A DNA stretch of 64,000 nt, taken from sequence record MK373786.1. The stretch is one strand, 5' to 3'. The notes under the pieces were generated by a model. That model was not told the origin of the DNA. It made no database searches and worked only from the letters and a program-made list of their open reading frames with translations. Numbering within the stretch: position 1 is the stretch's first letter; each line of letters begins with the position of its first letter. Made by a program: the position numbers and the translations under genes. This DNA is from Escherichia phage vB_EcoM_R5505. Below, in pieces: positions 1 through 64,000 of this stretch.

Positions 1-1450
1 ATAAAAGAGCAATATCAATTCTTGCCTTTTCACCTTCACTAAATGAAGCATAACTAAAATCTTCACGACCACGGGATTTAATTGTCTCATTAAATTCTTC
101 ATCTAATGTAAACACATAATCCGCTTCCATTATTTTAAGATAATGGTTAATCTGCTTATTAAATAATGGAATGTACTTTTTAATAATAGCACCTTTAATA
201 CCAGAATCTTTGAGCATATCAGTCAAAATTCCTCGGTGGTATTTTTCCATTACTAAATTAGTTTTTGTCTTAACAATTTTATCAAGTTCTTCTTGAAGCA
301 GTGCTATTTCATCAGCATGGTCAATAAACTCAGAAGATGCTTTTTCTATAGCTGCTTTAACTTTTTTAGCTTTATCTACTGTCGTGATTAGAGATTGCTT
401 TTTATTGCGAATATCATTTGCCAACGACTGCTGGGTTTTAATATTATCTCGGTATTCATCAACAAGAACTTTTAAATTATCACGGTGTGTTGAAAGCTGT
501 TCAAACGAATGCGTGCATTCAGAAACTTTATCTTTAATTTTAGAAACAACTTTATCACCGGAACTCAATTGTGACAAACAGGTTGGACATAATCCACCTT
601 CGTGATACATATTAATGACTTTATTATACGAGTCAATTTTTGATTTAATTAAAACTGCTTCTTGACCGATTTTATTAAATGCATCAGTCGGGTCTTCGTC
701 TAAAACAATATTAACTAATCTTTCATTAGCTTCTTCTATTTCCGATTTTAGCGTTCTAGCTTCTTTTGCCAAATCATCATACATATTTTGCAGACGAGTA
801 AGATTGTCACCCGTTAATTTTTTCTGGCGTTCAACGTTATCATTATATATTTTAATTTGTTGGATAATACTATCTTTTTTAACATCAAGCACTTGGTTTT
901 GTGAATTTAATTCACGTATTAGCGCTTTATTAAGCTTATCCATTTCAGCTAATGTTCCTACCTCAAGCAGGTCTTCCACAAGCTTTCTTCGTGCAGGGGT
1001 CGACAAACCCATGAAAGGGGTATACCCTGCTGTACCAAGGACAACAATCTGCTTGAAACTGGCATATGACATTCCGATAAGCTGTTCAAATTCTGCTTGG
1101 AAATCTTTACTGCTGGCAGATTCATTAAGACGTGTACCGTTAACGGTGATTTCGAAAACGTTTGGTTTTTGTCCTCTTTTGATATAGTACTTTTTCTCAT
1201 CATATTCCATCCACAGTTCAACTAAAAGTTCTTTCTTATTTGTGCTGTTTATTAATTGACCTTTCTTTACATCACGAAATGGTTTGCCAAAAAGCCCAAA
1301 TGTGATGGCTTCTAACATAGTAGACTTACCACCGCCATTTCGTCCAGTAATAAGAGTTTTTTGAACCTTATCTAATTGAATGTCAATAGGATTTCCACCT
1401 ACTGACATTATATTTTGATACCTAACTCGGTTTAGTTTAAAATTCTTCAC
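1..1450 (-). CDS. 46: Recombination nuclease subunit gp46 (Rad50/SbcC-like ATPase), N-terminal part; C-terminus lies beyond window start
   Basis: Minus-strand frame open from position 1 to a GTG start at 1448-1450 preceded by AAGGAA; N-terminus translates MKNFKLNRVRYQNIMSVGGNP...GRNGGGKST (Walker A); immediately upstream of gene 47. Confidence 0.85.
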   Translation of the reverse strand, partial: MKNFKLNRVRYQNIMSVGGNPIDIQLDKVQKTLITGRNGGGKSTMLEAITFGLFGKPFRDVKKGQLINSTNKKELLVELWMEYDEKKYYIKRGQKPNVFEITVNGTRLNESASSKDFQAEFEQLIGMSYASFKQIVVLGTAGYTPFMGLSTPARRKLVEDLLEVGTLAEMDKLNKALIRELNSQNQVLDVKKDSIIQQIKIYNDNVERQKKLTGDNLTRLQNMYDDLAKEARTLKSEIEEANERLVNIVLDEDPTDAFNKIGQEAVLIKSKIDSYNKVINMYHEGGLCPTCLSQLSSGDKVVSKIKDKVSECTHSFEQLSTHRDNLKVLVDEYRDNIKTQQSLANDIRNKKQSLITTVDKAKKVKAAIEKASSEFIDHADEIALLQEELDKIVKTKTNLVMEKYHRGILTDMLKDSGIKGAIIKKYIPLFNKQINHYLKIMEADYVFTLDEEFNETIKSRGREDFSYASFSEGEKARIDIALL

Positions 1451-1662
1451 AAAAGATTCCTTTTAATGTATCTTTTAGACCATTCTATCATATCATCATA
1501 ATCTAAAAAGTATTCATCAAATTCAGCCATGCAAACAACACCTTGTGCTGCTTTTGATGTGATATAAATTATTCCAACATATCTAGAATCTTCTTCGGTG
1601 TAATCAATATTTGCTATGAATTCATCATTAATGTCAAATGTCGAAAACTTCACAGTATGCAT
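1447..1662 (-). CDS. Small hypothetical protein (about 71 aa, start trimmed to internal Met)
   Basis: Track ORF 1447..1710; N-terminal 16 codons overlap the next ORF so start placed at internal ATG; stop overlaps the gene 46 GTG start. Confidence 0.4.
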   Translation of the reverse strand: MHTVKFSTFDINDEFIANIDYTEEDSRYVGIIYITSKAAQGVVCMAEFDEYFLDYDDMIEWSKRYIKRNLL

Positions 1663-1897
1663 CCTTAATACAAGATACAGCCATATCTTGTAATGATTTA
1701 GGTGTGTCATTATCTAAAATGTTGAAGTTAAAAGATACAGCCCAGTCAGTGCAGACTGTAACCTTTTTAATACAATTATCTTCAACCTCTAACGGTTCAA
1801 ACCAATATTCAATAATTTCTTTATGCCCAATATCATCTTTTACTTCGCATTCAAAATGCTGACTCATCATAACATTTTTAAATTCATCAAAAGTCAT
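1634..1897 (-). CDS. Small hypothetical protein, 87 aa
   Basis: Track ORF; ATGA start/stop overlap with gene 47 stop; co-oriented in early array. Confidence 0.5.
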   Translation of the reverse strand: MTFDEFKNVMMSQHFECEVKDDIGHKEIIEYWFEPLEVEDNCIKKVTVCTDWAVSFNFNILDNDTPKSLQDMAVSCIKDAYCEVFDI

Positions 1898-2913
1898 TGT
1901 GTTGCCTCTACATATAGCTGGTTTGCATATTGAATAAGTGCTTCACGGTCAGAATCAGTGATGTCTGGAATTGCATTAATGTATTCTTCCATCAACGTCT
2001 GAAGAGATTGAACTTCAACTTCTTCACTGTCATCTGACTCGACAGAGTTATCAATTTTTGACACAACTCGTAATGAATGCACAACTTTTTCTAGTTCAGA
2101 TTCGAACTTCGTTAGATTTTTGTCTACTTCAGTTACTATAACACGTACTGATAGATTTGTAAAATCTTTATAGTCAATTTTTCCTTTAAATGGATAATGA
2201 ATTCTACGATGCCAAGTAGTGTTGTTTGGAATAAATTCCATTCGTTCTGTTTCTGTATCAAACATCCAGAACCCGCGAGGGTCATTCTCGTCACCTGCAG
2301 TTAGTGTCCATGGTGTCCCAATATATCTGACGTTAGCAGCCTCAGAGATAGTATGGAAGTGACCAGACCACACTTCTTTATAAGTCTTAAGGAAATCAGG
2401 TTCAAGACCATGAGATTTCATTCCTTTATAAAAATAAAATCCGTTCAGTTCCCAGTGACCAACGCAAAAAGAAGCAGATGAAGTTTTGATGTGTTCAAGA
2501 ATTTCACCAGTATTTTCTTCACACATCCAAGGAATTAAATCAATTAAACATCCGTCAAAATCTACTGTAGTAGGCTTATCATACACTTTAACATTAGGAT
2601 ATTTAGCCAAAAGCTCAGTAGAGGCATTTGGAGTTAAAGTATTTTTAAAGTGCATATCATGGTTTCCTACAACAGTATGTAGGGTAATACCAGCATCATC
2701 AAGCATTTGAACTATTTCACGAGCGAACTCCATAGTTTTATGCGTGATTGCTTTTCGCACATCAAAAATATCGCCGTATTGAATCCATGTAGTAATTCCA
2801 TTTTTCTTAGAATATTCTATTGCTTGTTTAATTCCATCCAACTGAATGGATTGAACCCACTCATCATCGGCTTTAACGCCTAAATGCCAATCACCTAAAT
2901 TTAAAATTTTCAT
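1894..2913 (-). CDS. 47: Recombination nuclease subunit gp47 (Mre11/SbcD-like phosphoesterase), 339 aa
   Basis: 339-aa ORF starting MKILNLGDWHLG with calcineurin-like phosphoesterase motifs (GDxHD, GNHD); size and neighbours match T4 gp47. Confidence 0.95.
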   Translation of the reverse strand: MKILNLGDWHLGVKADDEWVQSIQLDGIKQAIEYSKKNGITTWIQYGDIFDVRKAITHKTMEFAREIVQMLDDAGITLHTVVGNHDMHFKNTLTPNASTELLAKYPNVKVYDKPTTVDFDGCLIDLIPWMCEENTGEILEHIKTSSASFCVGHWELNGFYFYKGMKSHGLEPDFLKTYKEVWSGHFHTISEAANVRYIGTPWTLTAGDENDPRGFWMFDTETERMEFIPNNTTWHRRIHYPFKGKIDYKDFTNLSVRVIVTEVDKNLTKFESELEKVVHSLRVVSKIDNSVESDDSEEVEVQSLQTLMEEYINAIPDITDSDREALIQYANQLYVEATQ

Positions 2914-3050
2914 ATATCAAGAACCGTCATTGAAATGCAAAATAAAATTATTGAAATAAACCCATCTGGTGTGCTAAAGAACCCAATCCAACATGCTCTA
3001 GTGAATAGATAAAATGCAAGAAAAAGTATCACATATCCAAGAAATATCAT
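2910..3050 (-). CDS. Small hydrophobic protein, about 46 aa (below ORF-track cutoff)
   Basis: Hand-translated minus-strand ORF MIFLGYVILFLAFYLFTRACWIGFF...; its TGA overlaps the ATG of gene 47 (ATGA). Confidence 0.35.
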   Translation of the reverse strand: MIFLGYVILFLAFYLFTRACWIGFFSTPDGFISIILFCISMTVLDI

Positions 3051-3089
3051 TATATCAAACTCCGTATAAAGCTAAAGGGCCGAAGCCCT

Positions 3090-4292
3090 TTATTTTGTAA
3101 TAATGTCAAACTGTTCTTTAAAGCAGAAGCTTGAATCTTGATGTTGATACAAAAATTCATACGCTTTTTCTCGCTCACGGTCATAAAGAGCTCGGTCAGA
3201 TGACAGTTCTTTAATACGCTCGAATGTTGATTCCATGTCATTTTCATCAAACCAAATGATACCGCTATCATGCGAGGTCAAAGGAGTATTATCAACACGG
3301 AATTTTAAATTTTCGCCAGTAGATTTCCAAAATACCGGAATTGTTCCACATGCACCAAGCTCGAGATGAGTATATTCTAAAGAGCGCTGTAGATATTTTT
3401 TATCCAACTTACTCAGCTGATAACCAAAACCGGATTTACTCATACGTTCAAGCATTTCGCTATTTACATAACGGTCAAGAATTTGCGTTGGCAAATTAGG
3501 AGCAATTTTAATTTGGTCTACTTGATGAAGACGATAATACTCGTATGGAATTCCTTTTTCTTTAATAGGAATGAACGCTGGAGAACGTTCCAGACCTTCC
3601 ATAATAGTACTTAGTCCTGCAGGTTTAAGATGTTTTTCATGAAAATCAAACATCTGATAAAAACCTTTCCATGTAGTCGTACGACCAATCCAACGGTTGA
3701 TATTCATGTTAATTTCAGAAACATCTTTCCAGTAGGTTGACCGAACCTTCGCAATATCCATAGGAGGCTGAAAGTTATATACTGTCGGTGCTTCTTCAAT
3801 ATCATCAAACAGAGAAACTGTTTCAGGATACCATTCTTTCATCAGAACTTTATTAAAATCACCATTATCAGAATGGCTAAAAATAACATCAGCTCGACGA
3901 ACAGTTTCTTCTAATCCCAAATTTCGGCGCAAAGAAAGAGAAGAATGGTCATGTTGATAAACTACAACACGAACAGAAGGTTTAATGTTATCAATAATTT
4001 TTTTATAGTTATTAATAGTGTCTTCTTCAACCGAAGTAGCAGGAACTGAATTGATAATTAGAATATCACAATCATTTACCAGCTTAAGTGTTTTATCATA
4101 TTCTTTTGCCAATAAAACCGGAATTGAAAATGATTTATAATCATGCGCGCAATTACGAGTAAATGATTTATCTTTAGCATAAACCAAAGTTACTTCATGA
4201 CCATTTTTAATAAACCAATCACGTTGCTCGAGTGAGAATTTTGTTACACCACAACCTTCAAGACCTCGAGCCATAAAAATACATACTTTCAT
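3090..4292 (-). CDS. a-gt: DNA alpha-glucosyltransferase (hydroxymethylcytosine glucosylation), 400 aa
   Basis: 400-aa ORF MKVCIFMARGLEGCGVTKFSLEQRDWFIKNGHEVTLVYAKDK...; matches my recall of T4 alpha-glucosyltransferase in sequence and length. Confidence 0.9.
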   Translation of the reverse strand: MKVCIFMARGLEGCGVTKFSLEQRDWFIKNGHEVTLVYAKDKSFTRNCAHDYKSFSIPVLLAKEYDKTLKLVNDCDILIINSVPATSVEEDTINNYKKIIDNIKPSVRVVVYQHDHSSLSLRRNLGLEETVRRADVIFSHSDNGDFNKVLMKEWYPETVSLFDDIEEAPTVYNFQPPMDIAKVRSTYWKDVSEINMNINRWIGRTTTWKGFYQMFDFHEKHLKPAGLSTIMEGLERSPAFIPIKEKGIPYEYYRLHQVDQIKIAPNLPTQILDRYVNSEMLERMSKSGFGYQLSKLDKKYLQRSLEYTHLELGACGTIPVFWKSTGENLKFRVDNTPLTSHDSGIIWFDENDMESTFERIKELSSDRALYDREREKAYEFLYQHQDSSFCFKEQFDIITK

Positions 4293-4535
4293 TTAATATC
4301 CTCTTTGTTTTGGTTTATTTTACCAAAAATTTATAAAGCAATATAGGAGCCGAAGCTCCTATCCACATAATACGCCATACAGAGGCTCATTAGAACTTTT
4401 AAATTTTATGCGCTTATATTTTATAGTTCCTTCTGCTTTAGCTTTATCATGAGACTCTTTAAAGAGTCTCATCATTTCCTCTTTAGAGGAACGAATTTTA
4501 TTATAATCTATTTCAGAAGTCTGGGTGTTCATCTT

Positions 4536-4742
4536 TCATAACTGCCACCATTTTTTGACTTGATAAGAATCAACCCACACTTTCATATTAGGGTCTGCTC
4601 TTACAATAGGAGGATTAACTTCTTTAATTGAACTATCATGGTATTCTTTTTCAGAAATTTTCACACAAAGATGACCATTCAAAGATTCAGTAAATCCTGC
4701 ATTAATTTTAAGACGCTTGAATTTTACGTGTGTAAGCATCAA
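4536..4742 (-). CDS. Small hypothetical protein, 68 aa
   Basis: Track ORF in co-oriented early gene array; no recognisable motif. Confidence 0.4.
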   Translation of the reverse strand: MMLTHVKFKRLKINAGFTESLNGHLCVKISEKEYHDSSIKEVNPPIVRADPNMKVWVDSYQVKKWWQL

Positions 4743-5025
4743 TCATATCCTCAATTTGCGATCTAGTAGTCTTCCAAAGAATACTGATGAGTTCATCGTT
4801 ATATGGCTGTTTTAGAATATCCCGACTTTTCTTGATAGCATATTCGTATTGAGCAAAATTATTGTTTTCAGCTGCGATCTGAGCGTGCTTATAAAGACGA
4901 TTCAGTTCGCGTTTGTTTTTAGACAATAACTTATTTGCTTTTCTTTCTGCTTCAAGACGGTTCTTTTCTTCAATAGAAGAAATAAGCTTTTCCACTTCAT
5001 CATTAATTTCGGGTTTATCAGTCAT
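4708..5025 (-). CDS. Hypothetical protein, 105 aa, predicted coiled-coil
   Basis: Track ORF; charged helical sequence; tight spacing with neighbours. Confidence 0.5.
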   Translation of the reverse strand: MTDKPEINDEVEKLISSIEEKNRLEAERKANKLLSKNKRELNRLYKHAQIAAENNNFAQYEYAIKKSRDILKQPYNDELISILWKTTRSQIEDMIDAYTRKIQAS

Positions 5026-5026
5026 A

Positions 5027-5245
5027 TTATTTCTCTAATATAAAATAAAAATCATCATCTGTTAAATGATACCTGTAATTTAATTCTACACCATTAGATT
5101 TAAAAGCGGTATCATACGGATTTTCTGGATCAATATCAATGTCAAGAGCTAAAACTTCCCTGAGATACATTTTAAGTAAATAGGGAATAGCTTCAACTTC
5201 AGGTATTTCTTCCAAGAATCCGGAGAGGTTAATCGTTAGCCTCAT
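5027..5245 (-). CDS. Small hypothetical protein, 72 aa
   Basis: Track ORF directly downstream of gene 55. Confidence 0.45.
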
Positions 5246-5786
5246 ATAAAAAATCCAAACTAGGAGAATCGTCTACAACACTTTTCTTTTCAGCCCCCGG
5301 TGTTCTATAGGTTGATTCTTCGTAATGCGTCATTTTATCGTAGATGTCTTGAATAAAAGTTTCATCTACTAACGCAACCATATCGTCGTCACGACTGTCA
5401 TAGACATTGTGAACGAAGTAACTATATTTCTTTGCAACTTCCTTACGTTCTTTTTTAATACGCTGGACGAATGCATTAAAACAAGCTTGAGTTATATATG
5501 CATGTGGGTTTTTATATTTCGTTTCATCAAAATTATGAAGCCCCTTAATAGAAGCTTCTATACCATCTGCAATCATTTCTTGTTTCCAAGACTGGGTGTA
5601 TCCTGAAAAGTTGAAACGTTTAGATAAGCCTTCTGCAATAAGCATAATGGCTAATCCGATAGTATCATTCTGACGAACTACTTTATTTGGGTCTTTATTA
5701 TTTGCTAATTCTGTTTTCCAATCAATAATAGCTTGTAAAAGCTCTTTATTGTTTACGTAATTATATTTAGGCTTAGTTTCTGACAT
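5229..5786 (-). CDS. 55: Late-transcription sigma factor gp55, 185 aa
   Basis: [28 protein letters not shown]...; start placed at second Met (MSETKP) to give the 185 aa I recall for T4 gp55. Confidence 0.9.
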
Positions 5787-5864
5787 TTTCACCTCTTAGC
5801 TCAATTCATAGATCTATTATATCATAATATTTGAAGATCTATCTTAAAGCATAGAGAATATCAG

Positions 5865-6134
5865 TTATCTAAGTAAACAGTATGCTTGGAATACTTTCTC
5901 CATCATCTTTTTAAATTCATGAATATCTATATAATGACTAGTTAGATCAGCATGATATAAAAAGTCTAAAAACTTTTCATGTGTACTAACATATTCACTT
6001 TCATTTAATTCAGAAACATGGCTTTCCCAATATCCAACACCAGTCTTATTTGGGAAAAATGAAATTTTCATGTATTGGTCAACATAGAAAATGCCATAAT
6101 TTTCAATAGTAATAGAAATATTAATAAATTTCAT
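5865..6134 (-). CDS. Small hypothetical protein, 89 aa
   Basis: Track ORF in early array. Confidence 0.45.
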   Translation of the reverse strand: MKFINISITIENYGIFYVDQYMKISFFPNKTGVGYWESHVSELNESEYVSTHEKFLDFLYHADLTSHYIDIHEFKKMMEKVFQAYCLLR

Positions 6135-6346
6135 ACATTCATCAACTTAGCCGCTTCAAGAGCTGCATCTAGTGAATCAAATTGGTCAACGTATTCAATC
6201 AATTCGCCATAATTGGCATATAACCACCATTGGCTAAATTCATACTCAAGGATGAATCCGTTTCCTTCAATTTGAGTTAAACCAATGCCATTTGTATTTA
6301 CTTCATATCCAGCAAGACGCAAATCGTTAATAAGAGCTTCGTTCAT
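6131..6346 (-). CDS. Small hypothetical protein, 71 aa
   Basis: Track ORF; ATGA overlap with downstream ORF. Confidence 0.45.
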   Translation of the reverse strand: MNEALINDLRLAGYEVNTNGIGLTQIEGNGFILEYEFSQWWLYANYGELIEYVDQFDSLDAALEAAKLMNV

Positions 6347-6348
6347 AA

Positions 6349-6675
6349 TTATACCTTAGTAATTTTCAGGTCTGCAAATTTTTTCTTGCGTTGATTTTTC
6401 ATGCGACGAATAGTTTTATCGGAAATTTCATGCTTTTGATAAGCTTTAGATTCTACACCAAAAGCTTTAACATCAAATTCTGACAAGATATATTGAACCA
6501 ACAATTCACGGACAGTATTGCGTCCAATCTTCTGATCATTCTGTTTCATCGTTTGATGAAGCTCTTTTTCCCATTTATCCAAACTTTGAGGAGTTACAAT
6601 ATCGCCTTTTTCTAGCAAAGAAACTACTTTATCATATGCGTAAGAATTGATGGCGTTTTTAATTTGAATAGTCAT
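6349..6675 (-). CDS. Hypothetical basic protein, 108 aa
   Basis: Track ORF; lysine/arginine-rich C-terminus. Confidence 0.5.
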   Translation of the reverse strand: MTIQIKNAINSYAYDKVVSLLEKGDIVTPQSLDKWEKELHQTMKQNDQKIGRNTVRELLVQYILSEFDVKAFGVESKAYQKHEISDKTIRRMKNQRKKKFADLKITKV

Positions 6676-6707
6676 ACATTATCCTCAATTGCGTTAAAAT
6701 TTTATTA

Positions 6708-6728
6708 TCCAAAAAGGGCCGAAGCCCT
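6708..6728 (-). terminator. Intrinsic terminator hairpin
   Basis: Stem-loop AGGGC-CGAA-GCCCT followed by T-run on the minus strand. Confidence 0.5.
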
Positions 6729-6928
6729 TAGCTAAACTTTTTGGCACCCTTCCAGCCTTCATACATCATTGCGGCTGATATTAATATTGCTCCTGAGCAA
6801 CTTGAATATTTGTGATTCCAAAACCAGTTTAGAAAAACTTCGTCATCAATACCTTGTGCTATCATATTTTCAAAGAACTGACGACGAGCTTCGGCAATTC
6901 GCTGCGATAATTTAGATTCAGGATTCAT
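6728..6928 (-). CDS. Small hypothetical protein, 66 aa
   Basis: Track ORF followed by a hairpin terminator at 6708-6728. Confidence 0.45.
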   Translation of the reverse strand: MNPESKLSQRIAEARRQFFENMIAQGIDDEVFLNWFWNHKYSSCSGAILISAAMMYEGWKGAKKFS

Positions 6929-7063
6929 TTAAATTTTCCAATTACCGTTTTCATCAATGAATTTAATCCAGTCATTTACTGACCACTTAGTTGTATCGCC
7001 TTTTGGAGTAACATTTAAAGTATATAGCCCTTGCTTAAAAAGCATTCGTTTGATATTCATATT
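6929..7063 (-). CDS. Small hypothetical protein (start trimmed to internal Met)
   Basis: Track ORF 6929..7144 trimmed to avoid overlap with 7068..7400. Confidence 0.35.
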   Translation of the reverse strand, partial: NMNIKRMLFKQGLYTLNVTPKGDTTKWSVNDWIKFIDENGNWKI

Positions 7064-7067
7064 TTCC

Positions 7068-7400
7068 TCAGCTGTAACGATAACACTCGTTTGATTTACG
7101 TTTAGCAACTCGTTGAGAAGTATTATAATCAAAATCATCGTCAATGTAAACTGATTTTTTCAACTTTCTTACTTCACCACGTAATTGGCGATTTAGCTCA
7201 TCTTTAACTTCTGAATCAATACCTTTCATTCTACGCCATTTATCTGAGCGAAAAATGTTTTCAACCATATCTTTATGACTTACCCCATCAGGAGCTTTAC
7301 GCTTTCCGAAATAGTCATAATCACGAACTTTCAAGTCTTTACGACGATACGTTTTACCCATGGAGTTTAATTTCCTTAGCAACTGAACTAAATGCAGCAC
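7068..7400 (-). CDS. Hypothetical basic protein, up to 110 aa
   Basis: Track ORF; Arg/Lys-rich; start uncertain (an internal MGKTYRR start is possible). Confidence 0.45.
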   Translation of the reverse strand: MLHLVQLLRKLNSMGKTYRRKDLKVRDYDYFGKRKAPDGVSHKDMVENIFRSDKWRRMKGIDSEVKDELNRQLRGEVRKLKKSVYIDDDFDYNTSQRVAKRKSNECYRYS

Positions 7401-7536
7401 GATCGCAAATCATGCGTTTATGTAACTTGAGTATAATATAGCAAACTTCAAAACTATTTACATGAGTAACACGAACAGCATTACCATTAATGAGATAATA
7501 CTGTCCCTTTTTAATTTCTTTATCAACCATAACCAT
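7354..7536 (-). CDS. Small hypothetical protein, 60 aa
   Basis: Track ORF immediately downstream of an early-type promoter at 7567-7596. Confidence 0.3.
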   Translation of the reverse strand: MVMVDKEIKKGQYYLINGNAVRVTHVNSFEVCYIILKLHKRMICDRAAFSSVAKEIKLHG

Positions 7537-7566
7537 ATCAATTCCTCAAAGGTAATTCATATGTTA

Positions 7567-7596
7567 ATAATACCACGGTTTGAACTTGTTGTAAAC
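7567..7596 (-). promoter_or_regulatory. Early-type promoter (GTTTAC -35, TATTAT -10)
   Basis: Minus strand reads GTTTAC-N18-TATTAT with A/T-rich upstream element. Confidence 0.5.
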
Positions 7597-7664
7597 AACT
7601 TTGTGAAAAATATTTCAGGGAATGATAAGAAAGGAACGATAGCTTAGAATGGTAATATACAGAA

Positions 7665-7687
7665 TGTAAGAAAGGCCCAGAGGGCCC
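7665..7687 (-). terminator. Intrinsic terminator hairpin
   Basis: GC-rich 5-bp stem (GGCCC/GGGCC) followed by T-rich tract on the minus strand, just after the glutaredoxin-like gene. Confidence 0.4.
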
Positions 7688-7690
7688 ATC

Positions 7691-8014
7691 TTAGTCTTCT
7701 ATGATATCTCTATCATATCCAAGTGAAATGAGAGTTTCTTTGAAGTGTTTAATGTTCTTTTGCCTAGAATCATTAATGAAAATGACCGGATACCGAATAT
7801 TAAGAGATGTGAATCCGGCGCGTTTGGCAAGAGATACAATCAGTGGACGATCATACTCAATCTTACCATTATTAGTAAGAACTTTATAGAAAGTAAAAGG
7901 AGCATTGAGCTCCTTTAGAAGTTTTGTAACTGATTGACATCCAGGACAACGACCTACTTCATCTGGAATTCCATAGACTTCAATCTTATTCTTTAAGTTC
8001 GAGTTTTGTTCCAC
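7691..8014 (-). CDS. Glutaredoxin-like redox protein (CPGC active site)
   Basis: C-terminal about 100 aa of track ORF 7691..8143 reads KIEVYGIPDEVGRCPGCQSVTKLL...; upstream part overlaps the neighbouring gene, so start placed at in-frame GTG 8012-8014 with AAGGA upstream. Confidence 0.55.
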   Translation of the reverse strand: MEQNSNLKNKIEVYGIPDEVGRCPGCQSVTKLLKELNAPFTFYKVLTNNGKIEYDRPLIVSLAKRAGFTSLNIRYPVIFINDSRQKNIKHFKETLISLGYDRDIIED

Positions 8015-8297
8015 GAGAAATAATTCCTTGGTAAGCCCAATAAGGAGGATTAACAGAATCCTCACCAGAGTTTTCTTCAGGAAAATAAACCTGGATAACG
8101 AAGCCGGATTCATCAAAGGTAAAATAAACCGTAGGCAGTTCACCTAACAAATCGGCACGAGCGTTGATTTCTTCGAGGTCTTGTTCACGTCCAGCCCAGA
8201 AGCTTGGGTTCAGACTACATTCATAGAAATAATAGTCATTACCGAACATATCAAAACCATTCCAACTCTCTACTACATACCGCTCAAAACTAATCAT
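7986..8297 (-). CDS. Hypothetical protein, 103 aa
   Basis: Track ORF; acidic, aromatic-rich. Confidence 0.5.
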   Translation of the reverse strand: MISFERYVVESWNGFDMFGNDYYFYECSLNPSFWAGREQDLEEINARADLLGELPTVYFTFDESGFVIQVYFPEENSGEDSVNPPYWAYQGIISRGTKLELKE

Positions 8298-8299
8298 AA

Positions 8300-8515
8300 T
8301 TAATCCTTTTTATCAAGAACCGCATTCAGCTTGTTAGTAATTTTATCCAGACGCTCATTGAACTCACTAGAAGATAAGCCCTTTTCCGGAGAAATTAAAC
8401 TAATCACGAAAAATACAACAATAAAAGGAATAAGAAAAATAGCTCCAACTGCCATAAACAGAAAGAACGTTACAGTTGTAAGAAAATCAGCTAAACCTTT
8501 ACGAAATTTATACAT
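8300..8515 (-). CDS. Small membrane protein, 71 aa
   Basis: Track ORF with a long hydrophobic segment (FFLFMAVGAIFLIPFIVVFFVISLI). Confidence 0.45.
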   Translation of the reverse strand: MYKFRKGLADFLTTVTFFLFMAVGAIFLIPFIVVFFVISLISPEKGLSSSEFNERLDKITNKLNAVLDKKD

Positions 8516-8630
8516 ATTTTACCCTTAATTGATTAACCAAGCATTGATAAGCACTAAACTATATTGCGAATAAAATTCTGGACCAAAATGAAAAATCATA
8601 TCATTTATAGTATCCATAATGTAATTCAAT

Positions 8631-9101
8631 TTAATCATGTGTCCACACCCCATCGGTATTTGACCAAAGTCGCTGATTATCTGATCCTCGCCACAGCTTT
8701 TTGGTCGGAAGATTTTTCTCATACTTCCCATCAATAATAACATCAACATATTTAAGCATTTCTAGTTGTTTAATATCTTCAAACTTATATCCTGTCCACA
8801 ACCAAATGCTTTTATTGGGATAAAGATTTTTAATAGTTTGAACCACAGAGTGAATCACGTCTCTGTTATCAGGATAAAGAGGGTCACCTCCGGTTATAGT
8901 TAATCCTTCTATATAATCATTATTCAAACATTCAATCAATTGTTCTAGTGTTTCACCAGTGAATGGAATACCATTTCTAGCATTCCATGTTGATTTATTA
9001 TAACACCCTTCGCATTTATGCAAACAACCTGTAACGAAAAGAACGGCCCTGCATCCAGGGCCATTCACAAAATCGCAAGGATAAAATCTATCATAATTCA
9101 T
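8631..9101 (-). CDS. nrdG: Anaerobic ribonucleotide reductase activating protein (radical SAM), 156 aa
   Basis: CxxxCxxC cluster motif (CLHKCEGCYN); 156 aa; immediately downstream of nrdD. Confidence 0.9.
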   Translation of the reverse strand: MNYDRFYPCDFVNGPGCRAVLFVTGCLHKCEGCYNKSTWNARNGIPFTGETLEQLIECLNNDYIEGLTITGGDPLYPDNRDVIHSVVQTIKNLYPNKSIWLWTGYKFEDIKQLEMLKYVDVIIDGKYEKNLPTKKLWRGSDNQRLWSNTDGVWTHD

Positions 9102-10915
9102 TGGTGTTTAACCCTATGCATGATTTCTTTATTTTTACCGAGATTAAATCCGCGTTCGTTCGGATTTCCCAAATAACCACATGTTCTTCTTATTGTGTTC
9201 ATCTTTTTAGGATCAGTTTCTCCACAAATAGAACAAACAAATCCGTTTTCAGTAGGAGTCATTTCATGGGTACTTCCACATGTAAAACATTTATCTACTG
9301 GCATATTAACACCAAAATAATCTAAATGTTGTGCAGCATAATCCCATACGGCCTCAAGGCCTTTCAAGTTATTTTTCATATCAGGAAGTTCAACATAAGA
9401 AATGTGACCACCTGTCGCAATGAAATGATATGGCGCTTCACGAGAAATCTTTTCAAACGGAGTAATATTTTCTTCTACTGAAACGTGGAAACTGTTAGTG
9501 TACCAGCCTTTATCGGTAACATCTTTTACACTTCCATATTTTTCTGTATCAAGTTTACAGAAGCGATAACAAAGGTTTTCAGCAGGAGTAGAATACAAAC
9601 TAAAAGCAAACCCAGTTCTTTCAGTCCACTGTTTAAGACGAGCATTCATTTTAGTTAAAATTTCTTGTCCAATATCACGACCGACAAGAATATTCAATTC
9701 GTGAATACCAATGTATCCTAAGGACACTGAACTTCTACCGTTTTTAAATAACTCAATTATATCATCATCAGGTTTAAGACGAACCCCGAATGCACCTTCT
9801 TGGTAAAGAATAGGAGCAACAGTCGCTTTAACTCCTTTTAAGGAACTAATTCTACACATCAATGCTTCAAAACATAAATCCATTCGTTCATTGAACAATT
9901 CAACAAATTTCTGTTCATTGAATTGTGTTCCAATATAAGAATCTAACGCGATACGAGGAAGATTCAGTGTTACAACACCGAGATTATTACGTCCATCAAG
10001 AATTTCATTACCAGTCGAATCTTTCCATACGCTCAAGAAACTACGGCAACCCATTGGAGAAACAGGAATAGATGAGCCAGTGATAGCTTTATTATTCTTA
10101 GCTGAAATAATATCAGGATACATTCTTTTGCTTGCGCACTCTAGAGCAAGCTGTTTAATATCATAGTTCGGATCGTCTTTATAAAGATTAACACCTTCTT
10201 CAACAAACATAACAAGCTTAGGGAAAATAGGAGTTATCCCATCACGACCAAGACCTTTAATACGATTTTTCAGAATTGCTTTCTGAATCATTCGTTCAGT
10301 CCAGTCAGTTCCTGTACCAAATGTAATTGTTACAAAAGGTGTTTGTCCGTTTGAACTAAAGAGAGTATTTACTTCATATTCATAAGCTTGGAATGCATCG
10401 TATACGTCTTTTTCTGTTTTAGACTGGGCATAATTCAACGCATCAGCGATTTGCCATTTTTCTGCATCCTCAATATGTTTTGCATAGGTGCGTTTAACAT
10501 AAGGAGAAAGTACTTTATCTACATTAGCAAAAGTCGTTCCGCCGTATTGATGGGAAGCAACCTGTGCAGTAATTTGTGCCATAATTGCAGTAGCAACACC
10601 GATTGATTTAGGAGTTTCAATCTGTGCATTACCAAGCTTAAATCCATTCTCAAGCATTCCTTTTAAATCTACTAAACAACAATTAGTAAATGGAAGAGCA
10701 GGGGAATAATCAATATCGTGAAAATGGATAATTCCGCTTTCATGCGCTTTCATAATAAAAGACGGGACCATATTTTTGGCAATGTGTTTAGACACAATAC
10801 CAGCCATAAGGTCCCGTTGAGTTGGAAAAACACGAGAATCTTTATTAGCATTCTCGTTTAAAAGGTCTTTATTAGTTTTATGAATCAATCCTTCAATTTC
10901 TTTTTCAATTGTCAT
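9098..10915 (-). CDS. nrdD: Anaerobic ribonucleoside-triphosphate reductase, 605 aa, uninterrupted
   Basis: 605-aa ORF with C-terminal Cys cluster (CFTCGSTHEM...CSICG); continuous reading frame, no intron. Confidence 0.95.
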   Translation of the reverse strand: MTIEKEIEGLIHKTNKDLLNENANKDSRVFPTQRDLMAGIVSKHIAKNMVPSFIMKAHESGIIHFHDIDYSPALPFTNCCLVDLKGMLENGFKLGNAQIETPKSIGVATAIMAQITAQVASHQYGGTTFANVDKVLSPYVKRTYAKHIEDAEKWQIADALNYAQSKTEKDVYDAFQAYEYEVNTLFSSNGQTPFVTITFGTGTDWTERMIQKAILKNRIKGLGRDGITPIFPKLVMFVEEGVNLYKDDPNYDIKQLALECASKRMYPDIISAKNNKAITGSSIPVSPMGCRSFLSVWKDSTGNEILDGRNNLGVVTLNLPRIALDSYIGTQFNEQKFVELFNERMDLCFEALMCRISSLKGVKATVAPILYQEGAFGVRLKPDDDIIELFKNGRSSVSLGYIGIHELNILVGRDIGQEILTKMNARLKQWTERTGFAFSLYSTPAENLCYRFCKLDTEKYGSVKDVTDKGWYTNSFHVSVEENITPFEKISREAPYHFIATGGHISYVELPDMKNNLKGLEAVWDYAAQHLDYFGVNMPVDKCFTCGSTHEMTPTENGFVCSICGETDPKKMNTIRRTCGYLGNPNERGFNLGKNKEIMHRVKHQ

Positions 10916-11385
10916 TTTAAACTCTTTCTAAGCTGCTTCTTAAATGAAGCTATTAATTGTGTTTTAGTGTCAGATTCATTATATTCAAATCCTCTTTGAA
11001 GCATCTCAGCCATCATTTCCTCTTTTCCTAAACGAGAAAATTCCTTTGATTTATCTCCAACGAAGTTAGGGTGAATATTATTTTGGGTGTAATCGGATTT
11101 TAAATAAGTAAGTAAATTTTCTAACCATTCAAGATAATCAACACCTTGTCCCTTTAAGCCAGAACGATTAAATTTATGCTTCATTTGACCTTCTGCGGCA
11201 TTGCAGAGATTACAAAGCAATCCACGCACCTTTCCTGCTTTTGGTCCATTTAATTCATGGTCATGGTCGAGGTGATTAGCTTGAACGTCAGGATTTAGTT
11301 CTCGTTGGCAAATTAAGCATTTACCGTTTTGTGCATTATAAAATTTTTGTTTTTCTTCTTTGTATAATTTGCCAGTCAATAACAT
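10912..11385 (-). CDS. 49: Endonuclease VII (Holliday junction resolvase), 157 aa
   Basis: 157-aa ORF with zinc-binding cysteines (CLICQ...CNLCN) and HLDHDH motif; matches T4 gp49. Confidence 0.9.
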   Translation of the reverse strand: MLLTGKLYKEEKQKFYNAQNGKCLICQRELNPDVQANHLDHDHELNGPKAGKVRGLLCNLCNAAEGQMKHKFNRSGLKGQGVDYLEWLENLLTYLKSDYTQNNIHPNFVGDKSKEFSRLGKEEMMAEMLQRGFEYNESDTKTQLIASFKKQLRKSLK

Positions 11386-11434
11386 AATAAAATCCTTACC
11401 TTAAATAGATAAGGGTATTTATTATTTTCAAGTA

Positions 11435-11899
11435 TTAAAATGCTCGGTCAGAAAAAGAAATTTGAGTTTCAAGCCATTCAATATATTCTGCCGCAGCTTG
11501 CATCAAATTTCCTTCGTAATCATCAATATCTTTTTTCAACGCCGATTTAGCTAATGCGTATGAAATACGTTCACCTTGAAAACCGGCTTTAGGCTTCTGA
11601 ACAACTTGATTAGTTCGCTCTACAACTTCTTCAATTTCGCCATTTTCTACTGATTCAGTATTCCACAAGCACCAATACGTAATTGGCTTATCGTAGATGT
11701 TAATAATCTTTCCATCAGAAAGTTCAATTTCAATAATTCCAGTATCAGGCTCTATATCATCTTCACATTCTTTTGCAAGTTCACGAACTTTAAAGACAGT
11801 ACCTGCACTAAGTTCCGGCCAGTAATTACACAGCCCTGTATCAGCACGATTAATTCTAAACCACTTATCTACTGTAATCATGTCCCATCTCCATATCAA
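11435..11899 (-). CDS. Hypothetical protein, up to 154 aa
   Basis: Track ORF at the position T4 places pin/49.x genes; identity not established. Confidence 0.45.
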   Translation of the reverse strand: MIWRWDMITVDKWFRINRADTGLCNYWPELSAGTVFKVRELAKECEDDIEPDTGIIEIELSDGKIINIYDKPITYWCLWNTESVENGEIEEVVERTNQVVQKPKAGFQGERISYALAKSALKKDIDDYEGNLMQAAAEYIEWLETQISFSDRAF

Positions 11900-12004
11900 T
11901 TAAGTCATTTATCGTTGGTTCATTATACACCGTTTCTTCATCAGTGTAAACCGGTTCTTCCGGCTCTGGCTCTACAGTTTCCCATCTAGCCGCCCACCAA
12001 GGTT

Positions 12005-12325
12005 TTATAGCGTAATCCATTCTCGTACTATCTGAGTTACTACACGTTCACGGGGCTCGACTAGTTCAACAGTCGGAACTGCATAATACCAGTCAGAATG
12101 ATAAGAACCTGACCGAGATTCATTTACCGCTACATGTACATTATGTTTTGGACTAAAGTAAACACACTGACGATATTGGCATTTACCATCTTGCACCCAG
12201 TCTTCTATTTCGATAGGTTTAAGATAGTCGGAAAAATCGAAATCATAGTTTTCTGAAAATGCATCATGGTCTTCAATGATTTCACTCAGAACTGCATCAA
12301 CATCTAATTTATTTTCAATAGTCAT
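12005..12325 (-). CDS. Hypothetical protein, 106 aa
   Basis: Track ORF in early array. Confidence 0.5.
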   Translation of the reverse strand: MTIENKLDVDAVLSEIIEDHDAFSENYDFDFSDYLKPIEIEDWVQDGKCQYRQCVYFSPKHNVHVAVNESRSGSYHSDWYYAVPTVELVEPRERVVTQIVREWITL

Positions 12326-12335
12326 TTTTCACCAA

Positions 12336-12545
12336 TTAATTTCGCAATTTATTAAGTTCTTCATAATCAATCCAGGATTCTAATCCTGATGGCAAATCAG
12401 ATTCAATTTCCCAAAGAAGTTCTTCAATTTTATGAAGACGATCTAGTTCTTCAGCAGGAATAGTAACCATTGACGGAGCTCTTGCTACATTAATATCGTA
12501 AATCATATTTACCCCAGTTTGACCATACAATCGCCGTATTTCCAC
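12336..12545 (-). CDS. Small hypothetical protein, 69 aa
   Basis: Track ORF. Confidence 0.4.
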   Translation of the reverse strand: MEIRRLYGQTGVNMIYDINVARAPSMVTIPAEELDRLHKIEELLWEIESDLPSGLESWIDYEELNKLRN

Positions 12546-12724
12546 TTAGAAATAGACTTTTCACCGTTAGAATAATAAACTTCAAGTTTAGCACGATTAT
12601 TTTTAATTTGAATAACCTTTGCTGTCATCAAAGTTCCATACCCATAATAAACTGCAACTTCATCACCTACATATACCGCGCTTCCGCGGTAATCGTGAAT
12701 ATAGTCAGTTCCTTCGAGCATCAT
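12509..12724 (-). CDS. Small hypothetical protein, 71 aa
   Basis: Track ORF; ATGA overlap with nrdC stop. Confidence 0.4.
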   Translation of the reverse strand: MMLEGTDYIHDYRGSAVYVGDEVAVYYGYGTLMTAKVIQIKNNRAKLEVYYSNGEKSISKWKYGDCMVKLG

Positions 12725-12984
12725 TTAAAATATTCTCGCAGTTGGTCAAATCCACCAATATGACTTCCATCAGGAGCAAATACTTGTGGCATTGTCAAAC
12801 CAATTTGAGTATCACGACCTAGTTTAGTCAGAAGCTCAGCGATTTTCTCATCATCAAAAACACCTTTTTCCGGCATAATGTTGATAAATTCAAACGGCTG
12901 TTTCTTCACGGTCAAAAGACGTTTTGCATTATCGCAATACACACATTTATGAATGTTGCTATCATAACCATATACTTTAAACAT
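12721..12984 (-). CDS. nrdC: Thioredoxin/glutaredoxin for ribonucleotide reductase, 87 aa
   Basis: 87-aa ORF MFKVYGYDSNIHKCVYCDNAKRLL with CVYC redox motif. Confidence 0.85.
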   Translation of the reverse strand: MFKVYGYDSNIHKCVYCDNAKRLLTVKKQPFEFINIMPEKGVFDDEKIAELLTKLGRDTQIGLTMPQVFAPDGSHIGGFDQLREYFK

Positions 12985-12985
12985 A

Positions 12986-13228
12986 TTATTCCTTAATTCC
13001 TAGTACTTGTTTAAAAGTCTCGTCGTAATCAAGACTTTGGCCCGTTTGTTCTTTATGTTTGTATATAATATCACTTACTTCTGATAGCATATTTTTATAT
13101 GAACGAGTTAAAGCAGATTTAAGCACGCTGTATCTATCAGGAAATTTACCATGTTCATTATAATAAGCTATTGCTAATTCACGGACTGCCTTTTCAGCAG
13201 TCTCCATATATTCTTTACGCTTGGTCAT
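12986..13228 (-). CDS. Small hypothetical protein, about 80 aa (start trimmed)
   Basis: Track ORF 12986..13387; upstream part overlaps the zinc-ribbon ORF in another frame, so start placed at [13 protein letters not shown]. Confidence 0.4.
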
Positions 13229-13532
13229 TTTCTTCTCGGTCAAATCGGTGTTTACAATGGCGACATTTATAACGAAGATTACTAGTCTGCCAATGGACCA
13301 ATTGCACCTGTTCAGTTCCACATTCAGGGCAATTAGGAACGTTTTTAGAAGCCCTTTCACGACGCTTAACCATAGCCATAATGGCATCCCATGCTGGAGG
13401 TTTAAAATCTAAATCGTCACAACCATGAATCTTTCCACGCATTTCCATATCATCTTCCTCACCAGCCATAATAATTTTAATTAAACTGGAATTACTTGAA
13501 GCTGCAATGTCTTCTAATAGACGCTTTTTCAT
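13215..13532 (-). CDS. Zinc-ribbon protein, 105 aa
   Basis: Paired Cys motifs CPECG...CRHCKHRF. Confidence 0.5.
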
Positions 13533-14458
13533 TTCAATACCTCAATAGCATTACGTAAACCATTTGCTTTTGCATTAAGAGCTTTTAACAATTTGGTGTG
13601 TTCTGCAATTTGGGCTTCAACTTCAATCAAACGAGCATTGAGATATTCGCGTTCTTCACTCAGATTATCAACCTTTTCTACTTTAGGCTCTTTTACAACT
13701 GTCTTATATGTATTAGGGTTCTTCAGTTTAATTAGAATGCGTGAACTGTATAACATTGAACCATTATCTTCGGTTTCGTCATACATTTCTACTACATCCA
13801 TAATTTTTAACATCATGCGGAGTTTATAAGACAACGAACGAATAGTTTTGTTGTGCTTATTAATTTCTTTAGCTGTCATGGTGCCGAGATTACGTGAGTA
13901 ATAATAAGGAACCTGGATATTAATTAATACTGATGAACCACCTGGCTTGTGTGTTACTTCATCAGCAATAACCCAATCCTTAACATGAACTGTATTTGTA
14001 CGGTCATCGCCCGCGGTAAATAGTTTGCGAGCATGCTTAAAAAGCATATTCACTTGGTCATTGAATTGACAAGCAAATTTATCAGCAAATTTAGTTTCAG
14101 GAATGGTAGATAACCAATCAGCCAAATGGGTCTTTTTAACATCGTTAACAATAGTAAATTCAACCAAATCAGTTATAGATGTCTCAGATTTAATAAAGCT
14201 CGGCTTCATAAAGTTTTTAATGTTATCGCGAGCTACAGTAGAAGATAACATACGAGAACGTTTAAACCATTGAAGCAAATTGCCCAACGAATGAGAATAA
14301 GCGTTTTGAGTATCTTTACAGATATGATTTTCCTGGCCAACATATTGAAGGAAATCACGAAGAATATTATTGATTACTGCTCTGTGTCCGATCTGATAAT
14401 TACGGTGTTTAGTAATAAGACTGTCAAAATAATCAATATAATGTTTACGAGTTTTCAT
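13529..14458 (-). CDS. Hypothetical protein with C-terminal coiled-coil, 309 aa (family member 1 of 4)
   Basis: Track ORF; C-terminal about 45 aa heptad-like ([42 protein letters not shown]). Confidence 0.6.
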   Translation of the reverse strand: MKTRKHYIDYFDSLITKHRNYQIGHRAVINNILRDFLQYVGQENHICKDTQNAYSHSLGNLLQWFKRSRMLSSTVARDNIKNFMKPSFIKSETSITDLVEFTIVNDVKKTHLADWLSTIPETKFADKFACQFNDQVNMLFKHARKLFTAGDDRTNTVHVKDWVIADEVTHKPGGSSVLINIQVPYYYSRNLGTMTAKEINKHNKTIRSLSYKLRMMLKIMDVVEMYDETEDNGSMLYSSRILIKLKNPNTYKTVVKEPKVEKVDNLSEEREYLNARLIEVEAQIAEHTKLLKALNAKANGLRNAIEVLK

Positions 14459-14510
14459 ATTCTTCTCACTTGGTTAATGATTTATACTCCGAGCCATCCT
14501 TGGCTTTAAA

Positions 14511-15512
14511 TTACTTAATTAACTGTAAAGCTTGTTCAAGACGATCAAGACGATTAACGGATTCTTCCCAAATCTTTTTAGCCTGCTCATATTCTTTCTG
14601 CGCTTTATTAGAAATTTCTAGAACTTCTTTATAAGCTTTTTCTAGTGCAATAACTTCTGGACGAATTTCTACCGGTTCAGGAGAATCATCAAGATTATCC
14701 ATTAGTTCCTCAAGGGTAGTTTCTTCTTTAGGAGTATTCACAATTTCATCACATTTTTGTTGGTAAATTTCTTTATCAGTCGGTGAGTACGCACACTTTA
14801 CTTCACGAAGACTAACTACAATTTTATATCCTTCCCAACCGCATATATTCTTAAAAGGATATGTATGAATATTTTCTACTGTTTCCATACAAAGTAATGC
14901 GGTCTCTAATTGACGAGTTATAGTGCTAGCAATTGAGAAAAATTTATTAATGTTCTTTTGGTTAGTTTCTGGTGTAAAAAATCCATAATTCACAAAAATA
15001 GCTACTTTATTTTTATCAAGTTCATATTCTTTTATGATAATCATATCAGAAGCCAAAGGATGAATTTGACGATAATCACCATAACATAATTTAGAAGCTG
15101 ATTTTAGAATTTGCTTCTTAAAAAGTCTGAAATTACTAATCCAACGACGAGTAAAAATATTCTCAGGGTCTTCTTTATTATTAAGATGATAAGAATTAAC
15201 ATCACCGAACCAATTATATCCTACTACATCTTTGGTTCGTTTAATTTCTTTCCCAAAATTACCAAGAATATCCCGATTAACCAAATATGAAAGAAGACGA
15301 GACTCTTTAAAGGTTTTCTTGATAACATCTTTATCTACACGGCTAGAAATTTTACGAATTTCATGAATAAATTTAGTAGAAGAAACAATACTTGCATCAA
15401 CACTATTGAGCCATTGATTGATAATAGAAAGAACGATATTTTGACCAAACATCGGTATAGCTTTATCATCAATAACGCTATTGAATGATTTGATATATTC
15501 GTTACGAGTCAT
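14511..15512 (-). CDS. Hypothetical protein with C-terminal coiled-coil, about 333 aa (family member 2 of 4)
   Basis: Track ORF 14511..15542; start moved to internal ATG 15512 (MTRNEY) with GAGGAG upstream, because the early promoter at 15541-15570 overlaps the upstream ATG. Confidence 0.6.
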   Translation of the reverse strand: MTRNEYIKSFNSVIDDKAIPMFGQNIVLSIINQWLNSVDASIVSSTKFIHEIRKISSRVDKDVIKKTFKESRLLSYLVNRDILGNFGKEIKRTKDVVGYNWFGDVNSYHLNNKEDPENIFTRRWISNFRLFKKQILKSASKLCYGDYRQIHPLASDMIIIKEYELDKNKVAIFVNYGFFTPETNQKNINKFFSIASTITRQLETALLCMETVENIHTYPFKNICGWEGYKIVVSLREVKCAYSPTDKEIYQQKCDEIVNTPKEETTLEELMDNLDDSPEPVEIRPEVIALEKAYKEVLEISNKAQKEYEQAKKIWEESVNRLDRLEQALQLIK

Positions 15513-15540
15513 ATTAATCTCCTCATTAGAAAGTAAGAAC

Positions 15541-15570
15541 ATTATACCACATCCTTGTGGCGAAGTAAAC
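15541..15570 (-). promoter_or_regulatory. Early-type promoter (GTTTAC-N18-TATAAT)
   Basis: Minus strand GTTTACTTCGCCACAAGGATGTGGTATAAT. Confidence 0.55.
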
Positions 15571-16595
15571 TAGTTTAGTGCATTTAGTGCATTGTTCAGT
15601 TTAGAACGTTGCTTTGTCAGATTTTGAACCCTTGACTGAGCTTGTTCTAACACCTTTTCAGCTTCTAGCACTTCATTGGTCGCTTTAACGAGTTCATCAT
15701 CTACTGCCTTAAGAGACTTCTCAATCGCGTCAGCGTGCCATTTTTCTACAGGTTTAAGACTCGGATTTTCAACAGGAAGAAAATTCACTTTATTGAATTT
15801 CCATGCATCATTATTACCTGAACTATACATCCAAAATTTAGAATCGTTTGATGAGCAATTGGATAAATTTAAATTTAAGTTATCTTGCACTTCTTGCTTT
15901 TTCTCTTGCGGGACTTCGTCCTTTCTCAAAAAATCGTATTTAAATGAAACAATCATATCAAGTTCATATGTTGTCGTATCTAACTTAAATCGTTCAAAAC
16001 GAGGTAAAATCTTAGATTGAACAGCAGCAACAACATCCATATACTTAAATGCTTCTGTCAACTGTGATTTAAGGCATTCACAAATTGAAAGAGAATTTTT
16101 TGTATTAGGTTTAAAGCTAATTCGTGCAGTTCTATTATTTTCTTTAAATGGTCTTACTTCCATCTGAAGAGTATAACCATCAAATTTCAGATTCTTTAAG
16201 TTAATATCAGAACCTTTTAATCGACTAGCAGTAGACAAAATTTGCTTTAATTGTCTACGGAACAGAGCAATAAATCTCCATTCAATACGATAATGATTTG
16301 GATTGAAAAATCCTGTTGATAAATCGACCTTACTTTGACCAACGCCTTGAACAAATAGAGGATTTTTATAATCAATAGTTTTACAGAAATCGGTGAGCTG
16401 CTCACGAGCAGTCATTTGTGTAATATATCCCGCTTTACTAAAATGACGTAACCATTCACTGCTATTCATATACTTAAAGTGAATGGAACTATTAACTCTA
16501 TCAGGGTCTAAATTATTTTGGCACAAAAATGTCATAACATTACGGGTATAGCTGGCATTACGAACCATATCTTCAATTTGAGAACGAGTTTTCAT
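15570..16595 (-). CDS. Hypothetical protein with C-terminal coiled-coil, 341 aa (family member 3 of 4)
   Basis: Track ORF; starts MKTRSQ like member 1 (MKTRKH); C-terminal heptad-like segment. Confidence 0.6.
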   Translation of the reverse strand: MKTRSQIEDMVRNASYTRNVMTFLCQNNLDPDRVNSSIHFKYMNSSEWLRHFSKAGYITQMTAREQLTDFCKTIDYKNPLFVQGVGQSKVDLSTGFFNPNHYRIEWRFIALFRRQLKQILSTASRLKGSDINLKNLKFDGYTLQMEVRPFKENNRTARISFKPNTKNSLSICECLKSQLTEAFKYMDVVAAVQSKILPRFERFKLDTTTYELDMIVSFKYDFLRKDEVPQEKKQEVQDNLNLNLSNCSSNDSKFWMYSSGNNDAWKFNKVNFLPVENPSLKPVEKWHADAIEKSLKAVDDELVKATNEVLEAEKVLEQAQSRVQNLTKQRSKLNNALNALN

Positions 16596-16603
16596 AGTGT
16601 TCC

Positions 16604-17512
16604 TTAAGATTTAAGTAAATCAACAATTTTAATTAATTTTTCACGCTCAGATTTAGCTTTACTACTCAATCCAGATAATCTGAAAATTTCATCGTCATAT
16701 TGTTGAATAGAAATATTCAGCTCTTCAATTTGCTTATTAAAATAATCAATTTGTTCAGAATGTTTTTCGTTACTACGAACTGGTACAAGTTTTGTAGGCA
16801 ATTTAGTTGAACTGGATTCATCCGGGCGATAAATTAAAATACAACTTGAACCAATAGGGCATTTAGCACCAGATGAATATTCTAATGTTCCGGCTTCTTT
16901 TAAAACTTCAAAAGCTAAACAGAGATGATGCCCCATATTAACATAATCTGTAGAGTGAGCTCTGATATAATAATCATCGCCGCGAATACTAAATTTAAAG
17001 CATTTAAGGTCTTCTGTATTATTGGTCTTAAAAATCATTTGTTTATCTAGACCTTTAGCTAATCGAGCGCCTAATGCTAATAATCGTCGTTGATTTTCCC
17101 ACAAATCCGCAATCATTTGATCGAATGATAATTTCGGCATTAGTCGACCATAAAGGTCATATCCTTTATTATAATTACGAAGGATTTCACTCGCGTTAAT
17201 ACGAGACAATGCTCCAATTTTATTAAGGGCTTTCATGATGCGATTAGATAAACCCATTCCAGACCCGTTTGTTCGTTGTAAATGTTTATCTAATCCAAAC
17301 CCAATATCAACTTTAAATTTATCTAAAATTTCAGCATGAACATCTCTGTCAATAACATTCAAATCCAAAGTTGGGTTAAATCTATGAAAAAATTTATCTG
17401 GCTCTCCACGACGAAGTATAGTCCATTCATTCAATTTTTTATTAACTAAAGATTTAATTACTGCATTGACATTATTAATTACTACTGACATATTTTCCTC
17501 ACTCAATTTCAA
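16604..17512 (-). CDS. Hypothetical protein with C-terminal coiled-coil, 302 aa (family member 4 of 4)
   Basis: Track ORF; C-terminal heptad-like segment (NKQIEELNISIQQYDDEIFRL...EREKLIKIVDLLKS). Confidence 0.6.
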   Translation of the reverse strand: MKLSEENMSVVINNVNAVIKSLVNKKLNEWTILRRGEPDKFFHRFNPTLDLNVIDRDVHAEILDKFKVDIGFGLDKHLQRTNGSGMGLSNRIMKALNKIGALSRINASEILRNYNKGYDLYGRLMPKLSFDQMIADLWENQRRLLALGARLAKGLDKQMIFKTNNTEDLKCFKFSIRGDDYYIRAHSTDYVNMGHHLCLAFEVLKEAGTLEYSSGAKCPIGSSCILIYRPDESSSTKLPTKLVPVRSNEKHSEQIDYFNKQIEELNISIQQYDDEIFRLSGLSSKAKSEREKLIKIVDLLKS

Positions 17513-17906
17513 TTTTACTAAATATACAGAATAAGATAGAACAGACTATATAAGCACCACACACAGATTGAACTAATACCATTCCAAAGAACCAAACAAT
17601 ATTATCAAACAATGTCTGTTTTACGTCGAAAGGACGTAAACTTACAGTAATATTATCGCCTTTTTCTATTGATGAATACATCTCTGGGGAAATATATTCA
17701 CTAAATCTATAACCGTCTTTGAGTTCATATACGGCAATAAACGATAAACTAGACCCCTTTCCTTGAGTTCCTGTAAGGGTATTAACTACAGTAACATCAT
17801 AATCTTTATAATGCATATAATCATTAATTGCGTAATAACCATATGCAACTACTACACATAAACAACATATCAATAAATTCAATCTTTTAATTATCAACTG
17901 TTTCAT
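17499..17906 (-). CDS. Membrane protein, 135 aa
   Basis: Hydrophobic N-terminal segment (LLICCLCVVVAYGYYAI) and C-terminal TM-like segment. Confidence 0.5.
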   Translation of the reverse strand: MKQLIIKRLNLLICCLCVVVAYGYYAINDYMHYKDYDVTVVNTLTGTQGKGSSLSFIAVYELKDGYRFSEYISPEMYSSIEKGDNITVSLRPFDVKQTLFDNIVWFFGMVLVQSVCGAYIVCSILFCIFSKIEIE

Positions 17907-17961
17907 AATAATCTCAATTAAAAGGGCTTAGAACCATTATACCATCCTTGGTATAAAGCGG

Positions 17962-18489
17962 TTATGCGAGTACCGTCTTTAACCGTTCTTCAAACTTCCG
18001 AAGAGTATTCTGGCGTTCAGCTCTTTGCTTTTTGTAAGTTTCAATACGCTCTGAAATGAGAGTGTATCGTTCATTTACTGATTCTTTCATAAAATCAGGA
18101 ATTTCACGAGAAGCTTTAATCTCATCAAATTTATCAATAACAGCTTGCTCTTCAGCAATTAAGTTATCATACATCAAAATATCTTTCTTGATGAACTCAA
18201 TATCTTCTTGAGTTACACGAGATAATTTAGATGCTTTATCCTTTTTGTACTGTTCGTTAGTATCACGAGACCAGTGTAATGTACGATTTTTATTCGTATT
18301 TTTGTAAATTTCTACAATACCAATCTCATCAATAATAACGATCCAATTCCAACGGGATTTGTAAATTTGTCCTCCATCAACCGTGATTTCACCTCCGATT
18401 GAGATGTCATTAAAGAACTTGCTTTGTGCTTCTGATTTAAATTTACCATCATTGTAATTTACCAGGTTGAAAATATCTTTAGCGTTCAT
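17962..18489 (-). CDS. Hypothetical protein, 175 aa
   Basis: Track ORF directly downstream of early promoter 18518-18547. Confidence 0.5.
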   Translation of the reverse strand: MNAKDIFNLVNYNDGKFKSEAQSKFFNDISIGGEITVDGGQIYKSRWNWIVIIDEIGIVEIYKNTNKNRTLHWSRDTNEQYKKDKASKLSRVTQEDIEFIKKDILMYDNLIAEEQAVIDKFDEIKASREIPDFMKESVNERYTLISERIETYKKQRAERQNTLRKFEERLKTVLA

Positions 18490-18517
18490 TTTCTGTTCCT
18501 CCGTAGTTGATAGTTGT

Positions 18518-18547
18518 ATAGTACCACAGAGGAACAGTCTTGTAAAC
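18518..18547 (-). promoter_or_regulatory. Early-type promoter (GTTTAC-N18-TACTAT) within conserved promoter cassette
   Basis: Minus strand GTTTACAAGACTGTTCCTCTGTGGTACTATACAACTATCAACTAC; same block recurs at five other sites. Confidence 0.55.
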
Positions 18548-18549
18548 CA

Positions 18550-18864
18550 CTAAAAGAAACTTCTTTCACAATTTTTTCCACTGAACCATGCGCTCACTGC
18601 TTTCTTAGTCTCAGGAGCAGTGTTATCCATAAACCATTCAAAGGCAGCCTTTTTATGATTCTGGAGGGCTTCTCGGGCTTTAATCTGCTCACGGTCTATT
18701 AACACTAACATATGAGCCTTTCTTGTCACCAAGGGCTTCTTATGATTCTTGGAGTATTCCCAGTCATTTGTCCAACGCATTGTCGTTGCGAACTGAAATA
18801 CTGCTTCTTTAATTTTAGTTTCGTAAATTTCACGAGCCTTTGAGTATAACATCATTACCTCCAT
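18550..18864 (-). CDS. Hypothetical protein, 104 aa
   Basis: Track ORF. Confidence 0.5.
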   Translation of the reverse strand: MEVMMLYSKAREIYETKIKEAVFQFATTMRWTNDWEYSKNHKKPLVTRKAHMLVLIDREQIKAREALQNHKKAAFEWFMDNTAPETKKAVSAWFSGKNCERSFF

Positions 18865-18953
18865 TTATCAGTTTAATTCTAGTCATCTTTTTGATGGCAG
18901 TCCATATAATCTATTTCTGAACTGCCTTTTTATCTTAGAAGGCCTCTTATGAA

Positions 18954-19922
18954 TTATTTCAGAAGAGTAACCTCAGCGATTTCTTCCCAACCGTTTTTGT
19001 CGGTCATAATAAAGTCAGCAAGATAAAGAGCAGTACGCAGTGAAACATTGCGTAAACGATTAACATTGACTTTCATCCATGATAATGCTTTATAAGTTTC
19101 TTCATCAGAAAGACCACGCTTTTGCATCATGTCAGTTGAAAGAATAACATCTTCAACCCTGACCATAATTTCTTCATTAGTGTGAACACCCAAATCCAAA
19201 TAAACTGAGCGGGACACTAATGCTTGTAAATGTGGAGCAAGTTTAGTACCACGGTCTAATTCGCGGTCAATGTCAACGTTTGTGATAAAAACAATCGTTC
19301 CTTTAAATTCAAACTCACGCTCAATGCCTTTTTCTTCTAAGTAAGAAGATGCAGTGCTCCAGCAGACTTTACGGGTCTCTCCAGTGTCCAGAGCAGCTTT
19401 CAGAAGATTAAGAATGTCCATATCAGAGAAAACATCCACATCATCAATCAAAAGGACAGAATTCTCTTCACGATTATTCCAAAGTTGTTCATAAAGACCG
19501 ATACCGGAGATTTTACCGTTAATGCTTTTATATTCAATGTATCCATTATCATTTGCTTTATTTAAAGCTTTATCTAAAGAATACGTTTTACCAATACCCG
19601 CCGCACCAGAAATAATTAATGAACGAATATTTCCGTTAATAATACCATTCGTCATCATTCCCATAACATTAAATCTTTTATTAATGCGGGTTTTCATATC
19701 TTCATACGATTCTTTAACTTCTTCAACTTTTACACCATCATATGAAATGTCTGATTTGTAAACCCAAACACCACGACGTTTACCGTCAATTTCAACAAAA
19801 ACTTTACCATCTCCTTGTGCATCTACCGGAGCATTATCTGGGAACCATTCACCTAAGAGCTCAAAAGTTCCAGAGATTTCTTTACCGAAGTAGATACCCT
19901 TATTGATAGTTACAGTTTTCAT
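18954..19922 (-). CDS. P-loop NTPase (AAA-like ATPase), 322 aa
   Basis: Walker A GAAGIGKT and Walker B-like VLLIDDVD motifs. Confidence 0.6.
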   Translation of the reverse strand: MKTVTINKGIYFGKEISGTFELLGEWFPDNAPVDAQGDGKVFVEIDGKRRGVWVYKSDISYDGVKVEEVKESYEDMKTRINKRFNVMGMMTNGIINGNIRSLIISGAAGIGKTYSLDKALNKANDNGYIEYKSINGKISGIGLYEQLWNNREENSVLLIDDVDVFSDMDILNLLKAALDTGETRKVCWSTASSYLEEKGIEREFEFKGTIVFITNVDIDRELDRGTKLAPHLQALVSRSVYLDLGVHTNEEIMVRVEDVILSTDMMQKRGLSDEETYKALSWMKVNVNRLRNVSLRTALYLADFIMTDKNGWEEIAEVTLLK

Positions 19923-19940
19923 TTTATTCTCCTTTGATTT

Positions 19941-19968
19941 GATAGGACTACTATAACATAGTCCTATC
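19941..19968 (-). other. Perfect 10-bp inverted repeat (hairpin) immediately 5' of the ATPase gene ribosome-binding site
   Basis: GATAGGACTA / TAGTCCTATC with 8-nt loop; no T-run follows. Confidence 0.4.
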
Positions 19969-19979
19969 AGTTTGTATAC

Positions 19980-20180
19980 TTATTTTGACATTTCTTCGAT
20001 GTCACGACGATACCCATCACGAACTTCACGAAGAGCTTCAAGGCCACACACAGGCTCGATACCAGTAATGTGAACTTGATTAATCTGATACTCTACATCT
20101 TCTAACTGAGCGAAAACATAACGACGTTCAGCTGCGCACCCAGATTTAGCTTTACCGAAACGTTTATTCAAAGTAGTCAT
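19980..20180 (-). CDS. Small hypothetical protein, 66 aa
   Basis: Track ORF downstream of early promoter 20217-20246. Confidence 0.4.
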   Translation of the reverse strand: MTTLNKRFGKAKSGCAAERRYVFAQLEDVEYQINQVHITGIEPVCGLEALREVRDGYRRDIEEMSK

Positions 20181-20216
20181 TTTGTATCTCCAATTTACTC
20201 ATTTGTTTTGATAGTT

Positions 20217-20246
20217 GTATAGTACCATAAAGCTTTATGCTTGTAA
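20217..20246 (-). promoter_or_regulatory. Early-type promoter within conserved promoter cassette
   Basis: Minus strand GTTTAC...TGGTACTATACAACTATCAA. Confidence 0.55.
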
Positions 20247-20270
20247 ACAGTTTTGTGAAAAATTTTTGAA

Positions 20271-20294
20271 ATAAAAAAGGGAGCCCGAAGGCTC
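20271..20294 (-). terminator. Intrinsic terminator
   Basis: Stem-loop GGGAGCC-TTCG-GGCTCCC followed by TTTTTT on the minus strand, directly after the nucleotidyltransferase-like gene. Confidence 0.7.
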
Positions 20295-20298
20295 CCTA

Positions 20299-21312
20299 TC
20301 ATTTATAATAACTTCGGTGGTTTTCAAGATAGACCTTCTCAAGGAAGTCATCCCAGAAACCCATGTCTACTGTTTTAGGCATACCGTTCTTAGAAGCTTC
20401 AGTAGATGCTGCTTCTACTTGATCGACCACATCTTCCAAAAACTCTTGAACTGTTTTAAATGGATGTTTACCCAACTTCACGTCGAGAATAAATGGAGCA
20501 TCTTGAAGTGGATAGACTAAGTCACCAGTTTTGTAAATTTCCAATAGTTGAAGTCCACCACGACAAGCATGACTTAGTGCTTTCCAATCAATGCCTTCAT
20601 TGGCTTCGGCCTTACGAGCACGTTCACCGTATTCAGCATCTAATTTGTTCAGTGACTGCTTAAGCTCAATAAGAGAAAGCGTTGTCTGATATTTACGACC
20701 CAACACAGTGTAGAACGTTTGTGGGCCTGTTTTCTCATGATTATGGAACACCCATTCACAGAATTCGTTTTCTGGAAGACGATGCTTAATATCTTCAACT
20801 TTAGTACGACGCTGCTTAATGGAACCGTCTTCTTGGTAATCAACCCATTGCTCAGGGATTTGATTAACTACTTTCAATACATCACGTAATGCAGCCAAAC
20901 GAGAACCCTTGACGCCGTATTTAGAAGCTTGCTTGCGGACATATCCTAAATATGATTTCATGTTAGTCGTATAAAAACGAGAACGGTTGTCTTGAATAAA
21001 CTTCCACACATCAGGCAAATCGGATTTAACCACTAGTTCAGGTGGAGTGTGAAGCATATCCAACGCTACAGTTTCACCATCTGCTGCTAATTTAAAGAAA
21101 TATTTAAGACTGTATAGTTCATGGTCAATATCATCTTTAGTGTTTTTAGATGATGTATTGTTAGTATTTTTACTCATATGCTCTTTAACATTTCCGATAA
21201 GAATATCGCGAGCAGGAGGAACAAAGATTTCTTTAAAATCTACATCAGATTCTGGGGTAGAAGTTCCATAAAGATGACTACCAAAATAGCTTTTCATTAC
21301 TGTTTTCATCAT
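20299..21312 (-). CDS. Nucleotidyltransferase-fold (Pol-beta-like) protein, 337 aa
   Basis: N-terminal motif FGSHLYGTSTPESDVDF fits the GS-x10-DxD signature of Pol-beta superfamily nucleotidyltransferases; strong hairpin terminator downstream. Confidence 0.6.
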   Translation of the reverse strand: MMKTVMKSYFGSHLYGTSTPESDVDFKEIFVPPARDILIGNVKEHMSKNTNNTSSKNTKDDIDHELYSLKYFFKLAADGETVALDMLHTPPELVVKSDLPDVWKFIQDNRSRFYTTNMKSYLGYVRKQASKYGVKGSRLAALRDVLKVVNQIPEQWVDYQEDGSIKQRRTKVEDIKHRLPENEFCEWVFHNHEKTGPQTFYTVLGRKYQTTLSLIELKQSLNKLDAEYGERARKAEANEGIDWKALSHACRGGLQLLEIYKTGDLVYPLQDAPFILDVKLGKHPFKTVQEFLEDVVDQVEAASTEASKNGMPKTVDMGFWDDFLEKVYLENHRSYYK

Positions 21313-21770
21313 TCAGCCTTATATTCAATAACAGGACATACTTTAGCTTTACGAGCTTTTAAAAATTCAACGATAACCGATTTCTTGGGTTGAATAGGAG
21401 GTAAACCTTTATACGCCCTATCAATATTTTCTACGTGTAAAGCATAATCCTTTTTCCATTTATAATCTTTATATTTTTCACGCAAATGTGCAGGAATAAC
21501 AAATGAACCGATAATAAGTAAAACAACCAAAAGCGCAAGTATAAATGCTGATGGAAGCAAAGTCCATAAACTACCAAAAATAATCCAACGTTGTAGGCTT
21601 TCTGCACAAATAATTGTTAGCCCTACGAGTATAGCACATCCAAAAATAGAAACGAAAAATGTAGGAATGGCAATAGACCAAAAATATGCGCACAGTGTCT
21701 TAGGTCGTTGCCATTCATCGTTAAACATTTTGAATAATTTATAGTGCCAAGAGTTTTCATTAATAATCAT
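21309..21770 (-). CDS. Membrane protein, 153 aa
   Basis: Several hydrophobic segments (IAIPTFFVSIFGCAILVGLTII, LLALLVVLLIIGSFVI). Confidence 0.5.
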   Translation of the reverse strand: MIINENSWHYKLFKMFNDEWQRPKTLCAYFWSIAIPTFFVSIFGCAILVGLTIICAESLQRWIIFGSLWTLLPSAFILALLVVLLIIGSFVIPAHLREKYKDYKWKKDYALHVENIDRAYKGLPPIQPKKSVIVEFLKARKAKVCPVIEYKAE

Positions 21771-21772
21771 AA

Positions 21773-22294
21773 TTATCCTTTCATTGAAGGCGTAACAGTT
21801 GTTAAATACTTAATCATAGCTTCAGCTTCTGATTTTGATAGTGAAATTTCTTCACCGTTTTGGCGAATAGAAACAAAATCTGGATGACGATCACCACCAG
21901 CTTTTAAAACACACATATAAGTATCAGCTTCGCCTTCAATATTTGAAATGATTGAAGCAGTTCCACATGAATGCGGTTTTTGATAAATCAATACAGCTTT
22001 TCTTCCACCATTTGACTGTTCATAGGCTTTTAATACATCAAGCAAATCAGTTCTTTTATCAATAGCTAAGATGTTATTTTCATCTTCAATATTAAATCCT
22101 TCGGATACTTCATAAAGAGTTACCCATAAATCACCGATGTCAATAACAGCATTTACTTTTCCACGGCTTTCAAGAGTATGACAAATTTTCTTGATTTCGT
22201 CATAACTCATTTTAATAATATCATCTCCTTGACTAAGGAAGATGTCATTTTTAAATTCAACACGAATTAAACCACTTTCACTTGAAATAAACAT
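21773..22294 (-). CDS. Hypothetical protein, 173 aa (paralog pair with 22301..22855)
   Basis: C-terminus VSIRQNGEEISLSKSEAEAMIKYLTTVTPSM resembles the C-terminus of the adjacent ORF. Confidence 0.5.
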   Translation of the reverse strand: MFISSESGLIRVEFKNDIFLSQGDDIIKMSYDEIKKICHTLESRGKVNAVIDIGDLWVTLYEVSEGFNIEDENNILAIDKRTDLLDVLKAYEQSNGGRKAVLIYQKPHSCGTASIISNIEGEADTYMCVLKAGGDRHPDFVSIRQNGEEISLSKSEAEAMIKYLTTVTPSMKG

Positions 22295-22300
22295 ATTTCC

Positions 22301-22855
22301 TCACTTTGAAATCATAGTTGGAATGACAGAATCAAGATAAGTCTTTAGCGCAATAGCTTCGTCTTTGTTTAATGTAATGATATGTGATCGAAAATCGTCA
22401 ATTTGACGAATAGATACTACATCTCCCTCTTCATAGCATTTTGACACATTTAAAATAGTTTCATCATTCTGATTGCAAGCGTTAGTAATAATAGCATTGC
22501 AATTTTTAAACCATTTTAAACTGTGTTTTCTTTCATTAGAATAATAAAAATATTTAATCTTATCTATAAAACTATCCCAATGGATAACTGATAAGCATAT
22601 TGACTCGCTTTCAATATTAAATCCTGGGCATGAAGAATAAAAATGAATTTTATGCTCATCATTAATGCTTACAATTTTATCAGTATAAGGATTTTCAATT
22701 TGGGTTAAATGAATGATTTCACTAGGCGTAAAATATAGCATATCGTCTTCTTGTGTCAAACGATACATATTATTTACTTTTTCTATAGCCAATTCACCAA
22801 AAAGTGAACTAACTTCTAATACTAATCGTTTCATATTAATCCTTTTTATTGGCAC
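22301..22855 (-). CDS. Hypothetical protein, 184 aa (paralog pair with 21773..22294)
   Basis: C-terminus VSIRQIDDFRSHIITLNKDEAIALKTYLDSVIPTM resembles the C-terminus of the adjacent ORF. Confidence 0.5.
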   Translation of the reverse strand: MPIKRINMKRLVLEVSSLFGELAIEKVNNMYRLTQEDDMLYFTPSEIIHLTQIENPYTDKIVSINDEHKIHFYSSCPGFNIESESICLSVIHWDSFIDKIKYFYYSNERKHSLKWFKNCNAIITNACNQNDETILNVSKCYEEGDVVSIRQIDDFRSHIITLNKDEAIALKTYLDSVIPTMISK

Positions 22856-23114
22856 GAATTTGTTCTAAAATTTTAGAGTATTCCTTTGTATCAGATTTAC
22901 GTACAATCGATACACTATACGGCATACTATCGGTGTCTTTTATAAAGCGTTCCAAATGACACTCTAATAAAATTTCTGGATTATAAATCGTGTACATCAA
23001 ATTACCTGTTGCTCCACGATATTGACAGATTTCTACTGATTGAACACCATTCCATAATTTTGTTAAGACCAAATCACCTACTTCTAATTTAGGAAAGCCC
23101 ATGTTATTCACCAA
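22836..23114 (-). CDS. Hypothetical protein, 92 aa
   Basis: Track ORF. Confidence 0.45.
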   Translation of the reverse strand: MVNNMGFPKLEVGDLVLTKLWNGVQSVEICQYRGATGNLMYTIYNPEILLECHLERFIKDTDSMPYSVSIVRKSDTKEYSKILEQIRANKKD

Positions 23115-23289
23115 TTAAAGTTTCAATATAAGAATCAAGATTTACTTTAGCTTCTTCCATAAGAGTTTTGTATTTAATCTTGTTAGCATGTCCGGAGAAA
23201 GCTGATTCATCAATAACTGTTGATGTATGAACAGCTCTACTATACGTCTCAATTAATTCTCTTAATTTAAAAGCCTGCTCACTTGTCAT
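23104..23289 (-). CDS. Small hypothetical protein, 61 aa
   Basis: Track ORF; first gene downstream of promoter 23422-23451. Confidence 0.4.
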   Translation of the reverse strand: MTSEQAFKLRELIETYSRAVHTSTVIDESAFSGHANKIKYKTLMEEAKVNLDSYIETLIGE

Positions 23290-23421
23290 TACATACTCCT
23301 TTGAATCATATCAATAATATTGTTCACCAGATTATAGGTAAACATTGGGTAATTATATTGAATCATCACATATATAACAAACAAAACTTTCATTCTCTTC
23401 TCCTTGACAGTTGACAAGATT

Positions 23422-23451
23422 ACTATACCATAACCTTGCCAACTTGTAAAC
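23422..23451 (-). promoter_or_regulatory. Early-type promoter (GTTTAC-N18-TATAGT)
   Basis: Minus strand GTTTACAAGTTGGCAAGGTTATGGTATAGT in a 165-bp non-coding gap. Confidence 0.45.
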
Positions 23452-23453
23452 CG

Positions 23454-23627
23454 TTAAATGTTGTTTTCAATAAAATTCTGAAGCTTTGTGTGAGCATCAA
23501 CCATGATTTTCATTTCTTCCTTTGCGAAAGCTGTACCTCTTTCCCGAGCAGAATACTCATAGTCAGAAACTGCATTAGCATATTCTTCAATTAGCTTCAT
23601 TAAAAACATCTGCTTTTCAGTTTTCAT
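23454..23627 (-). CDS. Small hypothetical protein, about 57 aa (below ORF-track cutoff)
   Basis: Hand-translated MKTEKQMFLMKLIEEYANAVSDYEYSARERGTAFAKEEMKIMVDAHTKLQNFIENNI; AGGTGG Shine-Dalgarno upstream of the ATG. Confidence 0.35.
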   Translation of the reverse strand: MKTEKQMFLMKLIEEYANAVSDYEYSARERGTAFAKEEMKIMVDAHTKLQNFIENNI

Positions 23628-23811
23628 TATTCCACCTAATCATTTCAAGATATTGAACTAACTTAGCTTTAGATTTATCCAAATCCTTTTTAGCTGCTTC
23701 TATACCGTCGTATGAATATCCTTCACAATGCTCAACTGCTAATTGATATGAATCTATTTCAATATCACGTGCTAATTTAATGATTTTTTCAAACTGTTCG
23801 CGTGTTAGCAT
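23617..23811 (-). CDS. Small hypothetical protein, 64 aa
   Basis: Track ORF. Confidence 0.4.
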   Translation of the reverse strand: MLTREQFEKIIKLARDIEIDSYQLAVEHCEGYSYDGIEAAKKDLDKSKAKLVQYLEMIRWNNEN

Positions 23812-23813
23812 AA

Positions 23814-24053
23814 TTAAACTCTCGTATTATGATCGATAATTTCATCAAGAAACATATCTAACGCTTCTACGGCATTGTTAACTTTATCTTCAAATTCTTC
23901 AATACTTTTATTTGCAATGCCTGACGAAAACCAAGCAAAGTCACTAAGTTCCTCATCTGCTTTACGAATTAAAGCTACCAATTCCTTAATTTTATCAGCT
24001 TGTTCGATACTAATCATTATTCCACCACATATGAAAGAGAGAATATTGCACAC
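23814..24053 (-). CDS. Small hypothetical protein, 79 aa
   Basis: Track ORF. Confidence 0.4.
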
Positions 24054-24250
24054 GCCATGTGAGTTGCAACTTCATCACACATATTATAACGTTTCTTAAG
24101 AAGTTCTACAAGTTCTTCACTAGTAACTTCATCCATGTCGACGAAAAAATCACCATTAATGATGACGTAGATATTTCCTTCTTGATTGAGTGCTTCAATT
24201 TTCATGATGTTCTCCTCTTTATCCGATAGTTGTATAGTACCACAGCTCAA
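24017..24250 (-). CDS. Small hypothetical protein, 77 aa
   Basis: Track ORF downstream of early promoter 24234-24263. Confidence 0.4.
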
Positions 24251-24263
24251 ACGGAAAGTAAAC
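24234..24263 (-). promoter_or_regulatory. Early-type promoter within conserved promoter cassette
   Basis: Minus strand GTTTAC...TGGTACTATACAACTATCGG. Confidence 0.55.
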
Positions 24264-24273
24264 CGGTAAAATG

Positions 24274-24296
24274 AAAAAAGTCTCCCGAAGGAGACT
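24274..24296 (-). terminator. Intrinsic terminator
   Basis: Stem-loop AGTCTCC-TTCG-GGAGACT followed by TTTTT on the minus strand. Confidence 0.65.
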
Positions 24297-24300
24297 AATG

Positions 24301-24687
24301 TTATTCGAGGGAAAGAAGATACTTACTTTGGTAAAACATCCCAGTAATATCATCTATCGTGCTTTGAATGGCTGGAGGCATTTCTTTATAAATGCTGTTA
24401 GATTGGTCTAGTATGCGATCAATCATTTTAATTGTGTCGGTAGGAAGTTTACTGGCATCTGGAATTGAAGGCGTGTATTTTCTACCAGAATACCCCAAAT
24501 ATTGCTCACCAAATTTATCAATCAAATCTGGCAACTCGGAGAAAATAAAATCGTATGCTTTGTGTCTAGCATAACTTTTAGTTTCAAAATGTGCAGAATG
24601 AAAATAAGCTTGTGCAGCCATTAATAAACCTAAGTATTCATCTGCCTTTGAAGGTTTTCCACTTTGTGAAAAGTCGCTGAATTTCAT
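24301..24687 (-). CDS. Hypothetical protein, 128 aa
   Basis: Track ORF followed by hairpin terminator 24274-24296. Confidence 0.5.
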
Positions 24688-24977
24688 TCAGTCTCCAATT
24701 TAATGTTCATAATTCTAGCGTATGATTGTGCCATCTCCGCGCCTCGCTCTATACATTCAAAATCAGAAGAGCACGGGTCATTTTTATAGGTCGTTCTCAT
24801 AAAACTATAGAATTGTTCAGACGATTCTACGCTTTTATTTTCAAAAAGCATATAAACGTGCCTAATACCAGATTCCATAAATTTATCAAAATGAGGATCG
24901 ACATTCGCTTCAATCGATGGAGATAAAACAAATGACAATCCTAGCATGGCAAATAGTGCCGTTGCTTTTAAGGCCAT
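24684..24977 (-). CDS. rI: Lysis-inhibition regulator rI (signal-anchored periplasmic protein), 97 aa
   Basis: 97 aa with N-terminal hydrophobic signal-anchor (ALKATALFAMLGLSFVLSPSIEA); length and position next to tk match T4 rI. Confidence 0.75.
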   Translation of the reverse strand: MALKATALFAMLGLSFVLSPSIEANVDPHFDKFMESGIRHVYMLFENKSVESSEQFYSFMRTTYKNDPCSSDFECIERGAEMAQSYARIMNIKLETE

Positions 24978-24989
24978 AAAGGCCTCCTA

Positions 24990-25202
24990 TCATTTTTGTC
25001 CTGTATTTACTTTATGCCGATGCACGGCCTTAACTTTATCAAGGTATTTTTCAAAATTTCGCAATCTAGTATAGTCTGCCGGAGATTGGTTGAGTGATAC
25101 TTCTCGACGCAAAGCTGAAATAACATTTCCAACTTCCCTACGAATTTCATCTAATTGAAGAACAGTAAGATTGCGAAGTTGCTTTTCAGTTAATTGTAGC
25201 AT
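24990..25202 (-). CDS. Small hypothetical protein, 70 aa
   Basis: Track ORF preceded by a minus-strand TATAAATA late-promoter motif at 25228-25235. Confidence 0.4.
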
Positions 25203-25227
25203 ATATACCCCTTTAGTTAGATAAACC

Positions 25228-25235
25228 TATTTATA
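25228..25235 (-). promoter_or_regulatory. Late promoter core TATAAATA
   Basis: Exact TATAAATA on minus strand about 25 nt upstream of ORF 24990..25202. Confidence 0.4.
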
Positions 25236-25244
25236 ACTTTTGCA

Positions 25245-25826
25245 CTAACCGAGCTTTTTAGTTAATTCATTCCAATGTTTTCTACACAAAGAAACATAAA
25301 TTTCATCACCAATACAGATTTGATTACCTTCTTTAACTGGTGTTCCATCTTCCATTAATCGAGCTGTCATAATCGCTTTTTTGCCGCAATGACAAACTGC
25401 CTTTAGTTCAATAAGTTTATCTGCAATCGCTAAAAGTTCTTTAGAACCTTCAAACAATTTTCCAGCGAAATCAGTCCTTAATCCATAAGCCATAACAGGA
25501 ACATTATATGTATCAACAATTCGACTTAATTGATGCACTTGTTCAGTTTTTAAAAACTGAGCTTCATCTACAAATACGCAATGAATATCTTTTTGTGCTT
25601 CAGCCCATTTATAGAACTCGAAAATATCCATATCATCTGTAATAATATTCGCTTCCTGTTTAATTCCAATGCGAGAAACAACTTCACAGACAGAATCGCG
25701 AGTATCAATAGCAGGCTTAAGAACTAATACACTCATTCCACGTTCTTTATAATTATGTGCAGCAGTCAAAAGAGAAGCAGATTTTCCAGCATTCATTGCT
25801 GCATAAGTAAAAATTAAACTCGCCAT
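25245..25826 (-). CDS. tk: Thymidine kinase, 193 aa
   Basis: P-loop AAMNAGKS near N-terminus and C-terminal zinc-binding cysteines; 193 aa. Confidence 0.95.
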   Translation of the reverse strand: MASLIFTYAAMNAGKSASLLTAAHNYKERGMSVLVLKPAIDTRDSVCEVVSRIGIKQEANIITDDMDIFEFYKWAEAQKDIHCVFVDEAQFLKTEQVHQLSRIVDTYNVPVMAYGLRTDFAGKLFEGSKELLAIADKLIELKAVCHCGKKAIMTARLMEDGTPVKEGNQICIGDEIYVSLCRKHWNELTKKLG

Positions 25827-25835
25827 ATCACCTTC

Positions 25836-26021
25836 TTAAAGCGTATTCACATAAGCTATTAATTCATTTTCTTTCTTATCAAACCGATCAGCAAATTCTT
25901 CCTGCTGTTCGGGAGATAGCGGGCCGTATTCATCATAAAAGGTGTTTGCTTCTATATGCTCATCTAGAAGTTCATGGATAAGCTCAAACAATTTATCTTT
26001 TTGTTCTTTACTCAGACTCAT
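25836..26021 (-). CDS. Small acidic protein, 61 aa
   Basis: Track ORF. Confidence 0.4.
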   Translation of the reverse strand: MSLSKEQKDKLFELIHELLDEHIEANTFYDEYGPLSPEQQEEFADRFDKKENELIAYVNTL

Positions 26022-26191
26022 ATATTAATTTCCAGGAGTTTTAAAATAATTCGCTTTTGCTTAAATATTTCCATAGTTAAATGACCAGTATCTTTTTGAC
26101 CGATTCCAATGGCAAAACCTTTATTAACAGCGAGTTCAATTAAATTATCAAGCTCACGTAACACTTCGTATTGTAACTCAAAACTATTCAT
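26019..26191 (-). CDS. Small hypothetical protein, about 57 aa (below ORF-track cutoff)
   Basis: Hand-translated MNSFELQYEVLRELDNLIELAVNKGFAIGIGQKD...; ATGA overlaps with both neighbours. Confidence 0.35.
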
Positions 26192-26415
26192 TTTGGTTTA
26201 CCTTCTTTAACGAAATCAGGATAAGGATAAAATCCTGAATAAAATCCTTCACCTTTATGATTGATGCATCCTTTATTAGAACAATAGCACCAATAATCGA
26301 AATCACAAGCCATTTCATCATTACATAAAGCAAAAACAACAGGCCATTTACACTTTTCACAATGGGCATTTTTAAGAATACTAGTTTGGCTCATAACCAT
26401 GTAACCTTTAAGCAA
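26188..26415 (-). CDS. Cysteine-rich small protein, 75 aa
   Basis: Multiple Cys pairs (CEKCKW, CNDEMACDFDYWCYCSNKGC) suggest metal binding. Confidence 0.4.
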   Translation of the reverse strand: MLKGYMVMSQTSILKNAHCEKCKWPVVFALCNDEMACDFDYWCYCSNKGCINHKGEGFYSGFYPYPDFVKEGKPK

Positions 26416-26603
26416 TATTCTTCTACATGTTGTTTACGACCTTTCTTATCAATAAAGGTATATTCAACGAATGTTCCAATGTAGTCTTTATCTACATCAT
26501 GTGGACTATTAATTGGACATTTAGTACGGCAAATGCGTTCCCATTGACGAATAATTTCCACTTTGTTTTTAGGATCAAACGGATGTGGGTAATGTACTTT
26601 CAT
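26391..26603 (-). CDS. Small hypothetical protein, 70 aa
   Basis: Track ORF. Confidence 0.4.
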   Translation of the reverse strand: MKVHYPHPFDPKNKVEIIRQWERICRTKCPINSPHDVDKDYIGTFVEYTFIDKKGRKQHVEEYCLKVTWL

Positions 26604-27054
26604 AATCCACCACTATTAAATCAATATCAGGAGTAAACATGTCGATTAATTTAGAAACCTTATCCCAATCGCCGCCAGCAATACCACAACCTATGCGTGG
26701 AATGTAAATTACTGGTTTAAACAAAAGGGTTTCTGCCTGTAGATTTAATTCTATCATGCAGTTTACTAAAGCACCATAATCAAGATTAGGACCTGGTTCG
26801 TATTGCGTATACAGGTTATAGCATATACCAAAACCATTAGGTTTATGTTTAAAAACAATAGACATATCGCCTAATTTATCACGAGAACCGTACTCAGTAG
26901 TGGTTTTATCTATTTCTAAAATTTTGGGATAGGCTCTTGCTAATTGACCCGCTACACCTGAACCCATAGTATGAAAACAATTGCACCCGTGCGCAATAAT
27001 ATTACCTTGAAGAAATAGGGCGACAATATCGCCCTTGATATATTTTACAATCAT
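26575..27054 (-). CDS. Macro-domain (ADP-ribose binding/processing) protein, 159 aa
   Basis: N-terminus IKGDIVALFLQGNIIAHGCNCFHTMGSGVAGQLARAYP fits the macro-domain fold signature. Confidence 0.65.
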   Translation of the reverse strand: MIVKYIKGDIVALFLQGNIIAHGCNCFHTMGSGVAGQLARAYPKILEIDKTTTEYGSRDKLGDMSIVFKHKPNGFGICYNLYTQYEPGPNLDYGALVNCMIELNLQAETLLFKPVIYIPRIGCGIAGGDWDKVSKLIDMFTPDIDLIVVDYESTLPTSV

Positions 27055-27392
27055 CTAGTACTCAATCCTCGATTATAAGAATCTACCAAACGGTCAACCA
27101 TTGAATGACAAGCGGCTTTATCTTTCTCCTCCGCAACTGAACATTCTAAGGTATTCCACTTTTTAGCATATCGTTTTAATAATGTATCATTTTTGTATCT
27201 GCTTGATTTATCTCTTTCTCCGTCTTTATATGCATATATTAATTTCTGCGCAAATTCAGCTTGGCATGCTTTATTTTTCCCACAATAATCCGCTGCAGTA
27301 CGGTTTACATACTCTCTAATTTCAGTATATGATGTATCTGCTAACGCAGAAAATGAAATTAATCCTATACATAAAACCAAAATTTTAGTCAT
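27051..27392 (-). CDS. Secreted small protein with signal peptide, 113 aa
   Basis: N-terminal signal-like MTKILVLCIGLISFSALADT; four cysteines. Confidence 0.5.
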   Translation of the reverse strand: MTKILVLCIGLISFSALADTSYTEIREYVNRTAADYCGKNKACQAEFAQKLIYAYKDGERDKSSRYKNDTLLKRYAKKWNTLECSVAEEKDKAACHSMVDRLVDSYNRGLSTR

Positions 27393-27930
27393 TTACTATT
27401 TCCAAAAGTTTATTATTTTTAAGGTAATTAGCCTTTTCTAGGACTTCAGAAGCATATTTAGAACCTGCTTTAACATTCCATCCCGAATTATAAGAGGATA
27501 TTGCTTTTCTTATATCGCCCTTATGTATATTTAACCAATAAGAAAGTTCAATGTACGCCCAGGAAGCTGAATTGGACCGTTTATTCAACATTCTTTTTAT
27601 TTCAGCATCGGTCATATTATAACCAAGTTCCTTAACTCTTGCTCGCATAGTAGGCAAATAATTTTGGAACATTCCGTAGGCGTGATGCTTTGCTTTAGAT
27701 TTTAAATTAACTCCGCCAGAGCTTTCTTGCCATAAAATAGCAGCCATTATATGACCCAATCCGCTCTTGTGGATATTTTTGTGTGTTTTATATTTTCCAT
27801 CCTTAGAAAATTGTTCCCCGAATTGATACGCGTAACGCATGTTATCGAGTTGGACATTACTGAAAGTATGCTCGGAGCTATGTGCCATCATTGAAATGGC
27901 CAATAGACCAGCGAGTAGTGCTTTTCTCAT
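27385..27930 (-). CDS. Secreted lytic-transglycosylase-like (SLT-domain) protein, 181 aa
   Basis: Signal peptide MRKALLAGLLAISMMAHS; ILWQESSGG...GMFQ motif resembling SLT catalytic region. Confidence 0.55.
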   Translation of the reverse strand: MRKALLAGLLAISMMAHSSEHTFSNVQLDNMRYAYQFGEQFSKDGKYKTHKNIHKSGLGHIMAAILWQESSGGVNLKSKAKHHAYGMFQNYLPTMRARVKELGYNMTDAEIKRMLNKRSNSASWAYIELSYWLNIHKGDIRKAISSYNSGWNVKAGSKYASEVLEKANYLKNNKLLEIVND

Positions 27931-27937
27931 GCTTACC

Positions 27938-28399
27938 TCATTGAGTTTTAATTACTGCTTTAGAAGCCTTTCCTGGTAAACGACGACTGTTGATAATTGC
28001 CATCCTGCATTGAAGTGACGGGTTTTTGAACTTCTCATTAGGCTTACAAACCGTAAATCCAAGCCAAAGATTTCCATCTGTGATTTCTAAACGTCCAGGA
28101 CGATATTCAACCCCATCAATAAAATCCTCGTCAATGTCAGGACGCGGAGGCATACTCAGGAATTCATTAACTTCTAAAACATGGTCTTTTATTTTATGGA
28201 ATAATTCAAAAACATATGTCTCATCAATCTCCCGTTGAATTGCACGATCAAGAAGATGTTGAGAATATTTTAGATGAAACGATGAGACTCCTGCTGCTTT
28301 TGATGCCTCATGAATCTCATTGTTAATTTGACGAAACTCCGACTCAAAGTGACGACGAAGCTTATTTCGACGGATAAAAACTTCTGTATTGATAGTCAT
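27938..28399 (-). CDS. regB: Site-specific RNA endonuclease RegB, 153 aa
   Basis: 153 aa; position downstream of early promoter 28427-28456; consistent with T4 RegB by length and context (sequence recalled, not searched). Confidence 0.65.
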   Translation of the reverse strand: MTINTEVFIRRNKLRRHFESEFRQINNEIHEASKAAGVSSFHLKYSQHLLDRAIQREIDETYVFELFHKIKDHVLEVNEFLSMPPRPDIDEDFIDGVEYRPGRLEITDGNLWLGFTVCKPNEKFKNPSLQCRMAIINSRRLPGKASKAVIKTQ

Positions 28400-28426
28400 G
28401 TTATTCTCCTCTTAACTGATAGGAAA

Positions 28427-28456
28427 ATTATACCACAGTCAAGAGGAAAAGTAAAC
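28427..28456 (-). promoter_or_regulatory. Early-type promoter upstream of regB (GTTTAC-N18-TATAAT)
   Basis: Minus strand GTTTACTTTTCCTCTTGACTGTGGTATAAT. Confidence 0.6.
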
Positions 28457-28458
28457 AG

Positions 28459-28779
28459 TTATTCTTTAAATCTAATCAATTTATTCATAGACTTTGAAAC
28501 TTCTGCACGAACCTCATGCAAGTTTTTAAGCTGTTCAAGACGCTGTTCATAGTAAGCAATTTCATCTTCTTCGAGACAGTCCTGTGAATCTTCTTTAAGA
28601 TAGCGTGCATAGTCCTGGAAAGCTTTACGGACTACTTCCTGGAAGTCATCAAGACTTTGAATTTTCTTAGGAGCAACAGATACACGACGAGGGGCAGTAT
28701 AATACTCATAACCAAACCCTGCGCTTAATTGAGCCATTAGTATTTTTCCTCTGGTTGGAACACTGCACGACAAGCCCAC
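28459..28779 (-). CDS. Hypothetical protein, 106 aa
   Basis: Track ORF. Confidence 0.45.
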
Positions 28780-29039
28780 ATACTGGCTTCTTTGAGTTTC
28801 GTTTTAGCAATAGTTAACTGATCGAGGCTTTCGGCGTAATTCTTCGCGAGTTCATCATCTTCACAGCTATCAAATGCTTCCCAAAATTCATCGTATAAAG
28901 CATCAAAGATAAGTCCTAAACGAACTTCAGCGTCTTTAATAGCATTTACTTTACCGATTTTTTCGTCGGTATGTGGCTTATAACCTTTAATATCTTCAAT
29001 CATATTTGACTTCCTCACCAGTACATAAATCGTATTCAA
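28737..29039 (-). CDS. Hypothetical protein, 88-100 aa; occupies the vs.4 position (candidate Acb2-like)
   Basis: Track ORF; assignment by position and size only. Confidence 0.4.
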
Positions 29040-29217
29040 CTAAACGAATAGGTTCATGAATGCCATATCCCTGAACAGAAATTTCTGTAGTAGGATAAAT
29101 TCCATCAATATCACCCATATTCCACGCTTCGTTAAATTGCTGTTCGCCTGAATTACTAAACCACTCGGCGAAAGCATTTAGCACATCTTTAGAACCTTCA
29201 ATAATTATCTTTGCCAT
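28996..29217 (-). CDS. Small hypothetical protein, 73 aa
   Basis: Track ORF. Confidence 0.4.
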   Translation of the reverse strand: MAKIIIEGSKDVLNAFAEWFSNSGEQQFNEAWNMGDIDGIYPTTEISVQGYGIHEPIRLVEYDLCTGEEVKYD

Positions 29218-29579
29218 TATAAGCTCTCAGTAAAGGTACGAGCAATAACGTCGCGCTGCTGTTCCGGAGTCAGAGAGTTAAAGCGAACTGCATAACCGGA
29301 TACACGGATGGTCAGCTGCGGATATTTTTCCGGATGCTTAACTGCATCTTCCAGAGTTTCACGACGCAGAACGTTAACGTTCAGGTGTTGACCACCTTCA
29401 ATTTTAACTGTAGGCTGTGGCTCAATTTCAATTTCACGAGCATGCAAACCGTAGAAAATTTCTGGGTCTACAAAAGAGTCCTCTTTAAAGGTTTTAGAGA
29501 CAATAATTCGTGCTTGAATACCATCTTCAAAATAAATAGTACCTTTATGCGTGCCTTCAAGAATTTGATATGCTTTCAT
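29217..29579 (-). CDS. Autonomous glycyl-radical cofactor (GrcA/YfiD-like), 120 aa
   Basis: C-terminal glycyl-radical motif [27 protein letters not shown]; C-terminal half matches my recall of E. coli YfiD residue for residue; local GC content visibly higher than flanking DNA. Confidence 0.9.
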
Positions 29580-29586
29580 ATAAACC

Positions 29587-29967
29587 TCAATTAGAAAATA
29601 AATTTATCCAAGATTGTTCTTTAATTAAAAATGGCTCAGAATCATATGCCATTAAACTTTGGGTGATTAGTCCTTTAAAAGGTCCATCAATAAATTCCAT
29701 GGTAAAATATGGAATTTTATTCATTAACTGTGCGTTAGGAGCAGTGCACAAAACTCTGCATCCTTTGAATACACCTTTTTGTAATTTGTATTGCTTGGGA
29801 TAAAATTCGCTTAAAATGTTGTTATTTGCCAAAATTTCAAAATGATTTACCAATTTATTTTTAATAGTTTTTGGCGAAAAATAGAGATATTCGAAAAGCT
29901 GTGTGTCTGTCATTATTGCATTCCGATTACGAAAAACTGTGGACGAGTAATACCACCAATGCAACAT
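29587..29967 (-). CDS. Hypothetical protein, 126 aa
   Basis: Track ORF. Confidence 0.45.
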
Positions 29968-30509
29968 TTACTATTACAGCAGTAGTGTACAGTGTCAATA
30001 TGGACGCTATAAATCTTATCCATATCAGGAGATTTGACAGGCTCATCAATTATATACAAAATTCGCGAAAGCGATAAACCTCTGAACTTGCTTCCTTTAT
30101 TACCAATAAAACTGCGTACAGAATCAGTAAATAAACGAAAACGTATATCATCATTAGAATAACGCGAAAATTCCTTTTTAATGTTATTTGCAGAAATTTT
30201 AGCGTAAGCTGAAGTATTAGAAAGAACAATAACTGTTCCGCCATCATACAGCCAATTAGCAGCAAAGTTAGTCACAGCAATTGATTTACCAGATTGACGT
30301 CCACCATCTATACGAAGTGTGCAGTACTGCTTAAGTAATTCTTCAAATGGCGGGATATATTCGTTTTTACAAATTTCTTCTACTCTAGCATCAGAATGGT
30401 GTGTAAAAGCATTCATCAGGGATAGATACGGGCCAGTTAAAAATGTTCTCATATTTTCTCTCTTAATTTTTGGGCCATTCCATGGCACATGAGTTGTCCA
30501 TTCCTGCAT
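29913..30509 (-). CDS. P-loop protein, up to 198 aa
   Basis: Walker A-like GGRQSGKS and IIDE segment. Confidence 0.5.
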   Translation of the reverse strand: MQEWTTHVPWNGPKIKRENMRTFLTGPYLSLMNAFTHHSDARVEEICKNEYIPPFEELLKQYCTLRIDGGRQSGKSIAVTNFAANWLYDGGTVIVLSNTSAYAKISANNIKKEFSRYSNDDIRFRLFTDSVRSFIGNKGSKFRGLSLSRILYIIDEPVKSPDMDKIYSVHIDTVHYCCNSKCCIGGITRPQFFVIGMQ

Positions 30510-30587
30510 TACCCATTACCGCGCTTTGGCTCGACCTTATCACAGGTTGACGGGAATACCTCAAATGAGGTCCAGGCTGTTCCCATA

Positions 30588-31061
30588 TTATTTGAACGAT
30601 TTAACGTACTGAATAGAACCTTTACTATTTACAAAGGCAATTTTACCATTTTTATTATACATGGTAGCAGTACGTTGATAACCATAAGTTTGTTTACCAG
30701 ATTGATAACCAACTAATGCGAAATTATCTTCGCCCATTTTATTCTGTTTAGCGCGAATGCGTTCATGACCATGTGCCATAAGAACCTTAGCATCACCGGT
30801 TGCAATGGATCGACGAGTTTTTTCATCTTCAACTGTATTAACAAAGTCGTCAAATGAATCAAATTTAGCATGAGATTTATTATACAGTTTTCCATCTACT
30901 GCATAATTATATCCCTGTACATCCATCTCAACTTCTGTACCATCATCCAATACAGCAGTGATTTTTTGACCTTTTTTAAATTTCAAAAGATCAGTAAAAG
31001 ATTCAGCAATAATTTGAGAATTAATAGCTGCTTCAGTGATAAATTCTTGATATGTTTTCAT
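30588..31061 (-). CDS. Internal head protein with capsid-targeting leader, 157 aa
   Basis: N-terminus MKTYQEFITEA matches the capsid-targeting sequence of T-even internal proteins. Confidence 0.65.
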   Translation of the reverse strand: MKTYQEFITEAAINSQIIAESFTDLLKFKKGQKITAVLDDGTEVEMDVQGYNYAVDGKLYNKSHAKFDSFDDFVNTVEDEKTRRSIATGDAKVLMAHGHERIRAKQNKMGEDNFALVGYQSGKQTYGYQRTATMYNKNGKIAFVNSKGSIQYVKSFK

Positions 31062-31077
31062 ATGATTCCTTTAATTT

Positions 31078-31395
31078 TTATTCTTTAGGAAAATTTTTAG
31101 AATATGCGTCGTAAAGCTTATTTCCAATACGACGAAAAACTCTAGCTGCAAAACGATTTTCTGGGTTTTTAATCATAATTTGCATCATATAAGTACCCGC
31201 GTCTGAAAGAGCTTCTTCATAGTACCCGTTAATTTCTTTAAGAGTCCTACGTTTACCACCAGGACCATCAACAGTGATTTTCCATTTACCTGTAGAAGTG
31301 CGACTCGGCGGCTCAACTTGTTCAATCCAAATATAACCGCCTTCTACACGTTGTCCTGCAGCAGATTCTGCAATAAATTCTTGATATGTTTTCAT
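31078..31395 (-). CDS. Internal head protein with capsid-targeting leader, 105 aa
   Basis: N-terminus MKTYQEFIAESA capsid-targeting sequence. Confidence 0.65.
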   Translation of the reverse strand: MKTYQEFIAESAAGQRVEGGYIWIEQVEPPSRTSTGKWKITVDGPGGKRRTLKEINGYYEEALSDAGTYMMQIMIKNPENRFAARVFRRIGNKLYDAYSKNFPKE

Positions 31396-31404
31396 ATGTT
31401 TCCT

Positions 31405-31821
31405 TTAAATGTAAATATTTTTACCGTAATACTTATACCAATGTGGTTTCATTAAAATTTTTTCATCAAGTCGTTGTTGACTCAATTTAATAGCTGATTT
31501 GCATGGATTATAATCATTTTTCCATTCTACTGGAATATCGCTGATGTCAGGAACTTCAGTATCTTTTATACTGAACCCTCGTTTTAAGCATTCCGTTATA
31601 ATGTCTAATTGACGCTTTCGCAAAAATTCTAACTTATCGTAAAAGAAAGTAACATGACCAGAACCTAAAATAAATTTAGAAGATATTTTAAAATCTTTAA
31701 CGCGCTTACCGTTTGCCACATGCTTACGAACTATACCAAAAACACGCGGCAATTCACGGTATTCTGCGATTAAATGTTGATCAGCAAGTTCAGATACTAA
31801 AGTCAAATTAATACGAGTCAT
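31405..31821 (-). CDS. denV: Endonuclease V (pyrimidine-dimer DNA glycosylase), 138 aa
   Basis: [29 protein letters not shown]... matches T4 DenV; 138 aa. Confidence 0.95.
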
Positions 31822-31846
31822 TTTATCCCTCCAAGTAACTGTGAAT

Positions 31847-31876
31847 ATACTATCACAATTCTAGGAGAAAGTAAAC
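31847..31876 (-). promoter_or_regulatory. Early-type promoter upstream of denV
   Basis: Minus strand GTTTAC-N18-TAGTAT. Confidence 0.45.
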
Positions 31877-31880
31877 AACT

Positions 31881-32849
<969 letters not shown>

Positions 32850-32868
<19 letters not shown>

Positions 32869-33338
32869 TCAGTGATAAAGTTATTTAAATTTTGAGTATA
32901 TTTCTTTTCATCAAAAATCCTTTGTTGTCTGCGTAGCCGCCATGGCATTTCAATGAACGTGTACCATATCCCAGATAATATTGCTGCTGTAAAAATATTA
33001 ACAAGTATGGTTAAAAGAATCCAATCTCCTATTCTGTCCATTGGATTTTTTATAAAAAAGTAAAATACGAATGATGTCACAGGAAAACTAATAATGTACC
33101 ACAGAATCATAATTTTATCTGTGAACCAATCAGCATTTGTTAACTTAGCACGACCATTATGAATACACACGAATTTATCATCTGTTATAATAGATGGCTT
33201 AGCTGCTTGATATCCCATTCTAAACTCCCTAATCAACAAATTTTTCATATCTTCGGAACAACCATTCCAGTCAACTCTATTAACTGAAATGCCATCATCC
33301 CCATCATCTAAATCATACCAGCGAGTTTTTAAAATCAT
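32850..33338 (-). CDS. Membrane protein, 162 aa
   Basis: Hydrophobic segments (IMILWYIISFPVTSFVFYFFI, ILLTILVNIFTAAILSGIWYTFI). Confidence 0.5.
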
Positions 33339-33709
33339 TTAATTTTCCTACAATCATTCACGAATTCTTTCATTGATTCATTTTCAATATAAGACATGTA
33401 GTTATTATATTCTTTTAATTGTATTTTGTAATCCTTTTTTCTTTGCCAATTTATTTTAAAATTATCATAATGAAAATATAAAATGATACTAAAGAATGAA
33501 AATAATGAAATTGCTATAGTATAATGAAGTTCACTCCAAACTTCTATTATATCTACTATACCGCTGACGTTACTGCGGATGTTTAAAATAATACAGTCAA
33601 TCATTAATCCAATAAGACTACCAGCAAGAGCTGCAGCCAACGCCACAGCAAAAATTAAAAATGACTCAGAAAAAGAATATTTGACTTTATTTAGTTTTGG
33701 CTTTTGCAT
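33335..33709 (-). CDS. Membrane protein, 124 aa
   Basis: Two hydrophobic segments. Confidence 0.5.
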   Translation of the reverse strand: MQKPKLNKVKYSFSESFLIFAVALAAALAGSLIGLMIDCIILNIRSNVSGIVDIIEVWSELHYTIAISLFSFFSIILYFHYDNFKINWQRKKDYKIQLKEYNNYMSYIENESMKEFVNDCRKIK

Positions 33710-34104
33710 CGTGATTCCTTAACAAATTTCATAATTTCATTAAATTCATACATATTTAGTTTAAGCTGGTGTTCCTTTTTAATCTTTTTACACTGAGCTT
33801 TCCATTCACGTACACGTTTACGATAATGCCTTCCTTGATACCAATATCCTACCCAATTTACAGGTACCAATAAAAATGGAACTACTAATGGAAGAATTAA
33901 TACTAACAAAAATATTACGCCAGATTCAATATCAGTCATAAAGTCTATAACCATTCCAACAATCAATAGAATTACAAATGATATAGCTGTCACAGGACCT
34001 ATTAATACATCAGTAGGAATTAGCTGACGTTTTAGTTCATACTTCACAGGTTCACTTGGAAGGTATAGTGATGGCTTTGACATATTCTCTACATTCCTTA
34101 ACAA
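33691..34104 (-). CDS. Membrane protein, 137 aa
   Basis: Two hydrophobic segments followed by a basic C-terminus. Confidence 0.5.
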   Translation of the reverse strand: MLRNVENMSKPSLYLPSEPVKYELKRQLIPTDVLIGPVTAISFVILLIVGMVIDFMTDIESGVIFLLVLILPLVVPFLLVPVNWVGYWYQGRHYRKRVREWKAQCKKIKKEHQLKLNMYEFNEIMKFVKESRCKSQN

Positions 34105-34657
34105 ATTTTTCTAATAATAAATCGCTTTCAAAATTAGGATTTTCTACGAATTTATCAAAAAGATCATCAACAATAGTTAAGATATTCTTTTTACTAAGAA
34201 TACGTTTATTTTCATGCTTTGTTTCAGAATCAACTATAAGAGTAAAGAAATATTTCTTGCCCTGAAATTTTACAGTAGTATCAATATAGAATAAATTTGA
34301 CTTTTGTAAATTACGTTTAAACCATGCATCACTTAAACTATAAACACCAAGATAATCATAATCGTCGTTTAAATAACATACTGTCCATTCAGGAGAAATG
34401 AAATCAGTAAATTCAACATCAAAATCACATGTTAATGAATGAATTGATTCAATACTGTTAATAAGTATTCCAGGACGTATTAAAGACTTTTTACCTTTAT
34501 AAAATCCAGAAAGACTTTCATCAGTTTCATATGAAGAACCCCAATAATAATTACGTCCTTCTGCCATACGTTTAAGAGCATTTAATAATTGGTCTGGAAC
34601 ATCAACCTGTCTTTGGAACTCTTCAAACATTGAATTGAAATCACTTTGCATTTTCAT
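34052..34657 (-). CDS. Hypothetical protein, 201 aa
   Basis: Track ORF. Confidence 0.5.
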   Translation of the reverse strand: MKMQSDFNSMFEEFQRQVDVPDQLLNALKRMAEGRNYYWGSSYETDESLSGFYKGKKSLIRPGILINSIESIHSLTCDFDVEFTDFISPEWTVCYLNDDYDYLGVYSLSDAWFKRNLQKSNLFYIDTTVKFQGKKYFFTLIVDSETKHENKRILSKKNILTIVDDLFDKFVENPNFESDLLLEKFVKECREYVKAITIPSK

Positions 34658-34698
34658 TCCTACTTACTCCAAGTAATAGGGGCCGAAGCCCCTTATCA

Positions 34699-35292
34699 TT
34701 ATTTCAGAGAATTAATGTATTCCTGAACATCGGCAGAGGTAGTTTCAACCCCAGAAATATTACCATTAAAGGTTTCAACTCGAGCAAGAGTATCTTCAAT
34801 ATCAACCTTAGTCAGTGCTGCAATTTCAACTACATCATCGGCAGTACTAATTCCGAGGGCATTCGCGGCGCGAGTTTCACGGATATATTCCAATTTAACT
34901 GCAAGTTCTTGGCGAGCATCATCTAACTCAACTACTTTCTTGGCGATTTCAATTCGCATTTCAGCATAACCATCAGCTTTAGTAGTCAACTGCTCAGCTG
35001 TTCGACGATATAGTAAACCAAGTTTAGCATGCATTGTTACATCTTGACCTTCCGAAAGAAGCTTGCGAATTTCACGCTCTTTTGATTCGGCCTGCTTATT
35101 CTTTTCGACAATAAGTTCACGAATACGCTTTTCTTCATTAATAGATTTAACAGAAGCAGTTTTTAGATCTTTAATCTTATCAAGTAGTTTTGCTGCTGCA
35201 GCAGTATACTGTTCTTCAACAGATAGATTTTTAGCCATAGCAGAACCAAGTTTAGTGCGAATAAACTCAACAATTTTCTTCAGTGTGTTCAT
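34699..35292 (-). CDS. Coiled-coil protein with PspA/IM30-like architecture, 197 aa
   Basis: N-terminal amphipathic helix then long charged helical segments; resemblance to PspA/Vipp1 family by pattern only. Confidence 0.45.
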
Positions 35293-35348
35293 AGTATTTC
35301 CTTAGGTTGGTATAATTAGATAATATCACGTTTTAATAGATTGTAAAC

Positions 35349-35684
35349 TTATTCTTCGTCTAGCTCGTCGATAAAGACGTTGATGGCCTCGATAACGGCA
35401 TCATTGATAGCTAATAAAATAAAATCATCGTCAGTACCTTTAGAAGATTCTAAAGCATTGATATATGCTTGGTTGGCGAGTTCCCAAGCCTTTTTAAAAT
35501 AAGGAGCTTCATCATCAGGACAAATATCCCGCACGCCTTCAAAGATACGTTTGGCATAATCTAACACCCATTGTACAGGCATGTTTTGAGAACGTTCGTT
35601 AAACTCTTTAAAGTCCTTAGATTCAAAAAGCTCTTCAGGATAATTATTTCTATTACAAAAAGCTTTACTAAAGTTACGTTTCAT
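35349..35684 (-). CDS. Hypothetical acidic protein, 111 aa
   Basis: Track ORF. Confidence 0.45.
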   Translation of the reverse strand: MKRNFSKAFCNRNNYPEELFESKDFKEFNERSQNMPVQWVLDYAKRIFEGVRDICPDDEAPYFKKAWELANQAYINALESSKGTDDDFILLAINDAVIEAINVFIDELDEE

Positions 35685-35740
35685 AATGTTTTCCTCATTT
35701 GTATAGGCTCATAATATCTCAATCATGAGCCTATGTAAAC

Positions 35741-36016
35741 TTATTTCATATTATTGAAATATTCTTCTGCGATTTCGTCGTTATCATGGTAAACTTTAGA
35801 AGACAGTTTAACATAACTTTCAGCAGTGAACATGTTAATCACAACCTTTACAGTATACCACTGACCGTCTTCATTGCCCATTACCGCATAAGTTTCAAAC
35901 ATCGGATGATCAGGACCGATAACTTTAATATCATTCACTGTACGACCGAAATCTTCTGAAACACATTTCATAAAGAAGTTGAACAGTTCGCCGTAATTAT
36001 CCATTTCGTTCTCCAA
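35741..36016 (-). CDS. Hypothetical protein, 91 aa
   Basis: Track ORF downstream of early promoter 36048-36077. Confidence 0.45.
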   Translation of the reverse strand: MENEMDNYGELFNFFMKCVSEDFGRTVNDIKVIGPDHPMFETYAVMGNEDGQWYTVKVVINMFTAESYVKLSSKVYHDNDEIAEEYFNNMK

Positions 36017-36047
36017 GTTGTTTTCTGTATCAGTAGTTGATAGTTGT

Positions 36048-36077
36048 ATAGTACCATGGAAGAAAAGGGATGTAAAC
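36048..36077 (-). promoter_or_regulatory. Early-type promoter within conserved promoter cassette
   Basis: Minus strand GTTTAC...TGGTACTATACAACTATCAACTAC. Confidence 0.55.
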
Positions 36078-36210
36078 AGTTTTGTGAAAAAATTTTTAAA
36101 AAGTTTTAGGGAATTCTAGGGTCAGGAGGGGCAATTAAAAGATAGGATAATATATTATAAAGGGTAGAAACTAAATGATGCCTAGAGAGGCCCAGAAAGG
36201 CCTAGATACC

Positions 36211-36235
36211 AAAAAGTCCCAACCTTTCGGTTGGG
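36211..36235 (-). terminator. Intrinsic terminator
   Basis: Stem-loop CCCAACC-GAAA-GGTTGGG followed by TTTTT on the minus strand. Confidence 0.65.
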
Positions 36236-36245
36236 GCTAAGAATG

Positions 36246-36719
36246 TTATTTGATTTGTTTAGCAGACCAAATGCGGTCTTTAATAATTTTTTGGATGTCT
36301 TCAACATACTCAAGAGAGTGAGCATGTGGGTTATCTTTGAAACTATAAGCACGAGCTAACTTTTGACCTTCAGTTTTGATTACTAAAAGCTCTTTAAGGA
36401 TAGCTTCATATTTGGAGATAATTCCTTTAACAATATTTTTTTCTTGTGTAGCTTTAGGATCTGCTTTAGGAGCAGGTTTACCTGAAGCCTTTGCAAAAGC
36501 AGCGCCAGTAGCAACTAAACTTTTCCAGGCCATACTAACTGCATTCCCTGTAAATCCTTCGGCTTTCATATCACGAGCAAATTGGAATCGTGATTCATCG
36601 GAAGCATCTTTATAGGAATATTTACCCGCGGCAATGGCTGCTTTTGCGACAGCTTGAATTTCGGTGCTAGATGCTTCATTTAACACCGCTTCATTTAAAA
36701 ATTGAGCATATGATTTCAT
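36246..36719 (-). CDS. Internal-protein-like head protein with leader, 157 aa
   Basis: N-terminus MKSYAQFLNEA resembles the capsid-targeting leader; minus-strand TATAAATA at 36755-36762 upstream; hairpin terminator downstream. Confidence 0.55.
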   Translation of the reverse strand: MKSYAQFLNEAVLNEASSTEIQAVAKAAIAAGKYSYKDASDESRFQFARDMKAEGFTGNAVSMAWKSLVATGAAFAKASGKPAPKADPKATQEKNIVKGIISKYEAILKELLVIKTEGQKLARAYSFKDNPHAHSLEYVEDIQKIIKDRIWSAKQIK

Positions 36720-36754
36720 CTTATTTCCTGTTTTAATTCGTGGTTTTAATATAC

Positions 36755-36762
36755 TTATTTAT
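36755..36762 (-). promoter_or_regulatory. Late promoter core TATAAATA
   Basis: Exact TATAAATA on minus strand upstream of the head-protein-like gene 36246..36719. Confidence 0.5.
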
Positions 36763-36765
36763 ACC

Positions 36766-36792
36766 AAAAAGCCCCAACCTTTCGGTCGGGGC
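36766..36792 (-). terminator. Intrinsic terminator at the distal end of the tRNA/stable-RNA transcription unit
   Basis: Stem-loop GCCCCGACC-GAAA-GGTTGGGGC followed by TTTTT on the minus strand. Confidence 0.6.
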
Positions 36793-36799
36793 TAAGCCT

Positions 36800-37100
36800 T
36801 GCGGCAACCTTGTCGGGGTTCCACCTGCTAAGGCAAGTGTTTGTACGAAACGCCGGGATTCGAACCCGGTTATTAAGCAGTTGACGCTACTCAATATTTT
36901 TAAAAGGCCATATCTCGACCATATCCGAACGTTCCGTCAAAAACGCTACTCGGCTTACGGCAAAGATATTTCCTCGAATCGATAATTCGGTGCGCCGTTT
37001 CTGCTGTGATATAAGAGGGCATTAACAAAACATAAAGATTTATTAATGCCAGTCCTTAAACAGGGAACATCAGTCCGACGACTTACCGGTAGCGACCCGG
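36800..37100 (-). ncRNA. Structured non-coding region downstream of the tRNA cluster (candidate small stable RNAs, tRNA-like T-arm)
   Basis: No plausible ORF; tRNA-like T-arm CCGGG-ATTCGAA-CCCGG at 36853-36869 with complementary acceptor-like ends (36846-36852 and 36930-36936); 8-bp inverted repeat GGCATTAA/TTAATGCC around 37019-37050; T4 encodes two small stable RNAs near its tRNA genes. Confidence 0.35.
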
Positions 37101-37104
37101 TTTC

Positions 37105-37455
37105 TTAATATTCTTTTAAAGCATCAATTTGTTCACGGCGTAAACGCCATAAATCAATTGCTTCATAAGCAGATTCAGCATTTCGAATTAGCCGACATTT
37201 ATGTAAAGACTTATGATTTTGATATTGTGTAGATAACGGAATTTTATCTAAAAGGTCTTTACGTTCAAAATATTCGTAACCATCTAAACCAAATGAACGA
37301 TTTTTGAGAAATTGCCAATGACCATATTCGTTTTCGACATAAACATAATCTGCATGCTGATAAAGCAAATTAATTACACGTTCAGAAATAACAGTATCAT
37401 TATGATTAAAATAGAATGTTAAATCATGAACTACTAAATAAACATTACATTTCAT
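37105..37455 (-). CDS. Hypothetical protein, 116 aa
   Basis: Track ORF between tRNA-Arg and the structured RNA region. Confidence 0.45.
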   Translation of the reverse strand: MKCNVYLVVHDLTFYFNHNDTVISERVINLLYQHADYVYVENEYGHWQFLKNRSFGLDGYEYFERKDLLDKIPLSTQYQNHKSLHKCRLIRNAESAYEAIDLWRLRREQIDALKEY

Positions 37456-37473
37456 ATTTTCCTCACTTATAAT

Positions 37474-37549
37474 TGGTCGAGGCAGTAGGGATCGAACCTA
37501 CGACCTAGGACTTAGAAGGTCCTTGCTCTTCCTTCTGAGCTATGCCCCG
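37474..37549 (-). tRNA. tRNA-Arg (anticodon TCT), CCA encoded
   Basis: Hand-folded cloverleaf: acceptor CGGGGCA/TGCCTCG, T-arm GTAGG-TTCGATC-CCTAC, anticodon loop CTTCTAA. Confidence 0.85.
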
Positions 37550-37553
37550 TAAT

Positions 37554-37629
37554 TGGGGTGACCGATGGGAGTCGAACCCATGACTACGAGAATCACAATC
37601 TCGAGTTCTACCAACTGAACTACGGCCAC
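37554..37629 (-). tRNA. tRNA-His (anticodon GTG), CCA encoded
   Basis: Hand-folded: acceptor GTGGCCG/CGGTCAC, D-arm GTTC-AGTTGGTA-GAAC, anticodon loop TTGTGAT, T-arm ATGGG-TTCGACT-CCCAT, discriminator C. Confidence 0.75.
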
Positions 37630-37745
37630 ATTAATACCTACTCCAACAATCAAGATGTCTTCACACGAAATTAAGAGAAGAGTGATCAGTTCAACCCCTA
37701 TAATCGCGTCAAGTAGATATTAATGTGACAGTTGTCACAAATTTG

Positions 37746-37817
37746 GCGGACGTGATAGGATTCGAACCTATAACCAATCGCTTAACAGGCGATCGCTCTG
37801 CCATTGAGCTACACATC
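37746..37817 (-). tRNA. tRNA-Asn (anticodon GTT), CCA not encoded
   Basis: Hand-folded: acceptor GGATGTG/CACGTCC, anticodon stem-loop ATCGC-CTGTTAA-GCGAT, T-arm ATAGG-TTCGAAT-CCTAT. Confidence 0.75.
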
Positions 37818-37821
37818 CAAA

Positions 37822-37908
37822 TTGGTGGGGAGTGGTGGAGTCGAACCACCCGAGTCGCAATGACAATGAATTTACAGTCCACACCGCTACCTCTACGGGA
37901 TAACTCCC
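37822..37908 (-). tRNA. tRNA-Tyr (anticodon GTA), long variable arm, CCA encoded
   Basis: Hand-folded: acceptor GGGGAGT/ACTCCCC, anticodon loop CTGTAAA, long variable arm, T-arm GGTGG-TTCGACT-CCACC. Confidence 0.7.
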
Positions 37909-37917
37909 CAAATTAAT

Positions 37918-37992
37918 TTGGTGGCCCTGGGTGGAATTGAACCACCATCTGGCGATTATGAGTCGCTTGCTTGAACCTTCCAGCTACAGGGC
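37918..37992 (-). tRNA. tRNA with anticodon CAT (Ile2/Met type), CCA encoded
   Basis: Hand-folded: acceptor GGCCCTG/CAGGGCC, anticodon loop CTCATAA, T-arm GGTGG-TTCAATT-CCACC; in T4 the CAU tRNA reads AUA as Ile. Confidence 0.8.
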
Positions 37993-37993
37993 C

Positions 37994-38070
37994 TTGGTGC
38001 TGATTGACGGAATCGAACCGCCGACCTTCTCATTACAAGTGAGTTGCTCTACCTACTGAGCTAAATCAGC
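37994..38070 (-). tRNA. tRNA-Thr (anticodon TGT), CCA encoded
   Basis: Hand-folded: acceptor GCTGATT/AATCAGC, D-arm GCTC-AGTAGGTA-GAGC, anticodon loop CTTGTAA. Confidence 0.85.
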
Positions 38071-38075
38071 AAAAC

Positions 38076-38165
38076 TGGCGGAGGCGATAGGATTTGAACC
38101 TATGAGTCGCCGGAGCGACTGCCGGTTTTCAAGACCGGTGCATTAAACCACTCTGCCACGCCTCC
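38076..38165 (-). tRNA. tRNA-Ser (anticodon TGA), long variable arm, CCA encoded
   Basis: Hand-folded: acceptor GGAGGCG/CGCCTCC, anticodon stem-loop ACCGG-TCTTGAA-AACCGG, long variable arm, T-arm ATAGG-TTCAAAT-CCTAT. Confidence 0.9.
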
Positions 38166-38167
38166 AG

Positions 38168-38241
38168 TCTCCATACAAGGATTTGAACCTTGGACCTCCT
38201 GATCCCAAATCAGGCGCTCTACCAAACTGAGCTACACGGAG
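38168..38241 (-). tRNA. tRNA-Pro (anticodon TGG), CCA not encoded
   Basis: Hand-folded: acceptor CTCCGTG/TATGGAG, D-arm GCTC-AGTTTGGTA-GAGC, anticodon loop TTTGGGA. Confidence 0.85.
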
Positions 38242-38251
38242 TAAATTAAAT

Positions 38252-38325
<74 letters not shown>

Positions 38326-38330
38326 AAATT

Positions 38331-38417
38331 TGGTGCGAGAAGTGGGACTCGAACCCACAAGGAAATCATTCCGCAGCATTTTAAGTGCTGTGCCTTTACC
38401 AATTTGACCATTCTCGC
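38331..38417 (-). tRNA. tRNA-Leu (anticodon TAA), long variable arm, CCA encoded
   Basis: Hand-folded: acceptor GCGAGAA/TTCTCGC, anticodon stem-loop CAGCA-CTTAAAA-TGCTG, T-arm GTGGG-TTCGAGT-CCCAC. Confidence 0.85.
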
Positions 38418-38418
38418 G

Positions 38419-38491
38419 CTGGGAATAAAGGACTCGAACCTTTGCATCTAGCAGTCAAAGTGCTATGCCTTACCAACTTGGCTAATTCCCA
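38419..38491 (-). tRNA. tRNA-Gln (anticodon TTG), CCA not encoded
   Basis: Hand-folded: acceptor TGGGAAT/ATTCCCA, D-arm GCC-AAGTTGGTA-AGGC, anticodon stem-loop TAGCA-CTTTGAC-TGCTA. Confidence 0.85.
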
Positions 38492-38577
38492 ATTATTAAC
38501 AAAGGCTCTCAAACAAGAACCCTTGATGATAGAGGGTATTAATCAGTGCGGTATGAGTTAATAATAACAAATAATTC

Positions 38578-39093
38578 TTAAAGCAAATTAAACATTTTAA
38601 CGGTCGGCAAAACAATTTCTTCTTCTATATAAGAGTATTTAACACTCTCAACTACACGCAAAAAATCATAATCATAATACTCAGAAGCATTACCTAAAAT
38701 ATTAATAAGTCCTTCAAGCACTTTATTACCATTCACAAAGAATAAGTCAAATACGCGTTCTTCGTCTTCTTCGGATTTATTACCAAGGTCAACTTCTATA
38801 TCAAAGACCTTTTTAATGAATTCTGGATAAAGTTGTTCTGAGAACAGTCCTTCAACCAAGTATTCATAAATAAAAAGCGATTGCTCGCTGAACAAGCCAT
38901 TACCACAATAACGTTCAGCTTTAGTACTAGAATGTCTACTTTTAAACTTCTTTAAAAGATATTGAAATTGTAAGATTTCATGCTCTTCTACGCCAAACAG
39001 TGTTTTAGTTTTATAGTTGTCACCATCATTTTCCCAGGTAGTGACATCAATTACGTAACCCTGTGGAATTGTAGTACCTAAACAAATATTCAT
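38578..39093 (-). CDS. Hypothetical protein, 171 aa
   Basis: Track ORF upstream of the tRNA cluster. Confidence 0.5.
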   Translation of the reverse strand: MNICLGTTIPQGYVIDVTTWENDGDNYKTKTLFGVEEHEILQFQYLLKKFKSRHSSTKAERYCGNGLFSEQSLFIYEYLVEGLFSEQLYPEFIKKVFDIEVDLGNKSEEDEERVFDLFFVNGNKVLEGLINILGNASEYYDYDFLRVVESVKYSYIEEEIVLPTVKMFNLL

Positions 39094-39383
39094 TTGCTCA
39101 CCATATTAATGTAAGTATATTCAATACATTCAAGACCCAAAGGATTCTTGAAAATATCATATTCAAGAGGACCTTTTTCCGTTTCAATAAAGAAATCAAA
39201 ATTTACTGTATTAAATTTACGGTCTTCCTTCACTAATTTAACCTGAGAAGATGAACGGTCAATGTAAACCTTTTCAACTTCAAAACATGTTAAAATGCCA
39301 TAATCATCAATCAAGGCTTTAGCTGCTTCTTGATCATATTTATATCCATTTTCAATGGATGATACTTTAGCATAAAGAATCAT
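39090..39383 (-). CDS. Hypothetical protein, 97 aa
   Basis: Track ORF. Confidence 0.45.
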   Translation of the reverse strand: MILYAKVSSIENGYKYDQEAAKALIDDYGILTCFEVEKVYIDRSSSQVKLVKEDRKFNTVNFDFFIETEKGPLEYDIFKNPLGLECIEYTYINMVSK

Positions 39384-39385
39384 TA

Positions 39386-39796
39386 TCAGCCTCTATCAAC
39401 GATAGCATGAGTATGGGCATTTACGATTTGCCACCAGTCGAAACGATTGGAACCATAATCTGGTTTATTTTCATTTTCTTTAATGATATCACGCAGTTTA
39501 TCTTCTGTTTCAGCATACGCAATTAAATCATCATATCCGCCACAAGGATAATAATTATCACCTGCGAATAAAAGAAAATTTACCTTAGATGGATTTACGT
39601 AATAATGGTCTTTAGGATATTTAGTTCCTCTCCAATCAGTTACTTCAACATAACGGTAAGAAAATCCATTTTTACTTTCAATCCAACTCCACGCTTCAAA
39701 AGGAGTATTAAAAACTTTATCAGGTATTAAATTACCTTCAAAATGAGAAGGATTTGCATAATCCCCGGCATAAACATAATATTCGTTAATACTCAT
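39386..39796 (-). CDS. Hypothetical protein, 136 aa
   Basis: Track ORF. Confidence 0.5.
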   Translation of the reverse strand: MSINEYYVYAGDYANPSHFEGNLIPDKVFNTPFEAWSWIESKNGFSYRYVEVTDWRGTKYPKDHYYVNPSKVNFLLFAGDNYYPCGGYDDLIAYAETEDKLRDIIKENENKPDYGSNRFDWWQIVNAHTHAIVDRG

Positions 39797-39982
39797 TTAT
39801 TCACCTTTAGAAATTTTATCCATAACAATAGCAATTAAACCAATTAAAAATGCTACTACAAGTGAAAACACATTTTCTGCTGTAGTCAATAATCCACATA
39901 TAAATCCAACAAACATTGAAAAACTAAAAGCGGAAGCAGAAATTGCAATAGCAACATTTCGAATTAATTCACAACGTTTCAT
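39797..39982 (-). CDS. Small membrane protein, 61 aa
   Basis: Two hydrophobic segments; downstream of early promoter 40011-40040. Confidence 0.4.
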   Translation of the reverse strand: MKRCELIRNVAIAISASAFSFSMFVGFICGLLTTAENVFSLVVAFLIGLIAIVMDKISKGE

Positions 39983-40010
39983 TTTATTCTCCTCAGTAGT
40001 AGATAGGGTA

Positions 40011-40040
40011 ATAGTATCACTACCCTATCTAAAAGTAAAC
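40011..40040 (-). promoter_or_regulatory. Early-type promoter (variant cassette GTGATACTATTACC)
   Basis: Minus strand GTTTAC-N18-TACTAT with flanking inverted repeat. Confidence 0.5.
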
Positions 40041-40274
40041 TTATTTTTTACGAAAAATTGATTTATATTTATCAGCCCATTTCTCGATGACTTTTTCTGG
40101 TCCATAGATAACAAAATAATCACCAAACTCTTCACCACCGAGTTGACCGAAATTATCTAATGCATCACGAAGAACTCCATGAGGCATTTCGCCCATTTTA
40201 TCTTTCTTACCAATGTAAATAAACTCAACTTTTACATCAGCAGCTTCAGCAATAAATTCTTGATACGTTTTCAT
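40041..40274 (-). CDS. Internal-protein-like small protein with capsid-targeting leader, about 77 aa
   Basis: Track ORF 40041..40292 begins at a GTG; real start placed at ATG 40272-40274 giving MKTYQEFIAEAADVK with GGAG upstream. Confidence 0.6.
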   Translation of the reverse strand: MKTYQEFIAEAADVKVEFIYIGKKDKMGEMPHGVLRDALDNFGQLGGEEFGDYFVIYGPEKVIEKWADKYKSIFRKK

Positions 40275-40310
40275 TTTATTCTCCAATTTCACATTTGTTT
40301 TGATAGGGTA

Positions 40311-40340
40311 ATAGTATCACTACTAAAACCCCGTGTAAAC
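40311..40340 (-). promoter_or_regulatory. Early-type promoter (variant cassette) upstream of the 77-aa internal-protein-like gene
   Basis: Minus strand GTTTACACGGGGTTTTAGTAGTGATACTAT. Confidence 0.5.
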
Positions 40341-40359
40341 AACTTTGTGAAATTGTTTA

Positions 40360-40647
40360 TTACAAAAGATTTTTAGCAATAATCTTGAGATGTGCTGCAG
40401 AAATGTGTTTAGCTTTAAACAACGCAGTTTCTTCGGCAGGAGAGATAACGATTGTAGCACCATCCTTTTTAGCAGACCACCCATCACCTAGGTAAACAGT
40501 ACCTTTGATTTCTTCGCCATCAACCAGACTAATCATTGGTTTACCTTCTCGTCCTTTATTTGCTTTAATAACTTCAGAAGTAAGAGTAGCTTCGGTAATG
40601 GTAGAAACCGGGGTAGTTGTAGAAGTAAATTCTTTAAATGTTTTCAT
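40360..40647 (-). CDS. ipI: Internal protein I precursor (19-aa leader plus 76-aa mature), 95 aa
   Basis: 95 aa; leader MKTFKEFTSTTTPVSTITE ending in a prohead-protease-type site; position adjacent to 57B as in T4. Confidence 0.7.
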   Translation of the reverse strand: MKTFKEFTSTTTPVSTITEATLTSEVIKANKGREGKPMISLVDGEEIKGTVYLGDGWSAKKDGATIVISPAEETALFKAKHISAAHLKIIAKNLL

Positions 40648-40677
40648 TTTATTTTCCTAATTAATTTTGATGAGATA

Positions 40678-40708
40678 ATAGTATCACTACCTCATCAGTA
40701 TGTAAACA
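40678..40708 (-). promoter_or_regulatory. Early-type promoter (variant cassette) upstream of ipI
   Basis: Minus strand GTTTAC-N19-TACTAT. Confidence 0.45.
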
Positions 40709-40719
40709 ACTTTGTGAAA

Positions 40720-41416
<697 letters not shown>

Positions 41417-41417
<1 letters not shown>

Positions 41418-42142
41418 TATAGTACCTTTAGTGTATTTTTAATTTTAGAAAAAAGTTCTTCAAGAGAACCATCGTTTGTAATTACTAAATCGCCATCACG
41501 AATTGGCAATCCAGCTTCTGTAATATGTGTATCATTGGATTTTTGACCAGGACGAACTACATGAATTACTGTAGCACCCATCGCCCTAGCCGCATCCATT
41601 TCATGATCTTGACGGGTATCAGGAACGATATAATAATCATAACCTGAGTTAAATTTATCAAGATAATCTAAAGCAAATAATTTTACCCAGTACATGCGGT
41701 CGAAGTTATTAACAATCAAATCCGTACCTAGGGCTTGCATCAGACGACGGACTGACCATTGATCTTCAATATTATTTATAACGTCAGTAATTTTGTTAAA
41801 TGCTACGAAATTAACTGATTCTTTTCCTTCGTCATCAAAAACAAACACACCTTTAATTGGGCTTTTACCATTAAGATAGCAAAATGCTTGTTCCATAATC
41901 GTGATTACTTCTAATTTAGTCAGATTTAAATTAGTCTCACGATCATAGTCAATTCCTTCAAACTCTTTACGAGTTAAGCAAGGATAGTCAGTGTTTGCTG
42001 CAAATACTCCCCATGCATAAGCCAATGCATCCTTAATAGGACCAGCAAGTTGGTATTTAACTGCAGAATAATTGCTCATGATAAAATCAGCAGTAGTATC
42101 TTTTCCACTACGCTTTACACCGCTTAAAAAGATTAGTTTCAT
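41417..42142 (-). CDS. 1: Deoxynucleoside monophosphate kinase gp1, 241 aa
   Basis: Start placed at MKLIFLSGVKRSGKDTTADF (P-loop) within track ORF 41417..42181. Confidence 0.9.
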
Positions 42143-42191
42143 GTGTTTCTCCTCAAATTTAATTAAGATTATAACACACAAAACTGAAGCA

Positions 42192-42722
42192 TTAAACTTC
42201 TGCTATAATTTTACCATCTTTTTCTACTTGAAAATAGGTGTAAGGAATCGTAGCTGTACATACTAAAGCCGGGTCTGAATCTTCTGTGTAGCTAAATTCT
42301 ACTTCAGATAGGTCAGAAACCCAAGGCTTATAAAAATTTATTGACATCACGATTTCAGTTTTGCTATTATCTAAGATGTAAAGCGTAATGTACTCAGGAC
42401 CTGTTTTTTGGGCAGTATTTTCACCTGTAAGATAGTTACTAGTTCCTAGCATCCATTCATACATTCCTATCCACGACTTAAGTTCTTCATCAACTATAAA
42501 TCTCACAATGAGTGGATCGTATTCAAATGTAACACCTGGTCGTTGTGCTCGGCCAAGTCCAAACGGCCCAGTCACGGTATCAGTAACAGGTATTCTAATT
42601 CCTGGAATAGGAACTGACTGAGCATTTAAAGTAAAAGCAGATGTAGTATTACTATGTGGTATTGATACTACAAAGTTAGTTGTATTTGCTTGGTTAAAAA
42701 TTTGTTGCAGAGCTTGCGACAT
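42192..42722 (-). CDS. 3: Tail completion / sheath stabiliser gp3, 176 aa
   Basis: Start placed at internal MSQALQQIFNQANTTNF within track ORF 42192..42803 to give 176 aa. Confidence 0.8.
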   Translation of the reverse strand: MSQALQQIFNQANTTNFVVSIPHSNTTSAFTLNAQSVPIPGIRIPVTDTVTGPFGLGRAQRPGVTFEYDPLIVRFIVDEELKSWIGMYEWMLGTSNYLTGENTAQKTGPEYITLYILDNSKTEIVMSINFYKPWVSDLSEVEFSYTEDSDPALVCTATIPYTYFQVEKDGKIIAEV

Positions 42723-42828
42723 ATATTCCTCATAATGCTTTATAACTGTTGGTGGTATAATGGGTCTAAGTCCCTTCCATTCAATTCCATTTAGAACAAA
42801 CAACAGAAAAGAATGGAAGATAATAGAA

Positions 42829-43653
42829 TTAGATATTTGACCAGACTTTGTTTGCAGAGAAACGTTTTCCTTTTGAAACGAACTGCTGAAGTGGCATCAA
42901 CACAACGTTCGCCCAGTCTTTCGGGGCGATTTCAACAAGGCTACCCATAATATTACCGGGTATATATGCCTTAATCATTTGGTCTGCACCCCTAAATCCT
43001 TTCACTTGACTCCAATCAATTTTTAATTTCGTTTTATTAGTAATAGTAGGTGTATTTGAATATTGCTTTAAAAGCTCTTCTAGAAATTGCTGACGAGCTT
43101 TAGGTGGAATATAGTGCAAGTTCAATCCGTACATTAAATTATGCTTACCTAAACCAAGGTAAATTATCAAAGGAAATTTATCCCAGTAAGGAAGAGTTTC
43201 CTTGTGTTTAGCATCATAAGCAAAAGCATATATTCGTCCCGGCTGCGGGCGAACAACTTTATGTCCTTTTACTTGCTTAATAGTTTCAGCAAACCACTTT
43301 CTGGTTTTATTATTAATTGCTGCACCTTCATTACGAATTTTATCGCGCAATGTTTGTCTGAATGAATTTATCATAAGCAGTTGTCTTTCTTGCTTATTGA
43401 GCTTATTCATTGGTTTTGATTCAAGCTTTTGAATCTTTTCAGCTGTTTTAATTCCTGAAGCATATTTTGACATTGCCGAAGTAAACGTAGAGTATTTGAT
43501 TCCTCTTTCTTCAGCAAATTGCTTTCCTGTCATTCCTTTTGCTTTGGCCTTTTTGTATTCAAGACCTATTTGAATCCATTTCTTTTCGTTTAATGATTGC
43601 TTAACCTTTGGAACTTGGGGAGTGCTTTCATTAATTATTTGAAAAATAGCCAT
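42829..43653 (-). CDS. 2: DNA end-protector protein gp2, 274 aa
   Basis: 274-aa ORF; position between genes 3 and 4. Confidence 0.85.
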
Positions 43654-44105
43654 TATGCCCCCTTAAAGCCAAGAGCTCGTAATCCATCTTCTGTTAGAAT
43701 TCTAAATTTTATTCCACGCTTTTCAGCTAAAGCTTGCGCTGCTTTCCATTTGTCGGTATTAACAGAATATGTATAAATTTCATTCATAAATCTTTTCTTC
43801 GCTGCGGTTGTTAGATGTGCTGGTTTAACCGGTGGTTGTGTTTCTTTTTTAGGTTTTATTTCAATAAAAAATTCTTGCCCAGAAGAATCTTTCATCCAAA
43901 TATCCATGAAGTATCTACGTTTTTTCCCTTCTGCATTACAAAAATAAGGAATTACTGCTGTTTCACTACCCCATGCAATAATTTCTGGATTTTTATCTAA
44001 CCATTCAAAAAAGAATTTTTCCCAATTTGATCTATACGTAATTTTTTTAGGGTCACCTCTATACTTTGATATATTTTTAGGAACCCATTTTCCAGAATAT
44101 GCCAT
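43653..44105 (-). CDS. 4: Head completion protein gp4, 150 aa
   Basis: 150-aa ORF; ATGA overlap with gene 2; minus-strand TATAAATA late promoter upstream. Confidence 0.85.
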
Positions 44106-44115
44106 TGGATTCTCC

Positions 44116-44123
44116 TTATAAAT
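44116..44123 (+). promoter_or_regulatory. Late promoter core TATAAATA for gene 53
   Basis: Exact TATAAATA about 30 nt upstream of gene 53 start. Confidence 0.6.
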
Positions 44124-44130
44124 AGATAAT

Positions 44131-44138
44131 ATATTTAT
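44131..44138 (-). promoter_or_regulatory. Late promoter core TATAAATA for gene 4
   Basis: Exact TATAAATA on minus strand about 25 nt upstream of gene 4 start; divergent from the gene 53 promoter. Confidence 0.55.
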
Positions 44139-44152
44139 AAACAGGAGGGCCC

Positions 44153-44743
44153 ATGCTCTTTACATTTTTTGATCCGATTGAATATGCGGCCAAAACGGTG
44201 AATAAAAACGCGCCGACTATTCCTATGACAGATATTTTTAGAAACTATAAAGACTATTTTAAACGCGCTCTTGCGGGATACCGCTTACGTACTTATTATA
44301 TTAAAGGTTCACCACGCCCGGAAGAATTAGCAAATACTATATATGGAAATCCACAGTTGTATTGGGTTTTATTGATGTGTAATGATAATTATGATCCGTA
44401 TTATGGATGGATTACTTCACAAGAAGCTGCTTATCAAGCATCTATACAAAAATACAAAAATGTGGGTGGAGACCAGATAGTATATCATGTGAATGAGAAC
44501 GGTGAAAAATTTTATAATTTAATATCATACGATGATAATCCATATGTTTGGTATGACAAAGGTGATAAAGCTAGAAAATATCCTCAATATGAAGGAGCAC
44601 TTGCTGCGGTCGATACGTATGAAGCTGCTGTTCTTGAAAATGAAAAACTTCGTCAAATAAAAATAATAGCAAAATCCGACATTAATTCATTTATGAACGA
44701 CCTTATACGTATAATGGAGAAATCTTATGGAAATGATAAGTAA
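44153..44743 (+). CDS. 53: Baseplate wedge protein gp53, 196 aa
   Basis: 196-aa ORF preceded by plus-strand TATAAATA at 44116-44123. Confidence 0.9.
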   Translation: MLFTFFDPIEYAAKTVNKNAPTIPMTDIFRNYKDYFKRALAGYRLRTYYIKGSPRPEELANTIYGNPQLYWVLLMCNDNYDPYYGWITSQEAAYQASIQKYKNVGGDQIVYHVNENGEKFYNLISYDDNPYVWYDKGDKARKYPQYEGALAAVDTYEAAVLENEKLRQIKIIAKSDINSFMNDLIRIMEKSYGNDK

Positions 44744-46454
44744 TAACCTTAATTGGTTTGTTGGTGTTGTTGAAGATAGAATGGACCCATTAAAATTAGG
44801 TCGTGTTCGTGTTCGTGTGGTTGGTTTGCATCCACCCCAAAGAGCACAAGGTGATGTAATGGGTATTCCAACTGAAAAATTACCATGGATGTCAGTTATT
44901 CAACCTATAACTTCTGCAGCGATGTCAGGAATTGGAGGTTCTGTTACAGGGCCAGTAGAAGGAACTAGAGTTTATGGTCATTTTTTAGACAAATGGAAAA
45001 CTAACGGAATTGTCCTTGGCACATATGGTGGAATAGTTCGCGAAAAACCGAATAGACTTGAAGGATTTTCTGACCCAACTGGGCAGTATCCTAGACGTTT
45101 AGGAAATGATACGAACGTATTAAACCAAGGCGGAGAAGTAGGATATGATTCGTCTTCTAATATTATCCAAGATAGTAATCTAGACACTGCGATAAATCCC
45201 GATGATAGACCACTATCAGAGATTCCAACCGATGATAATCCAAATATGTCAATGGCTGAAATGCTTCGCCGTGATGAAGGATTAAGATTAAAAGTTTATT
45301 GGGATACCGAAGGATATCCGACAATTGGTATTGGTCATCTTATCATGAAGCAGCCAGTTCGTGATATGGCTCAAATTAATAAAGTTTTATCAAAACAAGT
45401 TGGTCGTGAAATTACAGGAAATCCAGGTTCTATTACAATGGAAGAGGCGACGACTTTATTTGAGCGTGATTTGGCTGATATGCAACGTGACATTAAATCG
45501 CATTCTAAAGTAGGACCAGTCTGGCAAGCTGTTAACCGTTCTCGTCAAATGGCATTAGAAAATATGGCATTTCAGATGGGTGTTGGTGGTGTAGCTAAAT
45601 TTAACACAATGTTAACTGCTATGTTAGCCGGAGATTGGGAAAAAGCATATAAAGCTGGTCGTGATTCATTGTGGTATCAACAAACAAAAGGCCGTGCATC
45701 CCGTGTTACCATGATTATTCTTACGGGAAATTTGGAATCATATGGTGTTGAAGTGAAAACCCCAGCTAGGTCTCTATCAGCAATGGCTGCTACTGTAGCT
45801 AAATCTTCTGACCCTGCTGATCCTCCTATTCCAAATGACTCGAGAATTTTATTCAAAGAACCAGTTTCTTCATATAAAGGTGAGTATCCTTATGTGCATA
45901 CAATGGAAACTGAAAGCGGACATATTCAGGAATTTGATGATACCCCTGGGCAAGAACGATACAGATTAGTTCATCCAACTGGAACTTATGAAGAAGTATC
46001 ACCGTCAGGAAGAAGAACAAGAAAAACTGTTGATAATTTGTATGATATAACCAACGCTGATGGTAATTTTTTGGTAGCCGGTGATAAAAAGACTAACGTC
46101 GGTGGTTCAGAAATTTATTATAACATGGATAATCGTCTTCACCAAATAGATGGAAGCAATACAATATTTGTACGTGGCGATGAAACTAAGACGGTTGAAG
46201 GTAATGGAACTATCCTAGTCAAAGGTAATGTTACTATTGTAGTTGAAGGCAATGCTGACATTACAGTTAAAGGAGATGCTACCACTTTAGTTGAAGGTAA
46301 TCAAACTAATACAGTAAATGGAAATCTTTCTTGGAAAGTTGCTGGGACAGTTGATTGGGACGTTGGCGGTGATTGGACAGAAAAAATGGCATCTATGAGT
46401 TCTATTTCATCTGGTCAATACACAATTGATGGATCGAGGATTGACATTGGCTAA
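44727..46454 (+). CDS. 5: Baseplate hub / cell-puncturing protein with lysozyme domain gp5, 575 aa
   Basis: 575 aa; N-terminal OB domain, central lysozyme domain (MAEMLRRDEGLRLKVYWDTEGYPTIGIGHL) paralogous to gene e, C-terminal VxGxxxxx beta-helix repeats. Confidence 0.97.
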   Translation: MEMISNNLNWFVGVVEDRMDPLKLGRVRVRVVGLHPPQRAQGDVMGIPTEKLPWMSVIQPITSAAMSGIGGSVTGPVEGTRVYGHFLDKWKTNGIVLGTYGGIVREKPNRLEGFSDPTGQYPRRLGNDTNVLNQGGEVGYDSSSNIIQDSNLDTAINPDDRPLSEIPTDDNPNMSMAEMLRRDEGLRLKVYWDTEGYPTIGIGHLIMKQPVRDMAQINKVLSKQVGREITGNPGSITMEEATTLFERDLADMQRDIKSHSKVGPVWQAVNRSRQMALENMAFQMGVGGVAKFNTMLTAMLAGDWEKAYKAGRDSLWYQQTKGRASRVTMIILTGNLESYGVEVKTPARSLSAMAATVAKSSDPADPPIPNDSRILFKEPVSSYKGEYPYVHTMETESGHIQEFDDTPGQERYRLVHPTGTYEEVSPSGRRTRKTVDNLYDITNADGNFLVAGDKKTNVGGSEIYYNMDNRLHQIDGSNTIFVRGDETKTVEGNGTILVKGNVTIVVEGNADITVKGDATTLVEGNQTNTVNGNLSWKVAGTVDWDVGGDWTEKMASMSSISSGQYTIDGSRIDIG

Positions 46455-46464
46455 TATACTTCCA

Positions 46465-46983
46465 ATGAGCGCTGATTTAGGAGAATCCATGGAAGGTTCT
46501 TCTATCGACGTCACCTTTACCGCTCAATTAGAAACAGGTGAAACGTTAGTATCTATAAATATAACTAGTTACGAAGAAACTCCTGGAGTTTTAGTAGAAG
46601 AAAATCGCTTATATGGAACATATGAATCTGTATTTGGTTTCGGAAATGACGCGTTGAAATATCGTTTAGGCGATGAATTTAAAACTGCTGCTTCATGGGA
46701 AGAACTTCCTACTGATTCTGATACTCAGTTGTATTTGTGGAAAGCTCCTCAAAATCTCCAGAAGACATTCACTTACGAAGTAACATTAATATATGACTAC
46801 CAAGAACAAAGTGAATCTGGAGGTTCTGGCAGTAATTCTAGGTCATCTTCTGATACTACTGAACCGGCAGATCCTCCTGCTCCAGTAAGAAAAACTCTCG
46901 TTAAAAATTATACTAAAACTATAGTTGGAAATTGGAGTCGTTGGGCTAATAAACTGAGAAGCTATGTGTATGAGAGGCCATAA
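46465..46983 (+). CDS. Hypothetical protein (5.1 position), about 172 aa
   Basis: Track ORF 46426..46983 trimmed to an internal Met beyond the gene 5 stop; start uncertain. Confidence 0.5.
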
Positions 46984-47277
46984 ATGTCAGGATTAAGTTA
47001 TGATAAGTGTGTTACTGCTGGCCATGAAGCGTGGCCTCCAACAGTTGTGAATGCTACACAAAGTAAAGTATTCACTGGAGGAATTGCTGTTCTCGTAGCA
47101 GGCGATCCAATTACAGAACATACAGAAATTAAAAAGCCATATGAAACACATGGCGGAGTGACACAACCCAGAACTTCTAAAGTATATGTCACTGGAAAGA
47201 AAGCTGTTCAAATGGCTGATCCAATATCATGCGGTGATACTGTGGCTCAGGCATCATCTAAAGTATTCATTAAATAG
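46984..47277 (+). CDS. 5.4: PAAR-repeat spike-tip protein gp5.4, 97 aa
   Basis: 97-aa ORF with PAAR-like motifs ([21 protein letters not shown]). Confidence 0.85.
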
Positions 47278-47285
47278 GATTTAAA

Positions 47286-49268
47286 ATGGCAAATACCCCT
47301 GTAAATTATCAATTAACAAGAACAGCAAATGCTATTCCCGAGATATTCGTCGGGGGTACGTTTGCTGAAATAAAACAAAACCTCATTGAATGGCTTAATG
47401 GTCAAAATGAATTTTTGGATTATGATTTTGAAGGCTCAAGATTAAACGTTCTGTGTGACCTTTTAGCTTATAATACATTATACATTCAACAGTTTGGTAA
47501 TGCTGCTGTGTATGAAAGCTTTATGCGTACTGCTAACTTACGAAGTTCAGTTGTTCAAGCTGCACAAGATAACGGATATTTACCTACTTCAAAATCCGCT
47601 GCGCAGACCGAAATTATGTTAACATGCACCGACGCATTGAATAGGAATTACATTACTATTCCTCGCGGAACTCGCTTTTTAGCATATGCAAAAGATACTT
47701 CTGTTAATCCATACAACTTCGTTTCTACCGAAGACGTTATTGCTATTCGTGATAAAAATAACCAATATTTTCCGCGTTTAAAATTGGCCCAGGGACGTAT
47801 AGTAAGAACTGAAATCATTTATGATAAATTAACACCTATTATCATTTATGATAAAAATATTGATAGAAACCAGGTTAAATTATATGTTGATGGAGCGGAA
47901 TGGATTAACTGGACGAGAAAGTCAATGGTTCATGCTGGTTCAACATCAACGATTTATTATATGCGTGAAACTATTGATGGAAACACTGAATTCTATTTTG
48001 GTGAAGGTGAAATTTCTGTTAATGCTTCTGAAGGAGCTTTGACCGCTAATTATATCGGAGGTCTTAAACCTACTCAGAACTCTACGATTGTTATTGAGTA
48101 CATTAGTACTAATGGTGCTGACGCGAACGGAGCAGTCGGATTTTCATACGCAGATACATTAACAAATATAACTGTCATCAATATTAATGAAAATCCAAAC
48201 GATGACCCAGATTTTGTTGGGGCAGATGGCGGCGGTGATCCAGAAGATATTGAGCGTATTCGCGAATTGGGTACTATTAAACGCGAAACCCAACAACGAT
48301 GCGTAACTGCGACTGACTATGATACATTCGTTTCAGAGAGATTTGGTTCTATTATTCAAGCAGTTCAAACTTTCACTGATTCTACTAAACCTGGGTATGC
48401 ATTTATTGCTGCTAAACCTAAATCAGGTCTGTATCTAACTACTGTACAACGTGAAGATATTAAAAATTATCTCAAAGACTATAATTTAGCTCCTATTACG
48501 CCATCAATTATTTCTCCTAATTATCTTTTTATTAAGACTAATTTAAAAGTCACATATGCTTTAAATAAACTGCAAGAATCCGAGCAGTGGCTTGAAGGTC
48601 AAATAATTGATAAAATTGATCGCTATTATACCGAAGATGTAGAAATTTTTAACTCGTCTTTTGCCAAGTCTAAGATGTTGACATATGTAGATGATGCAGA
48701 TCATTCTGTCATTGGTTCATCAGCGACTATTCAAATGGTTCGTGAAGTACAAAACTTCTATAAAACGCCTGAAGCGGGTATTAAATACAATAATCAAATA
48801 AAAGATCGTTCTATGGAATCTAATACGTTTTCATTTAATTCTGGACGAAAGGTTGTAAATCCTGATACTGGTTTAGAAGAAGATGTATTATATGACGTTC
48901 GTATAGTATCAACAGACCGAGATTCTAAAGGAATTGGTAAAGTTATTATTGGTCCATTTGCTTCTGGCGATGTTACAGAAAATGAAAACATTCAGCCGTA
49001 TACAGGCAACGATTTTAACAAATTAGCAAATTCTGATGGACGCGACAAATATTATGTTATCGGTGAAATAAATTATCCAGCTGACATGATTTATTGGAAT
49101 ATCGCTAAAATTAATTTAACATCTGAAAAATTTGAAGTTCAGACTATTGAATTATATTCTGACCCAACCGATGATGTTATCTTTACTCGCGATGGTTCAC
49201 TGATTGTATTTGAAAATGACTTACGTCCACAATACTTAACTATCGATTTGGAGCCTATATCACAATGA
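47286..49268 (+). CDS. 6: Baseplate wedge protein gp6, 660 aa
   Basis: 660-aa ORF in the conserved 53-5-6-7-8 order. Confidence 0.95.
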   Translation: MANTPVNYQLTRTANAIPEIFVGGTFAEIKQNLIEWLNGQNEFLDYDFEGSRLNVLCDLLAYNTLYIQQFGNAAVYESFMRTANLRSSVVQAAQDNGYLPTSKSAAQTEIMLTCTDALNRNYITIPRGTRFLAYAKDTSVNPYNFVSTEDVIAIRDKNNQYFPRLKLAQGRIVRTEIIYDKLTPIIIYDKNIDRNQVKLYVDGAEWINWTRKSMVHAGSTSTIYYMRETIDGNTEFYFGEGEISVNASEGALTANYIGGLKPTQNSTIVIEYISTNGADANGAVGFSYADTLTNITVININENPNDDPDFVGADGGGDPEDIERIRELGTIKRETQQRCVTATDYDTFVSERFGSIIQAVQTFTDSTKPGYAFIAAKPKSGLYLTTVQREDIKNYLKDYNLAPITPSIISPNYLFIKTNLKVTYALNKLQESEQWLEGQIIDKIDRYYTEDVEIFNSSFAKSKMLTYVDDADHSVIGSSATIQMVREVQNFYKTPEAGIKYNNQIKDRSMESNTFSFNSGRKVVNPDTGLEEDVLYDVRIVSTDRDSKGIGKVIIGPFASGDVTENENIQPYTGNDFNKLANSDGRDKYYVIGEINYPADMIYWNIAKINLTSEKFEVQTIELYSDPTDDVIFTRDGSLIVFENDLRPQYLTIDLEPISQ

Positions 49269-52200
49269 CAGTAAAAGCACCTTCAGTCACTAGTCTCAGA
49301 ATTTCCAAGTTATCCGCAAATCAGGTGCAAGTACGCTGGGATGACGTTGGTGCTAATTTCTACTATTTTGTAGAAATCGCTGAGACAAAAACAGACTCGG
49401 GGGAAAAACTCCCGAGTAATCAATATCGTTGGATTAATTTAGGATATACTGCAAATAACAGCTTCTTTTTTGATGATGCTGATCCATTAACAACATACAT
49501 TATTAGAGTAGCCACAGCTGCGCAAGATTTTGAGCAGTCTGATTGGATTTATACCGAAGAGTTTGAAACTTTTGCTACAAATGCTTATACATTTCAAAAC
49601 ATGATTGAAATGCAATTAGCCAATAAATTCATTCAGGAAAAATTTACTCTTAATAATTCTGATTATGTTAATTTTAATAATGACACTATAATGGCTGCAT
49701 TGATGAATGAATCGTTTCAATTCAGCCCATCATATGTTGATGTTTCATCAATAAGTAATTTTATTATTGGTGAAAATGAGTATCATGAAATACAAGGTTC
49801 TATTCAGCAAGTATGTAAGGATATTAACCGCGTTTATTTGATGGAATCAGAAGGGATTCTATATCTTTTTGAGCGTTATCAACCTATAGTTAAAGTATCT
49901 AATGATAAAGGACAAACCTGGAAAGCTGTGAAGCTCTTCAATGACCGTGTAGGATATCCTTTATCTAAGACAGTATATTACCAATCTGCGAACACAACAT
50001 ACGTTCTAGGATACGACAAGATTTTCTACGGCCGTAAATCAACTGATGTTAGATGGTCAGCTGATGATGTCAGATTTAGTTCGCAAGATATAACATTTGC
50101 TAAACTTGGTGACCAATTACATCTAGGATTTGATGTAGAAATTTTTGCCACTTACGCGACTTTACCAGCGAATGTATACCGCATTGCAGAAGCTATTACT
50201 TGTACAGATGATTACATTTACGTTGTTGCCAGAGACAAAGTTAGATACATAAAAACGAGTAATGCACCTATAGATTCTGATCCATTATCTCCAACATATT
50301 CGGAAAGACTTTTTGAACCCGATACAATGACTATAACTGGAAATCCTAAAGCAGTATGCTATAAAATGGATTCTATCGGTGATAAAGTTTTTGCGCTTAT
50401 TATTGGTGAAGTTGAAACATTAAATGCTAATCCTAGAACATCAAAAATAATTGATTCCGCTGATAAAGGAATATATGTTTTAAATCATGACGAAAAGACA
50501 TGGAAAAGAGTTTTCGGTAATACCGAAGAAGAAAGAAGACGTATTCAACCCGGATATGCGAATATGTCAACTGATGGTAAATTAGTTTCTCTGTCTTCGA
50601 GTAATTTTAAATTTTTAAGTGATAATGTTGTTAATGACCCTGAAACTGTGGTGAAATATCAGTTAATCGGTGCTGTTAAATATGAATTTCCTCGTGAATG
50701 GTTAACTGATAAGCATTATCATATGATGGCATTTATAGCGGATGAAACATCTGATTGGGAGACTTTTACTCCTCAACCAATGAAATACTACGCAGAACCA
50801 TTCTTTAACTGGTCTAAAAAATCTAACACACGCTGTTGGATAAACAACTCTGATAGAGCTGTAGTAGTAGTTTATGCTGATTTAAAATACACTAAAGTTA
50901 TAGAAAATATTCCGGAAACATCACCAGATAGATTAGTTCATGAATACTGGGATGATGGTGATTGCACTATAGTAATGCCAAATGTCAAATTCACTGGATT
51001 TAAAAAATACGCATCAGGAATGCTTTTCTACAAAGCCTCCGGTGAAATAATTTCTTACTATGATTTTAACTATCGTGTGAGAGATACAGTAGAAATTATT
51101 TGGAAGCCAACTGAAGTATTTTTAAAAGCATTTTTACAAAACCAAGAGCATGAGACTCCTTGGTCACCAGAAGAAGAGCGTGGATTAGCTGACCCTGATT
51201 TAAGACCATTAATTGGCACAATGATGCCTGATTCTTATTTGTTACAGGATTCGAATTTTGAAGCATTTTGCGAAGCATATATTCAATATCTTTCTGATGG
51301 ATATGGAACTCAGTATAACAATTTACGAAATTTAATTCGTAACCAATATCCACGAGAAGAGCATGCATGGGAATATTTGTGGTCAGAGATATATAAAAGA
51401 AACATTTATTTAAATGCTGACAAACGCGATGCTGTTGCGAGATTCTTTGAATCACGTAGCTATGATTTTTATTCTACTAAAGGAATTGAAGCATCATACA
51501 AGTTTCTTTTTAAAGTTCTTTATAATGAAGAAGTTGAAATTGAAATTGAATCTGGGGCTGGTACTGAATATGACATAATCGTTCAATCTGATTCTTTGAC
51601 TGAAGATTTAGTAGGACAAACGATTTATACGGCAACAGGAAGATGTAATGTTACTTATATAGAAAGAAGCTATTCTAATGGTAAATTGCAATGGACAGTA
51701 ACTATTCATAATCTTTTGGGAAGATTAATTGCTGGTCAAGAAGTTAAAGCAGAAAGACTCCCTAGTTTTGAAGGCGAAATTATTCGTGGGGTTAAAGGAA
51801 AGGATTTGCTTCAAAATAATATAGACTATATTAATAGAAGTAGATCATACTATGTAATGAAAATTAAATCCAATTTACCTTCTTCCCGCTGGAAATCTGA
51901 TGTTATTCGTTTTGTTCATCCAGTAGGATTTGGATTTATAGCAATTACACTTTTAACAATGTTTATTAATGTTGGTTTAACTCTTAAACATACAGAGACT
52001 ATAATTAATAAATACAAAAACTATAAATGGGATTCTGGATTGCCTACTGAATATGCTGATAGAGTAGCTAAATTAACTCCAGCTGGTGAAATTGAGCATG
52101 ATTCAGTAACAGGCGAAGCAATTTATGAGCCTGGCCCAATGGCTGGTGTAGAATATCCTCTTCCTGATGACTATAATGCTGAAAATAATAATTCAATATT

Positions 52201-52366
52201 TCAAGGTCAATTGCCGTCTGAACGACGTAAATTAATGAGTCCTTTATTTGATGCATCTGGAACAACATTTGCGCAATTTAGAGATTTAGTTAATAAACGT
52301 CTAAAAGACAATATAGGAAATCCAAGAGACCCTGAAAATCCAACACAGGTTAAAATAGATGAATGA
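49265..52366 (+). CDS. 7: Baseplate wedge protein gp7, 1033 aa
   Basis: 1033-aa ORF overlapping the gene 6 stop. Confidence 0.95.
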   Translation: MTVKAPSVTSLRISKLSANQVQVRWDDVGANFYYFVEIAETKTDSGEKLPSNQYRWINLGYTANNSFFFDDADPLTTYIIRVATAAQDFEQSDWIYTEEFETFATNAYTFQNMIEMQLANKFIQEKFTLNNSDYVNFNNDTIMAALMNESFQFSPSYVDVSSISNFIIGENEYHEIQGSIQQVCKDINRVYLMESEGILYLFERYQPIVKVSNDKGQTWKAVKLFNDRVGYPLSKTVYYQSANTTYVLGYDKIFYGRKSTDVRWSADDVRFSSQDITFAKLGDQLHLGFDVEIFATYATLPANVYRIAEAITCTDDYIYVVARDKVRYIKTSNAPIDSDPLSPTYSERLFEPDTMTITGNPKAVCYKMDSIGDKVFALIIGEVETLNANPRTSKIIDSADKGIYVLNHDEKTWKRVFGNTEEERRRIQPGYANMSTDGKLVSLSSSNFKFLSDNVVNDPETVVKYQLIGAVKYEFPREWLTDKHYHMMAFIADETSDWETFTPQPMKYYAEPFFNWSKKSNTRCWINNSDRAVVVVYADLKYTKVIENIPETSPDRLVHEYWDDGDCTIVMPNVKFTGFKKYASGMLFYKASGEIISYYDFNYRVRDTVEIIWKPTEVFLKAFLQNQEHETPWSPEEERGLADPDLRPLIGTMMPDSYLLQDSNFEAFCEAYIQYLSDGYGTQYNNLRNLIRNQYPREEHAWEYLWSEIYKRNIYLNADKRDAVARFFESRSYDFYSTKGIEASYKFLFKVLYNEEVEIEIESGAGTEYDIIVQSDSLTEDLVGQTIYTATGRCNVTYIERSYSNGKLQWTVTIHNLLGRLIAGQEVKAERLPSFEGEIIRGVKGKDLLQNNIDYINRSRSYYVMKIKSNLPSSRWKSDVIRFVHPVGFGFIAITLLTMFINVGLTLKHTETIINKYKNYKWDSGLPTEYADRVAKLTPAGEIEHDSVTGEAIYEPGPMAGVEYPLPDDYNAENNNSIFQGQLPSERRKLMSPLFDASGTTFAQFRDLVNKRLKDNIGNPRDPENPTQVKIDE

Positions 52367-53363
52367 TTCAAGTGTTATCTATCGTGCGATAGTTACTTCA
52401 AAATTTAGAACAGAAAAAATGTTGAATTTTTATAATTCAATTGGAAGTGGTCCGGATAAAAACACTATCTTTATCACATTTGGAAGATCAGAACCGTGGT
52501 CATCAAATGAAAATGAGGTGGGCTTTGCCCCACCTTATCCAACCGATTCTGTATTAGGCGTAACTGACATGTGGACGCATATGATGGGAACAGTAAAGGT
52601 TCTTCCATCAATGCTTGATGCTGTTATTCCTCGCAGAGATTGGGGAGATACTAGATATCCGGATCCATACACATTTAGAATTAACGATATTGTAGTGTGT
52701 AACTCAGCTCCTTACAATGCTACTGAATCAGGCGCAGGCTGGTTAGTATATCGTTGTTTAGATGTTCCTGATACCGGAATGTGTTCAATCTCATCTTTAA
52801 CTGATAAAGATGAATGCCTCAAATTAGGTGGAAAATGGACTCCTTCTGCTAGGTCAATGACTCCTCCTGAAGGTCGAGGAGATGCTGAAGGAACAATTGA
52901 ACCTGGAGACGGGTATGTATGGGAATATCTATTTGAGATTCCGCCTGATGTATCTATAAATAGATGCACGAATGAATATATCGTGGTTCCTTGGCCTGAG
53001 GAATTAAAAGAAGACCCGACTAGATGGGGATATGAAGATAATCTCACTTGGCAACAAGATGATTTTGGATTAATTTACCGTGTTAAGGCAAATACTATCC
53101 GTTTTAAAGCATATTTAGATTCAGTTTATTTTCCTGAAGCTGCATTGCCAGGAAATAAAGGATTTAGACAAATATCAATAATCACGAATCCTCTTGAAGC
53201 TAAAGCTCATCCAAATGACCCAAACGTTAAAGCTGAAAAGGATTATTATGATCCGGAAGATTTAATGAGGCATTCGGGCGAAATGATTTATATGGAAAAT
53301 AGGCCACCTATTATTATGGCAATGGATCAAACAGAAGAAATCAATATTCTGTTTACATTTTAA
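52359..53363 (+). CDS. 8: Baseplate wedge protein gp8, 334 aa
   Basis: 334-aa ORF followed by a hairpin terminator. Confidence 0.95.
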   Translation: MNDSSVIYRAIVTSKFRTEKMLNFYNSIGSGPDKNTIFITFGRSEPWSSNENEVGFAPPYPTDSVLGVTDMWTHMMGTVKVLPSMLDAVIPRRDWGDTRYPDPYTFRINDIVVCNSAPYNATESGAGWLVYRCLDVPDTGMCSISSLTDKDECLKLGGKWTPSARSMTPPEGRGDAEGTIEPGDGYVWEYLFEIPPDVSINRCTNEYIVVPWPEELKEDPTRWGYEDNLTWQQDDFGLIYRVKANTIRFKAYLDSVYFPEAALPGNKGFRQISIITNPLEAKAHPNDPNVKAEKDYYDPEDLMRHSGEMIYMENRPPIIMAMDQTEEINILFTF

Positions 53364-53368
53364 ATTAA

Positions 53369-53392
53369 GGGAGCCCATGGGCTCCCTTTTTC
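53369..53392 (+). terminator. Intrinsic terminator after gene 8
   Basis: Stem-loop GGGAGCCC-AT-GGGCTCCC followed by TTTTTC. Confidence 0.7.
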
Positions 53393-53394
53393 TT

Positions 53395-53402
53395 TATAAA
53401 TA
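53395..53402 (+). promoter_or_regulatory. Late promoter core TATAAATA for gene 9
   Basis: Exact TATAAATA about 25 nt upstream of gene 9 start, just after the gene 8 terminator. Confidence 0.6.
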
Positions 53403-53426
53403 CTATAAACTCATAAGGAAACCGCT

Positions 53427-54293
53427 ATGTTCATTCAAGAACCAAAGAAATTGATTGATACCGGCGAAATTGGTAACGCTTCTACTGGTGATATCTTATT
53501 CGACGGTGGTAATAAAATTAATAGTGATTTTAACGCAATTTATAATGCGTTTGGCGATCAGCGTAAAATGGCAGTAGCAAATGGCACTGGAGCAGATGGT
53601 CAAATTATCCATGCTACTGGATATTATCAAAAACACTCTATTACAGAGTACGCAACTCCAGTGAAAGTTGGCACTAGACATGATATTGATACCTCTACTG
53701 TAGGTGTTAAAGTTATCATTGAAAGAGGCGAACTCGGCGACTGTGTTGAATTTATTAACTCAAATGGATCAATATCAGTTACTAATCCTTTAACAATTCA
53801 AGCTATTGATTCAATTAAAGGTGTTTCGGGTAATTTAGTAGTAACTAGCCCATATAGTAAAGTTACTTTACGCTGTATTTCATCTGATAATTCTACTTCG
53901 GTTTGGAATTATTCTATTGAAAGTATGTTTGGACAAAAGGAATCACCAGCTGAAGGTACATGGAATATTTCTACATCTGGATCAGTTGACATTCCATTAT
54001 TTCATCGCACTGAATACAATATGGCTAAATTGCTAGTTACGTGCCAATCGGTAGATGGAAGAAAAATTAAAACAGCAGAAATAAATATTCTTGTGGATAC
54101 TGTTAATTCAGAGGTAATTTCTTCTGAATATGCTGTCATGCGAGTTGGGAATGAAACCGAAGAAGACGAAATCGCTAATATTGCATTTAGTATTAAAGAA
54201 AACTATGTAACGGCGACTATAAGTTCTTCAACTGTCGGTATGAGAGCAGCAGTTAAAGTTATCGCTACGCAGAAAATCGGGGTGGCTCAATAA
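53427..54293 (+). CDS. 9: Baseplate wedge / long-tail-fibre socket protein gp9, 288 aa
   Basis: 288-aa ORF preceded by TATAAATA at 53395-53402. Confidence 0.95.
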   Translation: MFIQEPKKLIDTGEIGNASTGDILFDGGNKINSDFNAIYNAFGDQRKMAVANGTGADGQIIHATGYYQKHSITEYATPVKVGTRHDIDTSTVGVKVIIERGELGDCVEFINSNGSISVTNPLTIQAIDSIKGVSGNLVVTSPYSKVTLRCISSDNSTSVWNYSIESMFGQKESPAEGTWNISTSGSVDIPLFHRTEYNMAKLLVTCQSVDGRKIKTAEINILVDTVNSEVISSEYAVMRVGNETEEDEIANIAFSIKENYVTATISSSTVGMRAAVKVIATQKIGVAQ

Positions 54294-56156
54294 TGAAACA
54301 AAATATTAATATCGGTAATGTTGTAGATGATGGTACCGGTGACTACCTGCGTAAAGGTGGTATAAAAATAAATGAAAACTTTGATGAGCTTTATTATGAA
54401 CTCGGTGATGGTGATGTTCCATATTCAGCCGGTGCCTGGAAAACTTATAATGCTTCATCAGGACAAACATTAACAGCAGAATGGGGAAAATCATACGCTA
54501 TTAATACATCTTCTGGAAGAGTGACTATAAATCTTCCAAAGGGTACAGTTAATGATTACAACAAGGTAATTAGAGCTAGAGACGTATTTGCTACGTGGAA
54601 CGTCAACCCAGTTACACTAGTAGCTGCTTCCGGCGATACGATTAAAGGGTCTGCAGTACCAGTTGAAATTAATGTTCAATTCAGCGATTTAGAACTAGTG
54701 TATTGTGCCCCAGGACGTTGGGAATATGTCAAAAATAAACGATTTAGAACTAGTGTATTGTGCCCCAGGACGTTGGGAATATGTCAAAAATAAACAAATT
54801 GACAAAATTACCAGTTCAGACATTAGTAATGTAGCTCGTAAAGAATTTTTAGTCGAAGTCCAAGGGCAAACAGACTTTTTAGATGTTTTCCGTGGAACTA
54901 GTTATAATGTAAATAACATCAGAGTAAAACATCGTGGTAACGAATTGTATTACGGCGATGTGTTTAGCGAAAACAGCGATTTTGGCTCTCCGGGCGAAAA
55001 TGAAGGAGAACTAGTTCCTCTTGATGGATTTAATATTCGATTAAGACAGCCTTGTAATATTGGTGATACTGTTCAAATTGAAACATTTATGGATGGTGTA
55101 TCGCAGTGGAGAAGTTCATATACAAGACGTCAAATTAGATTGTTAGATTCAAAATTAACGTCAAAAACTTCTCTAGAAGGAAGTATTTACGTTGCTGATT
55201 TATCAACAATGAAATCAATTCCATTTTCTGCTTTTGGATTAATTCCAGGAGAACCTATTAATCCTAATTCTCTTGAGGTTCGTTTTAACGGGATTTTGCA
55301 GGAATTGGCTGGAACAGTTGGAATGCCATTATTTCATTGTGTTGGTGCCGATTCAGACGATGAAGTAGAATGCTCTGTTTTAGGTGGAACTTGGGAACAA
55401 TCTCATACCGATTATTCAGTTGAAACTGATGAAAACGGCATACCGGAAATTTTACATTTCGATAGAGTATTTGAGCATGGTGACATTATCAATATCACCT
55501 GGTTTAATAATGATTTGGGTACATTATTAACAAAAGATGAGATTATTGATGAAACTGACAATCTCTATGTATCGCAAGGACCAGGAGTAGATATTTCCGG
55601 TGATGTAAATTTAACAGACTTCGATAAAATTGGTTGGCCAAATGTAGAAGCAGTTCAATCTTATCAACGCGAATTTAATGCTGTTTCAAATATCTTTGAT
55701 ACGATTTATCCTATTGGAACTATATATGAAAACGCCGTTAATCCAAACAACCCTGTTACATATATGGGATTCGGCTCATGGAAATTATTTGGGCAAGGAA
55801 AAGTTTTAGTTGGATGGAATGAAGATATTTCGGACCCTAACTTTGCTCTAAATAACAACGATTTAGATTCGGGTGGAAATCCTTCACATACTGCAGGTGG
55901 AACAGGTGGTTCTACTTCTGTTACATTGGAAAATGCTAATCTTCCTGCAACTGAAACAGATGAAGAAGTTCTAATAGTTGATGAAAATGGATCAGTCATT
56001 GTTGGTGGGTGTCAATACGATCCAGATGAATCCGGTCCAATCTACACTAAATACCGTGAAGCTAAAGCATCTACTAACTCTACTCACACTCCGCCAACAT
56101 CAATAACTAACATTCAACCATATATTACAGTTTATCGTTGGATAAGGATTGCATAA
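54293..56156 (+). pseudogene. 10: Baseplate wedge gene 10, reading frame interrupted by a 55-bp tandem duplication (fragments 54293..54793 and 54705..56156)
   Basis: Upstream ORF ends ...FSDLELVYCAPGRWEYVKNK then reads the second repeat copy out of frame (RFRTSVLCPRTLGICQK, stop at 54791-54793); downstream ORF resumes DLELVYCAPGRWEYVKNKQIDKITSSD... in frame through 56156; removing one 55-bp copy gives a single 602-codon ORF. Confidence 0.85.
54686..54795. repeat. Perfect direct tandem duplication, 2 x 55 bp
   Basis: GATTTAGAACTAGTGTATTGTGCCCCAGGACGTTGGGAATATGTCAAAAATAAAC at 54686-54740 repeated identically at 54741-54795. Confidence 0.95.
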
Positions 56157-56815
56157 TGAGTTTACTTAATAATAAAGCGGGAGTTATTTCCCGCTTAGCC
56201 GATTTTCTTGGTTTTAGACCTAAAGCTGGTAATATAGATGTAATGAATCGCCAATCAGTTGGGTCAGTGACAATTTCTCAATTAGCGAAAGGATTTTATG
56301 AACCAAACGTAGAATCAGCTATTAATGACGTTCACAATTTTTCTATAAAAGACGTTGGTACAATTATTACTAATAAAACTGGTGTTTCTCCTGAGGGTGT
56401 TTCTCAAACTGATTATTGGGCATTTTCTGGAACTGTAACAGACGATTCTCTTCCTCCGGGTTCTCCCGTTACGGTATTAGTATTTGGTCTTCCAGTTTCA
56501 GCAACAACTGGAATGACGGCAATTGAGTTTGTTGCAAAAGTTCGTGTTGCCCTCCAAGAAGCTATTGCGTCATTTACTGCTATCAACTCATATAAAGACC
56601 ATCCAACAGATGGTAGTAAATTAGAAGTTACTTATTTAGATAATCAAAAACATGTATTAAGCACATATTCTACATATGGAATAACTATTTCACAGGAAAT
56701 TATTTCTGAGTCTAAACCTGGCTATGGTACATGGAATTTATTAGGCGCGCAAACTGTAACTTTAGATAATCAGCAGACTCCTACAGTATTTTATCATTTT
56801 GAGAGAACAGCATGA
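56156..56815 (+). CDS. 11: Baseplate wedge / short-tail-fibre attachment protein gp11, 219 aa
   Basis: Start placed at [20 protein letters not shown] within track ORF 56138..56815. Confidence 0.9.
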
Positions 56816-58395
56816 GTAATAATACATATCAACACGTTTCTAATGAATCTCGTTATGTAAAATTTGATCCTACCGATACGAATTTTCCACCAGAGATTAC
56901 TGATGTTCAGGCTGCTATAGCAGCCATTTCTCCTGCTGGCGTAAATGGAGTTCCTGATGCATCGTCAACAACAAAGGGAATTTTATTTCTTGCCACTGAA
57001 CAGGAAGTTATAGATGGAACTAATAATACCAAAGCAGTTACACCAGCAACGTTGGCAACAAGATTATCATATCCAAACGCAACTGAAACTGTTTACGGAT
57101 TAACAAGATATTCAACCAATGATGAAGCCATTGCCGGAGTTAATAATGAATCTTCTATAACTCCAGCTAAATTTACTGTTGCTCTTAATAATGCGTTTGA
57201 AACACGAGTTTCAACTGAATCCTCGAATGGTGTTATTAAAATTTCATCTCTACCGCAAGCATTAGCTGGTGCAGATGATACTACTGCAATGACTCCATTA
57301 AAAACACAGCAGTTAGCTATTAAATTAATTGCGCAAATTGCTCCTTCTGAAACCACAGCTACTGAATCGGACCAAGGTGTTGTTCAATTAGCAACAGTAG
57401 CGCAGGTTCGTCAGGGAACTTTAAGAGAAGGCTATGCAATTTCTCCTTATACGTTTATGAATTCATCTGCTACTGAAGAATATAAAGGCGTAATTAAATT
57501 AGGAACACAATCAGAAGTTAACTCGAATAATGCTTCTGTTGCGGTTACTGGCGCAACTCTTAATGGTCGTGGTTCTACAACGTCAATGAGAGGCGTAGTT
57601 AAATTAACTACAACTGCCGGCTCACAGAGTGGAGGTGATGCTTCATCAGCACTAGCTTGGAATGCTGATGTTATCCACCAAAGAGGTGGTCAAACGATTA
57701 ATGGAACACTTCGCATTAATAATACGCTCACGATAGCTTCAGGTGGAGCAAATATTACCGGAACAGTTAACATGACCGGTGGTTATATTCAAGGTAAGCG
57801 TGTCGTAACACAAAATGAAATTGATAGAACCATTCCTGTCGGAGCTATTATGATGTGGGCCGCTGATAGTCTTCCTAGTGATGCTTGGCGTTTTTGCCAT
57901 GGCGGAACTGTTTCAGCATCAGATTGTCCATTATATGCTTCTAGAATTGGAACAAGATACGGCGGAAGTTCATCAAATCCTGGATTACCTGATATGCGCG
58001 GTCTTTTTGTTCGCGGCTCTGGTCGTGGCTCTCACTTAACAAATCCAAATGTTAATGGTAATGACCAGTTTGGTAAGCCTAGATTAGGTGTAGGTTGTAC
58101 TGGTGGATATGTTGGTGAAGTACAAAAACAACAGATGTCTTATCATAAACATGCGGGCGGATTTGGTGAGCATGATGATTCTGGGGCATTCGGTAATACC
58201 CGTAGATCAAATTTTGTTGGTACACGCAAAGGACTTGACTGGGATAACCGTTCATACTTCACCAATGACGGATATGAAATTGACCCGGCATCACAACGAA
58301 ATTCCAAATATACATTAAATCGTCCTGAATTAATTGGAAATGAAACACGTCCATGGAACATTTCTTTAAACTACATAATTAAGGTAAAAGAATGA
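56812..58395 (+). CDS. 12: Short tail fibre protein gp12, 527 aa
   Basis: 527-aa ORF; ATGA overlap with gene 11. Confidence 0.95.
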
Positions 58396-59855
58396 CAGAT
58401 ATTGTACTGAATGACTTACCATTCGTTGACGGCCCTCCTGCAGAGGGCCAGAGCCGCATTTCCTGGATTAAAAACGGCGAAGAAATATTAGGAGCTGACA
58501 CACAGTATGGAAGTGAAGGTTCAATGAATAGACCTACAGTTTCTGTACTAAGAAATGTTGAAGTTCTCGATAAAAACATTGGAATACTTAAAACATCTTT
58601 AGAAACCGCAAATAGTGATATTAAAACAATTCAGGGCATCTTAGATGTATCTGGTGATATTGAAGCTTTGGCCCAAATAAGTATCAATAAAAATGATATT
58701 TCTGACCTTAAAACGCTAACCAGTGAACACACAGAAATATTAAATGGAACTAATAATACGGTTGACAGTATTCTTGCCGATATTGGTCCATTTAACTCCG
58801 AGGCCAACTCTGTATACAGAACAATCAGAAATGATTTATTGTGGATAAAGCGTGAACTTGGACAATACACTGGTCAAGATATTAATGGTCTTCCTGTTGT
58901 AGGAAATCCTAGTAGTGGAATGAAGCATCGTATTATTAATAATACTGATGTCATTACTTCACAGGGAATACGTTTAAGCGAATTAGAAACAAAATTTATT
59001 GAATCTGATGTAGGTTCTTTGACTATTGAAGTTGGTAATCTTCGTGAAGAGCTTGGACCGAAACCACCATCATTTTCACAGAACGTTTACAGCCGCTTAA
59101 ATGAAATTGACACTAAACAGACAACAGTTGAGTCTGACATTAGTGCTATTAAGACCTCAATAGGATATCCAGGAAATAATTCGATTATTACTAGTGTTAA
59201 TACAAACACTGATAATATTGCATCTATTAATTTAGAGCTAAATCAAAGTGGAGGTATTAAACAGCGTTTAACCGTTATTGAAACTTCTATTGGCTCAGAC
59301 GATATTCCTTCAAGTATTAAAGGCCAAATCAAAGATAATACAACTTCAATCGAATCTCTAAATGGAATCGTCGGTGAAAACACTTCATCTGGTTTAAGAG
59401 CGAATGTTTCATGGTTAAACCAAATTGTTGGAACTGATTCTAGCGGTGGACAACCTTCTCCTCCTGGGTCTCTTTTAAACCGAGTTTCTACAATTGAAAC
59501 TTCTGTTTCAGGCTTGAATAATGATGTTCAAAACCTACAAGTAGAGATTGGTAATAACAGCACAGGAATTAAAGGGCAAGTTGTAGCGTTAAATACTTTA
59601 GTAAATGGAACTAATCCAAACGGTTCAACTGTTGAAGAACGCGGATTAATCAATTCAATAAAAGCTAACGAAACCAACATTGCATCAGTTACACAAGAAG
59701 TGAATACAGCTAAAGGCAATATATCTTCTTTACAAGGCGATGTTCAAGCTCTCCAAGAAGCCGGTTATATTCCTGAAGCGCCAAGAGATGGGCAAGCTTA
59801 CGTTCGTAAAGACGGCGAATGGGTATTGCTTTCTACCTTTTTATCACCAGCATAA
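58392..59855 (+). CDS. wac: Fibritin (whisker antigen control), 487 aa
   Basis: 487 aa; long heptad-repeat coiled coil; C-terminal foldon [27 protein letters not shown]. Confidence 0.95.
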
Positions 59856-59858
59856 CAT

Positions 59859-59884
59859 GGGGCCGCAAGGCCCCAAAGGATTTT
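59859..59884 (+). terminator. Terminator-like hairpin after wac
   Basis: Stem-loop GGGGCC-GCAA-GGCCCC followed by a short T-tract. Confidence 0.5.
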
Positions 59885-59886
59885 AA

Positions 59887-61588
<1,702 letters not shown>

Positions 61589-61629
61589 TAAATATTATAA
61601 ACTAATTAAAGCCCAGATTAGGAGAAATC

Positions 61630-64000
<2,371 letters not shown>

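Follow-up and report, generated by a model that had tools for sequence, protein, structure and literature searches.

Five genes with capsid-targeting-type leaders in a T4-like phage, one of them a candidate internal protein outside the classical loci

The existence of internal proteins, as a general phenomenon, is textbook T4 biology. According to the account given in PMC9026906, the first ten residues of T4 IPIII suffice for packaging, after which the leader is removed by the gp21 protease, and the IPIII mutagenesis recounted there assigns targeting mainly to residues 4 and 7 and processing to residues 8 and 10. T4 IPI carries a 19-residue leader, MKTFKEFTSTTTPVSTITE, which is cut before an A to leave the 76-residue IPI*, an inhibitor of GmrSD (PMC3012670, PMC12373910). 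Each of the three T4 proteins, Ip1, Ip2 and Ip3, inhibits one distinct GmrSD-type type IV enzyme without cross-protection (PMC12373910), Ip2 and Ip3 being inhibitors of the GmrSD variants from ECOR21 and ECOR17, respectively. IPIII is required for infection of ECOR17, and IPIII devoid of its capsid-targeting sequence (CTS), when expressed in the host, rescues ECOR17 infection by phages that have lost ipIII (PMC9391042). More recently, the HIDEN-SEQ preprint (bioRxiv 10.1101/2025.11.20.689424, 2025) reported that Bas37_0260, a CTS protein encoded at the ipI locus, shields its phage, Bas37, against McrBC; its knockout renders Bas37 McrBC-sensitive, and the protein is needed only when McrBC is present.

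That T-even phages carry variable sets of CTS-bearing internal proteins and shuffle them as cassettes has been described since 1994 (Repoila 1994, as cited in the accounts of PMC3012670, PMC12373910 and PMC4122927). The promoter-early stem-loop (PeSL) elements, which were first noticed at an internal-protein locus, have been proposed to mediate such modular shuffling (PMC4122927).

The DNA analysed here, a stretch of 64,000 nucleotides from Escherichia phage vB_EcoM_R5505 (MK373786.1) that we call the window, belongs to a T4-like phage of the genus Tequatrovirus, and all the genes discussed below lie on its minus strand. Over bases 29500-33500 the window matches Escherichia phage FriedrichZschokke (Bas41) with 100% identity, and over bases 35700-40700 it is 99.2% identical to AdolfPortmann (Bas44). 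For the 15 kb from 28000 to 43000 no record of the phage collection is an exact match, the best being 98% identical over 96%.

The leader-bearing genes of the window

A six-frame scan of the window with the regular expression MK[STA][YFW]x(1-2)[EQD][FLY] found exactly five ORFs with a CTS-type leader, all on the minus strand, each starting with ATG and preceded, 6-10 nt upstream, by a Shine-Dalgarno sequence of the AGGA/GGAG type (Table 1). These are precisely the five genes with an MKTYQEF-type leader that a first-pass annotation of this DNA had listed, and the ORFs confirm the lengths it gave (157, 105, 157, 77 and 95 aa). The top five tblastn matches of MKTYQEFIAEA against the window fall on the same five starts. 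The number of leaders is far above chance: in 300 mononucleotide shuffles of the window the loose pattern appeared 0.13 times on average (maximum 2), against the five observed, and a strict 10-residue leader pattern did not occur at all.

Table 1. Positions of the leader-bearing genes and of the associated repeats, promoters and hairpins in the window (slashes in leaders, predicted gp21 cuts)
Feature	Coordinates	Strand	Remarks
ip4 (IpIV), 157 aa	30588..31061	-	leader MKTYQEFITE/AAINSQIIAE/S
Shine-Dalgarno and leader-coding repeat, ip4 copy	31026..31086	-	pairs with 31360-31420
ip10, 105 aa	31078..31395	-	phrog_3966; leader MKTYQEFIAE/SAAG
Shine-Dalgarno and leader-coding repeat, ip10 copy	31360..31420	-	matches T4 ipII upstream/leader segment
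Two exact late-promoter motifs 5' of gene e	32389..32409	-	motif scan
Downstream terminator hairpin repeat	36206..36241	-	just past the 36246-36719 stop codon
Candidate internal protein, 157 aa	36246..36719	-	phrog_2280 'unknown function'; starts MKSYAQFLNEAVLNEASS
Late-promoter motif TATAAATA, exact T4 type	36756..36763	-	starts 44 nt 5' of the 36246-36719 ATG
Upstream terminator hairpin repeat (end of rnaC-like region)	36761..36796	-	terminator-like, 10 pairs
ip6 (IpVI), 77 aa	40041..40274	-	phrog_8111 'internal virion protein'; leader MKTYQEFIAE/AADV
PeSL-type early promoter linker 5' of ip6	40293..40358	-	TTTACA-N17-TACTAT, degraded stem-loop; sigma-70-like match
ipI, 95 aa	40360..40647	-	100% identical (95/95) to T4 IPI
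PeSL-type early promoter linker 5' of ipI	40660..40725	-	stem GATGAG...CTCATC across the -10 region

All five leaders have the residues to which targeting has been mapped, an aromatic one (Y or F) at position 4 and a Phe at position 7 (M-K-[T/S]-[Y/F]-x-[E/Q]-F), together with a predicted gp21 site of the form [L/I]-x-E, which occupies residues 17-19 in IPI and residues 8-10 in the other four proteins. The site reads ITE in Ip4, IAE in Ip10, LNE in the 36246-36719 product, IAE in Ip6 and ITE in IPI, and gp21-type sites are kept in the homologs of Ip4 and of the 36246-36719 protein. Once the leaders are removed, the four non-IPI proteins resemble neither one another nor T4 IPII/IPIII; such unrelated mature parts are what is expected for the internal-protein class.

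By analogy with T4, packaging and processing would take place in this phage as follows. A CTS of about ten residues at each N-terminus would bring the protein, through residues 4 (Y/F) and 7 (F), to the prohead scaffolding core, and the prohead protease gp21 would cut after the Glu of the [L/I]-x-E site. The small mature protein would be kept in the DNA-filled head and injected together with the DNA. In the host cell it could then act before any phage gene is expressed, by blocking the modification-dependent (type IV) restriction of the glucosyl-hmC genome. The genes themselves would be exchangeable cassettes at hypervariable loci, recombining at short conserved linkers, which at the ipI locus are PeSL elements, at the ipII/III locus the Shine-Dalgarno and leader segment and, between e.8 and rnaC, a duplicated terminator hairpin with a late promoter. 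We consider it likely that the five genes of the window encode T4-type internal proteins acting in this manner.

In the region compared, three CTS-bearing genes are found in T4 (ipII, ipIII and ipI), three in Bas41 (ip4, ip10 and ipI), three in Yersinia phage fD1 (ip4, a gene of the 36246-36719 type and an IPI-like gene) and four in Bas37. With its five (ip4, ip10, the 36246-36719 gene, ip6 and ipI) the window is at the high end of these counts, yet it is a recombination of individually common cassettes, and ip4, ip10, the 36246-36719 gene and ip6 recur together in at least one close relative, vB_EcoM-101117BS1. The first-pass annotation had spoken of an expanded set. The five genes are indeed there, but they are not the T4 three plus two, ipI being the only one in common and ipII and ipIII being replaced. 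The set is largely ordinary, four of the genes belonging to named families and one to a widespread family that has never been annotated as an internal protein.

Cassette organisation of the two classical loci

At the e/denV/vs.8 locus, ip4 aligns over its full length (1-157) with PF24183 DUF7412 (5.7e-96, 319 bits against a cutoff of 27) and matches phrog_3155, 'internal virion protein'. With tblastn it is retrieved from 470 phage records, among them those of T2-type phages, PST and PP01, under the names Ip4, ipIV or internal virion protein. An [I]xE site occurs twice in its leader, at residues 8-10 and again at 18-20, with E10 and E20 invariant among Ip4 homologs. Its AF2 model (pLDDT 78.8, pTM 0.73) has a low-confidence, detached N-terminus followed by a folded body. 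The second gene, ip10, occurs in 189 phage records by tblastn and is named Ip10 in PP01, VR7, SP18 and phage Pol, the name tracing to the Pol entry CAA84455. A Pfam match of Ip10 to CsgH (E 0.088, 13 bits against a cutoff of 27) was rejected as noise.

The T4 record agrees with what the first-pass annotation had stated for T4, namely three internal-protein genes and the plus-strand order denV-ipII-ipIII-e. It was also correct that the two adjacent genes are placed differently with respect to denV: the order in the window is ip4-ip10-denV-e, with ip10 and ip4 downstream of denV instead of in the e-to-denV interval. T4 ipII and ipIII are absent, and non-homologous cassettes stand in their place. 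With leaders removed, no window protein matches T4 IPII or IPIII better than E = 0.1, and when mature IPII and IPIII serve as tblastn queries on the whole window, all E values stay above 1.

The different gene order is accounted for by linkers that are shared between the window and T4. The 5' untranslated region and leader DNA of ip10 are identical to those of T4 ipII over about 55 nt, and the ip4 and ip10 copies of this segment form a 61-nt direct repeat with 82% identity. The early promoter that follows gene e precedes ipIII in T4 and denV in the window, and an intergenic block of ~80 nt preceding vs.8 stays conserved irrespective of the gene 5' to it. This 80-nt block, between ip4 and the vs.8-like gene, folds no better than shuffled sequences (z = -0.26), and an RNA element is not proposed there.

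At the ipI locus, the ipI product matches PF11634 IPI_T4 with an E value of 7.3e-54 (180 bits against a cutoff of 25). Its neighbour ip6 is present in 245 phage records (tblastn), in which it is named ip6 or ipVI; we take its start to be the ATG at 40274, as annotated in relatives, the mechanical ORF opening at a GTG at 40292. Each of ipI, ip6 and trna.4 is preceded by a repeated TTTACA-N17-TACTAT early promoter with an overlapping stem-loop. The copies 5' of ip6 and ipI form a 66-nt repeat with 79% identity, and a third copy is found at 40002-40040. These linkers fit the consensus TTTACW-N17-TAYWAT derived for the PeSL elements of PST/T4 (PMC4122927).

No exact late-promoter motif was found directly 5' of ip4, ip10, ip6 or ipI, so that the late expression of these four genes would depend on read-through. 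The late promoters of gene e are the likely source of transcripts running over e, denV, ip10 and ip4, and no minus-strand terminator-like site was found between 32400 and 30588. For ipI and ip6, read-through may come from a late motif located inside gene 1, which is common with T4.

The 36246-36719 gene and its site between e.8 and rnaC

The site of the fifth gene, flanked by e.8 and the rnaC-like region, belongs to neither of the classical internal-protein loci (57B-to-trna.4 and e/denV/vs.8), which hold ipI, ip6, ip10 and ip4. Its family is widespread, with 511 phage records found by tblastn and 216 members in the 90% cluster, and is labelled 'hypothetical' in every annotation seen, including the records of RB32 and PP01 in which other ip genes are named. 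The first-pass annotation had counted it, from its start MKSYAQFLNEA, as an internal-protein gene. A competing reading is that its product is a late cytoplasmic or accessory protein which is not packaged and whose N-terminus is only loosely CTS-like. The leader, MKSYAQFLNE/AVLNE/ASS, departs from the canonical sequence by having S at position 3, A at 5, Q at 6 and N at 9, and matches MKTYQEFIAEA at only 6 of 11 residues, which, like the location of the gene and its annotation history, would suit such a protein. However, the four positions that have been functionally mapped, Y4, F7, L8 and E10, are all kept, and the leader is the best-conserved N-terminal feature among homologs down to 40% identity. 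Even shortened variants of it (MKSYAEFLTE, MKTYNEFLMTE and MKFKEFLAE) still end in L-x-E. In the AF2 model (pLDDT 73.5) a disordered leader precedes a folded, helical body.

The transcriptional setting also argues against an unpackaged protein. The gene has an exact late promoter and terminators of its own, as expected for a product needed at prohead assembly. The late-promoter motif comes directly after the upstream terminator hairpin, a layout that is the same in Bas37. A protein required while the prohead core assembles would be well served by a late promoter dedicated to its gene. In Bas37, moreover, the ortholog (bas37_0244, 97% identical) adjoins a gene whose product begins with the near-canonical leader MKTYAEFLTEAA.

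Evidence from particles comes from Yersinia phage fD1 (HE956711), whose g129 is identical to Ip4, whose g140 is identical to the 36246-36719 protein at 156 of 157 residues and whose g146 is IPI-like. All three are given as particle-associated at full threshold by LC-MS/MS of purified virions in the entries of Table S3 of the fD1 paper, in which g140 is marked as having no T4 counterpart. The list, as given there, is a permissive one of 113 proteins that includes the non-structural rIIA, so that detection is supportive rather than specific. On the side of an unpackaged protein one can also place the transposon data for the Bas37 ortholog, which, in one comparison, shows no fitness phenotype. 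Weighing these observations, we regard the unpackaged late protein as unlikely. The 36246-36719 product is probably packaged and processed, and the conserved CTS-like leader, together with the virion association of a near-identical ortholog, makes it a good candidate for an unrecognised internal protein, in keeping with the first-pass annotation.

The surroundings of the gene have the organisation of a cassette. The two copies of the hairpin constitute a 36-nt direct repeat, 94% identical, with 555 bp between them; in T4 the hairpin is present once and the cassette is missing, the gap falling exactly between the two copies of the window. At the same site, Bas37 carries two units in series, the 36246-36719 ortholog and the 187-aa gene starting with MKTYAEFLTEAA, and each unit is closed by a terminator whose tail is the same in both. 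The family of this 187-aa gene (Bas37_0243 type) occurs in 165 phage records, every one of which calls it hypothetical. Klebsiella phages have a distant homolog, placed in an equivalent neighbourhood of gene e. An Rfam search over 35900-38700 returned tRNAs only.

Since Bas37 holds a second CTS gene there, the e.8-to-rnaC site behaves as a third internal-protein locus. Whether the 36246-36719 gene and the Bas37_0243-type family of other phages mark in full a third, hitherto unrecognised locus, made of cassettes in the order terminator, late promoter, gene and terminator, with the product here an injected protein that inhibits some host defence for which no phage counter-measure has yet been identified, we judge to be evenly balanced. 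The data suggest that at least two widespread CTS families escape annotation pipelines because of their location outside the two classical loci.

Probable counter-defence role and comparison with known systems

The first-pass annotation had proposed the extra genes as candidates for injected effectors, which agrees with the inhibition of GmrSD enzymes by Ip1-3 and of McrBC by Bas37_0260. For IPI*, inhibition of GmrSD is established for the identical T4 protein. Ip6, from its 81% identity to Bas37_0260 over 77/77 residues, probably inhibits McrBC; because the Ip inhibitors are narrowly specific, this degree of identity is no guarantee that McrBC is its target. Ip4, Ip10 and the 36246-36719 protein would most likely be directed against other type IV or GmrSD-like enzymes. 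Sequence searches of PDB chains with the four non-IPI proteins gave chance-level matches only, and NCBIfam gave nothing above cutoff. Foldseek searches with the AF2 models of the 36246-36719 protein and Ip4 found no fold relative in the PDB (E above 0.1, TM-scores below 0.4), so that structure provides no functional lead for these two.

One could also imagine that the extra internal proteins serve mainly in head assembly or DNA condensation, rather than in counter-defence, and that their diversity reflects neutral drift. T4 IPIII mutants do assemble heads more slowly, give smaller bursts and produce more polyheads (PMC9026906), and about 1000 internal-protein copies accompany the DNA in the head (PMC3012670). 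Most of the five window proteins are basic, with pI values of 8.9-9.5, as a DNA-condensing role would have it; Ip6, with a pI of 5.8, is acidic to neutral and would be a poor counter-ion for DNA. In a transposon screen of Bas37, the neighbouring CTS gene Bas37_0243 scores as essential; bas37_0244 and bas37_0260, hit at 29/34 and 15/15 sites, respectively, score as non-essential. The internal-protein genes are, however, dispensable in laboratory hosts (PMC9026906), and all T4 internal proteins of known role act by blocking one particular type IV enzyme each, without protecting against the others. The rescue of ECOR17 infection by CTS-less IPIII made in the host, and the need for the Ip6 ortholog only when McrBC is present, point in the same direction. 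Finally, cassette-wise replacement by non-homologous proteins is a better fit to an arms race than to a conserved structural role. A mainly structural function is thus improbable.

It is highly improbable that some of the five genes are decaying or unexpressed duplicates in which recombination of the leader segment has kept the leader alone: the leader-coding DNA does form nucleotide-level repeats, shared with T4 ipII, so that recombination could graft a leader anywhere, but all five ORFs are intact with good ribosome-binding sites, each is conserved at 95-100% protein identity across tens to hundreds of independent phage genomes, divergent homologs remain full length, and for two of the five products the protein itself figures in the particle list of the relative fD1.

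The preferred reading remains that of injected anti-restriction proteins. Such proteins would precede phage transcription and constitute the first answer to enzymes that attack modified DNA. Each extra family may thereby serve as a probe for an unassigned host defence and as a host-range determinant relevant to phage therapy, and the window supplies three orphan families of this kind, Ip4, Ip10 and that of the 36246-36719 gene. What is established here comprises the leaders, the assignment of the genes to families, their organisation as cassettes and the lack of ipII and ipIII. The new points are modest but concrete: a candidate internal protein, the cassette at the third site and the link between Ip6 and a demonstrated McrBC inhibitor.

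Among the closest described proteins is T4 IPI, the GmrSD inhibitor active against the enzyme of E. coli CT596: the window ipI encodes the same protein at the same 57B-to-trna.4 locus and behind the same early promoter linker. The T4 locus has no ip6, whereas in the window ipI shares the locus with ip6 as a second cassette. Window ip6 is like Bas37_0260 (phage KarlGJung, MZ501089, traced to positions 145553-145786) in its length of 77 aa, in its leader and in its position between trna.4 and the gene in the ipI slot; it differs by 15 substitutions concentrated in residues 45-67. The neighbouring slot is occupied in Bas37 by an 85-aa gene of the IpV type and in the window by ipI.

The ip4 and ip10 genes of the window are 97-100% identical to Ip4/IpIV and Ip10 of T-even phages (PST, PP01, T2 and Pol; names of Repoila et al. 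1994). With T4 IPII and IPIII they have in common the leader (MKTYQEFIAE in ip10 and MKTYQEFITE in ip4) and the e-to-vs.8 region, while nothing in their mature parts is detectably alike.

As to the linkers, the small genes of the window ipI locus are preceded by a promoter and a stem-loop, likewise the arrangement of PeSL cassettes (Arbiol 2010; Comeau 2014). The elements for which PMC4122927 is cited here are of the early-promoter (PeSL) and middle-promoter (PmSL) types, with no late-promoter version among them. PeSL cassettes have an early promoter, whereas the 36246-36719 cassette has a duplicated intrinsic terminator hairpin followed by the late promoter TATAAATA. If the interpretation given above is true, the cassette at the third locus would be the late-promoter counterpart of the PeSL shuffling elements.

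Apparent mosaic make-up of the region, and its tRNA cluster

Judged from sequence comparison, the vB_EcoM_R5505 genome appears to be a mosaic, pieced together by recombination from known Tequatrovirus modules, because the side of the 15-kb span 28000-43000 that carries the internal-protein genes ip4 and ip10 is 100% Bas41-like and the side bearing the tRNAs and ipI is 99.2% Bas44-like, with an exact match to the span in none of the phage records. The tRNA cluster is larger than that of the T4 record, which lists eight, and it is missing the homing endonuclease gene segB, present in T4. Close relatives are annotated with eleven tRNAs in this cluster, His, Asn and Tyr among them. The adjoining 116-aa ORF, 'hypothetical' in the Bas44 and Bas37 annotations, has no match at that position in the T4 record.

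Features of the window and of related phages
Feature	Record	Coordinates	Strand	Description
Intergenic block, ~80 nt	Window	30510-30587	minus	From ip4 stop codon to vs.8-like ORF
116-aa ORF	Window	37105-37455	minus	Between rnaC-like region and tRNA-Arg
tRNA cluster	Window	37477-38491	minus	Ten tRNAs and one weak tRNA-like match (Rfam)
187-aa gene	MZ501089 (KarlGJung/Bas37)	7029-7592	minus	CTS-type leader; starts MKTYAEFLTEAAKLPSE...
e, ipIII, ipIV, vs.8 (gene order)	NC_027404 (Yersinia phage PST)	3427-5103

A further leader-bearing gene in Bas37

Immediately 3' of the Bas37 ortholog of the candidate internal-protein gene at 36246-36719 lies another gene with a capsid-targeting (CTS-type) leader, of which the window holds no copy. 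Its family spans 165 phage records and is labelled 'hypothetical' in all of them. The Bas37 gene is rated essential in the transposon data of HIDEN-SEQ (1/48 sites hit; 2025 preprint), an unexpected score for an accessory-looking internal protein.

Probable exchange between e and vs.8

In folding, the intergenic block 3' of ip4 does not outdo its shuffled versions (z = -0.26), so a structured RNA is less probable here than a recombination linker or 5'UTR. Its T4 counterpart is ~93% conserved, but is placed after denV instead of ip4. Yersinia phage PST shows yet another arrangement at the e/denV/vs.8 locus, one that contains no denV; therefore denV, too, behaves as an exchangeable cassette in the e-to-vs.8 hotspot.

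What the first reader, a model, noticed from the sequence alone, without database searches (positions are those of the whole stretch)
36800..37100. Structured non-coding RNA region with a tRNA-like T-arm downstream of the tRNA cluster
This interval has no convincing ORF on either strand. It contains a canonical T-arm (CCGGG-ATTCGAA-CCCGG) flanked by complementary acceptor-like 7-mers about 90 nt apart, but the intervening sequence does not fold into a standard cloverleaf. A second 8-bp-stem hairpin lies around 37019-37050, and the region ends at an intrinsic terminator (36766-36792). It probably encodes small stable RNAs analogous to the T4 species 1 and 2 RNAs, or a degenerate or unusual tRNA.
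Basis: partly seen in the sequence, partly recalled or inferred. Interest (0 to 1): 0.4.

Follow-up and report, generated by a model that had tools for sequence, protein, structure and literature searches.

The report
T4 species 1 and 2 RNAs
This stretch of a T4-like phage genome carries the long-known but still function-less small stable RNAs rnaD and rnaC of phage T4; comparing relatives shows that rnaC is a tRNA-shaped RNA whose "anticodon" loop is probably tied up by pairing with a second loop.

Summary
The window comes from a Tequatrovirus (T4-like phage). On the minus strand, 37108..36989 is the orthologue of T4 rnaD (species 2 RNA). 36982..36844 is the orthologue of T4 rnaC (species 1 RNA, 137/139 identical). 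Both lie downstream of an 11-tRNA cluster and upstream of an intrinsic terminator (36793..36763).

One detail is wrong. The partner of the acceptor 3' strand is the 5' end of rnaC (36981..36975), not the internal 7-mer 90 nt away.

Thirty-five distinct homologues from at least eight Tevenvirinae genera support a cloverleaf-like fold (92% of cells paired; 32 of 53 pairs show double changes). It has:
- a 7-bp acceptor stem with two conserved U·U mismatches;
- a canonical T-arm;
- a U-(A/C)CA 3' tail;
- a roughly 60-nt hairpin in place of the D-loop;
- a 10-bp "anticodon" arm.

The two hairpin loops, UUGACG and CGUCAA, are complementary and co-vary once (UUGGCG/CGCCAA), which suggests a kissing loop.

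The literature searched (to 2025) still calls the function unknown. These are known genes, so interest is modest.

The parts
36989..37108 (-). rnaD orthologue (T4 species 2 RNA), about 120 nt
   Evidence: Aligns to T4 misc_RNA rnaD, 71053-71171. The family has an invariant 5' 48 nt and 3' 25 nt around a variable central hairpin.
37085..37101 (-). rnaD 5' hairpin: 5-bp stem with a 7-nt loop GUCGCUA, invariant in 7 homologues apart from one A-U/G-U change in the closing pair
The sequence differs between lineages but always forms a hairpin.
36983..36988 (-). 6-nt spacer GAAUUA between rnaD and rnaC
36844..36982 (-). rnaC orthologue (T4 species 1 RNA), 139 nt, 137/139 identical to T4
   Evidence: The covariance model R1 scores it at 152.7 bits.
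36975..36981 (-). rnaC acceptor stem, 5' strand CGAUUCG
   Evidence: Co-varies with 36846-36852 (A-U/G-C at the third pair; phage PM2 has full Watson-Crick pairing).
36846..36852 (-). rnaC acceptor stem, 3' strand CGUUUCG, with two conserved U·U mismatches
36910..36969 (-). Long hairpin (helices 3 and 4) in the position of a D-loop, carried on the 3-bp helix AGG/CCU (36974..36972 with 36907..36905). Its apical loop UUGACG is at 36940..36935.
   Evidence: 18 of the 22 pairs in helices 3 and 4 show double changes.
36871..36896 (-). 10-bp 'anticodon-arm' hairpin with the 6-nt loop CGUCAA (36886..36881), which is complementary to the UUGACG loop
   Evidence: 9 of 10 stem pairs show double changes. 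The loop-loop pairing is 99.5% paired, with an A-U to G-C double change in the Marfavirus clade.
36853..36869 (-). rnaC T-arm CCGGG-UUCGAAU-CCCGG
   Evidence: The middle pair is G-C in 17 sequences and U-A in 17.
36842..36845 (-). 3' tail U-ACA after the acceptor stem (CCA-like). The CA is invariant in all 24 homologues inspected, and Marfavirus and PM2 encode U-CCA.
36794..36841 (-). 3' trailer between rnaC and the terminator. It contains a small hairpin and is conserved with T4.
36763..36793 (-). Intrinsic terminator: 10-bp stem with 7 G-C pairs, GAAA loop and U-run. It is the first terminator-like site on the minus strand after the tRNA cluster.

Best explanation
The interval encodes the orthologues of phage T4 rnaD (species 2 RNA, minus 37108..36989) and rnaC (species 1 RNA, minus 36982..36844).

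Shown here:
- Homology, synteny and strand all match T4.
- rnaC has a covariation-supported cloverleaf-like fold. It consists of a 7-bp acceptor stem with a tandem U·U, a 5-bp T-stem with a UUCGAAU loop, a 3-bp 'D-stem' carrying a roughly 60-nt hairpin, a 10-bp 'anticodon' arm with a 6-nt loop, and a U-(A/C)CA tail.
- The two hairpin loops are complementary (UUGACG/CGUCAA).

Inferred:
- Both RNAs are read through from the tRNA cluster and end at the terminator at 36793..36763.
- rnaC is cut out by the tRNA-maturation machinery: RNase P at the 5' end, then 3' trimming and possibly CCA repair. Its 12-bp acceptor/T-arm stack and CCA-like tail mimic a pre-tRNA. In other genera it sits inside tRNA arrays with 4-6-nt spacers.
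- The loop-loop kiss locks the body and hides the anticodon-loop analogue, so rnaC does not decode.

Speculative (about 25%):
- rnaC acts as an acceptor-arm mimic that binds or titrates a host or phage tRNA-binding factor.

rnaD is an unrelated rod-like RNA with invariant ends. It occurs independently of rnaC.
For: Identity and synteny:
- 94.5% identity to T4 across rnaD and rnaC, which are annotated misc_RNA in AF158101.
- The same annotation appears in Aplg8, RB3, RB10 and ATK47.
- rnaC is at least 99% identical in 490 of 745 phage records.

Structure of rnaC:
- On 35 distinct sequences, 92.4% of cells pair, against 38-50% when the partners are slid.
- 32 of 53 pairs show double changes, and 0 of 500 shuffles reach the observed covariation score.
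- In the kissing helix, 4 of the 6 pairs are invariant, one shows the double change below and one departs only in PM2. The A-U to G-C double change occurs in six Marfavirus-type sequences.
- The CA after the discriminator is invariant, and a full U-CCA is encoded in Marfavirus and PM2.

Context and transcription:
- rnaC is embedded between tRNA-Trp and tRNA-Gly with short spacers in Karamvirus and in phages ABTNLPp2 and COW86c.
- There is no terminator-like site on the minus strand between tRNA-Arg and 36793.
- Published Northern blots show T4 RNAC as a late RNA (PMC9697503).

Independence of rnaD:
- rnaD occurs without rnaC in dhaeg and UPEC01, and rnaC occurs without rnaD in Karamvirus.
Against: - No expression or end-mapping data exist for this particular phage.
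- The T4 annotation ends rnaC at ...GUA rather than at CCA, so CCA repair is a guess.
- The 5' nucleotide U1 lies outside the 7-bp stem. RNase P would have to cut at -1, as it does for tRNA-His.
- The kissing loop rests on one evolutionary double change plus invariance. A DNA-level inverted repeat (TTGACG...CGTCAA) would behave the same way.
- PM2 keeps only 4 of the 6 kissing pairs.
- rnaD's conserved parts are invariant, so its fold has little covariation support: 4 of 25 pairs.
- The two reviews or studies read (2010, 2022) and a 2025 paper state that the functions are unknown. From my own memory of the older literature, not checked here, T4 deletions that remove the tRNA region are viable on laboratory hosts.
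Confidence: 0.85

Rival explanations
1. The 3' 90-95 nt of rnaC is an unusual or degenerate tRNA, closed by the internal 7-mer CGGAACG, with a long extra arm, and it functions in translation.
For: - The internal 7-mer can pair with the 3' strand. It is a perfect match in PG7, and 85% of cells are nominally paired across the family.
- Some records annotate tRNA-Met or tRNA-Lys here.
- There is a weak tRNA-Sec model hit of 16.6 bits, E = 2.9.
Against: - ARAGORN and Rfam tRNA models find nothing at threshold.
- There is an A·C mismatch in 17 of 35 sequences and no compensatory change.
- The internal 7-mer co-varies with helix 4, whereas the 3' strand co-varies with the 5' terminus.
- The loop is 6 nt, near-invariant and complementary to another loop.
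- The T4 record annotates the RNA as 139 nt, starting at the 5'-terminal strand.
Confidence: 0.03
2. The interval encodes one or more short proteins, as many GenBank records annotate ('hypothetical protein').
For: ORFs of 81 aa (+), 53 aa (-) and 42 aa (-) overlap the region. Many records carry CDS annotations here.
Against: - Across the 35 distinct homologues every frame carries a stop codon in at least some sequences.
- Lengths differ by 1-4 nt, which would shift any reading frame.
- Many substitutions are compensatory changes within helices: 32 of 53 pairs show a double change.
Confidence: 0.02
3. rnaC and/or rnaD are trans-acting base-pairing regulatory sRNAs. The conserved loops or single strands pair with host or phage mRNAs.
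For: - The literature loosely calls them 'small regulatory RNAs'.
- A SNP in rnaD arose convergently in all evolved lines of a T4-like phage adapting to host ECOR34 (PMC12685909).
- rnaD has invariant segments that the predicted fold leaves unpaired.
Against: - No target is known, and a 2010 review says no trans-acting sRNA has been characterised in T4.
- rnaC's two conserved loops are complementary to each other rather than free.
- By homology with the T4 annotation, the mature RNAs end before the terminator hairpin.
Confidence: 0.08
4. The conserved motifs act at the DNA level, or the RNAs are by-products. The inverted repeat TTGACG...CGTCAA would be a protein-binding site, or the region would be a processing scaffold or 3' UTR of the tRNA operon with no function of its own.
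For: A concerted change of both half-sites (TTGGCG/CGCCAA) would also fit a dimeric DNA-binding protein. From my own memory of the older literature, not checked here, the RNAs are dispensable in laboratory hosts.
Against: - Both motifs sit exactly in apical loops of helices supported by many compensatory changes.
- T4 RNAC accumulates as a discrete RNA.
- The extreme conservation of the whole 139 nt and its retention at different positions in tRNA arrays of other genera argue for a function of the RNA itself.
Confidence: 0.04

Closest known systems
Phage T4 rnaC (species 1 RNA; 139 nt in the T4 record)
   Same: 137/139 identical. Same position (after rnaD, before the terminator), same strand as the tRNA cluster and same predicted fold.
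   Different: Two substitutions, both structure-neutral (G-U to G-C and A-U to G-U). Nothing else differs.
Phage T4 rnaD (species 2 RNA, 119 nt)
   Same: Same invariant 5' 48 nt and 3' 25 nt, and the same place immediately 5' of rnaC.
   Different: - About 90% identity to T4 over rnaD.
- The central hairpin is of a different sequence type.
- In T4, rnaD starts 1 nt after tRNA-Arg. Here a 116-aa ORF (37455..37105) is inserted, and its stop codon overlaps the first bases of rnaD.
Canonical tRNA (Rfam RF00005)
   Same: rnaC has a 7-bp acceptor stem stacked on a 5-bp T-stem, a UUCGAAU T-loop, a discriminator followed by a CCA-like tail, four-way-junction topology, and a location within tRNA arrays.
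   Different: - It has no D-loop. A roughly 60-nt hairpin takes its place.
- The 'anticodon' stem is 10 bp with a 6-nt loop that pairs with another loop.
- The variable region is 1 nt.
- There is a tandem U·U in the acceptor stem.
- tRNA models do not detect it.
tmRNA tRNA-like domain and bacterial Y-RNA-like YrlA (tRNA mimics processed by tRNA enzymes)
   Same: They work alike in principle: an acceptor/T-arm module without a decoding anticodon, expected to be recognised by RNase P and other tRNA enzymes (established knowledge for tmRNA; inference for rnaC).
   Different: - No tag ORF, tmRNA-type pseudoknots or G3:U70 are present.
- ARAGORN finds no tmRNA, and the only Rfam matches in this interval are chance-level and far below their gathering scores.
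- E. coli has no Ro protein partner (own knowledge).

Membership tests
T4 rnaC / species 1 RNA | Full-length sequence homology to T4 rnaC | tested here: met
   137/139 identical to AF158101 70908-71046.
T4 rnaC / species 1 RNA | Synteny: same strand as the tRNA cluster, 3' of rnaD, 5' of the terminator | tested here: met
T4 rnaC / species 1 RNA | Accumulates as a discrete stable RNA of about 140 nt during infection | not testable with these tools
   Only T4 itself has published Northern data (PMC9697503).
T4 rnaD / species 2 RNA | Sequence homology and position immediately 5' of rnaC | tested here: met
   About 90% identity. The 5' 48 nt and 3' 25 nt are invariant, and a 6-nt spacer separates it from rnaC.
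T4 rnaD / species 2 RNA | Starts directly after tRNA-Arg, as in T4 | tested here: not met
   A 351-bp ORF (phrog_3355) lies between tRNA-Arg and rnaD here, as it does in RB69, JEP6 and P922. This is a difference of context, not of the RNA itself.
tRNA | Recognised by tRNA covariance or heuristic models | tested here: not met
   ARAGORN finds none in 36700-37470. Rfam tRNA models are below threshold: the best is tRNA-Sec at 16.6 bits against a gathering score of 47.
tRNA | 7-bp acceptor stem, 5-bp T-stem and a T-loop of the UUCRANY type | tested here: met
   Supported by covariation. The acceptor stem has two U·U mismatches.
tRNA | D-arm with a D-loop, and a 5-bp anticodon stem with a 7-nt loop | tested here: not met
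   A 3-bp stem carries a roughly 60-nt hairpin, and the other arm is a 10-bp stem with a 6-nt loop.
tRNA | Discriminator followed by a CCA 3' end | tested here: inconclusive
   The window and T4 encode U-ACA, while Marfavirus and PM2 encode U-CCA. The CA is invariant. The mature 3' end was not mapped.
tmRNA | tRNA-Ala-like ends plus a tag reading frame and pseudoknots | tested here: not met
   ARAGORN reports no tmRNA, and there is no tmRNA match in Rfam.
Any Rfam 15 family | Score at or above the gathering threshold | tested here: not met
   In the window only the 10 tRNAs pass. With the relaxed scan, nothing in 36600-37500 has E below 0.6.

The most novel reading that the evidence does not exclude
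rnaC is a tRNA-derived RNA family spread over at least eight genera of Tevenvirinae. A D-loop insertion hairpin kisses and masks the anticodon-loop analogue, leaving only an acceptor/T-arm 'minihelix' with a conserved tandem U·U and an (A/C)CA end exposed. It would work as a decoy or competitor for a tRNA acceptor-end-binding factor, for example a host tRNA-targeting immunity effector or a tRNA 3'-end-modifying toxin. That would give the 50-year-old orphan species 1 RNA a function. The structure and the family are supported here. The decoy function is conjecture.
Probability: 0.15. Interest if true: 0.7.

Novelty: already known. Interest (0 to 1): 0.3.

Why it matters
The genes themselves are textbook T4 features, so locating them in another T4-like genome is routine annotation.

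What may be useful:
- The function of both RNAs is still stated to be unknown (2010 review, 2022 and 2025 papers).
- Neither has an Rfam family.
- Public records often mis-annotate them as hypothetical proteins or as tRNA-Lys/tRNA-Met.

The comparative structure derived here gives concrete, testable handles on an old open question. These are the acceptor stem with tandem U·U, the CCA-like tail and the co-varying loop-loop pairing. The covariance model R1 can be used to annotate the family.

Tried and rejected
- Rfam gathering and relaxed scans found nothing beyond the tRNAs.
- ARAGORN found no tRNA or tmRNA in the interval.
It shows no compensatory change and has an A·C mismatch in 17 of 35 sequences.
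- The coding hypothesis was rejected by stop-codon and length counts.
- Literature searches for 'species 1 RNA', 'p2Sp1' and tRNA-like decoys returned nothing relevant. The Miller 2003 T4 genome review is not held.
- The single metagenome scan, using a T-arm/acceptor pattern, mostly returned bacterial tRNA-Cys. That is an artefact of forcing U73 and GGCG, so no conclusion about ancestry was drawn.
- BLAST from the most divergent member (PM2) found no further lineages.
- The 135-nt weak model hits L136, L164 and L223 have no tRNA gene by ARAGORN. In L164 the match is ordinary sequence ending in a tRNA-like T-arm and acceptor 3' end, not a homologue; L136 and L223 were not inspected.
- One Python call crashed without output and was repeated without the ViennaRNA duplex step.
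- rnaD was examined for tRNA-like features. None were found beyond a 7-bp closing helix with a bulge and an ...ACC end.

Full report
**What the window is**

ARAGORN and Rfam find a cluster of tRNA genes on the minus strand at 38491..37474. ARAGORN reports 11: Gln, Leu, Gly, Pro, Ser, Thr, Met, Tyr, Asn, His and Arg. Rfam reports 10 of them at threshold. The interval 36740-37110 matches 805 phage records, almost all Tequatrovirus and relatives. It matches phage T4 itself at 94.5% identity.

**Identity of the finding**

In the T4 record AF158101 the matching stretch is annotated as two misc_RNA genes directly after tRNA-Arg:
- rnaD, described as a 'small, stable RNA; species 2 RNA', at 71053-71171;
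- rnaC, 'species 1 RNA', at 70908-71046.

Phage Aplg8 has the same annotation plus a terminator. Transferring the T4 boundaries through the alignment gives these window coordinates on the minus strand:
- rnaD at 37108..36989;
- a 6-nt spacer;
- rnaC at 36982..36844, which is 137/139 identical to T4.

They are the orthologues.

**Checking the observation**

- The T-arm CCGGG-UUCGAAU-CCCGG is at 36869..36853 on the minus strand.
- The 8-bp hairpin GGCAUUAA/UUAAUGCC is at 37050..37019 and belongs to rnaD.
- The terminator is a 10-bp stem with 7 G-C pairs at 36793..36770, followed by a T-run. It is the first terminator-like site on the minus strand after the tRNA cluster.
- Local ORFs of 81, 53 and 42 aa exist. 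Across 35 distinct homologues every frame carries stops in some sequences, and lengths vary from 138 to 142 nt.
- Both RNAs fold better than shuffled sequence: z -4.55 for rnaC and z -2.47 for rnaD.

The one flawed detail is the pair of 'acceptor-like 7-mers about 90 nt apart'. CGGAACG (36936..36930) can indeed pair with CGUUUCG (36852..36846). Across the family, however, that pairing has an A·C mismatch in 17 of 35 sequences and shows no compensatory change. The internal 7-mer co-varies with the opposite strand of its own hairpin. The 3' strand co-varies perfectly with the 5'-terminal CGAUUCG (36981..36975): A-U in 15 sequences, G-C in 19 and G-U in 1.

**Structure of rnaC**

I collected homologues from GenBank phages, from IMG/VR and from metagenomes. 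I built a covariance model (R1) and aligned 38 matches, 35 of them distinct (A8). GenBank taxonomy places the sequenced phages in Tequatrovirus, Mosigvirus, Karamvirus, Kanagawavirus, Moonvirus, Marfavirus, Gelderlandvirus and Mosugukvirus.

RNAalifold on a plain MAFFT alignment of 8 sequences had already given the fold, with 22 of 46 pairs showing double changes. On A8:
- 92.4% of cells pair, against 38-50% when the 3' partners are slid by 1-3 columns;
- 32 of 53 pairs show changes on both sides;
- 0 of 500 shuffles reach the observed covariation score.

A8 was fitted to the model, which favours the structure. The independent MAFFT result says the same thing.

The fold has cloverleaf topology:
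- a 7-bp acceptor stem with two U·U mismatches, present in 34 of 35 sequences (PM2 has U-A at both positions);
- a 3-bp helix AGG/CCU that carries a roughly 60-nt irregular hairpin where a D-loop would be;
- a 10-nt A/U-rich linker;
- a 10-bp hairpin with a 6-nt loop where the anticodon arm would be;
- one nucleotide in place of the variable region;
- a canonical T-arm.

**Kissing loop**

The two apical loops are UUGACG (36940..36935) and CGUCAA (36886..36881). They are perfectly complementary. Both are invariant in all lineages except two:
- Six Marfavirus-type sequences have UUGGCG and CGCCAA, an A-U to G-C double change.
- PM2 keeps only GACG/CGUC.

This supports a six-base-pair loop-loop interaction, either within one molecule or between two. 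It amounts to only one evolutionary event, so I treat the interaction as probable rather than proven. A DNA-level inverted repeat would show the same pattern.

**The 3' end and genomic context**

In all 24 homologues inspected, the acceptor 3' strand is followed by U, then A or C, then an invariant CA. The window and T4 encode U-ACA. Marfavirus and PM2 encode a complete U-CCA.

In Karamvirus and in phages ABTNLPp2 and COW86c, rnaC sits inside the tRNA array between tRNA-Trp and tRNA-Gly, with spacers of 4-6 nt. These phages have no rnaD. Conversely, Dhakavirus (dhaeg) and Gaprivervirus (UPEC01) have rnaD but no rnaC. The two RNAs are therefore independent modules that happen to be adjacent in T4-type genomes.

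**rnaD**

Seven homologues share an invariant 5' 48 nt, which includes a 5-bp hairpin with loop GUCGCUA. They also share an invariant 3' 25 nt ending ...GGCGCACC. Between these lies a central hairpin whose sequence is replaced between lineages but which always folds. Covariation support is thin, at 4 of 25 pairs. I see no tRNA-like module in rnaD.

**Mechanism**

Shown here: identity, fold, context and conservation. rnaC is at least 99% identical in 490 of 745 records, and rnaD is more variable.

Inferred from established tRNA biology: an acceptor/T-arm stack of 12 bp with a CCA-like tail is the minimal RNase P substrate. Combined with the tRNA-like spacing inside arrays, this suggests rnaC is released by the tRNA-processing machinery. 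The masked 'anticodon' loop and the missing D-loop argue against decoding. A role as an acceptor-arm mimic that engages a tRNA-binding factor is my preferred functional guess, at roughly one chance in four.

The literature read here states that the functions are unknown. One 2025 study found a convergent SNP in rnaD during adaptation of a T4-like phage to a new host. That hints at host-dependent function.

**Comparison and novelty**

This is a member of the T4 rnaC and rnaD families, and the membership features that could be tested were met. rnaC is tRNA-like but fails the tRNA tests for D-arm, anticodon loop and model detection. It is not a tmRNA. The finding is already known.

The possibly new elements are the family-wide covariation-supported structure, the loop-loop pairing and the CCA-like tail. 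I could not check these against the 1970s papers, which are not held.

Noticed in passing
window 37630-37743 (minus strand), between tRNA-Asn and tRNA-His: An unannotated 114-nt spacer folds far better than shuffled sequence (-32.7 vs -20.6 kcal/mol, z -4.4). It has no Rfam match. It is conserved at 77-100% identity in 355 phage records of several genera, and lies just 5' of tRNA-His in the loci examined. The consensus fold has a long closing stem whose 3' strand runs into the first bases of tRNA-His, and 6 of 34 pairs show double changes. It is a candidate third structured RNA or a tRNA-His leader element, and is absent from T4.
   Followed up: partly
window 37105-37455 (minus strand): A 116-aa ORF (phrog_3355, unknown function) is inserted between tRNA-Arg and rnaD. 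In T4, tRNA-Arg abuts rnaD. The same ORF is present in RB69 (ORF150c), JEP6 and P922. Its TAA stop overlaps the first bases homologous to T4 rnaD, so the rnaD 5' end may be formed differently here.
   Followed up: partly
window 36756-36763 (minus strand): TATAAATA, the T4 late-promoter consensus, lies directly after the terminator T-run and upstream of the 157-aa ORF 36719..36246 (phrog_2280). T4 has a different sequence at this spot.
   Followed up: no
window 36218-36235 (minus strand): A second terminator-like hairpin has the same CCGAAAGG core as the one after rnaC. It lies just downstream of the 157-aa ORF.
   Followed up: no
GenBank records, e.g. L003 (PG7) 746-840; H93 (G4507); H32 (phage 55): Public annotations frequently place 'hypothetical protein' CDSs, or tRNA-Met/tRNA-Lys calls, on top of rnaC and rnaD. 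The PG7 'tRNA-Met' is the 3' 95 nt of rnaC.
   Followed up: partly
L003-L005, L007, L122 (Karamvirus and phages ABTNLPp2, COW86c): In these phages rnaC is embedded within the tRNA array between tRNA-Trp and tRNA-Gly, and rnaD is absent. In Dhakavirus (L124) and Gaprivervirus (L127) rnaD is present without rnaC.
   Followed up: yes
window 38491-37474: The tRNA cluster has 11 genes, against 8 in T4. The extra genes are Met, Tyr, Asn and His. T4's tRNA-Ile and the segB homing-endonuclease gene are absent.
   Followed up: no

Follow-up and report, generated by a model that had tools for sequence, protein, structure and literature searches.

The main finding of this study is that the perfect 55-bp tandem duplication splitting gene 10 in the deposited genome of Escherichia phage vB_EcoM_R5505 (MK373786.1; hereafter R5505) is, with very high probability, an artefact of genome finishing, namely an untrimmed SPAdes contig-end overlap of k = 55, and not a feature of the phage. 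The window on which we worked is a 64,000-nucleotide stretch of this record, and positions are counted from its first letter unless stated otherwise. Direct comparison of the letters shows two adjacent and identical 55-mers, GATTTAGAACTAGTGTATTGTGCCCCAGGACGTTGGGAATATGTCAAAAATAAAC, at 54686-54740 and 54741-54795, and Tandem Repeats Finder returns 54685-54795 with a period of 55, 2.0 copies, 100% match, 0 indels and a score of 222, both of which bear out the back-to-back repeat described in the initial annotation. The placement of the unit carries a 1-nt phase ambiguity, the same C standing before copy 1 and at the end of both copies, and the periodic stretch measures 111 nt, i.e., just 1 nt past 2 x 55. 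This is the sole perfect tandem duplication of period 15-400 within the 64-kb window, and a chance origin is excluded because the probability of 55 matching bases is ~4^-55 per position. The novel junction between the copies reads ...GTCAAAAATAAAC up to the join and GATTTAGAACTAG... after it. The elements of the repeat are as follows.

54686..54740, + strand: copy 1 of the 55-bp unit, covering gp10 codons 132-149 and the first base of codon 150
54741..54795, + strand: copy 2 of the 55-bp unit, the redundant copy, taken to derive from the opposite end of the contig written by SPAdes (k = 55 overlap)
54740/54741 (+/- 1-nt phase ambiguity), + strand: join of the old contig ends, as interpreted here

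The interrupted gene is T4 gene 10, encoding gp10, the baseplate wedge subunit/tail pin. It lies between gene 9 and gene 11 in a gene order (gp53, gp5, gp6, gp7, gp8, gp9, gp10, gp11, gp12, wac) that is the T4 baseplate cluster, it gives 602 aa when reconstructed, and its two fragments together hold the full gp10 domain set: the Pfam domain T4_gp9_10_N in the N-terminal fragment (E = 6.8e-63) and T4_gp9_10_C, Gp10_D3 and Gp10_C in the C-terminal one, with E-values for the gp10 hits overall from 1e-35 to 7e-63. The split sits close to where the N part of the gp9/10-like module meets its C part. Because 55 mod 3 = 1, gene 10 shows an apparent frameshift, and the deposited and reconstructed forms of the gene compare as follows.

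54293..54793, + strand: N-terminal fragment of gene 10 in the deposited record, 166 aa in which gp10 residues 1-149 are followed by 17 out-of-frame residues
54791..54793, + strand: premature TAA in the gene 10 frame, read as artefactual and placed by the codon layout (+1 shift)
54705..56156, + strand: gene 10 C-terminal fragment ORF, with a first start GTG at 54705 and an ATG at 54726; true gp10 resumes at D132 (54741)
54293..56156, + strand: true gene 10 after deletion of either 55-bp copy, 1809 nt, 602 codons

The codon layout is that described in the initial annotation, in which the gene 10 frame ended 17 codons into the second copy and a downstream ORF resumed the same peptide in another frame. 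From the ATG at 54293 the frame runs to ...VKNK, continues through the 17 out-of-frame codons RFRTSVLCPRTLGICQK and stops at the TAA at 54791-54793, while the +1 frame picks gp10 up again at DLELVYCAPGRWEYVKNKQIDK... and stays open to 56156. The 166-aa truncated product matches QBQ79769.1 exactly in a protein cluster look-up, an entry named "putative baseplate wedge subunit and tail pin" from Escherichia phage vB_EcoM_R5505. Deletion of one copy restores an uninterrupted 1809-nt gene that differs from the gp10 gene of T4T by 24 nt and its product by 1 aa, and this excess of silent differences points to purifying selection both 5' and 3' of the repeat. The 55 bp are thus the sole lesion of gene 10, both halves of which have been kept under purifying selection. 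The reconstructed 602-aa gp10 has exactly the sequence of gp10 from phage vB_Eco_EH2 (CAL1328439.1), falls in a 90%-identity cluster of 203 members and differs from T4 gp10 (AF158101) by 4 residues. In the real phage the 55-mer almost certainly occurs once, and gp10 is intact at 602 aa. The earlier claim that gene 10 is split and that the phage cannot make full-length gp10 consequently has to be divided: the record is split, but the evidence for an artefact makes it almost certain that the phage is not.

Related sequences carry one copy throughout. The best hit to the window in the phage collection has 98.7% identity over 24 kb. A gene 10 query matches 552 records of the phage collection, and those listed span 1809 bp versus 1864 bp in the window; a 211-bp query around the repeat matches 290 records, and the matches of those listed amount to 156 bp, corresponding to one copy. 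With a 54-bp query centred on the junction, coverage of at least 80% is reached in none of the 105 matching phage records, and the junction 28-mer was found neither in IMG/VR contigs nor in JGI metagenome contigs. The gp9 encoded in the window has exactly the sequence of T4 gp9, and the assembly collection contains it in 482 blocks; gene 10 next to this identical gp9 encodes 602 aa in all ten places listed. No relative compared shows a split at the gp10 site. A search for the same duplication in related genomes had been proposed at the outset as a check, and its absence from the 290 matched records, IMG/VR and the JGI metagenomes speaks for an artefact and not for recoding. In an alignment of 12.9 kb with 11 relatives, only two structural differences are seen, one being the 55 bp and the other an additional in-frame GTA (3 bp) in gene 7. 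The neighbouring genes agree in length with those annotated in teqdroes, except that gp7 is one in-frame codon longer.

Several other features of the window deserve mention in their own right. The extra GTA in gene 7 (ORF 49265-52366) lies in a GTA GTA GTA run at 50857-50868 and gives a gp7 of 1033 aa versus the usual 1032, i.e., a valine insertion, which is probably a natural triplet-repeat variant; the exact 1033-aa gp7 was not on record elsewhere in Logan, ENA or the NCBI index. Near the 3' end of gene 5 (ORF 44727-46454), an imperfect 24/48-bp tandem array with 68-70% matches occupies 46194-46325, a pattern that agrees with the octapeptide repeats in the beta-helix needle of gp5. Over 26753-38600, a more divergent (96%) early-gene and tRNA region, the window differs from teqdroes by several indels of 1-2 bp, such as those at 29582, 32412, 37026, 37039 and 38071, and those checked are intergenic or mutually compensating. 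No further split gene was noticed in this survey of the indels of the region.

The source publication supplies the elements of a simple explanation. Korf et al. 2019 (PMC6563267) list vB_EcoM_R5505 as a Tequatrovirus of 167,317 bp sequenced at 133x coverage (Table S4, MK373786), state that Illumina data were assembled with SPAdes 3.12.0 "(55kmer)" (Methods 2.10), and report that T4-like, circularly permuted genomes were rearranged to the order of published relatives. The same paper describes R5505 as isolated from plaques, tested for host range and typed as a myovirus by morphology. It used both Illumina and PacBio and gives no platform for each phage; the 55-bp signature itself leads us to infer that R5505 went through Illumina and SPAdes rather than PacBio. 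The sequence of events would then be the following. Since T4-like DNA is circularly permuted, the de Bruijn graph would close on itself, and the circle would be output by SPAdes in linear form, with the first 55 bases of the contig occurring again as its last 55. Rotation of this contig by the authors to the published T4-like start (rIIA) would join the old ends and leave the overlap copy in, a trimming step having apparently been skipped for R5505. The old contig ends would by chance have fallen in gene 10, which would yield a perfect 55-bp tandem repeat there.

What is seen in the records agrees with an untrimmed end overlap in each respect. The repeat length of 55 equals the stated assembly k, the copies are identical and adjacent in the rotated genome, there is one repeat per circle at an arbitrary site that recurs in the same pipeline (for R5505, as seen in the 64-kb window only), and the junction is absent from independent sequences of related phages. 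Two independent reports, on the T4-like phage 132 (PMC8483715) and on E. coli LF82 phages (PMC12509680), describe a 55-bp SPAdes end overlap on circular contigs. These cases parallel R5505 in that the perfect repeat equals the largest k (55), the genome is T4-like and circularly permuted, and the contig was reopened to match T4. The difference is that one copy was trimmed before reopening in these phages, whereas R5505 and its two siblings described below were evidently left untrimmed, and the repeat is therefore an internal tandem one and not a terminal one. In the Phage Annotation Guide (PMC8785237), no relevant passage on k-mer overlaps was found.

As a test of pipeline origin, two whole sibling genomes of the same study were scanned for perfect tandem duplications, with periods of 15-400 for OE5505 (MK373785) and 15-300 for D5505 (MK327929). 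Each whole genome contains exactly one, and in both the period is 55. In OE5505 it lies at 7414-7524 of its own record and splits a 166-aa ORF into the CDSs OE5505_00012 and OE5505_00013. The OE5505 repeat is held only by its own GenBank and RefSeq entries (MK373785.1 and NC_054926.1), the 10 relatives listed spanning 285-286 bp of the 341-bp query, and removal of one copy yields a 501-nt ORF that is annotated as "transcriptional regulator" in the listed relatives. In D5505 the repeat lies at ~150,473-150,583 of its record, which is 1074-1184 in locus coordinates, and falls within the long-tail-fibre gene 34, for which the record gives two CDSs (D5505_00252 and D5505_00253). The records of both siblings begin at rIIA, as that of T4 does, and have therefore been rotated to the T4 convention. 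The N-terminal gp10 fragment is the 163rd protein accession of R5505, the same index as gp10 in OE5505, as judged from accession numbering. Controls from other laboratories, comprising 50 kb of teqdroes and ten 12.9-kb loci (T4, T4T, and ENA and Logan assemblies), contain no such duplication. Three genomes of one pipeline thus show one repeat each, at three unrelated loci and with a length equal to the stated k (R5505 being covered by its 64-kb window), and since the same 55-bp lesion recurs at unrelated loci, independent natural events are not a reasonable source.

The sibling records show two further peculiarities. The D5505 record (MK327929.1) is 168,049 bp long versus 168,409 in Table S4 of PMC6563267. 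In both siblings the gene after gene 11, i.e., in the position of the short-tail-fibre gene 12, is labelled "long tail fiber, proximal subunit" (OE5505_00174, locus coordinates 39922-41472, and D5505_00167, locus coordinates 38731-40281), which is likely a mis-annotation.

A real and recent 55-bp duplication, generated by replication slippage or illegitimate recombination and inactivating gene 10 in a stock that was non-viable, mixed or equipped with a suppressor or helper, is very unlikely, even though T4 frameshift mutations classically include short tandem duplications and identical copies are what a very recent event would leave. The length equals the assembler k exactly, OE5505 and D5505 each have one perfect 55-bp duplication of their own in a gene other than gene 10, and the junction is absent from the other genomes and metagenomes searched. 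The 1-nt microhomology (C) at the boundaries is compatible with such an event but gives it no real support, being no more than chance would provide, and the flanking microhomology of several nucleotides that characterizes slipped-strand duplication is absent, periodicity extending 1 nt beyond the two copies. The baseplate gene 10 is essential in T4, and the plaques and normal myovirus particles given by R5505 are for that reason hard to reconcile with a null allele. The duplication frameshifts known from the T4 rIIB and e genes are similar to the R5505 repeat in being short tandem duplications whose length is not a multiple of 3; however, they are real mutations selected in non-essential or conditionally essential genes, whereas the R5505 repeat has the length of k and recurs elsewhere in siblings. 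Mutation and artefact had both been favoured in the initial annotation. Artefact has gained from the match between length and k, the siblings and the lack of a shared junction, and the same evidence has told against real mutation.

Readings that keep the duplication real and gp10 functional fare worse still. Production of full-length gp10 by recoding, through a 55-nt hop in the manner of gene 60 or a +1/-2 slip on CAA AAA UAA A (54785-54794) that would add an 18-residue insertion, is extremely improbable. T4 itself has the gene 60 translational bypass (a 50-nt hop), each codon of copy 1 has by construction an identical landing codon 55 nt downstream, and the A-run before the out-of-frame stop could allow tRNA-Lys to re-pair (-2 on AAA, +1 on AAU) and restore the gp10 frame. 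However, a gene-60-type hop requires that the take-off codon be followed directly by a stop and that a hairpin form at the take-off site. None of the codons of copy 1 from which a ribosome could take off precedes a stop, the frame staying open until 54791, after the 17 out-of-frame codons. The folding of RNA 54670-54820 is no more stable than that of shuffled sequence, its minimum free energy being -27.3 kcal/mol versus -26.3 on average for the shuffles (z = -0.28). None of the 290 matched relatives shares the arrangement, and therefore no selection has shaped it. R5505 and T4 gene 60 belong to the same phage group and share matched codons ~50 nt apart, but the take-off stop, the stem-loop and the conservation among relatives that mark gene 60-type bypass are lacking in R5505, where the matched codons follow trivially from the duplication. 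For a +1 frameshift of the prfB type, CAA AAA UAA is a weak slippery-plus-stop context, the nearest purine-rich stretch, GGGAA, lies ~10 nt upstream and not ~3, and no conservation is seen. All the evidence for an artefact applies here too, and the ribosomal hop or other recoding that had been entertained in the initial annotation finds no backing in bypass or frameshift signals or in any relative with the junction. There is likewise next to no probability that gp10 is made as two polypeptides, one of residues 1-149 with a 17-aa tail and the other of MSKIN and residues 132-602 from the ATG at 54726. The duplication does bring this ATG into the downstream frame, 15 nt ahead of the point where gp10 resumes, and no gp10 residue is missing from the two fragments taken together. 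However, the upstream sequence (CCAGGACGTTGGGAAT-ATG) has no convincing Shine-Dalgarno at a proper distance, no relative compared is split at this place near the module boundary, the 476-aa product was not on record in the protein cluster look-up, and the evidence for an artefact again applies; a functional split gene was rejected for want of a convincing ribosome-binding site before ATG 54726 and of a split relative. More generally, were the duplication present in R5505 virion DNA together with a functional gp10, by a slip, a 55-nt hop or two fragments, the match to k = 55 and the siblings would be coincidence, an eventuality to which we assign a negligible chance.

The default k values of SPAdes include both 55 and 77, and a parallel to the untrimmed overlap of R5505 is found at the second of these in BYEP02 (OR757454.1). 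This record has 77-bp tandem duplications every 1-2 kb, 96-100% identical, which split gp8 and gp12 and lie at the following locus coordinates.

85-238: 77-bp repeat of BYEP02
1458-1612: 77-bp repeat of BYEP02
2840-2993: 77-bp repeat of BYEP02
4776-4929: 77-bp repeat of BYEP02
6673-6826: 77-bp repeat of BYEP02

These look like graph contigs concatenated with their k = 77 overlaps untrimmed. The gene 10 span of BYEP02, 1886 versus 1809 bp, was considered as a related natural insertion and rejected, the record showing a series of k = 77 overlaps. BYEP02 is similar to R5505 in having perfect or near-perfect tandem repeats of length k that split essential T4-like structural genes in a "complete genome"; it differs in having many junctions and k = 77, whereas R5505 has a single junction, from the closing of one contig, and k = 55. 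The BYEP02 record is 154,724 bp long, which is short for a Tequatrovirus.

For the phage itself, the duplication in R5505 has no biological importance, gene 10 being almost certainly intact, and the value of the finding lies in curation. A spurious 55 bp is present in at least three publicly deposited "complete genome" records of a single study, MK373786, MK373785 (with NC_054926) and MK327929, and each of these insertions splits a real gene: gp10 in MK373786, the 166-aa ORF in MK373785 and gp34 in MK327929. The genomes are accordingly 55 bp too long, and false truncated proteins, such as QBQ79769.1, have entered NCBI nr and UniRef; the three records and the protein entries derived from them need correction. 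Default assembler k values are 21, 33, 55, 77, 99 and 127, and a perfect tandem duplication whose period equals one of them is a cheap and highly specific flag, which could let genome-scan pipelines filter out such repeats that might otherwise be taken for frameshifts, pseudogenes or recoding sites.
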